The translations under genes and the position numbers were made by a program. Below are positions 1 to 64,000 of a stretch of 64,000 nucleotides of DNA, in pieces. Below the pieces are notes generated by a model. The model was not told the origin of the DNA and ran no database searches. It saw only the letters and a list, made by a program, of their open reading frames with translations. How positions within the stretch are numbered: the stretch's first letter is position 1; every line of letters starts with the position of its first letter. Origin of the DNA: Pirellulales bacterium. Lineage in GTDB: Bacteria > Planctomycetota > Planctomycetia > Pirellulales > Thermoguttaceae. The stretch lies in assembly GCA_963843465.1 (NCBI GenBank), contig CAWJKP010000001.1, positions 2,355,933 through 2,419,932 of the forward strand, given 5' to 3'.

Positions 1-399
1 CGTCTCCGGGCCGAGGGCCACGTCTCCTTTCATCAACCGAGCGCCCTCGATGGCCTTGGCGATGGTCCGCAGCATTTCGGCGGGCTCGAAGGGTTTTAGC
101 TGGTAGTCGAAGGCCCCGCGCTTCGTGGCTTCGATCGCGGTATCCGTGGTGCCCCGGCCGGTCATGACGATCACCGGCAGCTTCGGCCGGCGTTGCTTGA
201 TCCGCCCCAAGGCATCGAGGCCGTTCATCCCCGGCAAACAGATGTCCAGGATCACCAGGTCGCAATCGTCCTTTTGCAGGAAACCCATGGCGTCTTCGCC
301 GCCGCGGACCGAAACGACCGCGTGTCCTTTGCTGGAAAGGATCTCCTCGAATGCCTGACAGACGCTGCGTTCGTCGTCAACTACCAGGATCTTGGCCAT
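1..399 (-). CDS. Response regulator receiver domain, N-terminal part (gene continues beyond the window start); probably an NtrC-family regulator
   Basis: Reverse-strand translation from 399 reads MAKILVVDDERSVCQAFEEILSSKGHAVVSVRGGEDAMGFLQKDDCDLVILDICLPGMNGLDALGRIKQRRPKLPVIVMTGRGTTDTAIEATKRGAFDYQLKPFEP. This is a canonical REC domain with a DD...D...K phospho-acceptor pattern. Its start overlaps the stop of the upstream histidine kinase by about 23 nt. Confidence 0.75.
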   Translation of the reverse strand, partial: MAKILVVDDERSVCQAFEEILSSKGHAVVSVRGGEDAMGFLQKDDCDLVILDICLPGMNGLDALGRIKQRRPKLPVIVMTGRGTTDTAIEATKRGAFDYQLKPFEPAEMLRTIAKAIEGARLMKGDVALGPET

Positions 400-1891
400 G
401 CGTACGCTCCGGGACGATGGGCATCCAGACCGCAAAGGTCGTGCCCGCTGCCGTCGACGATTCTAGCACCAGCGAGCCGCCGTGCCGAGCCATGATGTGC
501 GCGGCGATGCACAGCCCCAGCCCCGTGCCGGTATCCTTGGTGGTGAAGAAGGGCTCGAAGATCCGCCTTTGGACATCTTGGGGGATGCCGGGCCCCGTGT
601 CACCGATTCGCACGACTACCATGCGCCGGCCGTCGGCGTCTTTTTCCACGGCCGCCGTAAGGCGGATTTCGCCTCCTTGAGCCATGGCGTCCGCCGCATT
701 GCCGAGCAAGTTGAGCAACACTTGCTTGAGCTTGTCCGTGTCGGCCAGGACGGCGGGCAATCCGCCCGTCGGTCCGCTGCTTACGCGGATCTTCGCTTCC
801 TTGAGCCGCGGTTCCAGCAGCCCCAGCGTCTGTCCGATCGCCACGCTCACTTCCTGCGGCCGGCACTGGAGATCCATCGGGCGGGAGAATTCGAGAAACT
901 TGCGGATAATGCTTTCCAAGCGGGTAATCTCTTGCGAAATAATGCCCAGCTTGCGGCACAGATCCGCGTTGCCTTGGGCAGCCTCCTGAATGGAGAACAG
1001 CCACATCTTGATCGCCGTAAGCGGGTTGCGGATTTCGTGGGCGACCGTGGCCGCAAGCCTTCCCACCGACGCCAGCTTTTCCGCGGCCGCCAAGCGTAAG
1101 CGGCTGCGCTCCAGCCGCGAGCGCGTATCCGTCATATCCGACATCAAGCTGCGAAGATGGTTCCCCATGGCGTGCAGCTCGTCTTCTTCAGGATGCGTGC
1201 CGCCGTCGCGGCGGTGGACGCGGAAGAATTGCGCGTCCGCCATCATGCCGCGTAAGGGGAAGATTACCCGGTAGAAGAACAACCAGAGCAGCATTCCGCT
1301 CAGGCCGAGGGTCAGGACTACGGAAATGCCGACCATCCAGGTGGTCAGGCGGATCCGCCTGTCGGCCCGCGCCACGATCGCGCCCACGTAACGGTCATTG
1401 GCCAGGATGAACTGTTCGCAGAGATCGTGGGCCTCCTTGGACAATCGCCCGTTGACCTCGGTAAGGAGCAGGGCTTTCGCCCGTTCCGCCTCCCCTTGGT
1501 CGCGAAGCGCCATGGCTTCCTGCTGCCGCGCGTCGAGATCGGCCCACGTCTTTTCCAGGCGGCGTACGAGGGCCTGCTCTTCTTGCGGAACCGAAGGTGA
1601 GCTGCGGACCTTGGCGATCCAGTCCCGGAAATGCTGCTGCAGTTGCTGCAGTCGTTTCCGCCAAACGGGATTTCCCCCGTCGAGAAGATACGACGTGACC
1701 AGGGTGTTCCGCTCAAGCAGGATGATCTCAACGTCTTCCGCGCGGACGCTCGGCAGCGTCTCCTTGTGGGCCTCTTCCAGGCGGCGGTCGATGCGCCACG
1801 CGGCGTACAATGCCAGCAGACTGCTGGAGATCGACAATGCCAGGACGCCCAAGATCGTTGCAGAGAAGGTGGTTGCCAAACGCAGACGCAT
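377..1891 (-). CDS. Membrane-bound sensor histidine kinase (HisKA + HATPase_c)
   Basis: 504-aa ORF with two hydrophobic segments at the N-terminus. It has an H-box (AHEIRNPLTAI) and N/G1/G2 boxes (LGNAADAM, DTGPGIP, GTGLGL). It is co-directional with and overlaps the downstream response regulator. Confidence 0.8.
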   Translation of the reverse strand: MRLRLATTFSATILGVLALSISSSLLALYAAWRIDRRLEEAHKETLPSVRAEDVEIILLERNTLVTSYLLDGGNPVWRKRLQQLQQHFRDWIAKVRSSPSVPQEEQALVRRLEKTWADLDARQQEAMALRDQGEAERAKALLLTEVNGRLSKEAHDLCEQFILANDRYVGAIVARADRRIRLTTWMVGISVVLTLGLSGMLLWLFFYRVIFPLRGMMADAQFFRVHRRDGGTHPEEDELHAMGNHLRSLMSDMTDTRSRLERSRLRLAAAEKLASVGRLAATVAHEIRNPLTAIKMWLFSIQEAAQGNADLCRKLGIISQEITRLESIIRKFLEFSRPMDLQCRPQEVSVAIGQTLGLLEPRLKEAKIRVSSGPTGGLPAVLADTDKLKQVLLNLLGNAADAMAQGGEIRLTAAVEKDADGRRMVVVRIGDTGPGIPQDVQRRIFEPFFTTKDTGTGLGLCIAAHIMARHGGSLVLESSTAAGTTFAVWMPIVPERTHGQDPGS

Positions 1892-1949
1892 TCGTCAATC
1901 CTTTCCCCGCAAATACTCTCTCCGGCGACGGCCACGGTCCCCTGTTGCG

Positions 1950-3194
1950 CTAACGCGCCGCCTTCGGAGCGGGGGTTTGCGCCGGCTCATGCCCTGGGTT
2001 CTCCTTCAAGCGCCGGGCCACGCTTTCCGGCACGTGACCGCCCGCCTGGGTCAGCAAGTCGGCCGTAATCCGATCTTGTGGGACAGCGTTGAGGACCCGC
2101 AGCAACTGGGTCTGGGCGGCGGCTTTGTGGCCTTGTGCCAAGTAAAGGAAGCCGATCAGGAAGCGTGCCGCAGTCGACGAGGGGTTCTTCGTAACGTAGG
2201 TTTCCAGAGCGCGCATCTGGGGAGTGTAAATGCCCACGTTGTTATTGTAGAAGCCGATCAACAACGTCCAATCGACCTTGGCGCCCAGCGCCGCGACGGC
2301 ATGGGCCTCCGCCGCCGCACCCTGGTAATTGCCCACCGCGAACATCGACAGCGAGAGCAACAGGTGTACATTCGGGTCGCGGGCATTGTCCACGGCGGCA
2401 TGTTCCGCAAGCTGCAAGGCGTTTGCGTAGTTCGCTGCGTGGAAGGCTTCCAAGGCCCGCGCGTAATAATCGCTCGCCGCCGCCGTATCGATCGACGCGC
2501 TGGGCGCCGTTTCGATCGGTGTGCTGTCGGCATAGCCGGTCACGTCCGTCGGAGCGGCGTAGGCCGCCGTGTAGACGCCGGACGGATAGTCGTAGTCGCC
2601 GTAGTACCACCAGGGCATCGAGGCGTAGTCGTCCCACCAAGGGTAGCCCCACCCTCCCCAAAGCCCGCCGAATCCGTAGCCACCGAACCCAGCATAGCCG
2701 AAGCCGCGGCCGTAATATCCACGCCCGTAGCCGCCATAGCCGGCCAGCCCGCCGTACAAGGGACGATAGGCACCGATGCCCGAACGAAAGGCTCCTGCCC
2801 CCACGCCCCGCCCGTAGGAACCGATGCCGTAGGAACGACCGCCCCAACCGCCGTAGGAACCTACACCGTAGGAACGGCCGCCCCAACCGCCGTAGGAACC
2901 TACACCGTAGGACCGGCCGCCCCAACCGCCGTAGGAACCGACGCCATAGGAACGGCCGCCCCAGCCACCGCCACCACCCCAGCCTCCACCGTAGGAGCGG
3001 CCTCCCCAACCCCCGCCACCCCCGCTGTGGAAGCCCCCCCCTCCGAACCCGCCCCCGCCGAACCCTCCGCCGCCGTGGCCGCCGCCGCCACCACCACCCC
3101 CACCACCGTGGGCGAAAACAAGCGAAGGCGACCCGAAAACCAATGCGGCGGCCATTGCCGTGCACAACGCAATAAAGCGAAGTCGTACTGACAT
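1950..3194 (-). CDS. Secreted glycine-rich repeat / TPR-domain protein
   Basis: Signal peptide MSVRLRFIALCTAMAAALVFGSPSLVFA, then poly-Gly blocks and a four-times repeated RSYGVGSYGGWGG unit. The C-terminal half has TPR-like helices (ALQLAEHAAVDNARDPNVHLLLSLSMFAVGNYQGAAAEAHA...). The R-rich ORFs on the opposite strand are rejected as artefacts of the Gly repeats. Confidence 0.55.
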   Translation of the reverse strand: MSVRLRFIALCTAMAAALVFGSPSLVFAHGGGGGGGGGGHGGGGFGGGGFGGGGFHSGGGGGWGGRSYGGGWGGGGGWGGRSYGVGSYGGWGGRSYGVGSYGGWGGRSYGVGSYGGWGGRSYGIGSYGRGVGAGAFRSGIGAYRPLYGGLAGYGGYGRGYYGRGFGYAGFGGYGFGGLWGGWGYPWWDDYASMPWWYYGDYDYPSGVYTAAYAAPTDVTGYADSTPIETAPSASIDTAAASDYYARALEAFHAANYANALQLAEHAAVDNARDPNVHLLLSLSMFAVGNYQGAAAEAHAVAALGAKVDWTLLIGFYNNNVGIYTPQMRALETYVTKNPSSTAARFLIGFLYLAQGHKAAAQTQLLRVLNAVPQDRITADLLTQAGGHVPESVARRLKENPGHEPAQTPAPKAAR

Positions 3195-3242
3195 GATTGC
3201 TCTCCTTCCGCACCGAATGTTCTCACCGGCCAGGTGACACGC

Positions 3243-3355
3243 CCTAGCCCGGATTGTTCGCGGGCGCATCGTAAACGCGAAGCGTAAGCGAGGACGGCTA
3301 AGGAACTTAGCCTTGCTTACGCTTCGGGTTTCGATTACGCGCTCTCATCAGCGTT
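3243..3355. repeat. Palindromic MITE-like element, family B (core GCGAAGCGTAAGCGAGG...CCTCGCTTACGCTTCG); second copy at 50525-50670
   Basis: Near-identical ~80 bp core plus flanking CCGGATTRTTC terminal inverted repeats seen at both loci. The internal arms (GTAAGCG...) resemble IS66-type ends. Confidence 0.5.
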
Positions 3356-3550
3356 CTTTCTCCCAATTCTTGCCGCATTCCACGTGCCAAAGCCTTCCGC
3401 GTTTCGAAACAGACGCCGCAACTGGTTCCGCTATTTCAAGATAAGTACGTATCGCAGCACTCCGGGCGTGAGCTCAGCGGCTCAGTGTTACCGTCCGGAT
3501 GTTGACACTGGTTGTTGCTTCTAGTGGTCGCACTGTGGCAGGTAAGGGGG

Positions 3551-3652
3551 GTAACCGTTCACGGGCCGGGGACTGGCTCATTTTTCGGCCCCTTTCGGCG
3601 TCTACGCGACACGCATCTGAGGCCGAAAAATGTGCCTGTCCCCTTGGCCGAA
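3551..3652. repeat. REP/MITE-like palindromic element, family A (GTAACCGTTCACGG...GGCTCATTTTTCGGCC...GGCCGAAAAATG...)
   Basis: About 100 bp with an internal hairpin (TCATTTTTCGGCC / GGCCGAAAAATGA). A near-identical copy lies at 10968-11070. Degenerate copies lie at 50366-50476 and 57293-57372. It shares the terminal GTAACCGTTCACGG with the IS66 element ends at 23381/24950. Confidence 0.6.
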
Positions 3653-3653
3653 G

Positions 3654-5020
3654 TTACGGCCAGACGCCGCGTTCCGTCGCCGTTTTTGCCACACGTTCCA
3701 GCGCCAGTACGTAGGCCGCTGTCCGCAGGTCGGCACGCGGTAGCGGTTCGCCGTCCGCCTCGCTCGGTTGCTCGACGCGGCGCGATGCCGTCGCGAGGCC
3801 ATCGAGCGAACGATTGAGCTCCTCTTGCTTGTCGAAAACGGCGTCCGTGGCTCGCCGCATCTTTTTCTGCAGCTTCTCGTGGATCTCGTCAAGTTCCCAC
3901 TCTTCCATTTTGACGTTCTGGACCCACTCGTAGTAGCTGACGGTTACGCCGCCGGCGTTGGCCAAGATGTCCGGGAAGACGGGGATCCCTCGCTCGAACA
4001 GGATCCGATCGGCGACCGGCGTCGTGGGACCGTTTGCCGCTTCCACGATGCACCGGGCTTGGACCTTGGCCGCGTTGTCCGCGCGGATCTGGTTCTCCAG
4101 CGCTGCAGGTATCAGGATGTCGCAAGGCAGGAGCAGCAGCTCCGCGTTACTGACAGGGTCGCAGTCGGGGAGCCCGACAACGGAGCCGGTTCTTCGCTTA
4201 TGTGCGATCACCCTGGCAGGATCCAAACCTCGGCGGTTCACGATGCCGCCCGTCGAATCGCTCACCGCGATAACGCGTGCGCCGGCTTGGGCGAAGAGTT
4301 CGGCGGCGATCGCGCCGGCATTGCCGAATCCTTGAACGACCACGGCCGCGTCTTTCAGGGATTGCCGTTGCGGCAGGATGCCGCGCTCGACGGCTCGGCT
4401 GGTGGCGAACAGGCATCCCAAGGCCGTGGCCTCGCGTCGTCCGGGCGCTCCGCCCAGGTCCAGGGGTTTTCCCGTGACCACGGGCAAGTTGTTCCGGCCC
4501 GGATGCATCATCTCGTACGTATCGTAAATCCAGGCCATGGTCTCTGCGTCGGTGCCGACATCGGGCGCCAGGATATCCGTGTTGGGCCCGATGCAGTCCT
4601 CCAACTCCGCGATGTACCGCCGGGTGATCTTGCGCAAATCGTTGCGGGTCAGTTGCTTCGGATCACAGGCCAAGCCGCCCTTGCGCCTCCGAAAGGAACG
4701 TTGACGACGGCACATTTCCAGGTCATCCAGGATGCCAGACCTCGCACCTCGTCCTCGGTCACGTCGGGATGAAACCGCACGCCGCCTTTGCCCGGGCCAC
4801 GGATACGGCTGTGCAGCGCGCGATATCCCGTGAACATGCGAATCGAGCCGTCGTCCATCTCAATGGGGAAATCCACGGTCACGATCCGCGCCGTCTGCTT
4901 GAGAAAATCGATCAAACCCCGTCGCAGCTGCGGCAAGTACCTCGCCGCTTGATCGACTTGCTGCTGCGCGATACGGTAGGGATTCAACTCTTCCCCGGTT
5001 GTGAAGGCAGTATCATGCAT
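3654..5020 (-). CDS. gdhA: NAD(P)-specific glutamate dehydrogenase (Glu/Leu/Phe/Val dehydrogenase family), with an apparent frameshift near 4690
   Basis: The N-terminal ORF (MHDTAFTTGEELNPYRIAQQQ...NVPFGGA) and the C-terminal ORF (KGGLACDPKQLTRNDLRKITRRYIAELEDCIGPNTDILAPDVGTD...) together give a complete GDH. It carries the K-G-G catalytic motif and a GFGNAG Rossmann motif. The two frames overlap at 4649-4715. Confidence 0.8.
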
Positions 5021-5252
5021 GGCTTGCTCCCAAAATCGTGGTCCAACCCGCTTGGTGGTCCCACCCGAAATAGTGCTCTCCGTCTCTCGCCCCTGAATCA
5101 TTCTATCCCTTCAGGTCCAGGCCGTGCGGCCAAAATCTTTCCTCGCTCGACAACCGCGGGACGATAGCAAAGTGCGGAAATCCCGGCTAGAATGGAGGGC
5201 GAATCCGCGTAGGGGCGGAACCAGCCGAGAGAACCGTTTTTTCGAGCAGCCT

Positions 5253-8200
5253 ATGTTGTCGCATTTGCACATCGGATCGGGTGTCGGTCAGCGGTGGAGG
5301 CTGGGGAGGGGCCTGGTCCGGTGGCTTGCGCTGGTTGGGGTCTTCAGCAGCGCAGCCCTTGCGACGGCCGCCGATCCTCAGTCGGCGACGAAGCCCGCTC
5401 CGCCCGCCCTTGCCGCGACGGAGAAGGCCCCGGCGACTGGCGCCCCGGCTCCGGCCCCATTCACAACGCCGGCCGCCAAGGAAACGGCCACCGAGGCGCA
5501 GACCACGCTGGTCAAGCTCCTTGGCGACGACTCCTACGAGAAACGCCGCCAGGCCGCCAAAGAACTGGCCGCGCAGGGCTTATCGGCCCAGAAGGTCCTC
5601 CAGGCAGGGCTGCAGAACGCAGACCTCGAGGTCCGCCGGAGCTGCCGGCGTCTGTTGATCCAAGTGATCGAGGCCGACCTCCGCCGCCGTCTGGACGACC
5701 TGCTGGCCGACGACGAGGGGAAGAAGGAACACCCCTTGCCCTGCTGGAAACGCTACGCCGAAGTCTTCGGCAAGGACAGGGAATCGCGGCAGACGTTCGC
5801 CGACATGCAGAGGGCGGAGCCGGCCTTGTTGGAGTCGGCCGAAACGGCGGACGAACTTGCCACGCAGACGCTGCGTCTCCGCTGGCAGCAGCTCTTTCAA
5901 CACATGTTCGGCAACGGGCAGCCCAACCAGCAGCCGACCTTCGGCAGCCTGGCGGCGCTGCTGTTCGTGACGGTGGATACGAAGGTCCAGGTGCCGCAGG
6001 AACTGGTCAACAATAACATGTGCATGAACGTGTTCTACCAGGGCGCGTTCCAGCAGGCCCTCAACGAGAACGCGCGGAAGGCCATGGCCCGCAAACTGCT
6101 GGGCCGCTGGATCCGGCAGCCGACCGGCCAGCAGTTCTTGATTCAGAAGCTCCAGCTCGCCATGCAGCACCAAGTCAAAGAAGCCCTGGGCTTGGGGATC
6201 GAATTGCTGAAGAACAACGGCGCGAACAATGCGCAGATGATGGGCTACGGGATCGAGGCCGTCGCGCGGCTGGGCGGAAAGCCCTACGCGGCGATGCTCG
6301 TGCCGCTGTTGAAGGACAACCGTGAATGCCTGCGGCAGGTGATGGTGATCAACAACAAGCAGGAAACCAGGGTGGTCGAGGTCCGCGACGTGGCCCTGGC
6401 ATGGCTTGTGGAACTGACCGGCCAGGACCACGCGCAGTACGACATGCCGGAGGCGAAGCCGTGGTTCGAGAACCTGCGGCGGTTCCCGCAGAACATGTTC
6501 AATTTTTTCAACATGGGCTTCCAGGAGGCGTCGAAGCGCGAGGGCGCGATCAAGAAGTTCCAGGAGTGGCTGAAGAGCAACCCGCTGTCCGACCCGCCGC
6601 CGCTGCCCGCGATCGAAGGCCAGCCGCCGCCTGTGCCCAACGTGGCGCCGGGCCAGCCCGTCGTCCAGCAACCCGTGAAACCCAAAGAAGCGGCGGACCC
6701 GGCGCCGGTGCTCGGCCTGGCCATGGCCGACCGCGCCCAGACCCGCAAGCTGGCCGAAGCCAAGCGACTGATCGATCGCCAATCCTACGCCGAGGCGACC
6801 GGCCTGCTGGGCGGGATCCTGGCGGCCCCCAGCGATTTCACCTTCAAACCGGACCCGGCGGTTGCGCTCTACCGGCGGTTGAAACCTGCCGCAGAGGCCT
6901 TGCTCGGCCAGCTTCCCCCGGAAGGGCTGCAAGCCTACGAATTGCGGTTTGGGGCCGCCGCGCGAGAGAAGCTGACCGATGCCGCGACGGCGGGCAATCC
7001 GGCATCGCTGGCCGGCGTGGTCGAGAGCTTCTTCTACACGGACGCCGGGGCGGAAGCCGCGTTCTTGCTGGGGACCTGTCACCGCGACGAAGGGCGGCCG
7101 CTCCTGGCCGCGTCCCTCTTGCAACGCCTGGAAAGCGATCCTCGGCGCGGCGAGCGGTTCCAGCCCGCGCTTTCCCTGGAACTGGCCGCGTGCTACCTGC
7201 GATGCCGCACGCCCAAGGACGCCAAGGAAGTGCTCTTGCGGCTGAAAAGCGCCGACCCGGCGAGGACCGTCAAGGTGGCCGGCAAGGAGCGAAAGCTCTT
7301 CCAGAGCGACCGCGAGGCCCTGGCGTGGCTGGAAGGCCTGATCGGGCCGCAGCCGGCGCCGGGCAGCGATTGGGCGATGTTCGCCGGCAGCCCCGCGCGG
7401 AGCGGCGCGGGGGCCGACAGCAATCCCTACCTCCGCGCCAAGTACAAGGTCGCCACGGCAGCCGACTCCGCCGTCCAGGCCGGCTTGGAGAAGATCGCCG
7501 ACGAGAACCGCCAGGTGCGCCGTGCCGCGGTCCCCAACGTCTGCCCGCTGGTCGTCGGCCGGACCGTGCTCCTCCGCACTGCCGCCGACCTGCGCCGGTG
7601 GACTTCGCCACGGGGGCCCTGCGCTGGGAAGCCCCGAGCGAAGACGGCCTCACCACGTTCCTCGCCTGTGCCGACGGCGACAGGAAATCGAAGGCGGCCG
7701 ACTTGCTCCAGCGCGGCCTGCGGCGGCGCTTGTGGGAAGACCACGCCTTCGGCACCCTCAGCAGCGACGGCCGCTCGGTGTTCGGCCTGGAGGGGTTACC
7801 CTTCGACCTTGGCGCGGACAACCAGACGATGACCGTCTTGCCCGACGGCCGGCGCCAACTCCCGCCCGGCTCGCTGACCAACTACAACTTGTTGTGCGCG
7901 TACGACATCGCCACGGGCAAGCTGAAATGGGAGCTGGGGGGAGCGCCGGGGGCCGCGGGCAATCGGCTGGCCGGGGCCTTTTTTCTCGGCCCGCCCCTGC
8001 CCTTGGACGACCAGTTGTACGTCACCGCCGAGATCCAAGACCAGACGCGGCTGTTGGCCCTTTATCCCGCGACCGGCGCCGTAAGGTCCGAATGGACATT
8101 GTCCCTGCGCGACGAGCCGAGTTCGCCCCCCGGCTTCTTCATGCCCTGGCAGATGAAGCGCTCGCCGCAGCGGCAGACGGTGGCAAGTCCCGCTTTCGCC

Positions 8201-9727
8201 GACGGCGTGTTCGTCTGCTGCACCGCCGAAGATCGCTATCTGGGGGTGGACCTGGTCAATGGCTCGGTCCTCTGGGTCTATGAAGTGCAGCAGCAAGACC
8301 CGCAGACGGACAAACTCGACCGCTGGTGCGACCCGGGGATGCTCATCGCTGCGGGGCACGTCTTCCTTACCCCGCCCGGCACGGACCAGTTGGTCTGCCT
8401 GCGTCTGGCCGACGGGCACCAGGCATGGTCGGCGCCGCGCCGCGACGGGCTGTACGTAGCCGGCATGCACGAGGGCAAGGTGCTGATCGTGGGCCGCAAG
8501 GGGCTGCGGGCCTTGAAACTCGAGGACGGCTCATCCGCCTGGCCGGGCGACGTTGGCTGGCCCGGCGGCGCCGTCGCCAGCGGCCGCGGCTACCTGGGCC
8601 CTTCGCAATACTATGTGCCGCTCGGCAATGGCGAAGTCGCCGCCGTGGACCTGAGCAAGGGTGAAATCGCTTCGCGCACGCGCTCTACCGACGGCACGAT
8701 GCCGGGCAACCTGGTAAGCTGCCAGGGGGCGGTCGTCTCTCAGGGCGCGGACGCGCTGTGCCGCTTCGACTTGCTGCCCACGCGCCTCGGCGAGTTGGAA
8801 GCCGAACTGGCCAGGCGGCCGCAGGACGCCAGGCTCCTGGCCGACTACGGCGAAGCCCTCCTGGCCCAAGGCCGCCACCAGGAAGCGATCCAGCGGCTTC
8901 GCGCGGCGCTTGAGGCCCAGCGGAACGACCGCACGCAACAGTTGCTGGCCGACGCCGTCGCCGAAGCCCTGCGGTTGGATTTCCCCAAGTTCCGCCCCCT
9001 GGTCGAGGAGCTGGAAAAGCTCCTGGACAAGCCCGAGTTCCGCTCCCGCGTGCTTCAGGAAGTGGCGCTGGGATACCAGCGGATCGGCCAGGGCCGCGAA
9101 GCGCTGGACAACTACCTGAAATGGATCGACCTGATCGGCGACGCGAGGAAACTCGAACAGCCGGATGCCTCGCGCACCACGAGGACCGACCGACTAGCGC
9201 AGGCCGGACTGGCGGAACTGTGGGCGGCGGCGAAAGCGGAAGATCGGGCGGAAGTGGACCGGCGCATCACGGCCCGGCTTCACGAGGACCAGTTGCCGCA
9301 GTATCTTGCCCTGTACGGGTTCCACCCCAGCGCCAATGACGTGCGGCTGCGTTTGGCCCAGAAGTATCTGGCCTCCGCGAAGCCCGAGGACCAGCGATTC
9401 CTGGAAGCGGAATTGCTGTTGGATCGCGTGGCCCGCAGCGGCAACCCCCGGCAGCAGCGAGAGGCGGCCACGCGCCTGGCGGCCTTGCGGCGCCAGTCCG
9501 GGCGTCCGCAGGAGGTCGACATGTCGGACCCCTGGCCCGCCGGGCCGGTGAAGAGAGAGTCGCAGAAACGGCAGATGAACCAGCCTCGGGGGGTTTCCAA
9601 CCGGCGCCCCTCTGGCTGCCCGACGGCAACCGCTCGTTCTCGATCGTTTTCGCCGGCGACGGGCCGTCGATCCAGGAACGGAGCCCCCAGGGGCAACTCC
9701 GCTGGCGCATGCCGATCGCGGACCTGA
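5253..9727 (+). CDS. Giant exported protein with HEAT-like N-terminus, PQQ-type beta-propeller repeats and C-terminal TPR repeats; single apparent frameshift near 7598
   Basis: The frame-0 ORF (signal-like MLSHLHIGSGVGQRWRLGRGLVRWLALVGVFSSAALA...) runs to 7832. The frame-2 ORF carries PQQ-like repeats (ATGKLKWELGG, DGSVLWVYE, DGHQAWSAPRRDGLYVAG) and TPR-like helices to 9727. The join ...VGRTVLLRTAADL / RPVDFATGALRWEAP reconstitutes one continuous PQQ repeat. Confidence 0.6.
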
Positions 9728-10938
9728 AGCTCAATCCGCAGGCCATCGGTTATCTCTACAATTTCAGCGACGGGTGCCTGTGCGGACATTTGCTCGTGTC
9801 CGTGCTGGCCGGCCGCGCCGCGGCCATCGACACCTTTGCCGTCCCCGGCGGCGACCCCAAGAACCCCCAGGCCAAGCTCCTTTGGGCCCAGGACTCGCCC
9901 ACGACCAATTTTCAGCCGAACATGTTGCCCAGGCAGTTGCCGCGGCGCCTGCAGATGCAGCGGCAGGCTAGGCCGCTGGCGACCTCGCTCCCCGCGCCGA
10001 TCCTGGCCACCGGGGAGTACGTCTGCTTCGAACAGGACCGCAGACTGTTGGCGGTCGAGCCGCTTACCGGGCAGACGCTCTGGGCGCGCGAGGGCTTGGA
10101 CGCCGGCGCGGACCTCTTCGGCGACGAGGAGATGGTCTTTGCCACTTCGCCCGACTCCAACGAGGCCGAGGTGATTTCCGGCCTGGACGGCCGCGAGCTG
10201 GGCCGCCGCCAGGTGCCGGCGCTTGCCAATCGCGTGATGACTCGCGGCCGGCGCGTGCTCACCTGGGAAACCAATGCCCATCAAGCCGAGTTGACCTTGC
10301 TGGACCCCTGGACTGAGCAAGCGGTGTGGCAGCAGAAATTCTCCTCCGATGCCCATTTCTGGCCCGTCAGCCGCAATGAGTTGGCGGTTCTCGATCCGAA
10401 AGGCAAATTCGCGGTGGTTGACCTGGCCGGCGGCGAAATCGTGCTCAAGGCGCAGGTCGATCCGGTCGATCCACTGGAGGGCATCGTGGTGCTCCGCACG
10501 GCCGGCCGTTACGTGCTCTTGACGAACCGGCCCAACCCGCCGCAGGCCAACCCCTTCGGCAACTTCATGCAGCCGGGCAACGTGGCCGTGGGCGGCTGGG
10601 CGCACGGGTTCGACGCCAAGGGCACGAAACTCTGGTCCGCCGAGATTCCGCACCAGGTCCTGAACGTCTTCCAGCCCTCGGACCTGCCGGTGTTGTTCCT
10701 CTTCCGCCAGTACATGAAGGCGGTCCCGATGCCCAACGGCGGGTTCCAGGGTGGACAAATGGAGGGCCAGGTGTTCTGCCTGGACACGCGCGACGGCAAG
10801 GTCCTGCACGAGGACGCCGCGCAGGACAACAATCTGTACGAGTTGGAGGTCGATCCCGGGCGTCGCATCGAGTTCAGCTCGCACGCGCAGTCGGTGACGC
10901 TGACGTTCCCTGCAGAAAGGAGCAGCGCGCCCCATTAG
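9709..10938 (+). CDS. PQQ-like beta-propeller domain protein (possible downstream partner or continuation of the preceding giant gene)
   Basis: 409-aa ORF with repeated ...TGQTLWARE..., ...EQAVWQQKF..., ...DGKVLHE... blade-like motifs. The frame is open upstream of the ATG, and the start overlaps the previous stop by 19 nt. Confidence 0.5.
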   Translation: MPIADLKLNPQAIGYLYNFSDGCLCGHLLVSVLAGRAAAIDTFAVPGGDPKNPQAKLLWAQDSPTTNFQPNMLPRQLPRRLQMQRQARPLATSLPAPILATGEYVCFEQDRRLLAVEPLTGQTLWAREGLDAGADLFGDEEMVFATSPDSNEAEVISGLDGRELGRRQVPALANRVMTRGRRVLTWETNAHQAELTLLDPWTEQAVWQQKFSSDAHFWPVSRNELAVLDPKGKFAVVDLAGGEIVLKAQVDPVDPLEGIVVLRTAGRYVLLTNRPNPPQANPFGNFMQPGNVAVGGWAHGFDAKGTKLWSAEIPHQVLNVFQPSDLPVLFLFRQYMKAVPMPNGGFQGGQMEGQVFCLDTRDGKVLHEDAAQDNNLYELEVDPGRRIEFSSHAQSVTLTFPAERSSAPH

Positions 10939-10967
10939 GGCCTGGAAAACAACAAGTTGGGCAAACC

Positions 10968-11070
10968 GTAACCGTTCACGGGCCGGGGACTGGCTCATTT
11001 TTCGGCCCCTTTCGCCGTCTACGCGACACGCGTCTGAGGCCGAAAAATGTGCCTGTCCCCTTGGCCGAAG
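10968..11070. repeat. REP/MITE-like palindromic element, family A (second full copy)
   Basis: About 95% identical to 3551-3652. It sits immediately upstream of the M23 peptidase gene. Confidence 0.6.
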
Positions 11071-11090
11071 CGGATCAGCGCGAGGTCGGC

Positions 11091-11935
11091 ATGAACGGTC
11101 GCAGTTTGGCGGAGGTCTTGGCGATCGTCTGCCTCGCCTGCCCGGGTAATTGTGCTCGGGGAGACGAAGAGCAGGCGATTCCTCGAGACACGAACTTGGA
11201 GATCGTCGAGCAACGGGCAGGCGATCACGTGGTGCTCTTCGCGCGTCTGAAGGACTGCTCCGAGGCGACGATCACGCTCTCGATGAAATTGGAGAACATG
11301 GCAGCCTCTCAACCGCTGCTGCTTACCGTGGACGCCGCAGGCAGACCATGGTTTGAGCTGGTGACCCTGCGGCCGATCGATCCCCGTTTGTACCGGCGCT
11401 ACAGCTTTCGTTACGACTGGAGACCTGGCGGACGGAGCGAGATCAAACCTCGTTCGACGGTTTATTCCCTCCCTTACGTCGGCGGAAAGTATGAGGTGAT
11501 CCAGGGCTACCTGGGAGCGTTGACCCATTATCGCGGCTCGCAGAACGAATATGCGATCGACTGGGCGATGCCTGTCGGCACGAAGGTCTGTGCAGCGTGC
11601 GAGGGCACGGTGGTGGCCCTTCGCCAGGATTCGGGCGTGGGGGGCGCCGAGGAGAAATTCGCGCCTGCGACAACTATCTGATTGTCAAGCACGCGGATGG
11701 GACCTTCGCCGAATACCGGCATCTGAAAAAGGCGGGCGTGCTCGTGAAACTGGGCCAAAACGTGAAACGGCGTCAGCCCTTGGCGCTCTCGGGCAACACC
11801 GGCTATACGACCACGCCGCACCTGCACTTCGCTGTCTTCTACAACATCAATGGCAAGACGCGGAAAACCATCCCCACCCGATTCAAGACCAACGCCGGCG
11901 TCGTTGAGAGGCTGCAGCAGGGCCGCGTCTATTGA
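11091..11935 (+). CDS. M23 (LytM-type) metallopeptidase lipoprotein; apparent frameshift near 11660 at a G6 run
   Basis: Signal/lipobox MNGRSLAEVLAIVCLAC, then YAIDWAMPVGTKVCAACEGTVVA in one frame. The next frame reads DNYLIVKHADGTFAEYRHLKK...GNTGYTTTPHLHF (the HxxxD ... HxH M23 zinc motifs). Confidence 0.7.
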
Positions 11936-11968
11936 GGAGTCGTGACGCTTCTTTTGGGAGGACAAGTT

Positions 11969-12802
11969 ATGAGGAACGTCCTGATTTGGTCCGTCGTGGT
12001 TTTCGCCATGGCGGGGACTGCTTGCAACAGGGGTTACAAACCCCCGAAGCCCTCTTGGCCTACAGGCGTGCCGAAGGAGCTCGCCGTGGACCTGGGCAAC
12101 GGCGTGAGGCTGGAGATGGCGCTGATTCCCGCCGGGGAGTTCATGATGGGCTCGCCCGATGCGGACGGAAACGCCGCCAACTCGGAAAAGCCGCCGCACC
12201 GGGTTCGCATCACCAAGCCGTTTTACCTGGGCAAGTATCTGGTGACCCAGGAGCAGTGGGAAACGGTGATGGGCGGCAATCCCAGCGGATTCCAGGGGCC
12301 GAAGAACCCGGTGGAGACCGTCAGTTGGGACGATTGCCAGACATTCTTGGACAAGCTCAAGGCGAAGTCGGGCCCTGGGGGAGGGACGTTCCAGTTGCCC
12401 AGCGAGGCCCAGTGGGAATATGCCTGCCGGGCCGGAACCACGACTCGCTACTGCTTCGGGGACGAGGAACCGGGGCTGGACGAATATGGCTGGTATCGCA
12501 CGAACTCGGATAGCAAGACGCATCCCGTCGGCGAGAAGAAGCCCAACGCCTGGGGACTATACGACATGCACGGGAACGTATGGGAGTGGTGCCAGGATTG
12601 GTTTAGCGAAGGTTACTATGCGAACTCGCCGGCCGACGACCCGAGTGGGCCCACCACGGGCTCGGATCACGTGGTTCGCGGCGGTCTCTGGCGTCGCCCG
12701 GCGAGGAGCTGCCGGTCGGCGAACCGCGGCCACGTCAAGGAGCCTGGAGGCCTTGGCAACGACCTCGGCTTCCGCGTCTGCCTGGTTCCGGCGGACAAGT
12801 AG
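11969..12802 (+). CDS. Formylglycine-generating enzyme (FGE/SUMF1) family lipoprotein
   Basis: Lipoprotein signal MRNVLIWSVVVFAMAGTAC. FGE-domain hallmarks are present: GSPDADGNAANSEKPPHRVRITKPFYLGKYLVTQEQW, WEYACRAGTTTRY, GLYDMHGNVWEWCQDW, RGG.W. Confidence 0.75.
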   Translation: MRNVLIWSVVVFAMAGTACNRGYKPPKPSWPTGVPKELAVDLGNGVRLEMALIPAGEFMMGSPDADGNAANSEKPPHRVRITKPFYLGKYLVTQEQWETVMGGNPSGFQGPKNPVETVSWDDCQTFLDKLKAKSGPGGGTFQLPSEAQWEYACRAGTTTRYCFGDEEPGLDEYGWYRTNSDSKTHPVGEKKPNAWGLYDMHGNVWEWCQDWFSEGYYANSPADDPSGPTTGSDHVVRGGLWRRPARSCRSANRGHVKEPGGLGNDLGFRVCLVPADK

Positions 12803-12974
12803 GGCAAACGGCATCCAATATCGCCTGACCGACGCCGGACAACAGCTTCGCCAACGAGTTGGTGACCGAGGCCGCCCGGCTTTCCATCACCCACTGCGGC
12901 CGCCACGTGGCGATCGACTACCTGGGCACGCCCAGCGTGAGTTTTCGGGAGTAGGGGTCGGGGGACGGTGAGAG

Positions 12975-13070
12975 GTAGGGTGAGTCAAGGCCGCTCTGGC
13001 GGCCGCGGCCCCACCACCAACCGGCGAAACTGGTGGGGCTGCAATCGCTCACGCGACCTTGACCCACCCT
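12975..13070. repeat. Palindromic repeat family C (GTAGGGTGRGWCAAGGCCGC...GCGGCCGC...CCACC)
   Basis: Copies or half-copies at 12975-13070, 14342-14400, 18440-18485, 29450-29500 and 38471-38570. Confidence 0.45.
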
Positions 13071-13278
13071 TAGCCAATACTTGAACCGTTCTCAAGATTC
13101 ATTTTACCCCCCCCACAACAAACCTAGCCAATCTAACTATTCAACCCATTTTGCCGCTTGAAAAATCCCCCGTTACGCAATAGGATGGAGTTCCGCAACC
13201 CTGCAGGGAAGTGGAAGCTCAGCGCGGGATTTGCTGGTTCACGTTCACATCTCAAGTCTCAAGACACGTGAGAATCCC

Positions 13279-14301
13279 ATGAAGAAGCGTTATCTGGCGA
13301 AGCGGCGACTGCGGTTCGAGGATTTGGAAGCACGTTTGACGATGTCCGCCACGGCGGCCGTGCACCTGCCTGTGGCCATCCCAGCGCAACCGGTTGCCGC
13401 TGTGCCGTCCGGGGCAGCCCTGCTGTCGAGCGAGAAGGCCGCGCTAGCCTTTCTGTCGAGCGAGAAGGCCGCGAGTCCAGTGGCCGGAAAGACCCCCAAG
13501 ATCGTCAACAACTACGAGGACGCGGGCTGGGCGGGAGTGGAGGTCGACGACCTGAGAACCAACTACAACCCAGAGTCCGGCGGTGACGCGGCGCAGGCCG
13601 TCCAAGCTACCTGGAACGTGCCAACCATCGTGCCAACACTTCTGAGCTATGAGATAGTGTCCAACTGGGTTGGCATTGGCGGCGGTCACTTGTCCTTGTC
13701 GCCAAGTGACGTGCCCGGGAACCTGGTCCAGATCGGAACCTACGAACAGACCTACAACGGCATGCCCAACTATGCCGCCTTTTGGGAAGTGGTTGGCGGG
13801 CATGCGGACACCGGGGCCTCGTTGACGATCGGTGCCATGTGGATCAGCCCGGGCGACCAGATGTCCGCGCAGGTCACGCCAACGGGCAGCCAGAGCTACA
13901 GCCTGCAAATCACCGACGTGTCGAAGCAAATCTTGGTCGCAGTGTTGAACCAAGTGTACCGCCTCAACCTCCCCTCGGCTCTTTACACGTTCTCCACCTC
14001 GGTGAAGAACGAAAATGGCGTCGTGGCGCCCGGCGCGACGGTAACCAGCGCCGAGATGATCACTGCCGAGGCCCCGAACTTCGCTCAGTACCCCCTTCCC
14101 GATTTCGGCGCCGTCATCGCCAATGCCTACCTGCAGACGAACCCGAGCACTTGGACCCCCTTTGGCTCGGTGAACGGTTACTTGGTCGACGACATCATCT
14201 CGAGCGACCCGAACAACACGCTTGGAACGCGGACGTTCACCGTTGGTTTTCCGAATTCGGGTTTGGCGTTGATCGTGACCATTTTTATCGACTCCAATTA
14301 G
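13279..14301 (+). CDS. Secreted protein with a Planctomycete-type N-terminal export motif; possible eqolisin (peptidase G1)-like fold
   Basis: N-terminus MKKRYLAKRRLRFEDLEARLTMSA. The body carries DAGWAGVEV, ATWNVPTIVPT and NWVGIGGG segments reminiscent of the NWAGA / TFxVP / AWVGIDG motifs of glutamic peptidases. This is a weak, motif-level call. It is preceded by an unusually AT-rich 200 bp. Confidence 0.45.
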   Translation: MKKRYLAKRRLRFEDLEARLTMSATAAVHLPVAIPAQPVAAVPSGAALLSSEKAALAFLSSEKAASPVAGKTPKIVNNYEDAGWAGVEVDDLRTNYNPESGGDAAQAVQATWNVPTIVPTLLSYEIVSNWVGIGGGHLSLSPSDVPGNLVQIGTYEQTYNGMPNYAAFWEVVGGHADTGASLTIGAMWISPGDQMSAQVTPTGSQSYSLQITDVSKQILVAVLNQVYRLNLPSALYTFSTSVKNENGVVAPGATVTSAEMITAEAPNFAQYPLPDFGAVIANAYLQTNPSTWTPFGSVNGYLVDDIISSDPNNTLGTRTFTVGFPNSGLALIVTIFIDSN

Positions 14302-14341
14302 CCCATCGTTGCCGCGCAGGTCAGGCTCTGGTGGGCTAGAT

Positions 14342-14400
14342 GTAGGGTGGGTCAAGGCCGCTTTGGCGGCCGCAGCCCCACCATCAACCGGCGAAACTGA
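14342..14400. repeat. Palindromic repeat family C copy
   Basis: TGTAGGGTGGGTCAAGGCCGCTTTGGCGGCCGCAGCCCCACC. Confidence 0.4.
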
Positions 14401-14462
14401 AAGCGGAACTGTACGCACAACCGGGCCGACACGGCCCGGCTCTGATCACCGGCCACTGACCA

Positions 14463-15560
14463 CTAGCCGCCAGCGTTCTCCTCCAGCGGCCCGCCCGGCT
14501 TCTCCAGGCCGTAATCGTGCAGCTTCTTGTGCAGCGTGTTGCGGTTGATGCCCAGCCGGGCGGCGGCCTTGATCTGCACGCTCTCGCAGGCGGCCATCAC
14601 CTGCGTGATCAGCTCCCGCTCGACGCGATCGACGATCTTGGCGTGGAGGTTGTCCTCTTGCGGACCGGCGTGGGCCAAGCCCTGCTCGACCAGCTCGGAA
14701 ACCAGGGTCTCCAGGTCGGCGTTGCGGCGCCGGCCGATCCGCGGGGGCTTGCCGCCGCGGACTTGCTCGGGCAGGAGATCCCAGGTCAGCTCGTCGCCCG
14801 GGGCCAGCACCACGGCCCGCTCGACGTAGTTCTGCAACTCGCGGACGTTTCCCGGCCAGCCGTAGGCCTGGAGGGCCTCCATCGCGCGACGCTCGACGTG
14901 GGGCACGTGGCGGTTGTCTTCCTGGTTGTAGATCCGCAGAAAATGGCCCACCAGCTCGGGGATGTCCTCGCGGCGGTCGCGCAGGGGCGGCAGGTAGATG
15001 GTGATCACGTTGAGGCGATAGAAGAGGTCCTCGCGGAACCGCGACTCCTCGACCTCCTCCAGCAGATCGCGGTTGCTGGCGGCGATGACCCGCGTGTCGA
15101 CGCGGATCGTCTGCGTGTCGCCCACCCGCTCGAACTCGTGCTCCTGCAAGACCCGCAGCAGCTTGACCTGGAGCTTGGCGGTGGTGGAATTGATCTCGTC
15201 CAAAAAGACGGTGCCGGTATGGGCCGCCTCGAAGCGGCCGGTGCGGTTGTCGATGGCCCCGGTGAACGACCCGCGAACATGGCCGAAAAGCTCGCTTTCC
15301 AGCAGGTTCTCCGCCAGCGCCCCGCAATTGACGCGGATGAAAGGGCCGCTCCCGCGGGGACTGAGCTGATGGATCGCCTTGGCGATGAGTTCCTTCCCCG
15401 TACCGGTCTCGCCCAGCAGCAGGATCGAGGCGTTGGACTGGGCCACCTTGCGGGTCAGGCGGTAGACCTCTTCCATGACCGGGCCCGAGCCGATGAGCCC
15501 CGGAATGGGCGGCCCGGTCTCGCTGTGGACAGACGCAATCGGGGGGGGGCGACTCATCAA
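14463..15560 (-). CDS. Sigma-54-dependent transcriptional activator (AAA+ central domain + Fis-type HTH, no receiver domain)
   Basis: Walker A GETGTGKELIAKAIH, GAFTGA-equivalent (GSFTGA), arginine finger region, and C-terminal HTH (AAARLGINRNTLHKKLHDYGL). Confidence 0.8.
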   Translation of the reverse strand: MMSRPPPIASVHSETGPPIPGLIGSGPVMEEVYRLTRKVAQSNASILLLGETGTGKELIAKAIHQLSPRGSGPFIRVNCGALAENLLESELFGHVRGSFTGAIDNRTGRFEAAHTGTVFLDEINSTTAKLQVKLLRVLQEHEFERVGDTQTIRVDTRVIAASNRDLLEEVEESRFREDLFYRLNVITIYLPPLRDRREDIPELVGHFLRIYNQEDNRHVPHVERRAMEALQAYGWPGNVRELQNYVERAVVLAPGDELTWDLLPEQVRGGKPPRIGRRRNADLETLVSELVEQGLAHAGPQEDNLHAKIVDRVERELITQVMAACESVQIKAAARLGINRNTLHKKLHDYGLEKPGGPLEENAGG

Positions 15561-15941
15561 CTCGTCAGCAAACGAGGTCCCCTCTCCCTCCGGGAGAGGG
15601 TAAGGGTGAGGGGGAACTGGTCAGAGGCTCTGGATCTTGGCATGGTCCAAACCACAGTAACACTCCCGCGCCCAAATGTTGATGGATCGAACCAGGCCCC
15701 TATTCTTATATCCGATTCCTCCGCCAGCCGGTAGGTGGGGTCGGGGGGCGGGGCGCGGGGGAATTATGGCGCCGAACGCGGTACGCTGAACGCCATCGCG
15801 GGGTCGATCGCAAATTACGCGGCTGCTTGGGGACGCCGCGCACTTCGACGCGCCCGATCGCCTCCCCCGGCGGTTTCGTTTTTTCCCGCGACTTCGGCTC
15901 ACAACCCCGTCGGTTTCCCGTCCCCCGTCCCCCGGCCCCCA

Positions 15942-18314
15942 TTATTGCGCCTTGGGCTTGGCGGCGGCCGCCCTTGCCTTGGCGGCTCGCTGGGCCTCCG
16001 GGCTGGCCGTCGCCTGCAGCCGCCGGGCGGGGGCCTCCAGGGCGTCGAGGATCTGGCCGAAGATTTGCCGGCTTTCTGCATCCATTTCCGCACTCTGGTT
16101 GTAGCGGTCATATTGCAAGCGGATGGCGTCCGTCGTCAACAGGATCCCATATTTCTTGGTGCTGCAACGGAAGGCGGCCAAGGCGGCCTGGCGAACCGCA
16201 AACGGAAGCGTCGTCCGGCTGGCCTGGTCGACCAGGGCCTTCTGGCTGCGTGCCGAGCCCAAGTCGCCCAGAGCGACGGCGGAGCGGACCGCCAGCTCGG
16301 GCACCCCCTGGGCGGCAAGAATCGCCGGCTCGTAGCGGCGAACGTCGAAGATGGTCACCGGCGAGGCCGCCAGGTCCTGGAGCATGGCCAAGGCCGCAGC
16401 CGCCTCCTGCCCGCGCTCCGCCAACCGCACCGCCGACCTCCCCGCCAGGGACAGGACCTGCTCCACTTCGTCTTTGGCGTCCTGTTGGCGGTGCGGCCGG
16501 ATCAGGGCCAGACCCAAGGAATCCTCGCCGACCAACCGTTTGGCGCGATCCATCTGGCCATCGCGGGCGACCACGCCCACGGGCAACAGCGCGCTGCGGC
16601 AGTCGTGCCTAAGCTGCTGGAGCAGGATATCGACGCTCGGCTCTTGCAGCGAGGCGGCCACCAGGGCCACCTCGTAATCGGGGCAGTCGATCGCCATGCG
16701 GACCACCTCGCGGCCGCGCGTGGCCGTATCGACTTGGTAGCCCATCGCCGAGAGGTAACCGCCGACGCGACGGGCCTCCTCGCTCGACAGATCGGCCACC
16801 ACGGCCCGCGGCCGGCCGCGGGTGTTGATCAGAAAGGCCAGGGCCTCGGTGACCTGGTTCGAGCCGGCAAAAGGCTGCGTCGGTTTGAGCCGCAGGATCG
16901 CCTCGGCAGCGGCCAGGCGGAGACGGCGATCAGGATTTCGCGTGGCCTCGACCAGCGGGCCGGGAAGGGCGCTGCGGTACAACAACTGGTCCGCCGAGCC
17001 CACCTTGCCCAGAAGCCGAGCGGCCGCTGCCGCCGCGGCCGGATGCCCGTCTTTGACCGCCAAGGCCAAGACGCTTTCCAGCACGTGCGGTCCGAACGAC
17101 GCTGCCGTGGCCGCTGGTGTGCCCTTCTCCGACGGCAGCGGGCTGCCCAGCCCGTTGGCGAACGAGGCCTCTTCGAGCATCGTCGCCAAGTAGACCAGTC
17201 GCACGCTTTCATCATCCGGCCGCACGGCGTAGGCCCCGCGGGCAAAGCGGGCGGCCAGCATTCGCCGGGCATCGTCGACCGGCACGCGGTGGGCCACGGG
17301 GCCGCGGGCCGCCTCGTCCCAGGCCCAGATCTCCAATTGCCCGTCGATGTCCTCGTGGAGCGGATGCCGGTGGTTGAAATACTCGCCCGCCCGTTGGGCC
17401 AAACGCTGCCCGGCCTCGGCCCGGCTGGGCAACTGGCCCAGCAGGCTTTGCAGCGCGTCGCCAGCCGCTTTGCGGACTGCGGCGTCGCTTTGCGCCGAGG
17501 CGTAAGGGGCCAGGAGGAAGTCGGCCGCGGCCTGGGCCTTCAGCGCGCCGAGCATCTCGGCGGCCCTGACCGCAATCCGCGGGTTCTCGCACTCCAGGGC
17601 GCCGACCAGCGGGCGGACGGCGTCGCCGCTCAGCCGCAGGAGCACGGCTTTTGCGTTGCCCTGCTCGACCGCGCGGGCGGGGTCGGCCAACACCGCCAAC
17701 AGCGGACCGACCGCCGCACCCCGCGCCTGGGCCAGCGATTCGGCGGCCGCGTAACGGGCGTCGGGCGACGGGTCCTGGAGCCGGTGGATCAAGGCCTCCA
17801 GCTTCTGGGGATCCCGGCTCTCACGCTCCGCCGCATCCAGGGCCAGCGCGGCCAGTTGCTTGCCCTCGGGACTCAAGTCGGCGCGGCCCGCCATCGCGGT
17901 GAACATCGCCGACCCGTATTGCTCGACCATCGCCGCCAACTGCTTCTGCCCCGGTTCCGCGGCCAGCACTCGACGGAGAAAGCCCTTGGCCAGGTCCGGA
18001 CGGCCCAGGTCGGCCAGGATCTTGGCCGAGCGGGTCAACTCCTCGGGCGTGCGGGGATTGTTGGCCAGGATCGCCTCGACCCCCGGGTTGGGAACTTCGA
18101 TCACGGGGATGGTGTCATCGCCGGCCTTAGGCGCGGGGGCCGCCTTGGGAGCCGCGGCGGCTGCGGCCGCCTTCTTCGCCGGTTTCTTGGCCGGCGCTTC
18201 CTCCTGGGCACAAAGCCGTCCCGGGATGGCGAGCATCAACACCGCCGCCAGACAAGCGACGAACGTCCGTCGAGCTAAATCCATAAGTCGTCTCGCTCTC
18301 GTAGCGTGAACCAC
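15942..18314 (-). CDS. Exported HEAT-repeat (PBS-lyase-like) protein
   Basis: 790 aa with signal peptide (MDLARRTFVACLAAVLMLAIPGRLCAQ) and a Lys/Ala-rich linker. Numerous repeats of the form ...DPSPDARYAAAESLAQARGAAVGPLLAVLADP... are typical of HEAT_2 repeats. The opposite-strand 847-aa ORF is rejected as an antisense artefact. Confidence 0.6.
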   Translation of the reverse strand: MVHATRARRLMDLARRTFVACLAAVLMLAIPGRLCAQEEAPAKKPAKKAAAAAAAPKAAPAPKAGDDTIPVIEVPNPGVEAILANNPRTPEELTRSAKILADLGRPDLAKGFLRRVLAAEPGQKQLAAMVEQYGSAMFTAMAGRADLSPEGKQLAALALDAAERESRDPQKLEALIHRLQDPSPDARYAAAESLAQARGAAVGPLLAVLADPARAVEQGNAKAVLLRLSGDAVRPLVGALECENPRIAVRAAEMLGALKAQAAADFLLAPYASAQSDAAVRKAAGDALQSLLGQLPSRAEAGQRLAQRAGEYFNHRHPLHEDIDGQLEIWAWDEAARGPVAHRVPVDDARRMLAARFARGAYAVRPDDESVRLVYLATMLEEASFANGLGSPLPSEKGTPAATAASFGPHVLESVLALAVKDGHPAAAAAAARLLGKVGSADQLLYRSALPGPLVEATRNPDRRLRLAAAEAILRLKPTQPFAGSNQVTEALAFLINTRGRPRAVVADLSSEEARRVGGYLSAMGYQVDTATRGREVVRMAIDCPDYEVALVAASLQEPSVDILLQQLRHDCRSALLPVGVVARDGQMDRAKRLVGEDSLGLALIRPHRQQDAKDEVEQVLSLAGRSAVRLAERGQEAAAALAMLQDLAASPVTIFDVRRYEPAILAAQGVPELAVRSAVALGDLGSARSQKALVDQASRTTLPFAVRQAALAAFRCSTKKYGILLTTDAIRLQYDRYNQSAEMDAESRQIFGQILDALEAPARRLQATASPEAQRAAKARAAAAKPKAQ

Positions 18315-18329
18315 TGTCGGGCAGGAATG

Positions 18330-18485
18330 CCCAACCTACAGCCACCGTAGGATGGGCATTCCTGCCCGTCGCTCCACTCCGGTCTTGAAACAGCCTGGTA
18401 GGCTATGCTTCAGCATAACAGCCCAGAGCAGAGTGGACTTGGTGGGCCGGCGCTCGCTCGCGCGAGCTTGTCCCACCCTACTCTG
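18330..18485. repeat. Cluster of palindromic repeats (family D GGGCAGGAATGCCCA...TGGGCATTCCTGCCC; family C half-copy; TTATGCTnnAGCATAA palindromes)
   Basis: Family D also occurs at 35085-35190. The GTTATGCTAAAGCATAAC-type 18-mer palindromes also occur at 18403, 18502, 29733, 40328 and 40362. Confidence 0.4.
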
Positions 18486-18517
18486 CGCCTCGGGATTCCG
18501 TTATGCTAAAGCATAAC

Positions 18518-19933
18518 CTACTGCTTTACCTTCTGTTTCCATCGCTGGATTTGCTCCCGGACCTGCTGCGGGCCCGTCAAGCCGTAGCTTTGCATCGCTT
18601 GCACCGCCTGCGGGGCTCCCAAGACCGCGTACACCTCCGCGTCCAGGCCGGCGTGCGCCTCGCGGAACTCCTCCAGCGAAAGACCGGCCAACGGCACGCC
18701 TCGATCAATCGCCTTGCGGACCAGCCGGCCGACCAGGTCGTGGGCGGTCCGCTGGGGAACGCCTCGGCGGATGAGATACTCCATCAGCGTCGTGGCATCG
18801 AGATATCCTTGCTCCAGCCGTTGGGCGATCGCCGGCCGCAACAACTCGGCCCCCGCCACCAGCGGCACCGCCACCTCCAGGCAGGCCCGGACCGTGTCGA
18901 AGGCGTCGAACACCGGCGGCTTGTCCTCCTGCAGATCGCGGTTGTAGGCCAGCGGCAGTCCCTTGACCAGCACCAGGAGCGTCTGCAGGTGGCCGATTAC
19001 CCTCGCCGTCTTGCCGCGGATCAATTCCAGCACGTCGGGATTGATCTTTTGGGGCATGATCGACGAGCCGGTGCAAAAGGCCTGGGGCAGTTTGAGGAAG
19101 CCGAACTCGATGGTGGACCAGAGGATCCACTCCTCGGCCCAGGTGCTCAGATGTTCGGCGATCATCGCCAGTGCGAAGGTGAACTCCAGCAAGAAATCCC
19201 GGTCGCTGGAGATGTCCAGGCTGTTGGCGGCTACCCCCTCGAACCCCAGCCGCCGGGCGACGTCGAAGCGGTCGATCGGCAGGCTCGTTCCGGCCAGGGC
19301 GGCCGCGCCGAGGCTGAGCACGTTGGTTCGGCGGCGGCAGTCTGCCAGCCGGCCCCGGTCGCGGTCGAATTTCTCACAATAGGCAAGCCAATAGTGCGGC
19401 GCAAGCACCGGCTGCGCCCGTCGCGTATGGGTGTAGCCGGGCAGGATCACGTCGTAGTCGGCGTCGCAGCGGCCGACAAAGGCCCGTTGCAGATCGACCA
19501 GCCGCCGATCGATCTCGTCGATGGACTGGCGGACCCAGAGCCGCATGTCGGTGGCCACCTGGTCGTTGCGGCTGCGGGCGGTGTGCAGCTTGCGGCCAAC
19601 GTCGCCGATCCGTTGGATCAGCGCCCGCTCGATGTGCATGTGGATGTCTTCCAACTCCGTCGAGAAGCGGAAGCGGCCCTCGTCGATCTCCTTTTGGATC
19701 GCGTCGAGTGCCTGTTGGATCTGCCGGCACTCCTCGGGGCTGATCAGCCCGACGGCGGCAAGCATTTGGGCGTGGGCCAGCGAGCCTTGGATATCGTGCG
19801 CGGAGAGACGGCGGTCGAAGCTCACGCTTTCGGTGAACTCCTCGACCCGATGATCGGTCGCCTCTTGAAAGACGCCTCCCCATGCCTTCTCTGTCACGAA
19901 GCGACTCCCCGAATGGGTTGGATAGCTCGACAA
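18518..19933 (-). CDS. argH: Argininosuccinate lyase
   Basis: The full-length match to the fumarase/aspartase-fold lyase family includes WGGRF..., the S-S-x-MPQKxN catalytic loop ([12 protein letters not shown]) and ...[12 protein letters not shown]... Confidence 0.9.
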
Positions 19934-19942
19934 CGCGTCAAC

Positions 19943-19959
19943 CTATTTACTCTAAATAG
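19943..19959. promoter_or_regulatory. Perfect AT-rich inverted repeat CTATTTA-ctc-TAAATAG in the argH / ATPase-cassette divergent intergenic region (candidate operator)
   Basis: Only 7-3-7 perfect palindrome of this AT content in a 68% GC context. It lies 10-25 bp upstream of the argH start. Confidence 0.3.
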
Positions 19960-20086
19960 CTTACGTCACGTTGTCAACGTGAAGCCCCAGAGACGGGTGG
20001 TGCCATGGACCATTCTTGGCAGGCGTCGTGCCGGTTTGGTAGAATCCGGGCGCGGGGCGACTTTTGAGGATCGTGGAGCTTCAGCC

Positions 20087-21175
20087 ATGAGGGTGGATAG
20101 ACTGACACTCAAGGATTTTACGGTTTTCAGCGAGGCGAAGTTCGAATTCTCGCCCGGGCTGAACGTCCTCATCGGGGCCAACGGAACGGGGAAGTCGCAT
20201 GTGCTGAAAGCGCTTTTTAGCATCACGAAATCGATGCCGGTCGCGGGGGTATTCGTCGCAGCCGCGGTCAATCCGGTTTTCGACATCCGCGAGGCACTGG
20301 GGGTGCCCATTTTGAATAAGTTAAAGAGGACGTTCCGACCGGAACCAAGTCAGTCATCCCTTGCCTCTTTGATCCGACACGGGGAACACATCGCGGATAT
20401 TGCCGCCCATGGCGATTTCGGGACCACCGCAATCGCGTTCAGCGGCCATGATGCAAGTACCAGCTTTCCAGCATTCACACCGCCGAGGGGCTTTGCGGTG
20501 TTCGTCCCTGCCAGCGAGGCGCTTTCGATGTACCCTGGTTTCATCGCGGCCTACGAGCGTCGCGAGCTGTCGTTTGACGAGACCTTCCGCGACCTGTGCG
20601 TGGATTTTTCCGCAAACCCGCTCCACTCCATTGCCCCACCTGTTTTGGCGGATCTGGTTGCCAAATTGGACGATGCGGTTGGCGGCAAGACCGTGCTTCG
20701 TGGCGACAGGTTCTACGTGTCGGTTTCGGAGGATTGGCTACTTGAAGCGCCTATGTTGGCGGAAGGACTTCGGAAGCTCGCAACGGTAGCGCATCTGATT
20801 CGCAATGGCTCACTCGCCCAAGGGGGCGTGCTTTTCTGGGACGAGCCGGAAACCAACCTGAATCCAAGGCTCATTTCCAAGATAGCACACTCGCTTTTGG
20901 CGCTAGCCGCTGCGGGCATCCAAGTCTTCGTCGCCACGCATGATTACCTCCTGACAAACGAGCTTTCGTTGGTGGCCGAGTATGGGACTCCGGAAGCGAC
21001 GGCTGCCAAGCCGCAGTTCTTTTGCTTGTCCCAACCGGGCCCGCGCGAGCCAGTCCAGGTCGAGTGCGGCGACACGATTGCCGACCTTCACACGAACCCG
21101 ATCTTGGAGGAATTCGCCGCTCATTACGACAGAGAACAGAGGCTGTTCGCCGAGAGGCAGCCATCGGAGGAGTAG
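20087..21175 (+). CDS. AAA_15/AAA_21-type (ABC/SMC-like) ATPase, defence-system-like
   Basis: MRVDRLTLKDFTVFSEAKFEFSPGLNVLIGANGTGKSHVLKALF is the N-terminal Walker A architecture typical of OLD/PtuA/AriA/GajA-like ATPases. Walker B GVLFWDEPETNLNP. Signature-like MLAEGLRKL. H-loop VFVATHD. Local GC is visibly lower than the neighbours. The upstream ~1.6 kb of the listed 890-aa ORF is antisense argH and is rejected. Confidence 0.75.
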   Translation: MRVDRLTLKDFTVFSEAKFEFSPGLNVLIGANGTGKSHVLKALFSITKSMPVAGVFVAAAVNPVFDIREALGVPILNKLKRTFRPEPSQSSLASLIRHGEHIADIAAHGDFGTTAIAFSGHDASTSFPAFTPPRGFAVFVPASEALSMYPGFIAAYERRELSFDETFRDLCVDFSANPLHSIAPPVLADLVAKLDDAVGGKTVLRGDRFYVSVSEDWLLEAPMLAEGLRKLATVAHLIRNGSLAQGGVLFWDEPETNLNPRLISKIAHSLLALAAAGIQVFVATHDYLLTNELSLVAEYGTPEATAAKPQFFCLSQPGPREPVQVECGDTIADLHTNPILEEFAAHYDREQRLFAERQPSEE

Positions 21176-21178
21176 CGC

Positions 21179-21766
21179 ATGCCCCAGACGTTCGTGGAAG
21201 AGAACTTGCGGTTCACGTTCGATGACGCCTGGAGCGTAATCAAGCTCGACGAGGACCCTTTCTTTGTGAATCGGCTCAGGCCCGTGCAGCTTACTCGCGC
21301 CGTAGATTTCCTTGGGCTGCATCGGCAATCTGCTTTGTACTTCATTGAAGTCAAGGACTATCGAGGGTCGGCTATCGAGCTGAAGAATCAAGAGAAGATG
21401 TGCATGGGGGACACGCTGTATCATCAAGTTGCTCGCAAGTCTAAAGATAGCGTGGTATGCATTGCTGGCGCCGCAAGACTCTTGACGGATGCTTTCTGGT
21501 CGCACTGTGCCGATGTTCTCCGGAAACCGCAGTCCATCGTCAAGGTAGTCCTCTGGCTGGAATTCGACTTAGGGCGACGAGGGCATGGGCGAGACTCCAC
21601 GTGGGTTGAGCAGGAAACGAGGATGCTTGCAACGACAAAAGCTAAGTCGCTCAAGGCCGCCCTAACCTGGCTCACGAAAGAGGTGCTCGTCACCAACCAG
21701 ACTCTCGCCGCAAGGGAGTTGCCCGGCGTGACGGTTGAAAATGTCGCACGGGCAGGACACCGATGA
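21179..21766 (+). CDS. Hypothetical 195-aa partner protein with a putative PD-(D/E)xK nuclease motif
   Basis: It starts 3 nt after the ATPase stop. ...RAVDFLGLHRQSALYFIEVKDYRG... gives D-x13-E-V-K spacing compatible with a restriction-endonuclease-like fold. No other recognisable motifs. It has the same low-GC signature as the ATPase. Confidence 0.55.
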   Translation: MPQTFVEENLRFTFDDAWSVIKLDEDPFFVNRLRPVQLTRAVDFLGLHRQSALYFIEVKDYRGSAIELKNQEKMCMGDTLYHQVARKSKDSVVCIAGAARLLTDAFWSHCADVLRKPQSIVKVVLWLEFDLGRRGHGRDSTWVEQETRMLATTKAKSLKAALTWLTKEVLVTNQTLAARELPGVTVENVARAGHR

Positions 21767-21876
21767 GTAGCGACTATAGCGTCAGCCAACTGATCATCAA
21801 CTCGCCCTACCGGGAGCCTGGGGGGAGGCACTGACGAACGCGCTGAGGTTGGGCGCCGCGGGCTGAGAACTACGTC

Positions 21877-21910
21877 TGACCACTGATTACTCACCACTAA
21901 CCACTATTAC
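21877..21910. repeat. Tandem heptamer array T(R)AYCAC x5 ending 3 nt before the thyX start codon
   Basis: TGACCAC TGATTAC TCACCAC TAACCAC TATTAC. A related array lies at 22936-22972 and a partial one at 14443-14473. Confidence 0.4.
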
Positions 21911-21913
21911 TCG

Positions 21914-22822
21914 ATGTCTGCCAACGCCGCCCTTGTGGATCAATTGCGATGGAAGAAGTTTCCCTTGCTCAATGAGGGGTTCGTCTGCCTGGTGGACGCG
22001 ATGGGCGACGACCAGGCGATCGTCCAGGCAGCCCGGGTCAGTTATGGAGAGGGAACCCGGCGGGTCTCCGACGACCGGAGCTTGATCCGCTACTTGATGC
22101 GGCACCAGCATACCACGCCGTTCGAGATGGCCGAGGTGAAGCTCCTGGTGCGGGTGCCGATGGACTGCTGGCGGCAGTGGATCCGCCACCGGACGGCATC
22201 GGTCAACGAGTACAGCACCCGCTATTCGGTGGCCATCGAGGCTGCCCAAATCACCCCGCCGGACGCATGGCGGCTCCAGTCGGGGTCCAACCGGCAAGGC
22301 AGCGAGGGGTTCCTGGACGCCGCCACCGGGGCCGAGTTGTCGGCCGAGGAGCGCCGGCTGCAATCCGAGGCCCGGCGAGTCTACCAGCGGCGGTTGGAGT
22401 TGGGCGTCGCGCGGGAGCAAGCACGCAAGGATCTGCCGCTGGCCACGTTCACCGAGGCCTACTGGAAGATCGACTTGCACAACCTGCTGCACTTTCTCCA
22501 GCTACGGATGGACCCTCACGCCCAGTGGGAGATCGCGCAGTACGCCACCACGATCGGCCATGAGATCGTGCGGCCGTTGTTCCCCCTGGTCTGGGAGGCA
22601 TTCATCGACTATCGTGTGGAGTCGCTCACGCTGGGCCGGCTGGAGCAAGGGGTGGTGGCCCGGTTGGCCGCGTGCGGGCGATTTCCCGCCGGGGAGGCCG
22701 ACTTTCTCGCCGCCCAGGACGCCAGTTGGGAAAAATTGGCCCGCTGCCGCGAGCGCGACGAGTGCCGGGCGAAGCTCGTGCGGCTGGGGCTCTTGCGCGA
22801 TGAAGGGACTGTAGGACAGTAA
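21914..22822 (+). CDS. thyX: Flavin-dependent thymidylate synthase
   Basis: ThyX signature RHRTASVNEYSTRYS (RHR-x7-S), plus the N-terminal ...CLVDAMGDDQAIVQAARVSYG... typical of ThyX. Confidence 0.9.
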   Translation: MSANAALVDQLRWKKFPLLNEGFVCLVDAMGDDQAIVQAARVSYGEGTRRVSDDRSLIRYLMRHQHTTPFEMAEVKLLVRVPMDCWRQWIRHRTASVNEYSTRYSVAIEAAQITPPDAWRLQSGSNRQGSEGFLDAATGAELSAEERRLQSEARRVYQRRLELGVAREQARKDLPLATFTEAYWKIDLHNLLHFLQLRMDPHAQWEIAQYATTIGHEIVRPLFPLVWEAFIDYRVESLTLGRLEQGVVARLAACGRFPAGEADFLAAQDASWEKLARCRERDECRAKLVRLGLLRDEGTVGQ

Positions 22823-22935
22823 TTCAGACGGTGAACAAGCCACGAAGACACCAAGATAATCACGAAACCCCGAAAGAAGCGAAAGCCCGAAGAACCGGAG
22901 GGAGTTGGGGGGACGATCCAATCGCAGCCTGCCGA

Positions 22936-22972
22936 CTACTAACCACTAGCCACTAGCCACTAACCACTAGCG
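22936..22972. repeat. Tandem heptamer array TARCCAC x4-5 ending 7 nt before the downstream start codon
   Basis: CTAACCAC TAGCCAC TAGCCAC TAACCAC TAGCGTG. Confidence 0.4.
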
Positions 22973-22979
22973 TGAAACC

Positions 22980-23372
22980 ATGCCCGACGATCCTAAAGCC
23001 GACGAATTGCTGGAGATCAATCAACGCCTGCTGGACAGCATCGCGGAGGCCGACTGGGAGACCTACTCCACGTTGTGCGATCCTTCCCTGAGTTGCTTCG
23101 AGCCGGAGACCCGAGGGCACCTGGTCGAGGGGATGGAATTCCACCGTTTCTATTTCGACTTGGGAGCCGCCGCGGGACCGCAGAACACGACGATGTGCTC
23201 GCCGCAGGTGCGGTTCGCCGGCGATGCGGCGATCGTCAGCTACGTGCGGCTAAGCCAGCGGTTGGACGCCGAGGGCAAGCCGGCAACGGCCCGCTGCGAG
23301 GAGACCCGCATCTGGCAGCGGAGCGAAAGCGGCTGGCGGCACGTCCATTTCCATCGCTCGGCGGCCCCTTGA
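22980..23372 (+). CDS. SnoaL/NTF2-like (DUF4440 / CaMKII-association-domain-like) small protein
   Basis: 130 aa. ...INQRLLDSIAEADWETYSTLCDPSLSCFEPETRGHLVEGMEFHRFYF...IWQRSESGWRHVHFHRS matches the NTF2-like cone fold pattern. Confidence 0.65.
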   Translation: MPDDPKADELLEINQRLLDSIAEADWETYSTLCDPSLSCFEPETRGHLVEGMEFHRFYFDLGAAAGPQNTTMCSPQVRFAGDAAIVSYVRLSQRLDAEGKPATARCEETRIWQRSESGWRHVHFHRSAAP

Positions 23373-23380
23373 GCGAAACT

Positions 23381-24950
23381 CGTACTCGTCACGCTCCGCG
23401 GTAACCGTTCACGGCCCGGAGGCCGTTCTTTCGTAAATTGATCTGGACACAGGAGGGGTTTTCGGGGACGACATACGTCATGCCGTCCAACGAAGCAAGG
23501 CCACTGACGATTCCACCAGAACTCGATGCCGAGATGACCCCGGCAGTCCGTGCCTTTGTCGGGTTGCTGCTGGACCGGATTGCGAAACTGGAAGCCCGGG
23601 TGGAAGAACTCGAACGTGGCCGGAAAACGCCGCAGAACTCCTCGTTGCCGCCCAGCACAGTGCATCCCCATGCCAAACCCGTCTCGACGAAACGCAAGTC
23701 GAAGAAGAAACGCGGCGGGCAGCCGGGGCACAAGAAACATGAGCGGCCGTTGATCCCCGCCGAGGAGTGCGACGAGGTGAAGCCTCTGAAGCCGACCGAA
23801 TGCCGACGCTGCGGCGAAAAGCTCTCCGGCAGCGATCCCGAGCCGCTGCGGCACCAGGTGTGGGAATTGCCGGAGATCAAGGCCCACGTGACCGAGTACC
23901 AGCGGCATCGGCTGGCGTGTCCCTCGTGCGGAGAAACAACCTGTGCGGAACTGCCTCGCGGCGTGCCTCTGGGGCAGACAGGACCGCGATTGATGGCCTT
24001 CACCGCGCTGTTGATGGCCTACTATCGCCAAAGCAAGCGGCGCACGGCCGAGTTCCTCACGACGCTCTTGGGCCAGCCCTGCTGTCCGGCGCTGACTGTG
24101 AAGATCGAGAACCAGGTGACGGCGGCCGTGCGGCCGTCGTATGAGGCGCTGGCGGCTCAACTGCCCGCCCAAGAGCAGTTGAACATCGACGAAACGGGGA
24201 CCAAGCAGGAAAACGACAAGGCGTGGCTGTGGACCTTCGTCGCCGGCATGTTCACCGTGTTTGCCGTGCGTGCCACGCGCGAGGCCACGGCATTGACCAC
24301 CTTCCTGGGTGCGTCGTTCCACGGCATCGTCACCTGCGATCGGGCCAAAATGTACTGGCACCTGGGCCGTTTGCAATGGTGCTGGGCCCACCTGAAACGC
24401 GATTTCCAAGCGATGATCGACAGCGGCGACCCTCGGGCGAAGCACCTGGGCTTCCGCTTGCGGCACGCAGCGTGCGAATTGTTCGAGCACTGGGCCGACT
24501 ACCGCCAGGGCAGAATTTCGAGGGCGGCCTTGCTGCGTCGGATGGCCCCCGTCCGCCGCAACGTGGAGCGTTTGCTGCTGCGTGGCACCCAATGCGGTCA
24601 CGCCGACACGCGCGGCACGTGCCGGGAATTGTACGAACATCGCTCCTGGCTGTGGATGTTCCTGCGTCACGAAGGGCTGGAACCGACAAACAATGCGGGC
24701 GAGCGGTCGTTGCGTCATGCGGTGATTTGGCGAAAGCTTTCCTTCGGGACCCAAAGCGCCAACGGCAGCCGCTTCGTCGAGACGATGCTGACGGTAGTAG
24801 AAACCTGCCGCCAGCAGCGCCGCAACGCCTTCGCTTTCCTGGCTCACGCCGTCGAAGCTCATCTTGCCCACCAACCTGCCCCTTCATTGCTCCCCGGGGC
24901 GTGAACGGTTACCGCTCCGCGTGACGCACGGCCTCACGCGGAGCGTGAGG
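23381..24950 (+). mobile_element. IS66-family insertion sequence (single-ORF type) with imperfect terminal inverted repeats
   Basis: Left end CGTACTCGTCACGCTCCGCGGTAACCGTTCACGGCC. The reverse complement of the right end is CGTACTCCTCACGCTCCGCG[extra palindrome]GGTAACCGTTCACGCC. It encloses the TnpC-type transposase gene. Confidence 0.75.
23480..24904 (+). CDS. IS66-family transposase (TnpC-like)
   Basis: N-terminal leucine zipper (IAKLEARVEELER). Zinc-ribbon CRRCG...CPSCG. Conserved IS66 blocks: NIDETGTK, WLWTF, CWAHLKRDF, EPTNNAGERSLRHAVIWRK. Confidence 0.85.
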   Translation: MPSNEARPLTIPPELDAEMTPAVRAFVGLLLDRIAKLEARVEELERGRKTPQNSSLPPSTVHPHAKPVSTKRKSKKKRGGQPGHKKHERPLIPAEECDEVKPLKPTECRRCGEKLSGSDPEPLRHQVWELPEIKAHVTEYQRHRLACPSCGETTCAELPRGVPLGQTGPRLMAFTALLMAYYRQSKRRTAEFLTTLLGQPCCPALTVKIENQVTAAVRPSYEALAAQLPAQEQLNIDETGTKQENDKAWLWTFVAGMFTVFAVRATREATALTTFLGASFHGIVTCDRAKMYWHLGRLQWCWAHLKRDFQAMIDSGDPRAKHLGFRLRHAACELFEHWADYRQGRISRAALLRRMAPVRRNVERLLLRGTQCGHADTRGTCRELYEHRSWLWMFLRHEGLEPTNNAGERSLRHAVIWRKLSFGTQSANGSRFVETMLTVVETCRQQRRNAFAFLAHAVEAHLAHQPAPSLLPGA

Positions 24951-25087
24951 AGTACGCAGGCAAAACCTGCCCCCCTGGTTTGACGAGGGGGCCGCGATCT
25001 GCTACCTTCCTTAGTAGGGAAAGGTGCCTCTCCCCTTTTCCCCACGCGGTCACAGTCCACGGTCTCTTCGCAAAAGGTGCTCCTGCA

Positions 25088-25723
25088 ATGAACCGTCGTT
25101 TGACAATCGTCGGCCTGGCGTTATGGGCGGCCTGTTCGGTATACGTCGCCGGCTGCTCGCGGGGACCGTCGCGGGTTCTGCCGCCGAAGATCAGCCCGTC
25201 GTCCGCGGCCAGCGCCGCGATGGCGAAATACGATACCGACAAGGACGGTTACCTGGAGGCCAAGGAACTGGAGAAGGCCCCGGCGCTGCGGTCCGCGCTG
25301 AAGCAGATCGACACCAACGGCGACGGCAAGATTTCGGCCGATGAGATCGCCGCCCGGATCACCAAGTGGCAGGAGAGCAGGCTGGGCCTGACCACGCTGA
25401 CGGCGAGGGTGAGTCTCGACGGCCAGCCGCTGGAGGACGCCACGGTCACCTTCGTGCCGGAGGAGTTTCTCGGCTCCGAGGTCCAAAAGGCAGTCGGCAA
25501 GACCAACAAGGGCGGCATGGCGGGGATGTCGATCGAGCATCCGCAAACGCCGGGCATGCGCGGCGTGCAGCCGGGGCTATACCGGGTGGAGATCTCCAAG
25601 GTGGTCAACGGGAAAGAGACGATACCGTCGAAATACAATACCGAGACGACGCTCGGCGTGGAGGTGGCCCAGGACTCGCCCGCGATGATCTCCGGGGCCC
25701 ATTTCGAGTTGAAGAGCGAGTGA
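25088..25723 (+). CDS. Lipoprotein with two EF-hand calcium-binding loops and a C-terminal beta-sandwich (carboxypeptidase-regulatory-like) domain
   Basis: Lipobox LALWAACSVYVAGCS. EF-hand loops DTDKDGYLEAKE and DTNGDGKISADE. Confidence 0.6.
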   Translation: MNRRLTIVGLALWAACSVYVAGCSRGPSRVLPPKISPSSAASAAMAKYDTDKDGYLEAKELEKAPALRSALKQIDTNGDGKISADEIAARITKWQESRLGLTTLTARVSLDGQPLEDATVTFVPEEFLGSEVQKAVGKTNKGGMAGMSIEHPQTPGMRGVQPGLYRVEISKVVNGKETIPSKYNTETTLGVEVAQDSPAMISGAHFELKSE

Positions 25724-25726
25724 CCC

Positions 25727-26320
25727 ATGCCCAATGAATCCTGGTACGTGCTCGTCGGCGGTCGGCAGTACGGGCCATATCCGCGTGCGGCGATAGAGCA
25801 GTTCGTCGCTGAAGGCCGCCTGACGCCGCAATCCATGCTCCGGCAGGGCGAAACGGGCGGTTGGGCGCCTGCCGGCCAGTTGCTCGACTTCTCCCACGCT
25901 CCCGCTTCGGCCAGCGGGTCTGCACCCGGTGGCTTTCCGCCGGCCGGTCCGCTAGGCTATGCGTCGCCACCGCGATCGAGGCGAAGCACGTGGGTCATGC
26001 CCGTAGTTATTGGCGGCGTTTGCCTGCTGCTGTTCGCGTTCTGCGTTATCCTGCCGATGCTATCGTTTGTCTTTCTCCCCCTGTTTTTGGAACATGACGT
26101 ACACGAGCTTCCGGCGCGGGAGTCGAGGCAAAACACCAAGCGAGTTGAGGGGGAGTCGAACAAGGCGATGAACGACTTCGAAATCAAGGGGATGAAGGAG
26201 TCCAGAATCGAGTGGAAGGAAAAAGAGGCCAAGGCCCGATCGCCGCTGGACGAACCGGCCGTCAAGCCGGACGGTGCGAAGACGCCCGTGGAAGCCGAGC
26301 CCGAGCCGCGCTCGCCGTAA
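25727..26320 (+). CDS. DUF4339 (GYF-like) domain membrane protein
   Basis: N-terminus WYVLVGGRQYGPYPRAAIEQFVAEGRLTPQSMLRQGETGGWAPAGQL is the DUF4339 pattern. It is followed by a transmembrane segment and a Lys/Glu-rich tail. Confidence 0.5.
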   Translation: MPNESWYVLVGGRQYGPYPRAAIEQFVAEGRLTPQSMLRQGETGGWAPAGQLLDFSHAPASASGSAPGGFPPAGPLGYASPPRSRRSTWVMPVVIGGVCLLLFAFCVILPMLSFVFLPLFLEHDVHELPARESRQNTKRVEGESNKAMNDFEIKGMKESRIEWKEKEAKARSPLDEPAVKPDGAKTPVEAEPEPRSP

Positions 26321-26592
26321 GTCGCCGGTCAATTCCTTGGAGTGCGGCGACTTGTCGCCGCTTTTTTGCGGGGCCAAAGCGATCGGGAGACCTATTTCAG
26401 GTGAACTGCCGCGTAGTCTCTTGCCGGCAAATACTGCGGAAAAGCGGCGACAAGTCGCCGCACTCCAAGGACACGTCGCCGCACTCCAAGGGTTGTCCGC
26501 TTGCCTAGGGACTGGGGGCGGTTGCCCGCATCCGCCCCCTCGGCTAAGCTGGATAGTTTGGCAACCTCTCAAACTCCTCGCTTGGGAAGCCG

Positions 26593-29445
26593 ATGAGCGC
26601 GAGCGGCCGGCAGATCGAGACCCAGGACAGCCAGCAGATCCGTATCCGCGGGGCCCGAGTCCATAATCTCCGCAACATCGACCTGGACATCCCGCGCAAC
26701 CGGCTGGTGGTGATTACCGGCCCCAGCGGGTCGGGGAAGAGCTCCTTGGCCTTCGACACCCTCTATGCCGAGGGCCAGCGGCAGTACATCGAAAGCCTCT
26801 CGGTCTACGCCCGCCAGTTCCTCCATCAGCTCGAGCGGCCCGACGTGGACCTGATCGAGGGGCTCCAGCCGACCGTTTCCATCGACCAACGGGCGGGGGC
26901 CCGTAATCCCCGCAGCACGGTCGCCACGGTGACGGAGATCTACGACTACCTGCGGCTGCTGTATGCCCGGCTGGGCGAGCCGAGTTGTTACCAGTGCGGC
27001 GCGCCGATCCGCCAGCAGACGCCCGAGCAGATCCTCGACCGCCTGCTGGCCATGCCCGAGGGCACCCGGCTGATGCTCTTGGCTCCCATGGTCCGCGGGC
27101 GCAAGGGGCAGCACAAGGAGGTCTTCGAGGCGATCCGCAAGGCGGGCTTCAATCGGGTCCGGGTCGACGGCCTGGTGACCGACCTGGACAGCCCGCCCGA
27201 GCTGACCCGGCAGAAGACCCACCAGATCGAGGCCGTGGTCGATCGGGTGGTGATCCGCGAGGGGGTCCGCAGCCGCTTGGCCGAATCGATCAAGCTGGCG
27301 GTTCGTCACGGCGACGACCTGGTGCTGGCCACTTACGAAGAGAAGCGGCCGGACGGCCTGGCGGTCTGGCACGATCTGTTGTTCAGCACGCAATACGCCT
27401 GCCCCAACTGCAAGATCAGTTACGAGGAGCTGGAGCCGCGGACGTTCAGCTTCAACAGTCCCTACGGGGCCTGCCCGACCTGCGAAGGGCTGGGCGTGCG
27501 GGTGGAGTTCGACCGGGAGCTGGTGGTCCCGAACCTGGCGCTCTCGCTGGCCGGCGGCGCGGTGGCGCCTTGGAAAGGCGCCTCGCCGGCAGCCCAGAAA
27601 AAGCTCCAGGCGGCGATGGGGGACTTCATGGCGGCGGCCGGATTCCGCTGGAATACGCCGCTGGAGAAGCTCAAACCCCATGTCCTGGGGGAACTACTGC
27701 ACGGCGACGGCAAGGGCTTTCCCGGTGTGCTGGCGATGCTCCAGAGGCAGTACGCCACGGCCGCCGGCGACGCCCGGCGCCAGCCGCTGGAGATCTTTCG
27801 CGGCGAGGTGACCTGCGCGGCTTGCGGCGGGGCACGGCTGCGGGCGGAGGCCCGCGCGGTCCGCCTGGCCGGCCGGGCGATCCACGAGCTGACGGCCCTG
27901 AACGTCCGCCAGGCGCGGGAGTTCTTCGCCGCGATCGTCTTCCCCGAGCCGCAGCGGCCGATCGCCGAGCCCCTGGTCCGCGAGACGGTCTGGCGGCTGG
28001 AGTTTCTCGACCACGTCGGCCTGGACTACCTCACGCTCGACCGGCCCGCCGACACGCTCTCCGGCGGCGAGTTGCAGCGGGTCCGGCTGGCTTCGGGGCT
28101 GGGCTCGGGACTGGTCGGGGTTTGCTATATCCTCGACGAGCCCTCGATCGGCCTGCACCCCCGCGACAACCAGCGTCTGATCGACGCCATTCGCCAACTC
28201 CAGGTCCGCGGCAACACGGTGATCGTCGTTGAGCACGACGAGACGGTCATGCGGCGGTCGGACTGGCTGGTGGACCTGGGCCCCGGGGCGGGCCGGCACG
28301 GGGGGCAAATCGTGGCCCAAGGCACACCCGACGCCATCAGCCGCGATCCGGCCTCCCTCACCGGCCGCTATCTCTGCGGCGAGCTGCGGATCCCGCTGCC
28401 CGCCCGCCGCCGCCGCGTCTCCAAGACCAAGATGATCACGCTGGAAGGAGCGCGGACCAACAACCTCAAGAACGTCACCGTTCAGTTCCCGCTCTCGGTC
28501 TTCGTGGGCGTCACCGGCGTCAGCGGCTCGGGCAAGAGTTCCCTGTTGGACCAGACGCTGGCCCGGGCGCTGGTGCGCCGCCTGGGCGGCGTCGCGCCCA
28601 AGCCGGGACCGTACGACGGTCTCCGCGGGGCCAGCCGCATCGACAAGGTAGTCCAGATCGACCAGTCGCCCATCGGCCGCACCCCGCGGAGCAATCCGGC
28701 CACCTACAGCGGCGTCTTCGACGAGATCCGCAAGGTCTTCGCCGGCACCCGCGACGCCCGCCGCCACGGCTACCGCTCGGGCCGCTTCAGCTTCAACGTT
28801 GCCGGCGGCCGCTGCGAACAATGCCAAGGGCAGGGCCTGCAGAAGATCGAGATGAACTTCCTGCCCGACCTCTACGTCTCCTGCCCCGTGTGCGAGGGCA
28901 AACGCTTCAACCGCCAGACGCTCGAAGTCCGCTACAAGGGACGCTCGATCGCCGACGTCCTCGACATGCGCGTCGACGACGCCCTGCTGTTCTTCGAGAA
29001 CTTCCCGGCCATCGCCCGGCTGCTGACCAGCCTGCAAGAGGTCGGCTTGGGCTACGTCACGCTGGGGCAATCCTCCACCACGCTCTCCGGCGGCGAGGCG
29101 CAGCGGATCAAGCTGGCCACGGAGCTCGGCCGCGTGGACACCGGCCGCACGCTGTACATCCTCGACGAGCCGACCACCGGCCTGCACTTCGACGACATCC
29201 GCAAGCTCTTGGACGTCCTCTCCCGCCTGGTGGACCTGGGCAACACGGTGATCGTCATCGAGCACAACCTCGACGTGATCAAGTCGGCCGACTGGATCAT
29301 CGACCTGGGGCCCGAAGGCGGCCAGCGCGGCGGCCAGGTGGTGGCCACCGGAACGCCCGAGCAGATCGCCGCCGTCGCCGGCAACCACACCGGCTGGCAT
29401 CTTCGAGGCGTGCTGGAAGGCAAGGAGTTAGGAGTTAGGAGTTAG
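26593..29445 (+). CDS. uvrA: Excinuclease ABC subunit A
   Basis: 950 aa. Two ABC ATPase modules ([15 protein letters not shown]...; [11 protein letters not shown]...), zinc fingers (CPNC...CPTCEG; C.QC.G) and LSGGE signature motifs ([12 protein letters not shown]; [12 protein letters not shown]). The last residues (LGVRS*) are encoded by a heptamer repeat element. Confidence 0.95.
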
Positions 29446-29500
29446 GAGCGATTGTAGGGTGGGACAAGGCCGCCTCGGCGGCCGCCGGCCCACCGGCAGT
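29423..29500. repeat. (GAGTTAG)3 heptamer repeat followed by a family-C palindrome at the 3' end of uvrA
   Basis: AAGGAGTTAGGAGTTAGGAGTTAGGAGCG, then TGTAGGGTGGGACAAGGCCGCCTCGGCGGCCGCCGGCCCACC. The heptamer unit recurs as both arms of the long inverted repeat at 40858-41015. Confidence 0.5.
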
Positions 29501-29535
29501 GACTGGGGGCCGCGTCTATTTGTACTGATGGACGG

Positions 29536-29688
29536 TCACGACCGCGATATGGTCGAGGCAGCGGATATGTCCGAATGCGGCCGCGGCGTGGAAGGTTGCA
29601 AGAACCACATGGCAACCAGGGGCAGGAGCCAATAGACCGTAACGGCTGCTGCCACAAAAAGGACCGCGATCAGCCAACGCCGTTTCAT
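29536..29688 (-). CDS. Possible small (50 aa) single-pass membrane protein downstream of mscL
   Basis: ATG on the minus strand at 29688. MKRRWLIAVLFVAAAVTVYWLLPLVAMWFLQPSTPRPHSDISAASTISRS. It has a strongly hydrophobic core and GC-biased third positions. It is below the 60-aa cutoff of the ORF track, which lists a less protein-like overlapping frame. Confidence 0.3.
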   Translation of the reverse strand: MKRRWLIAVLFVAAAVTVYWLLPLVAMWFLQPSTPRPHSDISAASTISRS

Positions 29689-29754
29689 CGTCGGTCCCCT
29701 TTTTGCAGCCGTGCCTCAGCATAACGCCTGGCGATTGTTATGCTAAAGCATAAC

Positions 29755-30156
29755 CTACCCGAGCTCCGACGTACACTGCGGGCAGCGGACGGCCTTGAGC
29801 GAGATAGCCGACGCGCAGTAAGGGCACTCCTTGGTACTCGGCGGAGGCGACTCTTCCCTCTTCCGCGCAAAGCGGTTGACCTGCTTGATCACCAGAAAGA
29901 CGGCGAAGGCCACGATGAGGAAATTGACCAGGGAATTGAGAAACGCCCCGTAGCGGATTGCCACGCCCTGGTCCAATGCCAGTTGCAAGGCGGAGAAATC
30001 GAGATGGCCGACAACCCAGCCGAGCGGCGGCATGATGATGTCCTTGACCAGCGAGTTGACGATGCCGGTGAAAGCGGCTCCGATGACGATGCCTACGGCC
30101 ATATCAATGGCGTTGCCCTTGACCGCGAAATCGCGAAACTCCTTCAGTATGCCCAT
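29755..30156 (-). CDS. mscL: Large-conductance mechanosensitive channel
   Basis: MGILKEFRDFAVKGNAIDMAVGIVIGAAFTGIVNSLVKDIIMPPLG is the conserved MscL TM1 region. A second TM and a C-terminal zinc-ribbon-like CPYC...CPQC extension follow. Confidence 0.85.
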   Translation of the reverse strand: MGILKEFRDFAVKGNAIDMAVGIVIGAAFTGIVNSLVKDIIMPPLGWVVGHLDFSALQLALDQGVAIRYGAFLNSLVNFLIVAFAVFLVIKQVNRFARKREESPPPSTKECPYCASAISLKAVRCPQCTSELG

Positions 30157-30284
30157 CGTGCGTCTCCCTGAAGTCCTGGAGTAGATCCCGCTTGGAAATG
30201 GAACTGAATCGATCGACGGCTTTCTGTCTGGTGTATCTTACCGGCGACGGCCCGGCAGGCAACACTTTGGCGAACCGCTCAGAG

Positions 30285-30364
30285 TCCGCAAAGTAGCAGG
30301 CACACTCCGTGTGCCGTCCGCCCGCGGAGGAGAGAGCGGACGGCACACGGAGTGTGCCTGCTAC
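30285..30364. repeat. Palindromic repeat family E (GTCCGCAAAGTAGCAGGCACACTCCGTGTGCCGTCCGC...GCGGACGGCACACGGAGTGTGCCTGCTAC)
   Basis: Copies at 30285-30364, 41700-41773 and 47428-47527, plus a half-copy at 43843-43870. Arms of about 30 bp with a variable loop. Confidence 0.55.
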
Positions 30365-30554
30365 GTTGAGCAATCTCCCAAATCCCGCCCGCCCCCCGAT
30401 CGCAGGAAGGTTTTCGCGCGGCTATAATAGAAGTCGCTCTTCGGCCGGTCCTCTTCCCTCATGGCCAAGATTGGACCCGTTTCGGCGAATACACGGATAC
30501 GGCGGCGGCCCTTCCGCGTAGCAGTACCTATCCCCCACAATGGGAGGATGAACG

Positions 30555-31296
30555 ATGACTTGGATCTTCCTCGTCTGTGCCGTCGCGGGCGGCACCATGT
30601 TGGTCTGCCAGGCCATTATGGCCCTGGTGGGACTGGGAGGCCATTTGATGGACTTCGACGCCGGCGGCGACGTCGACCACGATCTGTCCGGCGACTTCCA
30701 CGATCTGTCCGGCGACTTCCATGGGGGGACGTCCACGGCGGCGATCTGCACGCCGATTCCGGCGGCCTCCACGACGGAGGTGGCGGCGATGCAGAGCATG
30801 GCGAGGGTGCCGCGCATCACGACGGTTCTGCGCATCACGAAACGGGCGATCATGGGGCCTCAACCTGGCTGTTCCAGATGATTTCGCTCCGTACGCTGGT
30901 CGCTGCGCTGACCTTTTCGGCTTGGCCGGGATGGCGGCCCAGTCCTCCGGGGCGTCCGCCCCCAAAGTTCTGGCGGTCGCCCTGGCGGCCGGATTCGGCG
31001 CCATGTACTCCGTCTTTTGGATCATGCAGTCGCTGACCCGGCTCAGCGCCGACGGCACGGTCCACATCCAGCGGGCGATCGGCCGTGAGGCCAAGGTCTA
31101 CCTGCCGATCCCCGGCCACGGGGCGGGCGCCGGCAAGGTCTTCGTGAGCCTGCAAGGGCGGTCCATGGAATATCCGGCAACCACTTCCGGCGACCCCCTC
31201 TCCGCAGGAGCTAGAGTTGTCATAGTCAACGTGGTTGGCCAGAATACGCTCGAGGTCCAACCGGCCTTAGACCCTGAAAGGACGGCCCATGCCTAA
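30555..31296 (+). CDS. nfeD: NfeD-like membrane protein (N-terminal TM segments, His/Asp-rich linker, C-terminal OB-fold); two apparent frameshifts at G6 and C5 homopolymers
   Basis: Frame 0: MTWIFLVCAVAGGTMLVCQAIMALVGLGG...DHDLSGDFHDLSGDFHGG. Frame 2: ...HGASTWLFQMISLRTLVAALTFSAW. Frame 1: ...YSVFWIMQSLTRLSADGTVHIQRAIGREAKVYLPIPGHGAGAGKVFVSLQGRSMEYPATTSGDPLSAGARVVIVNVVGQNTLEV (NfeD beta-barrel). It lies immediately upstream of, and overlaps, the flotillin gene. Confidence 0.6.
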
Positions 31297-32891
31297 TTCT
31301 CTCCCCCTGGCCCAAGTCGAGTTGGGAAACACCGCTTCCTTGGTCTCGCTCATGGTGGTGGCCGGAGCGTTGGTGGCCTTCATCTTCATCGTCATGCTGG
31401 CCCGGCGCTTCAAACGCTGCCCGAGCAACAAGATCCTGGTGATCTACGGCAAGTCGGGCCGGGGCGAGGCGGCCACCTGCGTCCACGGCGGCGCGCGGTT
31501 CGTCTGGCCCTTGATCCAGGACTACGAGATGCTCAGCCTGGAGCCGATGCAGATCGAGATCCCGCTGCAGGCCGCGCTGTCGATGGAGAACATCCGCGTG
31601 AACGTGCCCAGCGTCTTCACCGTGGCCATCGGCACCACGCCCGAACAGATGCAGAACGCGGCCATCCGCCTCTTGGGCCTCACGCGAGCGCAGGTCAGCA
31701 AGCAGGCCGAAGAGATCATCCTCGGCCACTTCCGCCAGGTGATCGCCTCGATGCAGATCGAGGACATCAACCGCGACCGGGAGAAGTTCCTCAGCAACAT
31801 CCAGAACTCGCTGGAGCCCGAGCTCTCCAAGATCGGCCTGGTGCTGATCAACGTCAACATCACCGACATCACCGACGAGTCGGGCTACATCGAGGCCATC
31901 GGCAAGAAGGCCGCCAGCCAGGCCATCCAGAAGGCCCGCGGCGACGTGGCCGACAACGAGCGGATGGGCGAAATCCGCGTGGCCGACGCCGAGCGCGAGA
32001 AGGCCGTCCAGGTGGCCAACGCCATGAAGGTCCGCGAGATCGGTACCCGCGAAGCCAAGCGCGAACAGGCCGTCCGCGTGGCGGAGCTCGACAAGGAGCA
32101 GCAGGTGGGCGAGCAGCGGGCGGGCTTCGAGCGGGAAGCGGCCGTCAAGGACGCCGAGCGCGAAATGCGGATCAAGCTGGCCGACGCCAACGCCCGGGCG
32201 ATCGAAGGCGAAAACAAGGCCAAGGCCGACGTCGTCGCCTCGCAGGCCGCTTTGCAGGTCAAGCAGGCCGAGGCCTACCAGCTCGGCGAGACCAAGAAGC
32301 GCGAGGCCGAGGCCGCCGTGCTCCAGGCCCAGCACGTGGCCATGGCCAAGGCGGCGATCGCCGAGGCGCAGCGGGTCGAGGCCCAGCGCCGCGCCGAGCT
32401 GGAGGCCCCGGCCAAGGCCGAGAAGGCCCGGGTGATCGTCGACGCCGAGGCCGAGGCCCAGAAGCGCCGCATCGAGGCCGAAGGCCAGGCCGCGGCGATC
32501 TTCGCCAAGCTCGACGCCGAAGCCCGCGGCCAGTTCCAGATCCTGGCCAAGAAAGGCGAGGGCCTGAAGCAGATCATCGACGCCTGCGGCGGCGCTCGAG
32601 CAGGCCTTCCAGATGATGATGCTGGAGCACTTCGACCATCTCGTCGAGGCTTCGGCCCAGGCGATCTCCAACATCAAGTTCGACAAGATCGTGGTCTGGG
32701 AGGGCAACGGTAAAGACGGCCACAGCGCCACGGCCAAGTGGCTCCAGGACATGGCCCGCACGCTGCCGCCGATGATGCAGGTGATGAAAGACATCGGCGG
32801 CGTGGAGATCCCCGAGACCCTGGCCCGCTTCACGAGCCTCGACGGCAAGAGCGCCAGCGGGCCGGTGCCGACAGAGGCGAAGAAGGGCTGA
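31289..32891 (+). CDS. floA: Flotillin / SPFH (band-7) family protein; apparent frameshift near 32595
   Basis: N-terminal TM segment, SPFH domain (...ILVIYGKSGRGEAATCVHGGARFVWPLIQDYEMLSLEPMQIEI...) and a long E/A/K-rich coiled coil. The C-terminal segment (MMMLEHFDHLVEASAQAISNIKFDKIVVWEGNG...) continues in the next frame. Confidence 0.8.
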
Positions 32892-32938
32892 GGCGGCAGC
32901 TCCCTCTTGCTCCGGGAGAGGGTGGGGACGGGGCGAGA

Positions 32939-33277
32939 CTACGATGGCCGAATAGATCGTTTCCGTCGGCTGCGGACTGGCTTGGCCCGGCCCGCTAACC
33001 ACTTCTTGAACGAGCGTTGACTCTCGGCTGACGGCTGGCCGGCAAGCAAGTTGGCGACGCTGACGTCCTCGTCGATCGCCGGCCAATGGATGCCCCGCCC
33101 ACCCCCGAGCAGCCGCCAAGCCCCCCGCTCCTCGGCCGAGGCGTGCGACAGCCGGGGAAACCAGGCCAGCGGTGCGGCGATGGTACGGCCATCGGCCAAC
33201 TCGACCGATAGGGTGTCATCGCTTACCGCAACATGGGTAGCCAATGCCTCGCGGGTTTCAACCGTGGAAGAACTCAT
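32939..33277 (-). CDS. DUF2442 domain protein (partner of DUF4160)
   Basis: 112 aa. ...LSVELADGRTIAAPLAWFPRLSHASAEERGAWRLLGGGRGIHWPAIDEDVSV is the DUF2442 consensus. It overlaps the upstream DUF4160 gene by about 20 nt. Confidence 0.6.
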   Translation of the reverse strand: MSSSTVETREALATHVAVSDDTLSVELADGRTIAAPLAWFPRLSHASAEERGAWRLLGGGRGIHWPAIDEDVSVANLLAGQPSAESQRSFKKWLAGRAKPVRSRRKRSIRPS

Positions 33278-33494
33278 TCCAACCCTCCAATAACTGCTCC
33301 CGATGCTCCGCGACCAGCTCGCGGATTCGGTTGATCTCTTTCCTGCCGAAGCCGCGGCTATGCGTCAACCGGACTGGGTCGAGCCAGAACTTCGCCTCGC
33401 AGTCGTTGCGTTCGACGTGGACGTGAGGCGGCTCGCCCCCATCGCCGGCGTAGAAGTAGAACCGGAATGGACCCGCTCGAAGTACAGTCGGCAT
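33258..33494 (-). CDS. DUF4160 domain protein (partner of DUF2442)
   Basis: 78 aa. MPTVLRAGPFRFYFYAGDGGEPPHVHVERNDCEAKFWLDPV is the DUF4160 pattern. Confidence 0.6.
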   Translation of the reverse strand: MPTVLRAGPFRFYFYAGDGGEPPHVHVERNDCEAKFWLDPVRLTHSRGFGRKEINRIRELVAEHREQLLEGWNEFFHG

Positions 33495-33540
33495 GCGCCA
33501 ATGCTACACCAACCTGGTGCAACGAGCAACAGCCAAACAG

Positions 33541-33643
33541 GTCAGGCACCCCGTGCCTGACGGCTGGCCGGAATGACCCACCATCGCCAGGCGACGTGGC
33601 TCGATGGAGTTCGATTTCAGGTCGTCAGGCGCGGGGTGCCTGA
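33541..33643. terminator. Pair of inverted GC-rich hairpins (TCAGGCACCCCGTGCCTGA and its complement-like partner) between the two toxin-antitoxin-like operons
   Basis: 8-bp stems with 3-nt loops at 33541-33561 and 33622-33643. They sit downstream of the DUF433-DUF5615 operon on the minus strand. No clear U-tract, so factor-independent function is uncertain. Confidence 0.3.
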
Positions 33644-33678
33644 GCTCCCTGGCTGCCCCGGGAGGAACGCGGCTTACC

Positions 33679-34040
33679 CTACTTGCTCGTTCGTATGCGA
33701 ATGCGGACTTCGTCGACGATGGCCAACCCGCCGCGGATTCGCTCCAGGATTCCCGACGCCACCAAATGGCGCGCCGGTTCCTGCAGCACCGCCCAACGCT
33801 GATCGTGAAGCCGAAATACGACGATTCCCCCGTGGCTGCCGACGGGAAAACTTCTCACGTCGGCGAAATCCAGATCGAAGGTCACGAGGACGCGGTTCTC
33901 GGTCGTGGCCGCTTGCAGAATCGTCGGGTCGGCCGCTCCGCCGAGGCCCTCTTCGGCAACGGTCAATGCATCGTGGCCCGCTTGGCGAAGCAGCTCCGTC
34001 ATGGCTGACGGCATGTTTGCGTCGAGCTTGACTCTCATTG
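33679..34040 (-). CDS. DUF5615 (PIN-like / Mut7-C-like) domain protein, putative toxin
   Basis: MRVKLDANMPSAMTELLRQAGHDALTVAEEGLGGAADPTILQAATTENRVLVTFDLDFADV... matches the DUF5615 pattern. Its start overlaps the DUF433 stop (ATGA-type overlap). Confidence 0.6.
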
Positions 34041-34322
34041 CGTCGGTACGGTGTGCAGCGGTTGCTGCTCCTCTTCGTGGGCGAGCCACGCCGCGTATCC
34101 CAGAGCGGCGCGAATGTCGTCGTCCGTCAGCGCCGGATACTGTCGCCGGATTTCCTCGGCGGTCTGCCCCCCCTTGAGGTAGTCGAGGATGATCGAGACC
34201 ATGATCCGGGTGCCCCTGATGCACGGTCTGCCATGACAGACCTTCGCGTCAACGGTAATACGTTCTTGCCAAGTCACGGTGAGCATCTCCACGAGCAGTT
34301 CAGGGTGGTTTTCGGATACCAA
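34035..34322 (-). CDS. DUF433 domain protein, putative antitoxin
   Basis: ...ITVDAKVCHGRPCIRGTRIMVSIILDYLKGGQTAEEIRRQYPALTDDDIRAALGYAAW is the canonical DUF433 sequence. Confidence 0.65.
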   Translation of the reverse strand: MVSENHPELLVEMLTVTWQERITVDAKVCHGRPCIRGTRIMVSIILDYLKGGQTAEEIRRQYPALTDDDIRAALGYAAWLAHEEEQQPLHTVPTQ

Positions 34323-34500
34323 GTATTATAACCGCCTCACGCCGCCCGCCCAATCTGCTGCATAATGGCGGCGAGATCCCCGTCGTGCTCCGGCCAAAGA
34401 ACAAAATGCCAGTGGTTGGACGGCAGGCAGCAGGCGCACACTCGCACCGGGAAATTGACGCGGGCTGGGCACCGACCTAAGATGCAAGTGCAGGCCGATC

Positions 34501-35055
34501 ATGACCACAACCGAACCGCTGATAACTGCCGAGTATCTCTTGCGAGCCCACGACCTGGGACGATGCGAATTGGTCCGCGGGGAACTGATTATGATGTCGC
34601 CTGCGGGGGCTGAGCATGGGAGGATCATCTACAATATCGAGGCACGGCTGGCGCCCTACGTATTGCAGCGGGGAGTTGGCTGCATCTTTGGGGCCGAAAC
34701 GGGCTTTCATATCGCCCACGACCCGGATACCGTCCGAGCGCCGGACATAGCCTTTGTCAGCATGGACCGGCTTCCTCCGCAGCCGCCCAAGGGGTTCTTT
34801 CCAGGGCCGCCGGATCTGGCCGTGGAAGTGGTCTCGCCCGACGAACGGGAAAACGAGGTCCTAGCGAAAGTTCAGAACTGGCTGGATGTCGGATGCCGGG
34901 CCGTCTGGCTGGTCGATCCCCGCCGGCAGACCGTTGGCGTCTACCAAAGTGGAAACGAGACCCAGGTTTTCGGACTCTCCGACACGCTCGTCGGCGGCCC
35001 CCTGCTGCCGGGTTTTTCCCTTGCGGTGGCGGAGGTCTTCAAGTGGAAACCGTAG
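34501..35055 (+). CDS. Uma2-family (DUF820) putative restriction-endonuclease-like protein
   Basis: ...YELVRGELIMMSPAGAEHGRIIYNIEARL...APDIAFVSMDRL...PDLAVEVVSPDE... matches the D/E-x-K Uma2 pattern. Confidence 0.7.
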   Translation: MTTTEPLITAEYLLRAHDLGRCELVRGELIMMSPAGAEHGRIIYNIEARLAPYVLQRGVGCIFGAETGFHIAHDPDTVRAPDIAFVSMDRLPPQPPKGFFPGPPDLAVEVVSPDERENEVLAKVQNWLDVGCRAVWLVDPRRQTVGVYQSGNETQVFGLSDTLVGGPLLPGFSLAVAEVFKWKP

Positions 35056-35084
35056 GCTCCCAGCCCGCACTTCTCACCAGTTCC

Positions 35085-35190
35085 CTCGTAGCATGGGCAT
35101 TCTTGCCCGTGTTTTCGGCATCCCGCGGGTAGGAATGCCCATGCTGCCATGCCGGCAGGCGGGCCCACACGGGCAGGAATGCCCACGCTA
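35085..35190. repeat. Palindromic repeat family D (GGGCAGGAATGCCCA-type), tandem double copy
   Basis: TAGCATGGGCATTCTTGCCC...GGTAGGAATGCCCATGCT...GGGCAGGAATGCCCACGCTAC. Confidence 0.45.
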
Positions 35191-37418
35191 CTACGCCAGC
35201 GGCTCCGATTCTGCCGGCTCCGCGCCGTGCTCAGCCTCGGGGTGCATCCAGCGGCTCAGAAGCGGCGACAGGGCGAAGCAGATCAGGGCCGAGATCACCG
35301 AGGCGACGGCAATCTTGCCGTAGACATCGCCGTAGAGATGGACCGTCTGGCTGGGCACGGGAATCCCGCCCGCCGCTTCCTTCACGCTGGTGAACTGGGC
35401 GATGATCGCGGCCAGTAGTTGCGCGAAGGCCGTGGCCAGGAACCAGACGCCCATCACCGTGCTCACCAGCCGGGCGGGCGAGAGCCGGGTGATCATCGAC
35501 AGCCCTACCGGCGACAGGCAGAGCTCGCCGGTGGTGTGGAACAGGTAGCCCAGGAAGAGCCACCCCAAGGCCACCATGCCCCGCGAGTCGGCCGTCTGCG
35601 CGCCCAGCCAGAAGGCGACGAAGCCCAGGCCCAGTTGCAACAGCCCCAAGGCGAACTTCACCGGCGTGCTCGGCTCCAGGCCGCGATCGGCGAGGAAACC
35701 CCAGAGGGCCGTGAAGACCAGCCCGAAAATCAGGATGTAGATCGCGTTGACGGACTGGAACGTGCTGGCGGGGATCTCCCGCACGCGGTCGGCGATGCCC
35801 ATACGGACGTCGTCGCGGGTCACCTTCCAGTCGATCGTAAACTGCGGATCGCGAGCGTGGTCCTTGCGCAGGCTGTCCAGCACGTCCAGCGTGAACAGCT
35901 CCGGCCCGTTGTGGTAGCCGAGCTGTTCCTGGGTGGGCTGGAGGCGGATCGTGCGGCCGACTTCGGCGGCGGCGATCGTCCGCTGGCGGATGACGCGGTT
36001 GACGTTGCGGTCGGTGAAGTTGTTCAGCGAGCTTCCCGCCTGCTCGAAGAAGGCGAAGAAGATCATGCAGAAGAAGGTGAGGATCAGCACCACGTACATC
36101 CGTTGCCGGGCGATGCGCTGCAGGCGGAAGGTCTCGAAGGCCAGGTACGTCGCGGCCGTCAGCCCGGCCAACAAGAGCACCAGCCCCGCCGGCCGGCTGG
36201 CCTCGCGGAGCACGACGGCCGCCATGTCGGCGGCTGCGCTATGGCGGCCCTGAAGGTTCTCGATGACGGAGTCGGGAACCAGCGTGATGCCCCGCTTGGC
36301 CTCGGTCAAGAAGGAGAAGCCGGAGACCAAGAATACGAAGATCATGATCGCCACCGGGATGCCCAGGTAGACCAGCCATTCGGCAGGGAACCGTTGGGCC
36401 AACGTCGGCCTCAGCCGCCGGTGCTCGGGCGGGGCGCCGGCGCCGGCCGGCAGTCCGCCCCGCGTCAGGGCCACCCAGGCCACCGCGGCGGCTGTCAGCA
36501 GCGACAGGCCGACGAAGACGTTGATTGCCGTGGAGAACGGGTTCTCGGGATGAAAGACCAGCAGCGCCAGGGCCCCGGCCAGGGCCCCCGCCGCGATCAA
36601 GATATTGGCAATGCGGGCGGGGAAAAAGTACATGGCCAGGGCAGCCGCCGCCAGGTAAAGTCCCGCCAGCAGATACCGCCCCAGGTGTAGTTGGAGCGAG
36701 AGTCCAACGTGTAGCTGGATGGCGATCCACGCCGGATGGTAGAGATGAGCACCCAGCAACACCAGGGCGCAGGCGATGGTCACGCAGCCGATCGTGATCT
36801 GGGCGACACGCGAGCGCGCCACGAACACGGCCACCCCGATGAGCATTCCGATCGTGGCCAGGCCGAAGCCCAGGCCCCAGTCGTAGGTCTCGCCGATGTA
36901 GCCGCACAACAGCGGCGACATGGCGGCGCCCAGGTTGACCCCCATGTAGAAGATCGTGAATCCGCCGTCGCGCTTGGGGCTGCCGGCGCGTAGAGCGTGC
37001 CGACGATCGTGGAGATGTTGGGCTTGAAGAAGCCGTTGCCGCAAATCAAAAGCGCCAAGGCCGTGAAGAAGGTCAGGGTCGCCGCAGCGGTCAGCGGCAG
37101 TTGCCCGGCGGTCATCAGCAGCAGTTGCCCGGCGGCCATCAGCAGTCCGCCCAGGATCACCGCCCGGCGGGCGCCGAGCAGCCGGTCGGCGAGGATTCCG
37201 CCGAAGAAGGGCGCCATGTAGACCAGCGCCGTGTAGGCCCCGTAGACCGCGTAGGCTTCACTGTCCTGGTACTTGAGGAAGCCCTTGGTCATGTAGAAGA
37301 CCAGCAGGGCCCTCATGCCGTAGTAGGAGAACCGCTCCCACATCTCGGCGAAGAAGAGCGTGAACAGGCCCGTGGGATGTCCGAAGAGGACGCGGGAGGG
37401 AGCGTTGTTGGCAATCAT
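35191..37418 (-). CDS. dtpT: Proton-dependent oligopeptide transporter (POT/PTR2, MFS superfamily); apparent frameshift near 36985
   Basis: N-terminal ORF: GHPTGLFTLFFAEMWERFSYYGMRALLVFYMT...ICGNGFFKPNISTIVGTLY (PTR2 signature 1). C-terminal ORF: FTIFYMGVNLGAAMSPLLCGYIGETYDWGLGFGLATIGML... and the extended POT C-terminus. The two frames overlap at 36780-37044. Confidence 0.8.
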
Positions 37419-37579
37419 TGAGGATACGGCAGCAAGGAAAGCCGGTAATCACGAAAGCCCGAAAGGACGAAAATCTGAAAACAGACAGAATCCATCGAGT
37501 GTACTCCAATCGTTTCGCCGGCTTCTTTCGGGTCTTCGTCTTTTCGCGATTTCGTGATTCTTTTCCTCATCTTGCCAGG

Positions 37580-38428
37580 TCAGTCCCTCGGTGCTTTCGT
37601 ATAGCGGCAGGCCACGTGGAAGGCGCCGAAATCCCTGTCGGCGATGCCTGGCATTTTCCCCTTCATCAGTGCGAGTTGAGGCATGAAGCCCTCGCGGATT
37701 TCCAGGCTCACGGGCATCGAGGTGATCGCGGCCTTCTCGAAGTGGAAATCGAACGTATAGATGTTGTAGACTCCTTCGTGCCGGAGCACCAGGGGTTGGG
37801 AGAGCATGGCCTCGACCTGCCGCAGCGAATGGTTCCCCGCGGCCACCGGCTTGAGGTGGGCATAGTCCATCTGGGCCCCCAAAACGGTGCCGGCACCGTC
37901 GGGCGTGATACGGTAGGTCTCATCGGTGGTCGCGATCGGCGTGTAGATCTTGGGCCAGCCCGACTGCCGGACGCCCTTGGTGGTCCCCTTGAGGCTGTCG
38001 GTGTAGACCCGCACGAAGTGGAAGACGGGCGTGCCGCGCGGTGCGGTCTCCAACCGCAGGTAGGGGACTGCCACGAAGGTCTCGAGGAAATGTCGCCCGA
38101 ACCGCGGCTTGACGGTGACCAGCTTCTCCCGGGCCAGGTCGTCGATCGAGCCGAACATCACGATCACCGGGCGGTCCCGGTAGGGGCACTCCGAGGCCAG
38201 TTGCAGGCCCGGCGGCAGCCACGAGCGGACCACGCCGGGCGGCAGGAACAAAGGCACCACCATTCCCGAAAAACTGCCCGACATGATCTCCGGCCGCTTC
38301 CCACCCGGCCGCTCGCTTTCCGCGGGCTTGCCTTCTTTCGCCGGTGCCCCGTGGCAAACGGTTGCCGTCAGGATCGCCAGCGTCAGCAATGCCGGGAGCG
38401 TCGTGGAAGAACGTTGGTGAGATGACAT
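37580..38428 (-). CDS. Hypothetical secreted protein
   Basis: Signal peptide MSSHQRSSTTLPALLTLAILTATVCHGAPA. No family-level motif recognised. Confidence 0.45.
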   Translation of the reverse strand: MSSHQRSSTTLPALLTLAILTATVCHGAPAKEGKPAESERPGGKRPEIMSGSFSGMVVPLFLPPGVVRSWLPPGLQLASECPYRDRPVIVMFGSIDDLAREKLVTVKPRFGRHFLETFVAVPYLRLETAPRGTPVFHFVRVYTDSLKGTTKGVRQSGWPKIYTPIATTDETYRITPDGAGTVLGAQMDYAHLKPVAAGNHSLRQVEAMLSQPLVLRHEGVYNIYTFDFHFEKAAITSMPVSLEIREGFMPQLALMKGKMPGIADRDFGAFHVACRYTKAPRD

Positions 38429-38470
38429 GGCTTCCTCCTTGTCAACGGCCGATGAACCCTGATGGCAACC

Positions 38471-38570
38471 GTAGGATGGGACAAGTTCGCGCAAGCGAGC
38501 GCCGGCCCATCAATGCTCTGCTCGGTGGGCCGGCGGCCGCAAAGGCGGCCTTGTCCCATCCTACCTCCTT
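38471..38570. repeat. Palindromic repeat family C copy (full hairpin)
   Basis: CCGTAGGATGGGACAAGTTCGCGCAAGCGAGCGCCGGCCCATC...GGTGGGCCGGCGGCCGCAAAGGCGGCCTTGTCCCATCCTAC. Confidence 0.45.
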
Positions 38571-38846
38571 TATTGTCGCCTTTCGGGCGCTTGGATTTGA
38601 AGGACATGGGGAAAACGCGGGCTGTGCTAGCCGTATTGTGGGCAATTTAGGATAAATGGGCGCAATGCCCGAGCTTGTCGTGGGCATGACTCGGCGGGAT
38701 TCACGCGTCGAGATGCTCTGCTGGATTGCTTGACCGGGGAGAATGAGCTGCCTAGACTCAATTGAACGCCGGCTCGCCAAGCCGCCGCACCGTCTTGGGG
38801 GGGATAGTCCCTTACGATCGGTCCATCTTCAAGGTTGCACTTGCCC

Positions 38847-40331
38847 ATGGATGGCAGTACGCAGACCCGTCTTGTGGAAGCCTGGCAGCAGACCTTCGAT
38901 TTGCTGCCGGATCTGATTATGATCCTCGACGATCAGCAACGGGTCGTGCGAGTCAACCGGGCGCTGGCCGAGAAGGTGGGCCGCCCACCGCAGGAGTTGG
39001 TGGGGCAGCCCTGCTATCGGCTCATTCACGGGGCCGATTCGCCGCCCTTCTTCTGCCCCCACTGGCAAATGCTCCGTGACAACCGCCCGTGTACGGCTGA
39101 AGTGGCCGAGGAGCGGCTCCAGGGCGTCTTCCAGGTGTCGGTGATCCCGGTCCATCACGACGACGGGTCGCCGGCCGGCTCCGTCCACGTCGCCCGCGAC
39201 ATCAGCCGGCACAGCCATTCCCCCCAGGCGGCCGATGAGGCCCTGCGCAACCGCGACCGGTTCCTGGCAGTGCTCTCGCACCAGCTCCGCAATCCGCTCG
39301 GGGCCATTCTCAACGCAGTTCAGGTGGCCGAGCGCATCGCGCCGGCCCAGCCCCAGCTTGCCGAGATCCTCGGCCTGATCCAGCGCCAAGCCCGGCAGAT
39401 GGGCGGATTGCTCAACGACCTGTTGGACGTCTCCCGCTTCGTCTTCCAGAAGATCGAGATCCGCCGCCAAAGGGTCGACCTGGTGGCCGTCGCCCAGGAA
39501 GCCGTGAAGGTCGTCCGGCCGCAGATCGAGCGCGGCGAGCAGACCCTCGACCTCGACTTCCGCGACGGTGACCCGACCGTCATGGGGGATCCCGTGCGGC
39601 TCCAGCAAATCCTCGTCAATCTGCTCCATAACGCCGTGAAATACACGCCGCCGGGCGGTTGCATCCGCCTCTCGCTGGGCCGCGAGGGAAGCCAAGCCGC
39701 GCTCGCCGTCCAGGACACGGGAATGGGCATATCGCAAGACATGCTGGAAAAGGTCTTCGATCCGTTCGTCCAGGCCCACGCCGTGGGCAACCGCCAGGAG
39801 GGCGGATTCGGCATAGGCTTGACCCTGGTGCGGATGTTGGTCGATCTCCACGGTGGAACGGTCACCGCATCCAGCGAGGGCCTGGGACGGGGCAGCCGCT
39901 TTCTGGTCCGACTGCCCTTGGCCGCCGACTCCCCGCGGCCGAGCGACGGCCAGGGCCCGCCGCGGCCATCCACGCCGGCCCTGAAGGTGCTGATCGTGGA
40001 AGATGACGCCGACAGCCGCGAGATGCTGCAATTGCTGCTGGAGCTGGACGGGCATGACGTGCGGGTGGCCGGCAACGTCGCGGCGGCGTTGGACCAGATC
40101 GCTCGCGAGGCGGTCGACGCGGTCGTGATCGACATTGGGCTGCCGGGCATGGACGGCTACGAGCTGGCCCGGCAGATCCGCGCCCGCCCGCACCACCGCT
40201 GCCCGCGGCTGGTGGCGCTGACCGGTTATGGGCAGCCTTCGGACCAGGCCGCCGTGAAAGACGCGGGCTTCGACAAACACCTGCTGAAGCCCTGCGACCC
40301 CGCGGAGCTGTCGCGGACCCTTGTCTTGTAG
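38847..40331 (+). CDS. Hybrid sensor histidine kinase (PAS - HisKA - HATPase_c - C-terminal receiver)
   Basis: PAS-like N-terminus. H-box LSHQLRNPLGAI. N/G boxes (LLHNAVKYT, DTGMGI, GFGIGL). C-terminal REC (KVLIVEDDADSREML...VVIDIGLPGMDGYEL...LTGYG...K). Confidence 0.8.
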   Translation: MDGSTQTRLVEAWQQTFDLLPDLIMILDDQQRVVRVNRALAEKVGRPPQELVGQPCYRLIHGADSPPFFCPHWQMLRDNRPCTAEVAEERLQGVFQVSVIPVHHDDGSPAGSVHVARDISRHSHSPQAADEALRNRDRFLAVLSHQLRNPLGAILNAVQVAERIAPAQPQLAEILGLIQRQARQMGGLLNDLLDVSRFVFQKIEIRRQRVDLVAVAQEAVKVVRPQIERGEQTLDLDFRDGDPTVMGDPVRLQQILVNLLHNAVKYTPPGGCIRLSLGREGSQAALAVQDTGMGISQDMLEKVFDPFVQAHAVGNRQEGGFGIGLTLVRMLVDLHGGTVTASSEGLGRGSRFLVRLPLAADSPRPSDGQGPPRPSTPALKVLIVEDDADSREMLQLLLELDGHDVRVAGNVAAALDQIAREAVDAVVIDIGLPGMDGYELARQIRARPHHRCPRLVALTGYGQPSDQAAVKDAGFDKHLLKPCDPAELSRTLVL

Positions 40332-40483
40332 GTTATGCTTCATCATAACTCAACAAGCTTCTGTTATGCTGAAGCATAACCCGCGGACTGCTATTTCTGT
40401 AGGGAACGCCCTCCGTGACGTTCCGGGAAGCACGATAGACGCCGATCCTCCTCCCGGAACGCCACGGAGGGCGTTCCCTACAG
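40328..40483. repeat. Two TTATGCTnnAGCATAA palindromes followed by a palindromic repeat of family F (CTGTAGGGAACGCCCTCCGTG...CACGGAGGGCGTTCCCTACAG)
   Basis: Family F also occurs in-frame inside the giant gene at 56662-56749. Confidence 0.5.
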
Positions 40484-40520
40484 ACGAAAACGGTTCAAGT
40501 CATCCCCGAGGAGAACTGCG

Positions 40521-40868
40521 ATGAATGCCACCGAGAGCAGGGAGCGGATGCTGGCCCACAACGTCTACTTTACGCTCCATGACCATTCGCCGGCCGCCCG
40601 GCAGAAGCTGGTCGACGCCTGCCGGAAGTATCTTTCGGGCCACCCGGGAGAGGTCTGGTTCGCGGTCGGGACGCTGGCCGCGGACTTGCAGCGGGAGGTC
40701 AACGACCGGGATTTCGACGTGGCCCTTAGCGTAGTTTTCCGCAGCCAGGCGGCCCACGATCGCTACCAGCAGGCCGAGCGACACCTGCGGTTCATCGCCG
40801 AGAACAAGGCCAACTGGAAGCAGGTCCGCGTCTTCGATTCCTGCCTCGACGAAGAAGTTAGGAGTTAG
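40521..40868 (+). CDS. Dabb (stress-responsive dimeric alpha/beta-barrel) domain protein
   Basis: 115 aa. ...HNVYFTLHDHSPAARQKLVDACRKYLSGHPGEVWFAVGT... Its last five codons and the stop (EEVRS*) are encoded by the GTTAGGAGTTAG repeat arm. Confidence 0.6.
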   Translation: MNATESRERMLAHNVYFTLHDHSPAARQKLVDACRKYLSGHPGEVWFAVGTLAADLQREVNDRDFDVALSVVFRSQAAHDRYQQAERHLRFIAENKANWKQVRVFDSCLDEEVRS

Positions 40869-41015
40869 AAGTTAGTCGTAGATAAGGCAGTGAATTAGCG
40901 TGCGTGGGAACGCAATATCGAGGGCGAATTGCCGAACATGTGAACGCACGTTCACGTAATCAGCGGGACACCGGACACCCTTGCTTTTTCTAACTCCTAA
41001 CTCCTAACTTCTAAC
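40858..41015. repeat. ~160-bp inverted-repeat element whose arms are (GAGTTAG/GAAGTTAG)n heptamer runs (MITE-like)
   Basis: Left arm GAAGTTAGGAGTTAGAAGTTAG. Right arm CTAACTCCTAACTCCTAACTTCTAACTCC. The centre carries a GTGAACGCACGTTCAC palindrome. Confidence 0.5.
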
Positions 41016-41190
41016 TCCTGGTAGCTCGTTACGGCAATCAAAAAGGCGTGCCCCCCCCTCGCTGGATGCAGGTCTGCAACGGGATTGTTTCTAGAATTGG
41101 TTGCCCAACAGACAGCCTCCGCGCCTGCCCGCGAGGCTGGTGCCTTGCGCTCGGCGGTAAAGCGCGGAACTCAGAGTAAGGAGAGAAGCC

Positions 41191-41670
41191 ATGCCTGCTA
41201 GCAGGATCAAGCGGTTTCTTGAGGAGAATGATGTTCCCTATACGCGGATCGAGCATGAAGTTGCCTACACGGCGCAAGAGACGGCCGCTTTGGCCCACAT
41301 CCCCGGCCGGGAGGTGGCCAAGACGGTGATGGTGCGGATCGATGGCGTGCTGGCGATGGCCATCCTTCCGGCGACCAATCGGCTCAACAAGGAGCGTCTC
41401 AAAGGAGTCGCCCATGCCCGCGAGGTGACCATGGCCACGGAGCGGGATTTCAAGGACATGTTCCCCGACTGCCAGGTCGGTGCCATGCCGCCCTTGGGGA
41501 ACCTTTATGACCTGAAGGTCTATGTGGACAAGAGCTTGGCGGCCGACGAGCAGATCGCTTTCAACGCCGGGACGCACGACGAGCTGATCCAGATTTCCTA
41601 CCGCGATTTCCAACGGCTGGTCCGGCCCGCGGTCGCCCATCTCACCTACGATCGCAGCGTGCCGGTCTGA
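41191..41670 (+). CDS. YbaK/ProX-type aminoacyl-tRNA deacylase domain protein
   Basis: 159 aa. ...TRIEHEVAYTAQETAALAHIPGREVAKTVMVRIDGVLAMAILPATNRLN...AMPPLGNLYDLKVYVDKSL matches the editing-domain pattern. Confidence 0.65.
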   Translation: MPASRIKRFLEENDVPYTRIEHEVAYTAQETAALAHIPGREVAKTVMVRIDGVLAMAILPATNRLNKERLKGVAHAREVTMATERDFKDMFPDCQVGAMPPLGNLYDLKVYVDKSLAADEQIAFNAGTHDELIQISYRDFQRLVRPAVAHLTYDRSVPV

Positions 41671-41699
41671 GCGAAGCGTAACCGTTTACGGTCGGGAAT

Positions 41700-41773
41700 G
41701 TAGCAGGCACACACCGTGTGCCGTCCGTCCGTATAGGCGGAGGCAGCGGACGGCACACGGCGTGTGCCTACTA
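41700..41773. repeat. Palindromic repeat family E copy
   Basis: TGTAGCAGGCACACACCGTGTGCCGTCCG...GCGGACGGCACACGGCGTGTGCCTACTAC. Confidence 0.5.
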
Positions 41774-41809
41774 CCTTGAGCGCCCGCCTGCCAGCGGTGA
41801 CGAGCGAGG

Positions 41810-43123
41810 CTAATTCTTCGGCGGAGTCGATTTCGAGCCTTTGTGAACCGGAGGGACAGGACCCGGGGTCGTCGAAGAGGCCGGGCCGGCGCCGGGGTCC
41901 GCAAAGGGATCCGCGTTGGCCGCCGGCGGCGTGGTTGCCGCTTTGGCAGGCAGACCGGACCCGCCCGGGCCGGCGGCAGAGGGAAGGAATGGGCCCGGGT
42001 TGCCCGGGGTGAACTTTGCCGCCATCTCGGCAGCTTTCTGCACCAGCGCGGGCAGCGTCGGCGGCTGGGCGATGGTCAGCGCCACCTCGTCGCCCTGCTT
42101 GGCGACGTTGAGCCCGGCGACGATCTCGTCTGCCACCTTGAACAGCGGCTCCTTGAGGTCCGGCGGCAGCATCGGCGAGGGATTTTTTTTCATGTCGGCC
42201 AGTGCGCCGGCAACGTACCCCTTTGCCAACTTCATCGAGAAGAGGAATTTGTCGGCCGCATCGGGCTTAGCTCCCGCCACGGCCAGCTTCAACAGCGGGT
42301 CCTGGGTGACGTTTAATGCCAGGGCAATCGACTTGACGTTGTCAATCAGCTCAACCCCGGGCTGCTTCGGCTGCGCCTGCGTAAGGGCCTTCAGTGTCGC
42401 TCCCGCCTCGCTCTTCAAGAGCGGCTCCGCGGCGACCTGGATGAGAACGTCGTTGTTCAGACTCGAACGCTTGAGCTGCTCCAGCAGCGTCCGCGGACCG
42501 GGCGTCGGGGCCAGCATCTTCTTCATCGCCGGCTCCAGCGCGATCAGCAGGGTACGCGGGCCAGCGACATAAGCGGCCAATGCTATAGCCTGAGCCTTAG
42601 CCGCCGGGTCTGGAGGGACGCCCAGGGCCTTGCTGGTGAGATACGTCGCGTCTCCCAGAGTGACGGGCTCGGCGTCCTTGACCGCCTGTTTGAGGAACGA
42701 CTCGCTGTCGACGTCCTCGTTGAATTGAATGATGGCTCCCACGGTCAGATGGGAAGGCCCAACGCCTCCCTCGGCGGTCGGCGCCACCAGCATCACGATC
42801 CGGCGGATCTTCTCCGGCTTGAAGAACTCCGCCGCCAAAGCGGCTTCCGGTGGGCCGGACTTGGTCATGCTCGACGTGTCGGGCAGCGACAGCCCGCGGA
42901 ACATCGGCGCTTTCACCAGCCGGCTGGGATGGATGACCAGGGCGGCGAAGAACTCCGGACCGATGAACTGCGTGAGGTTCACCGGATCGGTCTTCGGGGC
43001 GGCGTTGGCGACGCCGCCGTGCCCGACGAAAGTTGACAAGCCCGCCGCACCCAGGACGAGCGGACCGAGGAGCCACGTTGCAACCGGTGCCCGCGAACCG
43101 TGTAATCGCATGGTATGCCTCAC
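41810..43123 (-). CDS. Hypothetical exported protein (Ala/Pro/Lys-rich)
   Basis: Signal-like N-terminus (MRLHGSRAPVATWLLGPLVLGAAGLSTFVGHGGVANA). No conserved motif recognised. Confidence 0.45.
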   Translation of the reverse strand: MRHTMRLHGSRAPVATWLLGPLVLGAAGLSTFVGHGGVANAAPKTDPVNLTQFIGPEFFAALVIHPSRLVKAPMFRGLSLPDTSSMTKSGPPEAALAAEFFKPEKIRRIVMLVAPTAEGGVGPSHLTVGAIIQFNEDVDSESFLKQAVKDAEPVTLGDATYLTSKALGVPPDPAAKAQAIALAAYVAGPRTLLIALEPAMKKMLAPTPGPRTLLEQLKRSSLNNDVLIQVAAEPLLKSEAGATLKALTQAQPKQPGVELIDNVKSIALALNVTQDPLLKLAVAGAKPDAADKFLFSMKLAKGYVAGALADMKKNPSPMLPPDLKEPLFKVADEIVAGLNVAKQGDEVALTIAQPPTLPALVQKAAEMAAKFTPGNPGPFLPSAAGPGGSGLPAKAATTPPAANADPFADPGAGPASSTTPGPVPPVHKGSKSTPPKN

Positions 43124-43248
43124 TCGAAAGGATTGCTGAAGGAGTCGTTTCCCGCCGGGTCCATCCCCATCACCTTAATCGCCGCCCGCCGCCCGTGCAA
43201 CGGGGTAGGGGGCAGTTCGCCGCCTGCCGCCACACGGGGGGCCTGGTT

Positions 43249-43365
43249 ATACTGCACGCGGGACGCAATGGCCCGAGTTCGTAGTACCGGCTTTAGCCGG
43301 AAATCCGCGGCAAGACCGCCTGAAGGCGGGACTACCAGCGGCGCATTTCCCACCGCGTGCAGTCT
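43249..43365. repeat. Structured ~110-bp MITE-like element, family G (TIR CTGCACGCGGGACG; internal hairpins CCGGCTTTAGCCGG and CCGCCTGAAGGCGG); second copy at 43943-44052
   Basis: The two copies are ~90% identical. The second copy has a perfectly paired outer stem GTTCGTAGT/ACTACGAAC. Confidence 0.5.
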
Positions 43366-43680
43366 CAATTGAACCCAAGGGCGCTGCGCTTCCTTGGGTT
43401 CAATAAGATTGCCCAACTTATTGTTTTACACGCCCTAGCCCGGCCGTTGCGGCAATCCGCCGTGAATTTCTGAGACACGAATTTCCGTTTTTCTCCCGCG
43501 GCCCCCGCGCTCGGGGCACCCCCGAGAATCTGCGCCGCCCCCGGTCCTCGACGTAAGTTCTTTACTGCCAAGCCCTCAGGTCGACAGCGCGGTTTCACGA
43601 GTGTCGTCATAGGCGGGACGAAAGCCGCGCCAACCACGGGCCCGGGTATCGTTCGGCCCAGCGCTATCTGCCCCAACGTC

Positions 43681-43818
43681 GTTTTTCCGCAACGATTCCT
43701 GGCGTAAGGTCTTTTTTTGGGAACGATTTCCGGCGTGACGTCTTTTTTTCGGGGCGATTGCCGGTAGAAAGTCTTTTTTCCCGGGCGATTCCCGACCCCG
43801 ACCCCCGACCCCCGACCC
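43681..43818. repeat. Four tandem ~31-bp repeats, each starting with a T5-7 tract, followed by a (CCCCGA)n microsatellite
   Basis: GTTTTTCCGCAACGATTCCTGGCGTAAGGTC / TTTTTTTGGGAACGATTTCCGGCGTGACGTC / TTTTTTTCGGGGCGATTGCCGGTAGAAAGTC / TTTTTTCCCGGGCGATTCCCGACCCCGAC, then CCCCGACCCCCGACCCCCGACCC. Confidence 0.55.
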
Positions 43819-44140
43819 TGGGTTATTGCAGGACGCCGCTGGGCGGACGGCACACGGCGTGTGCCTGCTACATTCCGGCAGACGCCGGAAAAACGTAACG
43901 CGAGCAGCGGCTTCGCCCCTGGACCCCAGGAGCAACGATATCGCACGCGGGACGAAATGACCCAAGTTCGTAGTACCGGCTTTAGCCGGAAATCCGCGGC
44001 AAGACCGCCTAAAGGCGGGACTACGAACGGCGCACTGCCGACCGCGTGCGGTATTGTCCAGCCCGCCTCGCTCGCTCCGGTGCGAAAAGACGCTAGGCTC
44101 TCCCTCCGGTCGGCCTCGCTCCGCGCGGCACGCCATAGCG

Positions 44141-47100
44141 TCATTTCGACCTCCGCTCGCTCTCCTTACTTGTGCGCCAAACTCGGGCGACACGGAAGCC
44201 CAGGTCGTAGTTGCTGTCCCCGGGCACGTTGCCGCCGCGGCACGCCGCACGGCAGTCCCACGCCGGGTGGCCCCAGCCCGCGCCGCGGTCCGCGCGGTCG
44301 TCCTTGTCCGTCACAACAGCAACGTCTCCATCATCCTCGACGACCCCGCCTCCCGCAGGCAACCGGTATTTCACAAACTCATCGTGGCACCATTGACACA
44401 CATTCCCCTCCATGTCAAACAGCCCAAAGTCATTCGGCTTCAAGCTCCCCACCGGCCAGCTCCGCCCCTTCGAGTTCTCCTGATACCACGCGTACTTCGG
44501 TAGCAGCTCCCGAGTTTCCCCGTAGTAACGACTGGTTGCCGCGCCGGCCCGATAAACGTACTCCCACTCCGCCTCCGTCGGCAGCCGATAACCGGTTCGT
44601 TCCAGGAAATCGGCTGCCGGCTTCATCTCTTCGGCATACCGCCCCGACGCATTCGGCTCATAGCACCACTGCTCCTGAGGCACTCCCTCCTCCTTGCTCA
44701 GCCAATTGCAGTACGCCGCCGCCTCATACCACGTCATTGCGACCATCGGTCGCTCGGACGTTGACGCGTATTTCTGTCGCGCGAGATCCGACAAACGTGA
44801 GATCCCGGAAGTTGCCTGCAAGAACGCATCGTACTGCTCGACCGTCACCGTCTTGTTCGCCACCGCAAACGAGCGACCGATTCGCCGGCGGTGCTGGCTC
44901 TCTCTCTCGAGCCGGTCCAACTCGGCATTCGGCGAGCCCATCAGGAACCCGACCGGGCCGCGGATGATGACCATCGTATGGCCTTGAGGCGTCACATACC
45001 AGCTCGACTCTCCTTGCGCTTTGCGCCGGCAAGCTGCCGATCGATCTCCCGCAGTTGCTTCTGCTGGCCCCATTGCCGCAGCAGCCACTCGGCCGCCCCG
45101 TGAATGCCGGCATCCGGGTCCGCGCGGTACATGCCCAACAGCTTGGCAGTCAGGCCCTGGCGCTCCACGGCGGGCAGGGCCTCCTCGTCAAACTCGCCCA
45201 AGGCCAGCAGCAAGGCCCGCCGAACGGAGACCTCCTTCTCCGCGTCCAAATGTCCGATGACGACTTTCGGATCGACGCCCCGCGGCGCCATCCAGTGGAC
45301 CAGGTAGCTCCGCGCCCTGGGGTCGGGACTGTGCCGCAGCAGCGGCCAGACCTTCTCCGGCCGGTCCATCCGCAGCAAGGCCGCCGCGGCGTTGGCCTTC
45401 CACTTGCCCAACTTCTCCTTCATTTCGTCCGGAAGCTCCTTGGGAACCTCCTTCGCCAACTCCACCTCCAGCAGAGCAACCGCACGCGGCCCGTGCCATT
45501 TCAGCTTCGGCATCAGCGTGGCAAACTGCTTGGCGTCCGCCGCGCGGATCAACTCGGCAAGAACCACCGGCTCCCCAGCCGCATAATCGGCCAAAATGCC
45601 GGTGGCCACCGTTCGTTCCGACTCCGAGCGCTTTGTATCCTGGAAAACCTCCTCAAGCGACGGCAGGAGCGTCTTGGCGACGGGCGCAGCGCCTCCATCC
45701 AGGCGGCAACGTACAAGGGATTTTCAGTCACCAGCACCTCCGCCGTCGGCTTGGCCGCTTTGGCCCAACCATCTCCCTCGGGATCAAATCCGGCCAGGGC
45801 GCAGGCGGCGCGGAATCGGCGATCCTTTCCCGCCTGCGGGTCGTCCACGATCGACCACATGCCCTTGGCCAACCTCTCGCGGTGCGGAAGCAGGGCCGTG
45901 CGGATGATGGGCAGCTCCGCCGGCTCGGCGTCCAGCAGGCGATCGCGCAGGTAATCGACCTGTTTAGGATCGCCAGGCAGCATGGCCAGGCTGAGACGCA
46001 AGTGTTCCTTCTGCGTGAGGCCCGGCTTCTGCAACAATTCCTTCACACGGGGGCCAATTTCTGATTGGACGGATGCGAGACTTTCCAGCAAAAAAGGCAC
46101 CTGCGCGATTTCCGCCCGGCGAAGGGAGTCCACTTGAGCCAAGGTTCGTTCTCTCTGTGTCCTGACAACCCGCACGTAGGCCACCGATGAAACCACGGCA
46201 ACCACGAGCAAGAGCAAAGCAGCGGTGGTGGACAACCCCGCCATCACCGGATTCCGGCGACACCAGCGGTAGAGCCGCTCGACAGGGCTCACCCGTCGGG
46301 CCGTGATCGGCTCGCCGGCCAGCCATCGCCGCAGGTCCTCGGCCATCGCCTGGCAACCGGCGTAGCGGTGATCCCGCTTCTTCGACATGGCCTTCAGGCA
46401 AATCGTCTCCAGGTCTTTGGGGACTGCCGCATTCTCGACCCGTGGCGAGGGTGGCTCCTGGTGGATGACCAGCGAAATGACCATCGCCGGCGGACCTGAG
46501 AATGGCGTCGAGCCGCAGAGCAACTCGTAGAGCACCACGCCCAGGCTGTACTGGTCCGAGGCGGGGCCGACCTCCTCCAGCCGCCCGGCCGCCTGCTCCG
46601 GCGGCATGTAGGAGGGCGTGCCCAGCACCGTGCCGTCGTGCGTCAGCTTGCTCTCCGCCGTCTCCAGCCGGGCCAGGCCGAAATCCATCAACAGCGGATT
46701 GCCCTTGCGGTCCAACATGATGTTGGCCGGCTTTACGTCGCGGTGAACGACGCCCAACTCGTGGGCGTAGTCCAGCGCCCCGGCCAGGTCCATCACCAGC
46801 TTGGCCGCCTGGCGGAAGTCGGGCCGCTGCTGGTCGATGGCGTCTTCCAGCGTCTGGCCCTCGATGAAGGCCGAGGCGATGTAATACGTGTCGCCGTCGC
46901 GGCCCGCCTCGTAGACCGGCACGATGTTCGGATGGCGGAGTTAAGCCGCCGCCTTGGCCTCGGTCAGCACCCGGGCCCGGCGGGTCTCCGATTGGAGCGT
47001 CGAGGCGTGGGGCACCTTCAGGGCGATCTCGCGGTCCAGCAGCGGGTCGCGGGCGCGGTAGACCTGGCCAAAGGCCCCGGCGCCCAGCCGCTTCTGGACC

Positions 47101-47351
47101 TCGAACCGCCCGATCTTCTCCGGCACCCCCGCCTCCCGGGCGACGGAATCCTTCTTGGCCGGCGCCACGGCGGAAGGCGGGCGGAGCGGCGGGGGCGGGT
47201 CGGCAAGCGTACGGCGGACCGGCGGCGGGGCCGGCTTGCCCGTATCCGACGGGGCGGCCGGCGCGGCCGTCTCCTTGCTGACAGCACCCAGGATGAACGA
47301 ACGCTGGCACTTCTGGCAAAGGACCGTATGGCCGAGCCGCTCCTCAGGCAC
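44141..47351 (-). pseudogene. Ser/Thr protein kinase with N-terminal zinc ribbon and C-terminal FGE-sulfatase (SUMF1) domain; disrupted by an in-frame TAA stop and two frameshifts
   Basis: N-terminal ORF: CQKCQ zinc ribbon and kinase subdomains I-II (GAGAFGQVYRA...ALKV). TAA at 46923-46925 lies between ...TEAKAAA and LRHPNIVPVYEAG. Middle ORF: HRDVKPANIML, DFGLA, GTPSYMPPE. It shifts frame near 45700 and again near 45000 into the FGE domain (GNVCQWCHDEF, RGG.W). Confidence 0.7.
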
Positions 47352-47427
47352 CGTGTAGTGCTGCCCACAACCCGGATTCGGACATTAAACCTTCACGACC
47401 ATGGCCCGATTCTCCTGATCGTCGTTA

Positions 47428-47527
47428 GTCCGCAAAGTAGCAGGCACACTCCGTGTGCCGTCCGCTGGGTGTGCCGCCCGCTGTCTCCGCCACCACGGGC
47501 GGACGGCATACGGAGTGTGCCTGCTAC
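47428..47527. repeat. Palindromic repeat family E copy (full)
   Basis: GTCCGCAAAGTAGCAGGCACACTCCGTGTGCCGTCCGC...GCGGACGGCATACGGAGTGTGCCTGCTAC. Confidence 0.55.
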
Positions 47528-47614
47528 CTATTCGGGCATTTTCGCACCGCGGGGCTTCCGAATACCTCGAAGCCGGAATGGCCTTCCGTTAGGGGCTCAT
47601 TATACGACGCCATT

Positions 47615-47667
47615 GTGGTGCAGGCGTCCCGCCTGCCGGAAAAAAGCAGGCGGGACGCCTGCACCAC
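47615..47667. repeat. Palindromic repeat family H (GTGGTGCAGGCGTCCCGCCTGC...GCAGGCGGGACGCCTGCACCAC)
   Basis: Second copy in-frame inside the giant gene at 58408-58476. Confidence 0.5.
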
Positions 47668-47703
47668 AAGCGGCAATGAGCCGGGTTATCGAATGCGCGG
47701 CTG

Positions 47704-49137
47704 CTAAGGCACTTTGCGTCCCGGCAGATCGAAGCCGAAGTAGGCCGCCGCGTTGTAGTAGCAGATGTCTTCGACCATGCGGCCGACCAGCTCCAGGTCG
47801 CGGGGGAGGAGGCCTTGTTGGATCTCGTCGCCCAGCAGGTTGCAGAGAATGCGGCGGAAGTACTCGTGACGGGTGTAGGAGAGGAAAGAGCGGCTGTCGG
47901 TGACCATGCCCACAAACAGACTCAAGAGACCCTGATTGGAGAGCGTTTCGAGCTGCCGCTGGATGCCGTCCTTCTGATCGAGGAACCACCAGCCGCTGCC
48001 GTACTGCAGCTTGCCGGGGATGCGGCCGTCCTGGAAGTTGCCCAGCATCGCGGCCACCAGGTCGTTGACGGCCGGGTTGAGATTGTAGACGATCGTGCGG
48101 GCCAGACGGTCCTCGCGGTCCAGGCGGTCGAGAAAGCGGGCCAAAGGCCGGGCCAGTGGGCCGTCGCCGATGGAGTCGAAGCCGCTGTCGGGCCCGAGCG
48201 CGAGGAAGGCCCGCGTGTTGTTGTTCCGCTGGGCGCCGACATGGAACTGCTGGGTCCAGCCTTTCTCATGGTCCATCAGGGCCATCTCGTGGAGCAAGGC
48301 CGACTTGAAGCGGGCCGCCTGTTGGTCGTCCGGGCTGACGCCGCAGCGGGCCTTGCGGAAGACGGCCTCGGTCTCCAACTCGCGGAAGTCGTCGGCGTAG
48401 ATCGTCTCCAGCCCGTGGTCCGAAAGGCGGCAGCCGCAGGCGTGGAAGAAATCGTGGCGCTTGCGGAGGGCCTCCAGCAGCGAGGCATAGCTGACCACGT
48501 CAACGTCGGCCGCCTGCGCCAGGCGCTCCAGCCAGGCGTTCCACTCCGGCGGCGAGTCGATGGCCAGGGCCTTGTCCGGGCGGAAGGTGGGCAGCACCGG
48601 GATGGCAAAGGACGGGTCGTGCGTAATCGCGCGGTGGTGCTCCAGCGCGTCGACCGGATCGTCGGTCGTGCAGACCAGGGCCACGTTCATCCGCCGCATG
48701 ATGCCCCGGCAGGAGAAGCCATCCTCGGCGAGCCGGGCATTGCACTCCTCCCAGATTCCGGCCGCGGTGGCCGGCGACAAGAGCCGGTCACGGATGCCGA
48801 AGGGACGAGCAAGCTCCAGGTGGGTCCAGTGGTAGAGCGGGTTGCGGAGGGTTTTGGGGACGGTTTCGGCCCAGGCGGCGAACTTCTCCCAGTCGGAGGC
48901 CTCGCCCGTCAAGAACCGCTCGGCCACGCCCGCCGCCCGCATCGCTCGCCACTTGTAGTGATCGCCGTAGAGCCAGATCTGTGTCAGATTGGCGAAGCGC
49001 TGATCCTCGGCGACCTGCCGCGAGGGCAGGTGGCAGTGGTAGTCCACGATGGGCAGGTCGCAGGCGTGATCGTGGTAGAGCCGGCGGGCCGGCTGGCTCT
49101 GGAGGAGGAAATCGTCGCCGATGAAGGTATCGAACAA
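47704..49137 (-). CDS. uxaC: Glucuronate isomerase
   Basis: Full-length match: FDTFIGDDFLL, PIVDYHCHL, GDHYKWRAMRAAGVAE, NPLYHWTHLEL, SGWWFLDQKDG, DSRSFLSYTRHEYFRRILC. Probable TTG start at 49137. Confidence 0.85.
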   Translation of the reverse strand: MFDTFIGDDFLLQSQPARRLYHDHACDLPIVDYHCHLPSRQVAEDQRFANLTQIWLYGDHYKWRAMRAAGVAERFLTGEASDWEKFAAWAETVPKTLRNPLYHWTHLELARPFGIRDRLLSPATAAGIWEECNARLAEDGFSCRGIMRRMNVALVCTTDDPVDALEHHRAITHDPSFAIPVLPTFRPDKALAIDSPPEWNAWLERLAQAADVDVVSYASLLEALRKRHDFFHACGCRLSDHGLETIYADDFRELETEAVFRKARCGVSPDDQQAARFKSALLHEMALMDHEKGWTQQFHVGAQRNNNTRAFLALGPDSGFDSIGDGPLARPLARFLDRLDREDRLARTIVYNLNPAVNDLVAAMLGNFQDGRIPGKLQYGSGWWFLDQKDGIQRQLETLSNQGLLSLFVGMVTDSRSFLSYTRHEYFRRILCNLLGDEIQQGLLPRDLELVGRMVEDICYYNAAAYFGFDLPGRKVP

Positions 49138-49208
49138 GGTGCAGCTCCATTCTTTGTGGTGCGATCGTTGGCAAGCCTTCCCCCTCTCCCTCCGGGAGGG
49201 AGAACGCT

Positions 49209-50060
49209 TCAAGGCCCAAGAGGCGGCTCGGCGGCAATGAAGGACGCATAATGGGCGGCGGCGAGCGACAGGTCGCTGTCGCGAGGCAAAAGCAGGCAGC
49301 GGAGCCGAGCGCGAAGGATCACGCCCTTCTCCAATCGCCCCGAGAACAAGCGGTAGGCAAGCCGGAACGCCCGAGCACGGGTCACCTTGACCCGCGTGCA
49401 GTCGGCCGGGTCGAAATCTAGGAACGACCCTCTTACCCGTTTCAGTTCGAGCCCGGTGCAGTCGGCCGGGTGGACCATTGCGGCGAAGCTCCAGGCGTCG
49501 CCAGGCAGGCGGAACAACAGGCAGCCGGGGGCGCCACGGTTGGATTCCTCACCCGTGCTCTCGGCGCCGCTGCAAAGGCCAGCCGTAGCAGCCGACGACG
49601 CTTGCGGGCCGGGTGCAACCGAGCAGGGTTCGAAGCGGCCAGGGTCCGCCGAGGCCAATCGCCAGGCACCCGTTGCCGCCACGGTATTCCAGACCGCCAT
49701 CTCCGGCCGGCTGTCCAACAACGGGGTCCGCACGGAGACCACCAGGTCCAACACCGCCAGCGGTTCCTCAATGCCGGCACGCCAGCGGGCGTCGACGCGG
49801 ACGGGCCAGGAGGGCGACTCGCCATACGCTGCCACAAGGTTGTCCCATTGGACGTAGCGCTCCAGCAGGCGAGTTCCGTCGAGCTGCCCTGGCGCGGCGG
49901 CTTCCAGCGCCAGCAGGGACAACGCCAACGGCTGGCCGTGGTAACGCACCGCGATCAGGCCCCGCGACGGCCGGGCCAAGTCGAGGGTCGCGGTCAACGG
50001 GCCGATTCGCAGCGTGCCGCAGGAACTCTCGAGCAACCACGGTTGCGCAATCATCGCCAT
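49209..50060 (-). CDS. Hypothetical protein
   Basis: 283-aa ORF co-directional with uxaC, overlapping it by 4 nt. No recognisable motif. The coding call rests on length and operon context only. Confidence 0.4.
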   Translation of the reverse strand: MAMIAQPWLLESSCGTLRIGPLTATLDLARPSRGLIAVRYHGQPLALSLLALEAAAPGQLDGTRLLERYVQWDNLVAAYGESPSWPVRVDARWRAGIEEPLAVLDLVVSVRTPLLDSRPEMAVWNTVAATGAWRLASADPGRFEPCSVAPGPQASSAATAGLCSGAESTGEESNRGAPGCLLFRLPGDAWSFAAMVHPADCTGLELKRVRGSFLDFDPADCTRVKVTRARAFRLAYRLFSGRLEKGVILRARLRCLLLPRDSDLSLAAAHYASFIAAEPPLGP

Positions 50061-50365
50061 CCATCAAAAAACCCCGCCGCTCGCAACTAAGGCGAAACGG
50101 CGGGGCCGGAACAGAGAAGAGGCCAGACTACGATCAAACGTCCTCGGATGAATCAAACCGCCAAAAAGGATGCTGTTCCGGAGGCGAAGGGCCCTGAATG
50201 ATGCACCGGGTATTCCTTACCCCCTTCCCTCACCCCTGATGATACCAATTCCAAAACCATTGTCCAGCCATTTTCGAGAAAATTGGGGAAACCCGCATCT
50301 TGCTCCCTTTCCCCCGCGATGGGTGGTATTATTTGGTGAGCTACGTTAAACACAGAAAATGGGCA

Positions 50366-50476
50366 AGCGTTCACGGCCACGTCGGGCGGCCACGTTGGGG
50401 ACTGGTCCATTTTTCGGCGAGAAAGCGCTTTTTGCCGTTGGACGTAAGGCCGAAAACATGGACCTGTCCCCTACGG
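50366..50476. repeat. REP/MITE family A, degenerate copy
   Basis: GTTCACGGCC...GGGACTGGTCCATTTTTCGGCG...GGCCGAAAACATGGACCTGTCCCCTACGG. Confidence 0.5.
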
Positions 50477-50524
50477 GAACACTAATCGACGCTAATCGAC
50501 GCTAACATGGTAAATTAGCGAAGA

Positions 50525-50670
50525 TTAGCGAGCCCGAATTATTCACGGCCGCATCGTAAGCGCGAAGCGTAAGCGAGGCTGGCTAAGGGACTTACCCTCG
50601 CTTACGCTTCGGGTTTCGATTCGCGCTCTGCACCGTTTACATCACGGGGAGTGAATAATCCGGGGTGAGG
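50525..50670. repeat. MITE family B, second copy
   Basis: CCCGAATTATTCACGGCCGCATCGTAAGCGCGAAGCGTAAGCGAGGCTGGCTAAGGGACTTACCCTCGCTTACGCTTCGGGTTTCGATTCGCGCTC...GGGGAGTGAATAATCCGGGG. Confidence 0.5.
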
Positions 50671-50838
50671 ATTAGTGTTCCGTCTTTCGGCCCTTCTTTT
50701 TGAGGGACACGTCAACGCTTCCCTAACTTCGTGCGTATAAGGCTCGCTGCGCTCGACGCACCCTACCTTTCCGCGACAGGAACTTCTTATAATCCGGGAG
50801 AATCATCCCACACGTCTGCCTTCAGATCGGTGGTCATA

Positions 50839-51654
50839 ATGCCTGGCTTCATGGAGATTTGCGAGGAAGCCGTCCGCCGGACGGGGCGTCTGCTGCTGGA
50901 GCGGCTGGGGAAGGTCACCGCGCGGGAGAAAGGCCCGGCCGACTTGGTAACCGAGGCCGACTTTGCCGCCCAGGAAATGGTGCGGCAGACGGTCCTGGAG
51001 GCATTTCCGGACCACGTCTTGATCGCGGAAGAAGATCCGGCGGCACTTTCCAAAGCGGGCCGCCGAGCCGCCGGAGAGAAGCCGCTTTACCGCTGGATCG
51101 TCGATCCGCTGGACGGCACCACCAACTATGTTCACCAGGTACCCCATTTCAGCGTATCCCTGGCTTTGGAGCACGATGGGCAGATCCTCGTGGGAGCGGT
51201 TCACGACCCTTCCGCCGATGAGTGCTTCACGGCGGTTGCGGGGGAAGGGGCCTGGCTGAACGGCCGCCGCATCCAGACCAGCCGGGTGACCGAACTGGCC
51301 AACGCCCTTTGTGCCATCGGGTTTCCTGCGGCTACCCGCCATGACTCCCCGGAACTGTTGCTGTTCCTCGAAGGGCTGGACCGAATCCAAGCCTTCCGTC
51401 GGACCGGTTCGGCATCGCTGAATCTTTGCTATGTCGCTTGTGGGAGGTACGATGTCGCCTGGTCGTTTTCCACGAAGATTTGGGACATCGCCGCCGGCAC
51501 GCTGCTGATTCGCGAGGCGGGCGGTCTGGTTACTTCGCCGGATGGAGGCGACCTGATTTTGGAGGAGGGACGTTTTTTGGCCGCCGCAAACGAGCGGCTA
51601 CACCGGCAGGTTGGGCAACTAGTCTTAGCGGCTGGTTTATCTTCCCACCTATAG
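50839..51654 (+). CDS. suhB: Inositol monophosphatase family protein (SuhB/IMPase-like)
   Basis: ...ADFAAQEMV...IAEED...WIVDPLDGTTNYVHQVPHFSVSLAL...WDIAAGTLLIREAGG carries the IMPase metal-binding motifs DPLDGT and WD.AAG. Confidence 0.8.
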   Translation: MPGFMEICEEAVRRTGRLLLERLGKVTAREKGPADLVTEADFAAQEMVRQTVLEAFPDHVLIAEEDPAALSKAGRRAAGEKPLYRWIVDPLDGTTNYVHQVPHFSVSLALEHDGQILVGAVHDPSADECFTAVAGEGAWLNGRRIQTSRVTELANALCAIGFPAATRHDSPELLLFLEGLDRIQAFRRTGSASLNLCYVACGRYDVAWSFSTKIWDIAAGTLLIREAGGLVTSPDGGDLILEEGRFLAAANERLHRQVGQLVLAAGLSSHL

Positions 51655-51822
51655 CGGTAAACCCACGGCGAGAAGCTCGGATTTTGTTGCTTCAAGATAG
51701 GAGGTCGGTGCGGTAGACTGAAGGTAACGCACCTCTTCCAAAGCTCCGTTCTGGGTGGGCTGGGGGATGGTTCTCCCGGTCTATTGCTGTGCGTCGGTCG
51801 TCTAGCGTAAGGGCCCGAAGCC

Positions 51823-54800
51823 TTGCAGGGTTGCAAACCGCAATTATTTCTGGGGACCGTTTGGCTATTGCTCGGCTGGTGCTCCTGGCTATCTGCGGAG
51901 GAGTTGCCGGCGGCACGCCGCGAGCCGTCCAAGACGGCCCCCGCGGTCGAGCCGATCCAGGAATCCCCGCTGACCATCCATCTGAAGGACAAGGACGGCA
52001 GGCTGATCCCGATGTTGGATTGGTCGTTCGAGGACTTCATTCGGGTTTACCAGGAGAACCGGGGGTTCAAGCAACGGGACGAGACGCCCGCCTACAGCCT
52101 TCAGTCGATGTCGATTACGGGGGCCGCCAAGGGGGATTACGCCGAGTTGAGCATCGAATTTGGGGTGCTCGTGCGGGATGGCCAGTGGACCCGGGTGCCT
52201 TTGCGGTTGAACCAGGCGATCCTGCGGGAGGGAGTGAAATATGCGGGTCCGGGGCAGCAGTTTGTGGGGTTTGAGGCGGCAGGTGACGGGTACGTCAGTT
52301 GGATCCACGGGGCGTCCGCGGAGCGGCACCGGCTGACGATGAACGTCATGGTCCCGCTGGCCAGCGTGGGGGAGGAGACGCGGCTGAAGCTCTCGGTGCC
52401 GCGGGCGACCAGCAGCGAGTTGAAGCTGACGGTGCCGCTGGCCAAGGCGTTTGGGCAGGTCGCGGAAGGGTCCACCCTGGCGTCGAAGCCGGCCAATGGG
52501 GGCGCGGCCACGGAATTCGACGTGCTGGGACTTGGGGGCGATTTCGAGATCTCCTGGCGGAAATCGGCCAGCGCCGCGGCCGAGGGACAGCCCGTGCTGG
52601 AAGCGGTGGGCGCGATTTCCGCCCGGGTCGACAGCCGGTTGGTGAACACTGAGGCGGTGCTGACGGTGCGGGCCTTTGGCGGACTGCTGGATCACTTTCG
52701 CGTCCGGCTTCCGCAAGGGTCGGAATTGGTGGCGGGGAATCCGATGGGCTACACGGTCGTGCCGTCGGCGGCCAAGGGGGCGGCGGCGGATGCGAGGGAA
52801 GTCGAGGTGCGATTTCCGCGCAAGGTTTCCGGGCCCGTCGAGGTTCGCCTGGCGACGCGGCAGACGTACGAAGCGGCGCCGGCAGGGGGTTGGTTCGAGC
52901 TGGCCGGGTTCGAGGTGGTGGAGGCGGGGCGGCAGTGGGGCCATTTCGCCATCAGCGTGGTCGGCGATCTGCACGTCGTTTGGGGACCGGATAAGGGTGT
53001 GCGGCAGGTCGACGAGTTGCCGGAGCCCCTGCGGCGGGAGAACTTGCTGGCGGGGTTCGAGTATTTCACGCAGCCCTTTTCGCTCACCGCCCGGGTCGTT
53101 TCGCGGAAGACGCGGCTGAGCGTCGAGCCGGAGTACGTGTTCCTGGTCGAGCCGGACCAGGTGCGTCTGAAGGCGAAGCTGAAATACACGGTTCGCGGGG
53201 CGAAGACTTCGGCCCTGGACGTGATCCTGCCCGATTGGACGCTGGATGAGGTCGGTCCCGACAACCTGGTGGCGGTCGATGCGGTGGCGACCGGTCCGAA
53301 GGGCACGGTTTCCATCCCGCTGACCACGCCCTCGATCGGTCCGCTGGAGATCGACTTGCGGGCGCACAAGCGGCTGGAGCCGGGCGCCAAGTCGGTTTCC
53401 TTCGCCATGCCGCAACCGCAAAACGGATCGGTCAGCCCGGCGGCGGTGGTGGTCTTACCCGCCGACAACGTCGAGCTTTCGACCGATTCCAAGGCCACCA
53501 TCGGGCTGATCCGGCAGCAGAACGCCCCGCCCATGAGCCTGCCCGAGCGGCAGCAGGCGCCGTGGTTCTATCGTGCCGAGTCGCCCAAGGCGGTCTTCGC
53601 CGCGGCCGTCACCACCCACAGCCAATCGGTCGGCGTGGATGTCGCCAGCGAGGTCCAGATCGTCGGGCAGAAGGCCCTGGTAGAGGAGAAGATTTCCTAC
53701 GCAGTCGCCTATCAACCTCTGGACAAGGTCTCGTTGCAGGTGCCGCGGAGCCTGCTGGGATCGGACAAGATCGAGATCAGCATCGATGGGCAGCCGCTGT
53801 CGCTGAGCGAGCCGGCCGATGCAGCCGACAAGCCGGGCGAGCCCGGGCCCGTCCTACGGCGGTTGCTGCTGCCCTCGCCACGGATCGGGACCTGCGAGCT
53901 GGTCGTGAGGTATCCGATCGCGCTGGAAAAGCTGCTGCCGGAAGCGGGCATCAGCGCCAGCGTGCCGTTGGTCATGCCCCTGGACGGCAAGCTCACAAGC
54001 AACCGCGCGCTGGTGACGGCCAACGCCGGCGTCCGCGTGCAACTCCTGGAGGGCCCGTGGACGGTGGTCGATCCGTCGGTCCCAGAGCTTGAACATCGGC
54101 AGGGGCAGCAGTTGGCCGCCACCCAGCGGAGCGACCGCGTTGTGCTGGGCATTCACCTGGAAGACCGCGACGCCCTGGGGGCGACGATCGTCGAGCGGGC
54201 CTGGATCCAGACCGTGTTCTTGGACGGCGGCCGGCAGGACCGGGCCGTGCTGCGCTTCACCAGCGATCAGCGGGAGCTGAGCCTGGCGGTCCCCGCGGGG
54301 ATCGACCCGGGCAAAGTCGAGGTCTGGCTCGACCGGCAGCGGGTGGAAGGGACGCCTGCCGGCGGAAAGCTCACGATCGAGCTGCCGGAAGGCTTTTCCC
54401 AAGGTTCGCACTGGCTCGAGGCGAGCTATCGTTTTCCGGCGGGCCCGGCGGGCCGGGGGTGGCTCTCGCTGGAACTGCCGCACCTGGGGCGGGATGTTTG
54501 GGTCCGCCGCCTGTACTGGCAACTGGTCTTGCCCAGGAACGAGCACGTGATTGCCTCGCCGGCCGGCATGTTGCCGGAATTCACCTGGGGTTGGAACGGG
54601 AGTTTTTTCGGCCGCAACCCTTCGTTCGAGCAGCCGATGCTGGAGGTTTGGAGCGGGGGCCAGCACCGTACGCCGGTGCCGTTTGCCACCAGTCGCTACG
54701 TCTATAGCAGTTTACAGCCGGTGGAGCGCTGCGAGCTGCGAACGGCCAACCGGACGTGGATCGTGTTGTTTGCGTCGGGGCTGGTCTTGATTGGCGGGTT

Positions 54801-55125
54801 GGTGCTGATCTACGTTCCGGCGACCCGGCACCCCGCCGCGCTGCTGCTGGCGGCGATCGTGCTGGGCTCGTTGGCGGTGCTCTATCCGGAGCCGACGCTT
54901 TTGGCGGCGCAGGCGGCCAGTCTCGGGCTGGCGGCTGCCTTCCTGGCGGCGCTCTTGCAGCGGATCATGCTGCGGCGGCGGCTGGGGTTGCGCGACTCGG
55001 CAAGCTCGCTGCTGGATAAGGGGTCGACCCAGACGCTCTACCCGTCACCCTCAGGCAGCCGTCCCGGCTCGACGGAGAGCAAACCGGCCGTGGCATCTCT
55101 GCCGGCTGCGGGGCACCCATCATGA
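51823..55125 (+). CDS. Giant exported protein, paralog 1 of 3 (1100 aa; N-terminal signal, C-terminal triple-TM anchor)
   Basis: Signal MQGCKPQLFLGTVWLLLGWCSWLSA. C-terminal hydrophobic segments TWIVLFASGLVLIGGLVLIYV / ALLLAAIVLGSLAVLY / AAQAASLGLAAAFLAALL. It shares motifs with the two downstream genes (LSVPRATSSELKLTVP here vs SIPRLATSRLELSIP in paralog 3). Its stop overlaps the next start (ATGA). Confidence 0.6.
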   Translation: MQGCKPQLFLGTVWLLLGWCSWLSAEELPAARREPSKTAPAVEPIQESPLTIHLKDKDGRLIPMLDWSFEDFIRVYQENRGFKQRDETPAYSLQSMSITGAAKGDYAELSIEFGVLVRDGQWTRVPLRLNQAILREGVKYAGPGQQFVGFEAAGDGYVSWIHGASAERHRLTMNVMVPLASVGEETRLKLSVPRATSSELKLTVPLAKAFGQVAEGSTLASKPANGGAATEFDVLGLGGDFEISWRKSASAAAEGQPVLEAVGAISARVDSRLVNTEAVLTVRAFGGLLDHFRVRLPQGSELVAGNPMGYTVVPSAAKGAAADAREVEVRFPRKVSGPVEVRLATRQTYEAAPAGGWFELAGFEVVEAGRQWGHFAISVVGDLHVVWGPDKGVRQVDELPEPLRRENLLAGFEYFTQPFSLTARVVSRKTRLSVEPEYVFLVEPDQVRLKAKLKYTVRGAKTSALDVILPDWTLDEVGPDNLVAVDAVATGPKGTVSIPLTTPSIGPLEIDLRAHKRLEPGAKSVSFAMPQPQNGSVSPAAVVVLPADNVELSTDSKATIGLIRQQNAPPMSLPERQQAPWFYRAESPKAVFAAAVTTHSQSVGVDVASEVQIVGQKALVEEKISYAVAYQPLDKVSLQVPRSLLGSDKIEISIDGQPLSLSEPADAADKPGEPGPVLRRLLLPSPRIGTCELVVRYPIALEKLLPEAGISASVPLVMPLDGKLTSNRALVTANAGVRVQLLEGPWTVVDPSVPELEHRQGQQLAATQRSDRVVLGIHLEDRDALGATIVERAWIQTVFLDGGRQDRAVLRFTSDQRELSLAVPAGIDPGKVEVWLDRQRVEGTPAGGKLTIELPEGFSQGSHWLEASYRFPAGPAGRGWLSLELPHLGRDVWVRRLYWQLVLPRNEHVIASPAGMLPEFTWGWNGSFFGRNPSFEQPMLEVWSGGQHRTPVPFATSRYVYSSLQPVERCELRTANRTWIVLFASGLVLIGGLVLIYVPATRHPAALLLAAIVLGSLAVLYPEPTLLAAQAASLGLAAAFLAALLQRIMLRRRLGLRDSASSLLDKGSTQTLYPSPSGSRPGSTESKPAVASLPAAGHPS

Positions 55126-58100
55126 GCGGGCCTCTTCCGGGCTGGCCGATCCTATTCGTCGCCGCTTTGGCGGGCCTGGCATGGGAGACCGGGGCATGGG
55201 GGGCCGAGGGGGCGCCGCCGGCGGTCAAGGAGGCCCCGCCGCTGGTTTATCGCCGCATGTTCGCCCCCGCCGATCGGATGGAGCTGTGGCCTCGCGGCGG
55301 CGCCCGCCTGGTGCCCATGCAGGCGGCGGAGTTTGAACGTCTGACGTCGATCGCGCGGATGGCGGCCAGCGGGAGTGATGCGTCGATTGCAGCGGCGGTC
55401 GCCTCCGCCGGCTATCGTGCCAAGCTTTCCGGGGACGTGCTGACCGAGGGCGAGGCATCGTTGGAGATCGTCCACACGGCGCAGGGCGCCGTCATGCTGC
55501 CGCTGGACCCTTGCGGTCTGGCGGTGAGCAAGGCCGCCTGGTCGGTCGACGAAAGCAAGCCGGCGCAATTGGGATTGGGCGCCGACGGCAAGTTGCGGGT
55601 GCTGGTGGAGCGGTCGGGAATGCTCAAATTGGCCTGGTCGCTCCGCGGCCGGCGCGACGCCGCCGGGGCCGAGGACTTCTCCTTGGAGCTTCCTCCGGCC
55701 CCCAGCAGCCACTTGATTCTCGATCTGCCTGAGAAGACCGTTCCCTTAGTGGACCACGGGATCGTGGTCAAGGATGCGAACGAGGAGAAGGGGGCGGTCC
55801 GCTGGCGGATCGAGCTGGGCGGGAATCATCGCCTTCGGCTGCGGATATTGCCCGGCGAGGACTTGGCGACCGCCGGCCCCTTGACCCGCGTCCGCCAATC
55901 GCTGGACTACAAGTTCAGCCTGCACGGCCTGGATCTCGACGCCCGCTTCCAGCTCGACGTTCACAACGAGCCGCTACGGCAGATCGCCGTGTCGATGGAC
56001 CGCGGCTTGCAACTCGTCTCGGCCCGCTGCGGCAACGCCCCGGTGGCCTGGTCGGTCATGGCGCCGACGCCCGACAGCAGGTCTCTGCGGGTGGTGCTGG
56101 AGTTTCCCGAGCCTATCCAGGGGACGGGACGGGTGTTGAGCCTGGGGACCGTGGCGCCGCTGCGGACCGACGCCCGCTGGAAGTTGCCTTCGATCCGGCC
56201 GGAGGGTCTGTTCTGGCAGGAAGGTGCGGCCACTCTTGCGGTGGCGCGGCCGTTGCTGCTGGAGCAACTTCTTGTGCATCGCGGGCGGCAGTTCCGCTTG
56301 GAGTCGCTTTTGCCGCCGAACCAGGGCGAAAGAACGGAGATCCAACTCTTCTCCCCCGAGGCGGAGTTGGAAGTCCTGCTGGCCCGTGCGCAATCGCCGC
56401 TGTTGGTGGACAGTGCCACGTCGATCGAGCTGACCGGCGGGCAGATGACCGGCCGCGTGGGGGCCAACTTCCACCTGGCCGACGGCGAGCGATACCAGTT
56501 GCAGGCCGATATCGGCCGCGGCTGGATCATCGACTCCGTGGACTCGCTGCCGGCGGAGGCGATCGGCGACTGGGACGTGGAGGAAGCGGAGGCGTTAGCC
56601 CCGGCGGCCACGCCGGCCGTGTCGTTAGCCACCGGGAAGAGACAGCTTGAGCAAATCTCCTCTGTAGGGAACGCCCTCCGTGGCGTTCCGCAGCCGGCGG
56701 AAAAGGGTATCCTCCCTTCGCGGAACGCCACGGAGGGCGTTCCCTACAGGCGGAAGCTGGTGGTCCGATGGACGCAGGCCCTCTCGCCCGCCCGACCGGC
56801 GCAGTTGCTCGTCAGCGGCCGGCGACTGCACTCCCCCTTGGGCGAGTCCCTGTCGATCGACGATCTGGTGCCGCTGGTGTTCCGCGCGTCGGCCGGCGCC
56901 CACCGGCTGGTGGCCGTCTCGGCGGTGGAGCCTTACCAGGTCAAGGTGAGCGGGGCGGAACAGGTTTCGCTGCTTAGTCCGGCAAGCCTTGATTCGTCGG
57001 TCGCGAAGCTCTTTGCCCGGCCGCCTCGGGGAGTCGTCTTCGAGAATACGCCGGCGGCGGCCGGTCTGAAGTTCTCCCTGGAGAACCAGCGACCGCAGTA
57101 CGCAGCGGCGATCCACGTCGAGGCCACGGTCTCGGACCGATCGCTTGCCGAATCCTACCGGCTGGTTTGCACGCCGGAGTCGGCGCGGGTCCAGCGGCTG
57201 GTGGTCGAGTTCTCGCCGCATCGCCAGGGGCCTCTTCGTTGGACGCTTGTGGGCGACGGCGAGGATCCGCCCACCGCCAGGCCGCTTCCGTCGGGGATTG
57301 GTCCATTTTTCGGCGGGAAAGGCCGTTTGGCGCATTCACCCGGGGCCGAAAACAGGGACCTGTCCCCTTTGGCGGCAGCGGCCCAGCCGGGCGAGGATCG
57401 CCAACGATGGGAGATCCTCCTGCGAAAACCCAAGAGCACGCCCTTCGAGATCCGCGCGGTTCGCACCAGTGCGCTGGAATTGCTGCCGGCCTCGCCCCAA
57501 CCGGTCAGCCTGGCCTCGCTCCCCGAAGCCACGCGCCAACAGGCGACGCTGACCGTGGCCGCCATTGGCTCCCGCGCCGTGCGGATCGCAGCGCGGCTGC
57601 TGGAGCCGCTGCCGATCGAGGTTCCCGACGCCGGCCGGTATACGACGGTCCGGGCGGCCTATCGCTACGATCCGTCGCACAACGTCCCTTCGGCCCCGCA
57701 GGCGGTGCTCTACCTGTTGCCCGCCGCGGCCGGAAGCGACGGTCCTGCGGCCTGGGCTTGGAGCTGCCGCCTGCAATCGCGACTGGACGACGAGGGAACG
57801 GGCCGCCACCTGGTGACCTACCGCTTGGAGAACAGCGGACGAAGGCGGTTGACCGTCGCGCTTCCCGGCGGAGTGTCGCTGGGGCAAGTGCGGGGAATCT
57901 GGGTGGATGGGGTTCGCGCGGCGTGGCAAAGCAGCGGCAGGAGTGCTCCTCACGCTCCGCGTGAGGGTATGCGTCACGCGGAGCGTGACGAGTGCAACCG
58001 ACTGGAGGTGGAGCTTCCCGCGGGCGAGCGGTACCCGGTCGTCAGGCTCCAGTACACGACGCACGGCCCGCCGCTGGGACTGGTGAGCCGGCTCGATCCG

Positions 58101-59873
58101 CCCTTGCCGACGCTTGAGGTTCCCGTGCTGGCCCGGCAATGGACGGTTTGGATTCCGCCCGGCTACCTGCCCGGCGACCCCGATCCGCGATGGCAAACGC
58201 CGCGGGACGAGCCGCCGAGCTGGTCGCAGCGGTTGCTCGGTCCGCTGGGTCAGCCGGCCGGCCATCGGCCCTTCGATCCGGCGCGGATGAGCGATTGGAC
58301 GGGGTTGGTCGACTCGCGGTATCCGGCCCTTGCCGCGGCGAAAGCTACCGAGCTCGTCGAGCGGATCGGCCGCTATGCGGCCCTTTGCACCAGTTCGGGA
58401 AAAGCTCGTGGTGCAGGCGTCCCGCCTGCCCAAAGAGCCGTACCGCCTGCCCAAGCAGCCGGGACGGCTGCACCACAAGAACGCGCCGGCGATTGGGGTT
58501 CGTTTTTGAGCGACCCGGCCGTCCTGGGCCTCTTCTCCACCAGCGTCAATGCGGTCCGTGGCCCGACCCTGCTGGTCGACGGTGAGGCCCTGGACCGGCT
58601 GGGACTGACACCCCGCACGCCGATCGGCGCAACGGACACCCGGGGTGTGGCAAAGATCGACGGTGTGGGGATCCTCGACCAGGCGGGCTTGGCATTCCTG
58701 GTCCACGACGACGCCCTGGTGCTCACCGCCGCCGACGAAGTGGCGCTGGACCGCGGCCAACTCGTGCCGCTCCGGGACGGCGTCGGTTGGCAAGTCCTGC
58801 CCGGGCCGCTCTGGGAGCTGATTCACCTCGCGGCCACCGCCGAGAAGGAGCCGGACGGCTCGCTGCCGATTCCCGCCGCCGCCTGGACGCAGTTGCACCG
58901 CCAGGCGGAGATGCCCTGGTCCGCATCGCGGCTGGCCGGCTACCAATCCGGCGATACGCTCGGATGGCGGGCCTGCCGTCTGGAGCTTTCCGATCGCCAG
59001 CCGGTCCATTTGACGGTGGTCCGCCGCAGCGCGATGGAGGCCCTCCGCTGGGCGATTTTCCTGGCGGTTGTCGCCGCCGTGTCTTGGTGGGGCGTCGATC
59101 GCACCGCGGTGATTATTGCCCTGGCCGGACTCTTGGCGGCGGCAGCCCTGCTGCTGCCGGGAACCCTGGCGACCATCGTCTCCGGCGCTCTTCTGGGAAC
59201 TCTCTTGGGCCTGGCTTTTCCCTGGGTGCGGCAAAGGCCCGTGGTGGCGGCGGCCGGCGGGCCCGGACCGAGCGGAAAATCCCCGTCCTCCGTATCGACT
59301 CTTACCCACGCGGCCACCCAGCTTGGGTGGCTGATCGTGCTGAGCGGCGGCGCCCTGGGACTGCCCGCGCTGGCCCGCGCCGCGGATCCGGCATTGCCCA
59401 ATAAGGGAGGAAACGCAGTAGGATGGGTCTCCAGACCCGTCCCGGACGGCTCTGGAGAGCCATCCTACATGATTCAGCTTGCTGCCGGGGAGGCAACTAC
59501 CCCGGCGGCGGCGACCCCTGCGGCCGCAGCAGCCCCCGCCGGCGGGCAGCCGGCAGCCGCCGTGCAGCAGGCGGCCCCGTCGGAGAGCAGGGCGCCCGCC
59601 GCCGTGCCGCCGTTGCACAATGTCTTCATTCCGATCGACAAGCAAGACCGGCCGACGGGGGACAAGTATTATCTGTCGGAGGATCTCTACAACGAGCTGC
59701 ACCGCCGCGCCGCGGCCGTGACCGACGAGCCGCAAGGCTGGCTGCTCGGCTCGGCCACCTATCACGCCGTGCTCGCCTGGCAGGCGGCGCCCGACCGGCT
59801 GGTGCTCAACGAGCTGCGGGCGTCGTTCGAGCTGGTGGTCTTCGGCGCCGGGCGCGGGTCCGCATTCCCTTGA
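55122..59873 (+). CDS. Giant exported protein, paralog 2 of 3 (1583 aa) containing four in-frame palindromic repeat insertions
   Basis: Signal-like MSGPLPGWPILFVAALAGLAW. C-terminal TM segments LRWAIFLAVVAAVSWWGV / AVIIALAGLLAAAALLLPGTLATIVSGALLGTLLGLAF. Intact 4.75-kb ORF in 68% GC. Repeat families F, A, IS66-TIR-like and H lie at 56662-56749, 57293-57372, 57948-57993 and 58408-58476 without breaking the frame. Confidence 0.6.
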   Translation: MSGPLPGWPILFVAALAGLAWETGAWGAEGAPPAVKEAPPLVYRRMFAPADRMELWPRGGARLVPMQAAEFERLTSIARMAASGSDASIAAAVASAGYRAKLSGDVLTEGEASLEIVHTAQGAVMLPLDPCGLAVSKAAWSVDESKPAQLGLGADGKLRVLVERSGMLKLAWSLRGRRDAAGAEDFSLELPPAPSSHLILDLPEKTVPLVDHGIVVKDANEEKGAVRWRIELGGNHRLRLRILPGEDLATAGPLTRVRQSLDYKFSLHGLDLDARFQLDVHNEPLRQIAVSMDRGLQLVSARCGNAPVAWSVMAPTPDSRSLRVVLEFPEPIQGTGRVLSLGTVAPLRTDARWKLPSIRPEGLFWQEGAATLAVARPLLLEQLLVHRGRQFRLESLLPPNQGERTEIQLFSPEAELEVLLARAQSPLLVDSATSIELTGGQMTGRVGANFHLADGERYQLQADIGRGWIIDSVDSLPAEAIGDWDVEEAEALAPAATPAVSLATGKRQLEQISSVGNALRGVPQPAEKGILPSRNATEGVPYRRKLVVRWTQALSPARPAQLLVSGRRLHSPLGESLSIDDLVPLVFRASAGAHRLVAVSAVEPYQVKVSGAEQVSLLSPASLDSSVAKLFARPPRGVVFENTPAAAGLKFSLENQRPQYAAAIHVEATVSDRSLAESYRLVCTPESARVQRLVVEFSPHRQGPLRWTLVGDGEDPPTARPLPSGIGPFFGGKGRLAHSPGAENRDLSPLAAAAQPGEDRQRWEILLRKPKSTPFEIRAVRTSALELLPASPQPVSLASLPEATRQQATLTVAAIGSRAVRIAARLLEPLPIEVPDAGRYTTVRAAYRYDPSHNVPSAPQAVLYLLPAAAGSDGPAAWAWSCRLQSRLDDEGTGRHLVTYRLENSGRRRLTVALPGGVSLGQVRGIWVDGVRAAWQSSGRSAPHAPREGMRHAERDECNRLEVELPAGERYPVVRLQYTTHGPPLGLVSRLDPPLPTLEVPVLARQWTVWIPPGYLPGDPDPRWQTPRDEPPSWSQRLLGPLGQPAGHRPFDPARMSDWTGLVDSRYPALAAAKATELVERIGRYAALCTSSGKARGAGVPPAQRAVPPAQAAGTAAPQERAGDWGSFLSDPAVLGLFSTSVNAVRGPTLLVDGEALDRLGLTPRTPIGATDTRGVAKIDGVGILDQAGLAFLVHDDALVLTAADEVALDRGQLVPLRDGVGWQVLPGPLWELIHLAATAEKEPDGSLPIPAAAWTQLHRQAEMPWSASRLAGYQSGDTLGWRACRLELSDRQPVHLTVVRRSAMEALRWAIFLAVVAAVSWWGVDRTAVIIALAGLLAAAALLLPGTLATIVSGALLGTLLGLAFPWVRQRPVVAAAGGPGPSGKSPSSVSTLTHAATQLGWLIVLSGGALGLPALARAADPALPNKGGNAVGWVSRPVPDGSGEPSYMIQLAAGEATTPAAATPAAAAAPAGGQPAAAVQQAAPSESRAPAAVPPLHNVFIPIDKQDRPTGDKYYLSEDLYNELHRRAAAVTDEPQGWLLGSATYHAVLAWQAAPDRLVLNELRASFELVVFGAGRGSAFP
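56662..56749. repeat. Family F palindrome inserted in-frame in giant gene 2
   Basis: CTGTAGGGAACGCCCTCCGTGGCGTTCCG...CGGAACGCCACGGAGGGCGTTCCCTACAG translated as ...SSVGNALRGVPQPAEKGILPSRNATEGVPYRR... Confidence 0.55.
57293..57372. repeat. Family A REP-like element inserted in-frame in giant gene 2
   Basis: GGGATTGGTCCATTTTTCGGCGGGAAAGGCCGTTTGGCGCATTCACCCGGGGCCGAAAACAGGGACCTGTCCCCTTTGG translated as ...GIGPFFGGKGRLAHSPGAENRDLSPLA... Confidence 0.55.
57948..57993. repeat. IS66-TIR-derived palindrome (CCTCACGCTCCGCGTGAGG...CGTCACGCGGAGCGTGACGAG) in-frame in giant gene 2
   Basis: Matches the CTCGTCACGCTCCGCG / CCTCACGCGGAGCGTGAGG sequences at the IS66 ends (23390, 24913-24953). Confidence 0.5.
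58408..58476. repeat. Family H palindrome in-frame in giant gene 2
   Basis: GTGGTGCAGGCGTCCCGCCTGCCCAAAGAGCCGTACCGCCTGCCCAAGCAGCCGGGACGGCTGCACCAC. Confidence 0.5.
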
Positions 59874-62800
59874 AACGCGAGGGAGCCAGCCTGCTGCCGG
59901 ACGGGGCCACGTTGGACGGCCGGGTGGTCCAGCCCGAGTGGCAACAAGACGGCAATGTGCTGAGCCTCGAAGTGGCCGAGGCGGGCCGGTACCACCTGGA
60001 GCTCTCCCTTTTGCCGGCGATGCGCTCCGGTGCGGCGCAAGGCGGCTTCGATCTGAGCATTCCGCGGCTGGCCACGTCGCGGCTGGAGCTTTCGATCCCG
60101 CCGGACGCCCCGCTGATCGAGGTGCCCTCGGCCCTCGGCCGCACGGTTTACGAGGGCGACCCGGCGCGGGTGGTCGCCGAATTGGGAGCCACGGATCGGC
60201 TGAGCGTTCGTTGGCCGGACGGCGCCTCGCGGGGCTCCGTCGAGCCTGCCGTCGATTTGGAACAGTATCTTTGGCTCAAGGTGCAACCCGGCTCGGTGCG
60301 GCTCGACACGCGGTTGAAGCTGCACCTGGTGGAGGGCCGCATCCGCGAGTTCCTGGCGGCGGCGGATCCGCGGTTGCGGTTGCTGCCCTTGGCGGCCGAT
60401 TCGCCGGTGGCCCAGGTTTCGCCGGTGGCCCAGGCGTCGAGCACGCCCGGAGCGCCCAGATCCTCCGCTTCGAGCTCGCCCGGCCCGCCTCCGACCAGGT
60501 GACCGTCGACGCCTCGTTTCTCTTGACCGGCACGTCCGGCGTGGGGAATCTCGGGCTGCCGCGGCTGGAGGTGCTCAACGTGCGTACCACGAAGCGCTGG
60601 ATGGCGGTCTCCGTCGATCCTTCGCTGGAGCACGAGATCCAGGCCTCCAACCGGCTGGAGGCACTCACCGGCCAAACCTTCACCGCCGCCTGGGGCGCGG
60701 CGGGCGCCCCGCCGCCGGCGGCGGGCCCCGCGCCGCTGGCCGCCTACAGCCTGGCTTCCGGCGAGCCGGCGTGGAGCCTGGCCACGCGACCCCGCGAGCC
60801 GCGGACGCTCGTCGACCAGGTCCTCTCGCTGGACTTCGATCTCGACCGGGCCGAGGTCCAGTACCAAGCCCGCCTTGTCACCCAGGCGGGCGACAGCTTT
60901 TGCTACCAGATTCTCGCCCCCGCCGAACTTGAAGTGGAGCAGGTTTCGCTCCTGGCCGACGCGGTTGAGCGGGTGGCCCGCTGGAGCCGGGGACCCCAAG
61001 GGACCTTGAACGTCTTCCTCAACGGCCCTGCCAGCGGCCAACAGAGTCTCACCATCCGTGGGCACTTGCCCCTGGCCAGTCCGCAGAACGTGCCGCTGCC
61101 GGTGATTCACATCGAGGGCGCCGAGTTGCACAGCAGCCTGATCCGGCTTCTGCGCCGGCCGGCCGTGGAAGTGAAAGTCAGCCAGACCGCCGGTCTGAAG
61201 GCCGTCGAAGCACCGGCCCCCGACGACAAGTCCGCTGCCGGCCGCCCGGTGGCTTCGTTCCAGGTAAGCCAGCCGAGCTACCGGGCCACGCTCTCCGTCC
61301 GGCCGAATCACCCCGAGCTGCGAGCCCGCCAAACTACCGTCTTGCGTTTCGACGGCGAGCAGCGGGAAGCGAGGGTCGAGTTCCAGATGGACGTCGAGCA
61401 TGGGCTGGTCGATGAGCTCTCGCTGCGGGTGCCGCCGGAGTGGAGCGGCCCTTACGAAGTCGATCCACCGGCGGCGATTAAGGTCCAGGAGGCCGGCGTG
61501 ACCCAGCGGCGGTTGATCGTGCAACTGCCCGCGTCGATCACGGGCCGCTACCACCTGGTGCTGACGGGCCCGCTGACGGTGCCCTCGGGTCAGCGGGTGC
61601 GGGTGCCCGAGATCCTCCTGGAAAACGCCAGGCTGGATCGCCACGTGCTCATCCTGCCGACCCAGGCCCAATTGCACCCGGTCGCCTGGGACGTGCAAGG
61701 TCTGAAGGAGATCCCTCTGCCCGGGGATTTCTCCGCGCCGCCGGTGGCCCGCGAATCGTTCGTCGCCTACCAGGTGGACGGCCCGTCGTTTCACGGCGTT
61801 CTCCGGCCGCTGTCGGGCGTCGCCCAGATCCAGCTTGCCGACGTGAGCCTGGCCTGGCGGGCGGACGGCGGCTACGCGGGCGTCGCGCTGTTGGACGTCG
61901 AGACGGCCGGCCGCAAGGAAGGCACGCTGCGGATGCCGGAAGGCTCGCGGTTGGTGGCGGTCCGCGTGGCGGGAATCCCGGTGAGCCCGGAGGCAGCCGG
62001 CCGCCATCGCTGGAAACTGACGTTTTTTCCCAGCGACCTGCCCGAGCGCGTCGAGGTGGTCTTCGACGGCGTGTTGGCCGGCGCGGACGTACCGGGGGCT
62101 CGGCGGTTCGAGTCGCCGACGTTGGAGGGTCACCCTGTCCGCCAGACCCTCTGGACCATTTCCGGCCCGCCCTCGCTGTGGCCGGGAAAGGCCGTAGGGC
62201 TGAAGTCGCTCGACCGCCGGGAGCAGGATCTGGTCCGTCTGCGAAGCCTGACGGCGATGCTCAAGGGGGCCGAGGATTTCAGCGGCGAAGAGCGGAGCCA
62301 GACCAACGCCTGGCGCGCCCGGTGGTCTGGCCGCTGGCGAGCCGCCCGGGACGCCGTCGGCCGCTGGCTGGTCCTTCGCAGCGGCGAGGAAACGAGTGTC
62401 GGTTCTGATGGAGGACGGATTGGCAATTCGTCCTACGAACCACGAATTGGCAATCCGTCCTACGAACCACGGATTGGCAATCCGTCCAGCAGTAGGGCCG
62501 ACAGCCGCGAGAGCCTCAAGCAAGAGCTATCGGTCCTCGAGGGGTCGGTCGCCTGGGTAGCCGAGAGCGAGGACACGGGGACACGGGGACGCGGGGACAC
62601 GGGGAACTGGGGACGCGGAGACGCGGGGACTGCTAGGACATCCGCGGCCGACAATCCTCCGGCGCTGTGGCAGAACTGCCTGGACCGGCCCGACAATGCG
62701 ACCCGTTGCCTTGCCGCGGACGGCGCCGCGTCCGTGGTGTTGGACTACCGGGCCCGCGCGTCGGACTCCTGGTGGGGGCGGTTGGTGGCCGCCTGCGGCC

Positions 62801-63054
62801 TGGGGCTGCTGGTCGTGGCTTGCGTAATGGGGAGCCGCCGCGGTGTATCGCTGGCCTTTCTCAGCCGCTGGCCGCACGTGCTGGGCGTGGCCGCCGGCCT
62901 GGCCTGGTGGCTCTGGCTTTGGCCCAACGCTTTAGGCTGGCTGATGGTCCTCGCCTCTCTGGTCTGCTCGGTTCGTTCGGGTTGGAAATGGTCCAAACCG
63001 CGCGGCAAGTCGTGGCGATCCAACGGGGTAATCAGTGCGCGTCACACGCAATGA
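59870..63054 (+). CDS. Giant membrane-anchored protein, paralog 3 of 3; probable TTG start overlapping the previous stop (TTGA); apparent frameshift near 60450
   Basis: Frame-2 segment LKREGASLLPDGATLDGRVVQPEWQQDGNVLSLEVAEAGRYHLELSLLPAM...SIPRLATSRLELSIPPDAPLIEV is protein-like and paralogous to the N-terminal regions of paralogs 1 and 2. From about 60480 the frame-1 ORF continues (LEVLNVRTTKRWMAVSVDPSLEHEIQASN...) to a C-terminal triple-TM anchor (LVAACGLGLLVVACVMG / VLGVAAGLAWWLWLW / LMVLASLVCSV). The first ~170 aa of the listed 1038-aa ORF (R/G-rich) are rejected. Confidence 0.5.
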
Positions 63055-63089
63055 AGACTCCCTGTCCCTCCGGGAGACGGAAGGTTGCC

Positions 63090-63782
63090 TCAGTGGAATC
63101 TCCCGCACTTCGGCGATGACTGTCGAAGCCGGTTCATTCCCTCGTCCGTGACCTGCGTGCCGTCCACGTTCAGCCACAAGAGGTTTGTCAGTCCCTTCAG
63201 ATGCTCCAAGCCGGCATTCGTTACCCGGGTGTGGGAGAGGTCCAACTGGCGGAGTTGTGTAAGTCCCTTCAGGTGCCGTAAGCCGGCATCCGTGATCTTC
63301 GCGCGACGTAGACCCAACTCCTGAAGTTGCGTGAACCCTTTCAGATGCTCCAAGGTGGCGTCAGTGACCTTCTCGCCGTGAAGACTTAAACCTCGGAAAT
63401 GCCTCAGCGCACTGAGTTGCTCGAAGGCGGCGTCGTCAACGGAAGAACCAAAGCACACTTCATCAACTGTTGCGAAGAAGTGCTCGCCCAACACGCCGCG
63501 GAGCCACGCTGGGCCAGGCGGAGCGCGATCGCCAGGCCCTGGACTTGGCATACCAGGTGCGACAGGGCCCGGCACCGGATAGTCATGTTCGTACCAGACG
63601 TACGCACCTAGCCCCCTTAGCCTCTCCACCGCCTTATCTTCCTTTTGGGTTCTCTCGATTCTGGTGGCAAGCCAGCTCATCGCGAGGCTCGCGAAGAGCA
63701 CGAGAAGCATGAGGGAACGAAGGCTGAACTGGAAACGGCGGCGCTTGCGGACGGCGGCATCGCGCTTCGATTTCACGACCAT
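63090..63782 (-). CDS. Leucine-rich-repeat (LRR) protein with N-terminal membrane anchor
   Basis: TM segment LMLLVLFASLAMSWLA. C-terminal 24-residue LRRs (TDATLEHLKGFTQLQELGLRRAKITDAGLRHLKGLTQLRQLDLSHTRVTNAGLEHLKGLTNLLWLNVDGTQVTDEG). Confidence 0.65.
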   Translation of the reverse strand: MVVKSKRDAAVRKRRRFQFSLRSLMLLVLFASLAMSWLATRIERTQKEDKAVERLRGLGAYVWYEHDYPVPGPVAPGMPSPGPGDRAPPGPAWLRGVLGEHFFATVDEVCFGSSVDDAAFEQLSALRHFRGLSLHGEKVTDATLEHLKGFTQLQELGLRRAKITDAGLRHLKGLTQLRQLDLSHTRVTNAGLEHLKGLTNLLWLNVDGTQVTDEGMNRLRQSSPKCGRFH

Positions 63783-64000
63783 TCTCCGTCTTAGGAACTC
63801 GCCTCGCTAACGCATCCGACCTTGTCCGGCCCTCGGCCGCGTAAAACTTGAGCAATTCCGACACGAATGCGCGGTAATTTCGAGGTTGGTTTTGTCCCAT
63901 CGGCTGTAACTGCCGACGGGCCGAAGGCCCAGCCGTTCGCCCAGCCCTGGGCAACGCCCAGGGGAGTCGGCAACACCATGATTTTCGTACCGGCCCAACG

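Follow-up and report, generated by a model that had tools for sequence, protein, structure and literature searches.

A planctomycete gene pair is probably a horizontally acquired, stand-alone copy of HEC-02, an anti-phage system of two genes

Two adjoining genes found between argH and thyX in a planctomycete genome very likely constitute a copy of the anti-phage system HEC-02 that stands alone and was acquired horizontally. This system (Hma-embedded candidate 02) consists of an ABC ATPase and a NERD-type PD-(D/E)xK nuclease, and was found originally as a cassette inside Hma (Payne et al., bioRxiv 10.1101/2024.01.29.577857). The HEC-02 pair that was tested (WP_024108366.1 plus WP_024108365.1, from Dickeya dianthicola; Table S2, bioRxiv 10.1101/2024.01.29.577857) lowered plaquing of at least two phages in E. 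coli, with both genes required, and still protected the cells when cloned without Hma (bioRxiv 10.1101/2024.01.29.577857). Judged by sequence comparison, the pair in the window (i.e., the whole stretch of DNA that was analyzed, 64,000 nucleotides in length) is a divergent planctomycete member of HEC-02 and no new kind of system.

Both proteins match the HEC-02 models of PADLOC-DB 2.0.0 (2023) full-length. Gene 1 scores 268 bits against HEC-02A (PDLC04213; E = 3.6e-80; residues 1-352 on profile positions 1-331 of 337); among the rival PADLOC models, AriA reaches 72 bits, and PtuA and GajA ≤44 bits. The score of gene 2 against HEC-02B (PDLC04228) is a modest 59 bits (E = 1.5e-16; residues 6-181 on profile positions 4-192 of 199). 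Compared directly with the Dickeya proteins, gene 1 is 34% identical to WP_024108366.1 over 357 aa (E = 3e-58), and pairwise BLAST of gene 2 with WP_024108365.1 gives E = 5e-7 and about 32% identity over the N-terminal 81 residues. When the gene-2 family profile is used instead (hhalign), the match to WP_024108365.1 extends over 167 columns with a probability of 99.9% and E = 3.5e-35. The HEC-02 models were also matched by all 67 relatives scanned. The initial annotation had taken the pair for an uncharacterized module, possibly with a distinct partner family. This does not stand: the proteins are homologous to the tested Dickeya pair, the gene-2 homologs fall in a known defense partner family (HEC-02B), and the pair is not uncharacterized because HEC-02 is already in PADLOC-DB and has been tested in E. 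coli.

The resemblance to the Dickeya system extends to gene order (the nuclease follows the ATPase, whose stop overlaps or almost meets the nuclease start) and to the motifs. The ATPases have LxAEGLRKLA, FWDEPExNLNP, and GIQxFxAxH in common (the first is LVAEGLRKLA in Dickeya, the counterpart of the gene-1 signature), and the nucleases have in common the catalytic motif A(V/M)D...IEVKDYR. However, the window nuclease is 195 rather than 169 aa long, its added length being mostly an unmatched stretch around residues 131-140; planctomycete-type relatives of gene 2 have additional residues around 131-147. The window pair also differs in lying outside Hma or any restriction-modification system, in a high-GC host, and on a divergent planctomycete branch (identity only about 32-34%).

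The two genes are on the same strand and directly adjoin one another (Table 1). The gene-1 stop codon, TAG, occupies 21173-21175 and the ATG of gene 2 is at 21179, so that the 3-nt spacing given in the initial annotation is confirmed by the ORF coordinates, as is the 195-aa length of gene 2. The ORF reported for gene 1 is likewise present, but its product has 362 aa, the figure of 363 having counted the stop. There is a Shine-Dalgarno-like run, GGAGGAG, just 5' of the gene-2 start. A consensus scan returned three promoter-like sites, compared with 0.5 expected; the one listed in Table 1 is in the 153-bp divergent intergenic region between argH and gene 1. Both genes are currently annotated as "hypothetical / AAA family ATPase."

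Table 1. Features of the gene pair and its surroundings (positions in the window)
Feature	Position	Strand	Remarks
argH	18518-19933	-	Divergent from gene 1
Promoter-like site, TTGGCA-18 nt-TAGAAT with extended TG	20016..20045	+	Consensus match only, putative
GGAG ribosome-binding site of gene 1	about 20075-20078	+	Read from sequence
Gene 1, HEC-02A-type ABC ATPase	20087..21175	+	362 aa + stop; intact ORF
Walker A / P-loop, G30-A-N-G-T-G-K-S37	20174..20197	+	G30, N32, G35, K36 invariant in 52 homologs
ABC signature-like, L224-A-E-G-L-R-K-L231	20756..20779	+	E226, G227, R229, K230 invariant in 52 homologs
Walker B + D-loop, V248-L-F-W-D-E-P-E255	20828..20851	+	W251, D252, E253, P254, E255 invariant in 52 homologs
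H-loop, T284-H285-D286	20936..20944	+	H285, D286 invariant in 52 homologs
Gene 2, HEC-02B-type NERD-like PD-(D/E)xK nuclease, presumed effector	21179..21766	+	195 aa; intact ORF
D43 codon, "D" of PD motif	21305..21307	+	Starts core strand 44-48 (model); invariant in 31 + 67 homologs
E57-V58-K59-D60 codons, (D/E)xK motif	21347..21358	+	Inside strand 52-60 (model)
thyX	21914-22822	+	Past gene 2
IS66-family transposase	23438-24904		Within 64-kb window
DUF433/DUF5615 (PIN-like) pair	33679-34322		Toxin-antitoxin-like

Gene 1 encodes an ABC-clade P-loop NTPase in which Walker A, Walker B, the signature, and the H-loop are all intact. All of the ATPase motifs that had been quoted for it were found, and their core residues are for the most part unchanged across 52 homologs (Table 1). 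Its placement among the OLD/Septu/PARIS-style ABC-type defense ATPases is backed by the PADLOC profiles and by fold comparison. The nearest solved folds include the heads of Rad50, SMC, RecF, RecN, and SbcC, and in structure the gene-1 ATPase resembles the SMC and PtuA heads more closely than it does AriA. It can be described as an SMC/Rad50/PtuA-like head without a coiled coil, there being no long helical arm in the model. In a PDB sequence search, the only matches of gene 1 were to PtuA and Rad50, at their P-loop N-termini.

In gene 2, the D43-x13-E57-x-K59 spacing reported earlier is present, and is invariant in 31 close and 67 distant homologs. The whole of E57-V58-K59-D60, which aligns with IEVKD of the tested HEC-02B, is invariant in the 67 homologs (identity down to 21%), and the invariant nuclease residues of the family are D43, E57, K59, D60, R62, and K87. 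The PD-(D/E)xK nuclease-like core that had been suggested agrees with a restriction-endonuclease-like fold in which D43, E57, and K59 are kept. In the model, D43 opens one core strand and E57 and K59 are in the next, and from these strand positions the three residues are predicted to cluster in three dimensions. The match of gene 2 to Pfam NERD (PF08378) is weak and below threshold (E = 0.064). NERD matches occur in 24 of 67 gene-2 relatives, all under the Pfam cut-off, and DUF6661 is matched by more of them (31/67). A PDB sequence search with the gene-2 profile gave spurious designed coiled coils only, and no solved HEC-02 structure was found in PDB sequence searches with both proteins. The D...(D/E)xK arrangement on adjacent strands is also seen in NERD-domain and stand-alone PD-(D/E)xK nucleases (the PglW N-terminal NERD, the Hna nuclease domain, HamA); unlike these, the gene-2 family has a dedicated ABC ATPase as its partner in every case.

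Other known ATPase-containing systems were compared and set aside. PARIS combines the ABC ATPase AriA with the TOPRIM nuclease AriB, whereas the window effector is of the PD-(D/E)xK type; it was ruled out on the grounds that gene 2 has no AriB or TOPRIM/DUF4435 match (PADLOC, Pfam) and has a restriction-endonuclease-like fold. Septu, and the retron type I-A effector, combine the ABC ATPase PtuA with the HNH nuclease PtuB, whereas the window partner is non-HNH (no HNH match in Pfam or PADLOC). Moreover, gene 1 resembles PtuA in sequence only around the N-terminal P-loop (34 bits, where the NCBIfam PtuA cut-off is 500, over the N-terminal 43 residues only). The initial annotation was thus correct that the partner is neither PtuB nor AriB. 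Gabija and OLD were excluded given that gene 1 has only 362 aa and no fused TOPRIM, that matches to the GajA and Old profiles are short P-loop or C-terminal stretches, and that no helicase adjoins. For Mre11-Rad50 / SbcCD, the lack of a long helical arm in the model and the PD-(D/E)xK fold of the partner were decisive, and Rad50 models score 22-32 bits compared with cut-offs of 700 or more. Membership in AbiL was considered and rejected.

The association of the two genes is strict. In 80/80 genome loci, drawn from many bacterial phyla and always with different neighbors, the ATPase gene is directly upstream of the nuclease gene on the same strand; the gap between them has a median of 1 nt (47% of pairs overlap). 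Together with the 3-nt spacing here, this supports the earlier view of an obligate, probably translationally coupled pair. The divergence of the ATPase is correlated with that of the nuclease (r = 0.81, Mantel p = 0.001), and a search for a third conserved gene across the 80 loci showed that only these two recur. ABC-transporter and kinase clusters near some of the 80 loci are incidental. Clustered at 50% identity, the family comprises 1,620 representatives, with a patchy spread over Planctomycetota, Chloroflexota, Desulfobacterota, Myxococcota, Pseudomonadota, Acidobacteriota, Deinococcota, Verrucomicrobiota, and Spirochaetota, plus single weaker matches in Bacteroidota (Hymenobacter) and Lentisphaerota (Victivallales). 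Co-occurrence beyond this lineage, which the initial annotation had put forward as a check, is seen in these phyla.

Tight coupling, with frequent overlap, would also be a property of a toxin-antitoxin or addiction module, in which a nuclease toxin and an ATPase antitoxin stabilize a mobile element or genomic region, and the effect on phage is incidental. A small nuclease beside a possible restraining protein would fit, as would mobility, and the Pfam name for the AAA_21 family of gene 1 is "putative AbiEii toxin, Type IV TA system." However, tblastn of gene 2 against plasmid and phage collections gave no match, no recurrent transposase or integrase is found beside the pair in 80 loci, and a 362-aa ATPase with fully kept catalytic motifs is atypical for a simple antitoxin. 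Furthermore, the protection by the tested homolog is phage-specific and requires both genes. We consider an addiction module very unlikely, and it should be noted that such a module overlaps mechanistically with abortive-infection defense (the emphasis differs more than the substance).

Slighter still, in our estimation, is the probability that the pair serves as an accessory to a restriction-modification or Hma-type system and is left here as an orphaned, nonfunctional remnant. The discovery of HEC-02 within Hma would fit, as would the position of one close homolog, which has a 1000-aa N6_N4 methyltransferase on one side and a 935-aa ResIII helicase on the other, and a methyltransferase or helicase partner is absent nearby in the window. 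However, large N6_N4 methyltransferases flank the pair in only about 5/80 loci (L010, L024, L035, L036, and L043); most loci, including the window, stand alone. Also, protection was kept when the HEC-02 pair was tested by itself, both window genes are intact with every invariant residue kept, and there is a promoter-like site upstream of gene 1.

The pair makes up the 1.7 kb of lowest GC in the window. Its GC content is 0.573, compared with an average of 0.654 over the window (sd 0.03, 1.68-kb windows; 0.8% of windows are as low or lower), and GC3 is 0.70 in gene 1 and 0.66 in gene 2 but 0.85 in argH and 0.86 in thyX. The lower GC that had been noted by eye therefore holds in the windowed analysis, and the GC of the pair is below that of its flanks at 5/5 other loci as well. 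A conserved place next to argH was not found: homologs that are 77-81% identical have different neighbors. Low GC and GC3, differing neighbors, and patchy phyla all support horizontal acquisition, as initially proposed, and the pair appears from these patterns to move as a unit. Repeats bounding the cassette, direct or inverted, were limited to short chance-level matches, and neither insertion scars nor att-like sites were seen.

The core genes around the pair are argH, thyX, and a UvrA-like gene. The coordinates bear out the divergent argH, the adjoining thyX, and the nearby IS66 element, but of the two toxin-antitoxin-like pairs that had been listed, only DUF433/DUF5615 is a pair; nearby there are also a DUF4160 gene on its own and a Uma2 gene. 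The distance from the cassette is about 11.5-13 kb for all of them, with housekeeping genes between. The argument for a defense island is weak because the nearest candidate defense or toxin-antitoxin genes are about 12 kb away and the neighbors of the family in the loci examined are mostly ordinary, unrelated genes.

A location among core genes, with no clear defense island, might instead be expected of a miniature housekeeping DNA-repair module, i.e., a Rad50/RecF/SbcC-like ATPase with a nuclease that processes DNA ends or damage. The repair-type heads among the nearest folds of gene 1, and its sequence matches to Rad50, point the same way. Nevertheless, this is the least probable of the alternatives considered. 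The patchy spread, the varying neighbors, and the depressed GC and GC3 relative to the flanks all argue against it, and gene 1, at 362 aa, has no coiled coil, zinc hook, or Mre11/SbcD partner. The HEC-02 score is far above those for Rad50, RecF, and RecN (which are well under their cut-offs), and the homologous Dickeya pair protected against phage.

Regarding how a HEC-02 pair might act, an analogy can be drawn with PARIS (AriA/AriB; PMC11464382) and other ATPase-plus-nuclease defense pairs, and a mechanism of this kind was proposed in the source paper (bioRxiv 10.1101/2024.01.29.577857). The two proteins would be co-translated and assemble as a complex, in which the ATPase serves as the infection sensor and holds the nuclease inactive. 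Detection of a phage cue by the ATPase (a protein of the phage, or nucleic acid of abnormal structure) would be followed by an ATP-dependent conformational change that licenses or releases the nuclease. The nuclease would then cut nucleic acid, most likely DNA, although possibly RNA, and phage replication would be halted, possibly at the expense of the infected cell. We would give this sensing-and-release scheme close to, but at best, an even chance. Clamp-like action is conceivable because the gene-1 head is closest to the SMC, Rad50, and PtuA heads. Gene 1 could in that case be a miniature Rad50-like clamp that recognizes invading DNA by its ends or replication intermediates and loads or activates the NERD nuclease directly on it. 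The outcome would be direct, non-abortive degradation, unlike the sequestration in PARIS and Septu, and the planctomycete branch, with its added residues 131-147, could differ in trigger or substrate from the enterobacterial system. We regard this second scheme as rather unlikely.

With the pair assigned to HEC-02, both genes can now carry the label of a HEC-02-type anti-phage pair. The HEC-02 family is broad and reaches across many phyla of bacteria, with Planctomycetota, Chloroflexota, and Myxococcota among them. Residues for mutagenesis are now defined, namely the six invariant residues of the nuclease listed above and, in the ATPase, K36, D252/E253, and H285. Scientifically, the interest is in how HEC-02 works rather than in the window locus.

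It is very probable that the two-gene cassette between argH and thyX is a HEC-02-type system, and the decisive evidence is the match of both predicted proteins to PADLOC-DB. Gene 1 matches HEC-02A (PDLC04213) over its full length (E=3.6e-80), with the next systems far lower (AriA at 72 bits, PtuA and GajA at 44 bits or less), and gene 2 matches HEC-02B (PDLC04228), also over its full length (E=1.5e-16). In Pfam, gene 1 is matched only by generic ATPase families (AAA_21, 6.7e-20; AAA_15, 3.7e-12) and gene 2 only by NERD, below threshold (E=0.064, residues 38–71); a scan of both against NCBIfam gave nothing above cut-offs. Incidentally, the A and B labels in PADLOC are partly swapped: PDLC04145 (named “HEC-02A”) matches the nuclease (67/67 gene-2 relatives, best E=1.5e-57) and PDLC04146 (named “HEC-02B”) matches the ATPase (E=2.5e-70), which is component A in the preprint describing the system (10.1101/2024.01.29.577857).

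HEC-02 belongs to the “Hma-embedded candidates” described by Payne et al. (bioRxiv 10.1101/2024.01.29.577857), and pairs an ABC ATPase (HEC-02A) with a NERD / PD-(D/E)xK protein (HEC-02B). One representative, cloned into E. coli, lowered plaquing by orders of magnitude for at least two phages, and both genes were required for protection (10.1101/2024.01.29.577857). The tested pair is from Dickeya dianthicola (WP_024108366.1, 342 aa, and WP_024108365.1, 169 aa; Table S2 of 10.1101/2024.01.29.577857), and has the ATPase upstream with a 4-nt overlap. RefSeq wrongly labels its nuclease “cysteinyl-tRNA synthetase”. Over 357 residues, gene 1 and the tested ATPase share 34% identity (E=3e-58), with LxAEGLRKLA, FWDEPExNLNP and GIQxFxAxH in common. 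Pairwise, gene 2 aligns with the tested nuclease over the N-terminal 81 residues (32%, E=5e-7), a stretch that takes in A(V/M)D...IEVKDYR, and a profile built from 67 gene-2 relatives aligns with it along its full length (hhalign probability 99.9%, E=3.5e-35, 167 columns). Judged by sequence, the pair is homologous to one whose protection of E. coli against phages depends on both genes. The structural and functional reading of the initial annotation (an ATPase and nuclease-like defence pair) holds up, but not its view that the module was uncharacterised and possibly a distinct family, because HEC-02 was already in PADLOC-DB 2.0.0 (2023) and has been validated by experiment.

Both ORFs were found precisely where the initial annotation had placed them (see table). 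Gene 1 ends in a TAG stop codon at 21175, and gene 2 begins with an ATG at 21179, just 3' of a GGAGGAG run, and this arrangement makes translational coupling plausible. The 362-aa start of gene 1 is consistent with all homologues; in one ENA assembly, an identical gene is called from an internal start (L002:9055–9996, protein P0036), and the resulting 313-aa protein lacks Walker A and the strand at the N-terminus. The stop codons of both genes lie within copies of an imperfect 22-nt direct repeat (73% identity; 21156–21177 and 21751–21772; …GAGTAGCG), probably by chance.

The gene 2 model, based on a 31-sequence alignment, is confident (pLDDT 88.6, pTM 0.87). It places helix 27–33 before a hairpin in which D43 directly precedes strand 44–48 and E57 and K59 lie in the next strand (52–60), followed by helix 80–101 and strand 120–128, and this predicted order of elements is that of the canonical PD-(D/E)xK core. 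Fold comparison includes Can2, BstEII, NucS, McrC and HamA among its matches, at lower Z. Residues F14, D43, E57, V58, K59, D60, R62 and K87 are invariant among the 67 relatives (down to 21% identity). In gene 1, G30/N32/G35/K36, E226/G227, W251–E255 and H285/D286 are invariant among 52 homologues. Gene 1 lacks a coiled-coil arm, which agrees with the description of HEC ATPases as ABC rather than AAA+ (10.1101/2024.01.29.577857). The predicted products are an operonic ABC ATPase and PD-(D/E)xK nuclease, with the catalytic residues of both intact.

An exhaustive profile search for the gene-2 family, counted by 50%-identity clusters, recovered 1,620 representatives at E<=1e-3 and 934 at E<=1e-10, nearly all stand-alone proteins of 175–200 aa. 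The gene 1 ATPase has >2,891 homologues at E<=1e-10. All 67 gene-2 relatives match HEC-02 models, with weak matches to NERD in 24/67 and matches to Pfam DUF6661 in 31/67. DUF6661 (PF20366, function unknown in Pfam; best E=4.3e-08 among the relatives, with no match in the window gene 2) probably represents part of the HEC-02B nuclease family. A survey of one genome per species gave at least 80 loci, and the 80 listed come from Planctomycetota, Chloroflexota, Desulfobacterota, Acidobacteriota, Deinococcota, Verrucomicrobiota, Leptospiraceae, Myxococcota (Sorangium, Nannocystis, Polyangium) and Pseudomonadota (Marithrix, Thiomargarita, Accumulibacter, Acidovorax, Pseudomonas). In 80/80 of these, the gene-2 homologue is immediately preceded by a gene-1-type ATPase in the same orientation, with a median gap of 1 nt (overlap in 47%, <=10 nt in 88%), and no recurrent third gene was found among the neighbours. 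Pairwise divergences of the two proteins correlate (r=0.81, Mantel p=0.001); the genes are inherited as a unit. Gene-2 homologues at 3/80 listed loci (L035, L040, L084) contain an internal stop codon, reflecting decay or sequencing error. One 501-aa gene 1 homologue (P0129, from a 2.5-kb Logan contig; 45% identity, full coverage) carries fused TIR domains (PF01582, PF13676), so HEC-02-type ATPases may combine with effectors besides the NERD nuclease.

The low GC content claimed for the cassette was borne out quantitatively: at 0.573, against a mean of 0.654 across the window (sd 0.03, same-length windows), the cassette falls in the part of the 64 kb with the lowest GC, and GC3 is 0.70 and 0.66 in genes 1 and 2 versus 0.85 in argH and 0.86 in thyX. 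Homologous pairs fall below flank GC at 5/5 other loci tested. The second-lowest stretch of the window (about 49800–52200) is at about 0.58–0.60. That the pair is a housekeeping repair module is unlikely, given its patchy distribution and low GC, the ATPase without a coiled coil, and the absence of Mre11. A syntenic housekeeping role beside argH, which the initial annotation had raised as a counter-reading, is disposed of because neighbours are unrelated even among close homologues, with neither argH nor thyX near the pair at any close-homologue locus examined.

At one locus (that of homologue P0005), a 77%-identical pair is flanked by an N6_N4 methyltransferase of 1000 aa on one side and a ResIII helicase of 935 aa on the other, and a large N6_N4 methyltransferase occurs within the flanks at about five further loci; this is the embedding pattern by which HEC-02 was discovered. 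The pair is unlikely to be an orphaned restriction–modification accessory, since the majority of copies are stand-alone and the tested HEC-02 pair worked by itself.

Features of the window and of loci in other genomes (L-numbers)
Feature	Position	Strand	Remarks
argH	18518-19933	-	divergent neighbour of gene 1
sigma-70-like site	20016-20045		TTGGCA-18-TAGAAT; in 153-bp divergent region between argH and gene 1
gene 1	20087-21175	+	362 aa plus stop codon
gene 2	21179-21766	+	195 aa
thyX	21914-22822	+	neighbour of pair
IS66-family transposase	23438-24904	+	DUF6444, zf-IS66, DDE_Tnp_IS66
950-aa protein	26593-29445	+	UvrA_inter, UvrA_DNA-bind (Pfam)
DUF4160 gene	33258-33494	-	TA-like / candidate-defence cluster 33258-35055
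DUF5615 PIN-like protein	33679-34038	-	overlaps DUF433 gene
DUF433 gene	34035-34322	-	overlaps DUF5615 gene
Uma2 putative restriction endonuclease	34501-35055	+	PADLOC candidate PDC-S03, E=5.6e-22
ORF	49209-50060	-	second-lowest-GC stretch; no Pfam or PADLOC match
gap of about 770 bp	50061-50829		no ORF in GC3-based gene call
inositol monophosphatase gene	50830-51654		second-lowest-GC stretch
N6_N4 methyltransferase	L010:4641-6866		directly upstream of pair
N6_N4 methyltransferase	L043:1441-4635		upstream of pair
N6_N4 methyltransferase	L036:925-3540		upstream of pair
N6_N4 methyltransferase	L024:8290-9609		downstream of pair
N6_N4 methyltransferase	L035:8771-10774		downstream of pair; fused HhH-GPD glycosylase domain

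The neighbours argH, thyX and the IS66-family transposase are present as initially described. The transposase is 1.7 kb downstream of the pair and occupies the same position in an independent assembly (L001), and no link between it and the cassette was found. No copies of the pair were found in the plasmid and phage collections searched, and a repeat search found none bounding the cassette. A pure addiction module is unlikely, as the pair has no mobile-element link and its ATPase is large and catalytic. Of two toxin–antitoxin-like pairs proposed nearby, one stands (DUF433/DUF5615, PIN-like, 33679–34322); the remainder is an unpaired DUF4160 gene plus a Uma2 gene. All are 11.5–13 kb from the cassette, with ordinary genes between (EF-hand, GYF, UvrA-like, MscL). 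The 950-aa protein, most probably an ordinary UvrA, is also matched by the PADLOC “mad3” model (327 bits), so UvrA proteins may be false positives of that model.

In PARIS, the nuclease AriB is kept sequestered by a scaffold of the ATPase AriA until a phage protein is detected, in an ATP-dependent step that frees AriB (PMC11464382). Sequestration and release were also proposed for HEC-02, for which the authors describe both the mode of sensing and the function of ATP as unknown (10.1101/2024.01.29.577857). Given this paradigm and proposal, the gene 1 ATPase would sense infection and license or release the gene 2 nuclease, which would then cut nucleic acid and halt the phage, possibly by abortive infection. 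As judged from its homology, the pair is a divergent planctomycete (Thermoguttaceae-like) addition to HEC-02, and the interest that remains is in the mechanism of HEC-02 in general.

Follow-up and report, generated by a model that had tools for sequence, protein, structure and literature searches.

At least six short palindromic repeat elements, belonging to five families, lie inside one giant planctomycete envelope-protein gene whose reading frame is kept through them. They were analysed in a 64-kb stretch of DNA (the window), and the observations taken jointly make it probable that they are young REP-type insertions tolerated in-frame in one selected giant gene, with RAYT-type mobilisation proposed. 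The in-gene palindromes are a rich, fresh example of a behaviour described for REP and for Rickettsia palindromic elements (RPE), not a new kind of biology. Free-living Planctomycetota add an orthologue-verified case to the short list of bacteria with selfish palindromes written into proteins, and the load of six elements and five families in one gene is unusually heavy.

Palindromic elements within the gene

An earlier note on this DNA had placed four palindromes (F, A, I and H) in a 1583-codon open reading frame (ORF), and an inverted-repeat search recovered all four at their places, but two further elements had been missed, namely E5 and the REP cluster E6, the latter further downstream in the ancestral gene to which the ORF belongs (Table 1). 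The elements in this gene are 51-123 nt long, with hairpin stabilities of -40 to -80 kcal/mol. RNA folding compared with shuffled sequence gave -80 kcal/mol and a z-score of -11.7 for F, and z-scores of -6.9, -6.8 and -5.4 for I, E5 and H, respectively; folding of A, an inverted repeat weaker than F, I and H, was only marginal (z -2.5). The F dimer has a layout of 30+28+30 nt and is translated as VGNALRGVP...NATEGVPY in this gene, and the left ~65 nt of the F insertion (56593-56660) had no second copy in the 1.66 Mb of DNA compared. E6 is translated as ...GRIGNSSYEPRIGNPSYEPRIGNPS..., and its unit number varies between strains, with one 27-nt unit fewer in L123, an assembly of the same species. 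No element introduces a stop in the ORF frame, as had been claimed; since each is open in four to six of the six frames by a frame scan, stop-freeness alone is unremarkable, and the signal lies in codon-multiple length together with continued homology.

Table 1. Window coordinates of the host gene, its palindromic elements, its frameshifts and the intergenic twins
Feature	Position	Strand	Inverted repeat	Description
ORF, N-terminal ~60% of a conserved planctomycete membrane/envelope protein gene	55122-59873	+		1583 codons, ATG; dN/dS 0.33-0.35 vs L001, L002
F insertion	56593-56748	+		Net +150 nt (50 codons); ~65-nt unique left part, then F REP dimer
F palindrome	56662-56749	+	56662-56749; arms 30 nt, 100% complementary	Head-to-head dimer, GTAG-tagged REP cTGTAG-GGAACGCC-CTCCGT-GGCGTTCC
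A insertion	57290-57378	+	~57291-57368	Net +78 nt (26 codons); palindrome with GGGGA..TCCCC ends, no GTAG tag
I element	57943-57995	+	57946-57992; arms 19 nt, 95% complementary	53-nt head-to-head dimer (GTGCTC-CTCACGC-TCC-GCGTGAG...)
H element	58405-58479	+	58405-58479; arms 25 nt, 88% complementary	Head-to-head dimer of GTGGT-GCAGGCG-TCC-CGCCTGC; net +84 nt (28 codons) at site
E5	59418-59468	+	59418-59468; arms 25 nt, 92% complementary	51-nt GTAGGA-tagged REP dimer; low-complexity linker past transmembrane segment
Frameshift 1	59847-59852 (~59850)	+		One G short in GGGG run vs L002; common to L122 and L123
Gene continuation, second frame	59858-60424	+		87.7% aa identity to L002 gene 2 residues 165-350; dN/dS 0.17
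Gene continuation, third frame, to natural stop	60442-63054	+		Orthologue mapping; dN/dS 0.34
Frameshift 2	60452-60456 (~60455)	+		One C short in CCCC run vs L002; in L122, not L123
E6	62376-62495	+	REP cluster 62397-62503	Cluster of GTAGGACG-type REP units, 27-nt period, minus strand; net +111 nt (37 codons)
I intergenic twin	23382-24955			Split by IS66-family insertion sequence 23401-24912; transposase 23405-24904; 9-bp target duplication CGCTCCGCG
F intergenic twin	40396-40484			blastn-short E 5e-12
H intergenic twin	about 47613-47670		Arms 24 nt, 100% complementary	blastn-short E 6e-8
A intergenic twin	50397-50472			blastn-short E 1e-6

Comparison with orthologues

The comparison covered more than 12 distant orthologues and two ~85%-identical relatives (L001 and L002). 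None of the 14 aligned orthologues, two proteins of 72-73% identity (P0002 and P0003) among them, carries the elements. DNA gaps against L001 and L002 at F, A, H and E6 are all codon multiples, the coding sequence flanking these indels is 80-87% identical, a single same-frame HSP (55143-59117) spans all four sites of the ORF, and E6 lies within one continuous HSP (60442-62976). The clean codon-multiple indels in conserved coding sequence that the earlier note had foreseen were thus recovered, and in-frame, stop-free insertion into a conserved protein gene, the hallmark of RPE, was found by orthologue comparison. The RPE-like behaviour that had been proposed is borne out by these gaps together with the intergenic families and the loop placement described below.

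The I site in L001 and L002 is occupied instead by a ~100-nt A-like palindrome, and the different palindromes at this site across lineages mark it as an insertion hotspot. No target-site duplication or target motif was recognised at the F, A and H junctions against the empty sites. In L002 the gene is split by a segment rich in hairpins, of which the 1.66 Mb of DNA compared contained no other copy.

The host gene and its reading frames

The ORF, whose product is identical to the deposited protein P0001, had been taken for one intact 4.75-kb gene, but it is the first 60% of a full ancestral gene of ~7.9 kb and ~2600 codons that carries two 1-nt homopolymer deletions in this assembly. Orthologues are single ~2400-aa proteins, and their alignment to the window runs through three frames (55143-59846, 59858-60424 and 60442-62988). 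The ORF ends where it does because one G is missing from the G-run at the first frameshift, which makes a TGA at 59871-59873 that is overlapped by a TTG at 59869. For annotators, the deposited 1583-aa protein is a truncated reading of a ~2600-aa gene. Judged from substitution rates, the gene is under purifying selection, with dN/dS of 0.17-0.35 across all three frame segments. Neither the gene nor its neighbours matched a family in Pfam or NCBIfam, and Rfam and tRNA scans of the whole window gave no match.

A decaying pseudogene, in which palindromes pile up for want of counter-selection, would be in keeping with the two frameshifts relative to all orthologues, with the first frameshift being common to three assemblies of the species, which makes a recent inactivation possible, with the location of all six intragenic elements of the window in this gene and with a dN/dS (0.33) above that of the upstream neighbour (0.19). 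It is nevertheless an unlikely reading, since the measured insertions are all whole-codon and stop-free with same-frame homology onward, for which the chance is about (1/3)^4 to (1/3)^6, since dN/dS is still 0.17-0.34 downstream of the frameshifts, and since the second frameshift is missing in L123. Single-base indels are moreover frequent among the sister assemblies: over 18.6 kb, the alignment of L122 to the window opens 8 gaps, and three of them disrupt this ORF at other positions, indicating that consensus indel errors are common in these long-read assemblies. The two homopolymer deletions, unrelated to the palindromes, are either consensus errors left over from long-read sequencing or mutations of very recent date. 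Elsewhere in the window, the frame indicated by a GC3 plot of 5.1-11 kb changes at ~7.8 and ~9.7 kb, as frameshifts or overlapping genes alike would produce.

Predicted structure of the inserted peptides

Structure prediction, which had been suggested as a check, places the inserted peptides in predicted loops between β-strands. AlphaFold pLDDT drops under 50 precisely in the residues of F (aa 494-539), A (731-757) and H (1095-1120) and is ~90 in the bordering β-strands, the low values being partly expected because no other aligned sequence has those residues. As part of the explanation held probable above, the product is predicted to be a membrane-anchored protein of tandem β-sandwich domains. 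A Foldseek search against PDB returned only generic β-sandwich strings (ribophorin/OST1 and integrin α legs) at TM <= 0.3, and no function was assigned.

Intergenic twins and the IS66-family element

The in-gene families were said to be otherwise intergenic in this window, and a blastn-short search agreed: significant twins were found for F, I, H and A, and all palindrome copies in the window outside this gene are intergenic. The A twins do exist, but at coordinates 17-31 nt away from those first given, with more distant copies at 3568-3643 and 10985-11060.

The I twin (match at 24913-24952, E 4e-11) is interrupted by an IS66-family element, whose removal in silico restores a 53-nt palindrome identical to the in-gene I at 48 of 53 positions, indicating that the element inserted into a copy of I. 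The description of I as an IS66-end-derived palindrome thus reverses the order of events, as the insertion sequence entered an intergenic I copy and left a 9-bp repeat. I does not fit a MITE derived from the resident insertion sequence, since the IS66 terminal inverted repeats (GTAACCGTTCACG...) differ from the palindrome, which is the target that was split; nor do F, A and H show the target-site duplications expected of a MITE. REPs are known insertion targets of insertion sequences such as IS1397 and ISPpu9/10. The present case is alike in that the insertion falls exactly within an I-family palindrome, whose hairpin supplied the duplicated target, and different in that another IS family is involved and the intergenic twin, not the gene, is concerned.

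REP features and spread of family F

A 20-40-bp imperfect palindrome behind GTAG, the mark of GTAG-tagged REPs, was found in F, E5 and E6, whereas H (GTGG), I (GTAC/GTGC) and A (no tag) lack a strict GTAG tag. F consists of cTGTAG followed by the two arms listed in Table 1; across 159 copies, conservation exceeds 90% in the head and is absent from the flanks. F, H, I and E5 are head-to-head (inverted) dimers, each with the two inverted REPs and short spacer of a REPIN, and most F copies elsewhere are dimers.

F is present in at least 239 DNA stretches from other Planctomycetota, and its core is identical across several planctomycete orders. It is dispersed, multi-copy and mainly extragenic, with the other window copies intergenic and ~6% of copies elsewhere intragenic (13 of 209 in other genomes lie in-frame in coding-like ORFs). 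Pfam domains were detected in 5 of 6 scanned F-bearing ORFs (GH57, radical SAM, VWA, AddB and squalene-hopene cyclase), and the VGNALRGVP reading occurs in 11 of 14 intragenic F copies. REP-encoded peptides of this kind inflate the 'novel' sequence in planctomycete proteins. It is rather improbable that planctomycete REPs form a nearly invariant, phylum-wide set of families that is a recurrent source of in-frame peptide cassettes (such as the F peptide) in a non-random frame, with certain large β-sandwich envelope proteins as preferred or targeted sinks. If so, REP insertion would be a genuine way for loops to diversify or genes to split in these proteins, and not neutral litter. The identical core across orders, the preferred translation frame and the thrice-hit site leave the understanding of these elements unchanged.

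A regex scan of the window for a RAYT-like HUH plus Y...NP motif found none. Y1_Tnp genes with REP neighbours do occur in other Planctomycetota contigs: in L004, REP dimers with an I-like hairpin stand on either side of the gene, and in L005 the gene adjoins F REPs, the Y1_Tnp matches scoring 25-29 bits against a cutoff of 23.

Proposed origin of the in-gene elements

Under the favoured reading of young, tolerated insertions, this planctomycete, probably a member of the Pirellulales to judge by the names of its orthologues (Pirellulales and Planctomycetota MAGs), carries numerous families of short, GC-rich palindromes. Several are classical REPs with a GTAG head followed by a hairpin and usually paired head-to-head like REPINs. 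By analogy with other bacteria, RAYT-type Y1 (HUH) transposases most likely copied the elements in trans in the form of single-stranded hairpins, a route presumed for this genome. At least five would have landed in the giant gene after the split from the ~85%-identical relatives, and a sixth site would have been hit independently in those relatives. A putative filter would have spared only whole-codon, stop-free insertions in loops or linkers between β-strands, and the survivors would now encode 17-50 extra, probably disordered, residues each.

It is very unlikely that the palindromes are instead selected functional elements on mRNA or DNA (internal attenuators, RNase processing sites or protein-binding sites). 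The very stable hairpins, the fully complementary arms of F, the different elements held by the I site in three lineages and the F core identical across orders could be cited in favour, but hotspots and perfect arms are equally expected of young mobile insertions, and the elements are missing from close relatives that retain the gene, fall into five unrelated families, vary in unit number (E6) and match no Rfam family. An artefact, whether over-read coding similarity or chimeric mis-assembly, is effectively refuted, for although the genome looks like a metagenome assembled from long reads and containing indel errors, the twin matches are highly significant, folding z-scores are far below zero, orthologues are without exactly these segments, and the elements are identical and at the same positions in L122 and L123, hence in three independent assemblies.

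Relation to known palindromic elements

RPE, reportedly described by Ogata and colleagues in 2000, are said to lie in-frame in protein-coding genes, where they are tolerated as extra surface peptides. The present elements resemble them as palindromic repeats in-frame in coding genes with one preferred reading frame per family (VGNALRGVP for F), and differ in the phylum and lifestyle of the host and in size (51-123 nt against ~100-150 nt for RPE-1). To our knowledge, RPE sequences bear no resemblance to the GC-rich consensus of F, H, I and E5, so the likeness is one of behaviour, not of family membership.

The novelty implied by the earlier note does not hold, as the excerpts of a catalogue of intragenic GTAG-tagged REPs (Di Nocera, De Gregorio & Rocco 2013, BMC Genomics 14:522; PMC3733652) already record GTAG REPs inside genes, the occurrence of REPs in the PVC group (Rhodopirellula baltica among others) and a single ORF with REPs of two families, the HrpA of Opitutus terrae (Oter_0009). 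The planctomycete intragenic cases in these excerpts are only in short hypothetical ORFs, and the Rickettsia repeats, equated there with RPE-4 and RPE-6, are of CGTC type and not GTAG type. Common to both data sets are the GTAG head with a short hairpin, head-to-head dimers coding ~20-30 aa, a mostly extragenic location with a minority in-frame in genes, and several families per genome; the six elements and five families in one gene here are above any ORF in the catalogue excerpts. The supplementary text of the catalogue, whose consensus sequences stand in figures, contains neither GGAACGCC nor the peptide GNALRG.

REPIN-RAYT systems (Bertels & Rainey 2011, PMC3116915; Nunvar et al. 2010, PMC2817692) share with the present elements the inverted REP doublets with variable spacer and, in the other Planctomycetota contigs mentioned above, Y1_Tnp genes beside REPs, and differ in the result of the regex scan of this window. 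REPINs are described as essentially extragenic and lineage-specific, whereas several planctomycete orders share an identical F core.

The giant gene and its reading frame

The ORF at 55122-59873 (plus strand, 1583 codons) is present and identical to the deposited protein P0001 (2.6-Mb contig). The earlier description of it as an intact 4.75-kb gene could not be maintained, as the ORF is the first 60% of a gene of ~7.9 kb. In total, 58 homologues were found, most of them single proteins of ~2400 aa encoded in MAGs of Pirellulales or Planctomycetota, and Pfam domains were essentially absent from them (PF02095 was listed for one of the 58). Comparison of four homologues with the window by tblastn gave three collinear pieces, each in a different frame (55143-59846, 59858-60424 and 60442-62988). 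Relative to L002, the closest intact relative, a GGGG run at ~59850 is short of one G (frameshift 1), resulting in the stop at 59873, and a CCCC run at ~60455 is short of one C (frameshift 2). The dN/dS values against L002 and L001, both ~85%-identical loci, were 0.33-0.35, 0.17 and 0.34 for the first, second and third segments, indicating that all three evolved as coding sequence.

Two more assemblies of the same species, L122 and L123, are 99.9% and 98.8% identical to the window, and both look like long-read assemblies, judging by the contig names. Frameshift 1 is common to both and frameshift 2 is found in L122 but not L123. Residual consensus errors and very recent real mutations are both plausible origins of the frameshifts, given that single-base indels are frequent among these assemblies: many separate the window from L122 and L123, and L122 differs from the window by 8 gap openings in 18.6 kb, 3 of which disrupt the giant-gene ORF at other positions. 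Between the window and L123, 64 substitutions lie downstream of ~60450 (60457-63054; pS 0.04) and 2 in the upstream 4.7 kb, a jump that coincides with frameshift 2 and points to recombination there or to a consensus built from mixed strains.

Further irregularities were observed along the gene. An 18-nt tandem duplication (60401-60436; TCGCCGGTGGCCCAGGTT / TCGCCGGTGGCCCAGGCG), not found in L002, lies ~18 nt upstream of frameshift 2. About six 8-nt tandem units (GGGGACAC/GGGGACGC) form an in-frame array at 62560-62610, with a net gain of 36 nt over L002 and coding for ...DTGTRGRGDTGNWGRG...; a period of 8 nt is unusual within a coding region. In L002, a hairpin-rich segment of ~190 nt at the linker (13552-13741) divides the gene into ORFs of 1183 and 1167 aa, the second of which begins with a signal-peptide-like sequence. 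L002 also has no counterpart (at ~11919-11923) of window 57110-57673, about 188 codons, and the L001 contig stops 43 nt past the equivalent position.

Palindromic elements and their twins

The four sites named in the earlier note were recovered as inverted repeats by repeat search, and two elements, E5 and E6, had been missed. Predicted RNA folding energies were -80 (F), -42.6 (I), -44.4 (H), -41.4 (E5) and -40.9 kcal/mol (A), with z-scores against shuffles from -11.7 to -2.5. The reported twins of F, A, I and H elsewhere in the window were found as significant matches, with the earlier coordinates for the A twins slightly off. Taken together, the inverted repeats, the folding and the twins confirm the palindrome observation. 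The predicted element-encoded peptides include GNALRGVPQPAEK and IGNPSYEPR. All 6 intragenic elements of the window are in the giant gene, which occupies ~12% of it; this concentration suggests either a local hotspot or a gene that tolerates insertions unusually well, with its large size, numerous loops and comparatively relaxed dN/dS.

Palindromic elements in the giant gene, their twins in the window and their lengths compared with relatives
Element	Position	Strand	Feature	Twin (significant match)	Window stretch (nt)	Relative (nt)	Net (nt)
F	56662-56749	+	inverted repeat, 30-nt arms, 100% complementary	40396-40484	156	6	+150
A	~57291-57368	+	weaker inverted repeat	50397-50472; more distant copies 3568-3643, 10985-11060	89	11	+78
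I	57946-57992	+	inverted repeat	24913-24952			
H	58405-58479	+	inverted repeat	47613-47670	107	23	+84
E5	59418-59468	+	fifth inverted repeat in the ORF, absent from the earlier note				
E6	62376-62495		third segment of the gene		120	9	+111

Evidence for in-frame insertion

F, A and H appeared as the clean gaps anticipated for insertions in all orthologues of a 15-sequence protein alignment, P0002 and P0003 (72-73% identical) among them, and E5 sits in a linker of low conservation, at the point where those two proteins terminate. The DNA alignment with L001 and L002 (80-87% identity) is interrupted exactly at the elements. The gains at F, A, H and E6 are all multiples of 3 and each is flanked by homologous sequence in an unchanged frame, in agreement with the proposed in-frame insertion. 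In E6, REPs (short, head-tagged palindromic repeats) of the GTAGGACG type are clustered as 27-nt units; the element is translated as ...YEPRIGNPSYEPRIGNPS..., and L123 has one unit fewer than the window. At the I site, L001 carries the right half of I together with an A-like palindrome of 103 nt, and L002 carries the A-like palindrome only, indicating that the same codon position was struck repeatedly. Mis-assembly of the region was ruled out, since the elements are identical among the window, L122 and L123. The F insertion additionally has ~65 nt preceding the palindrome (56593-56660, encoding PAATPAVSLATGKRQLEQIS) that are missing from orthologues, and no other copy of this part was found in 1.66 Mb of related DNA.

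Tolerance by the protein

For ORF residues 401-1200, AlphaFold (34-sequence alignment, mean pLDDT 76) predicted tandem β-sandwich domains with pLDDT of about 90, for which Foldseek matched generic β-sandwich strings only. The pLDDT fell below 50 at residues 494-539 (F), 731-757 (A) and 1095-1120 (H) and dipped at 941-944 (I). Structure prediction, suggested earlier as a check, thus placed the inserts between confidently predicted strands, and in the model it is this position, not the low pLDDT, that is informative, as low values are partly automatic for inserts without aligned homologues. The stop-free state of the elements is likewise unremarkable, because 4-6 of the 6 frames are open in each; the discriminating facts are the codon-multiple lengths and the purifying selection.

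REP families and associated transposases

F is a head-to-head dimer, whose unit combines a cTGTAG head with a stem of 8 bp (GGAACGCC / GGCGTTCC). Over 159 F copies, the TGTAG head is >90% conserved, the flanks are variable and most copies are inverted pairs. GTAG-tagged REPs and REPINs (inverted REP pairs) are built in this way. The GTAG tag also occurs in E5 (GTAGGA...) and E6, near-tags in H (GTGG) and I (GTAC/GTGC), and none in A. Other GTAG families in the window, such as GTAGCAGGCACAC... and GTAGG-GTTATGCT..., are intergenic only.

Exact search with the 22-nt core of F retrieved at least 119 GTDB genome stretches and at least 120 metagenome contigs, the GTDB matches listed being almost all MAGs of Pirellulales, Gemmataceae, Planctomycetaceae or Thermoguttaceae. 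A 26-nt GTAG + hairpin core was identical across MAGs of these four groups (L003-L243). Conservation of this degree between orders would not be expected of a REP family and suggests horizontal spread or very long persistence together with a transposase.

Two fetched loci carry Y1_Tnp (PF01797) genes. In L004, from a Pirellulales MAG, the gene (369-1067) has REP dimers on both sides, within 181-1140, a textbook 'REPtron'; the dimers are head-to-head GTAGAC-ATCACGC-TCC-GCGTGAT, with a hairpin resembling family I. In L005, a gene like those of the RAYT (Y1, HUH) transposases (2501-3055) is accompanied by F REPs within 2455-2822, one ending its approach to the start codon at a distance of 15 nt upstream and another in-frame just past the HUH motif (...NHVHLLLSINGDYDDGGGTPRRAFPTEGGG...); the Eubacteriales MAG label of this contig may be a binning error. 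These arrangements connect REPs of this kind with RAYT-like transposases within the phylum. A search of the 64-kb window for RAYT motifs found none.

Intragenic copies elsewhere and precedent

Of the 209 F copies in other genomes whose flanks were long enough for assessment, 13 (6%) lie within coding-like ORFs that extend for 100 codons or more to either side. The frame VGNALRGVP is read in 10 of these 13 (L003, L033, L058, L070, L085, L101, L164, L175, L220 and L241) and in the window copy (56662-56749), making 11 of 14. The Rickettsia palindromic element (RPE) RPE-1 is reported to be read in a single frame, which the preferred frame of F resembles. Pfam domains surround the insert in 5 of 6 ORFs scanned, demonstrating real genes: GH57 glucanotransferase, B12-radical SAM, VWA, AddB-type helicase-nuclease and squalene-hopene cyclase. 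The L033 ORF had no Pfam match.

The core idea, that several palindromic families have colonised a gene in frame in an RPE-like manner, holds, and the phenomenon itself is already known. Di Nocera et al. 2013 (PMC3733652) described the GTAG and CGTC REP super-families and their presence in Planctomycetes including R. baltica, intragenic copies that as dimers code for 20-30 aa, ORFs hit twice (O. terrae HrpA has two different families) and the equivalence of some Rickettsia RPEs to CGTC REPs. No other paper on REPs in planctomycetes was retrieved by full-text literature search. The weight of the present case lies mainly in the insertion density, in one site having been hit three times, and in an F core that is identical throughout the phylum and has a preferred frame.

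An IS66-family element in an I-family palindrome

The I palindrome had been considered IS66-end-derived, an origin that has to be reversed. The transposase at 23405-24904 carries IS66 domains and belongs to a single-ORF IS66-family IS (23401-24912), whose ends (GTAACCGTTCACG... at 23401 and ...CGTGAACGGTTAC at 24912) differ from the palindrome and are flanked by a 9-bp direct repeat (CGCTCCGCG). In silico removal of the IS with one repeat copy restored a 53-nt palindrome, 48/53 identical to the in-gene I, indicating that the element landed in a palindrome. An intergenic I-family palindrome thus served as the IS target, with CGCTCCGCG as the target duplication.

Other observations in the window

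The Ser/Thr kinase gene at 45549-47384 contains an in-frame TAA (46941-46943, minus strand) that breaks the protein kinase domain (...EAKAAA*LRHPNIV...). L122 and L123 both read CAA (Gln) at this position, and the TAA is a nonsense mutation of this strain or else an error of the consensus. On the plus strand, the GC3 coding signal changes frame twice without an intergenic gap (~7600-7832 and ~9600-9727) across the ORFs 5124-7832, 6326-9727 and 9340-10938, with PQQ_2 and TPR domains, reflecting either gene overlap or additional frameshifts within one large gene.
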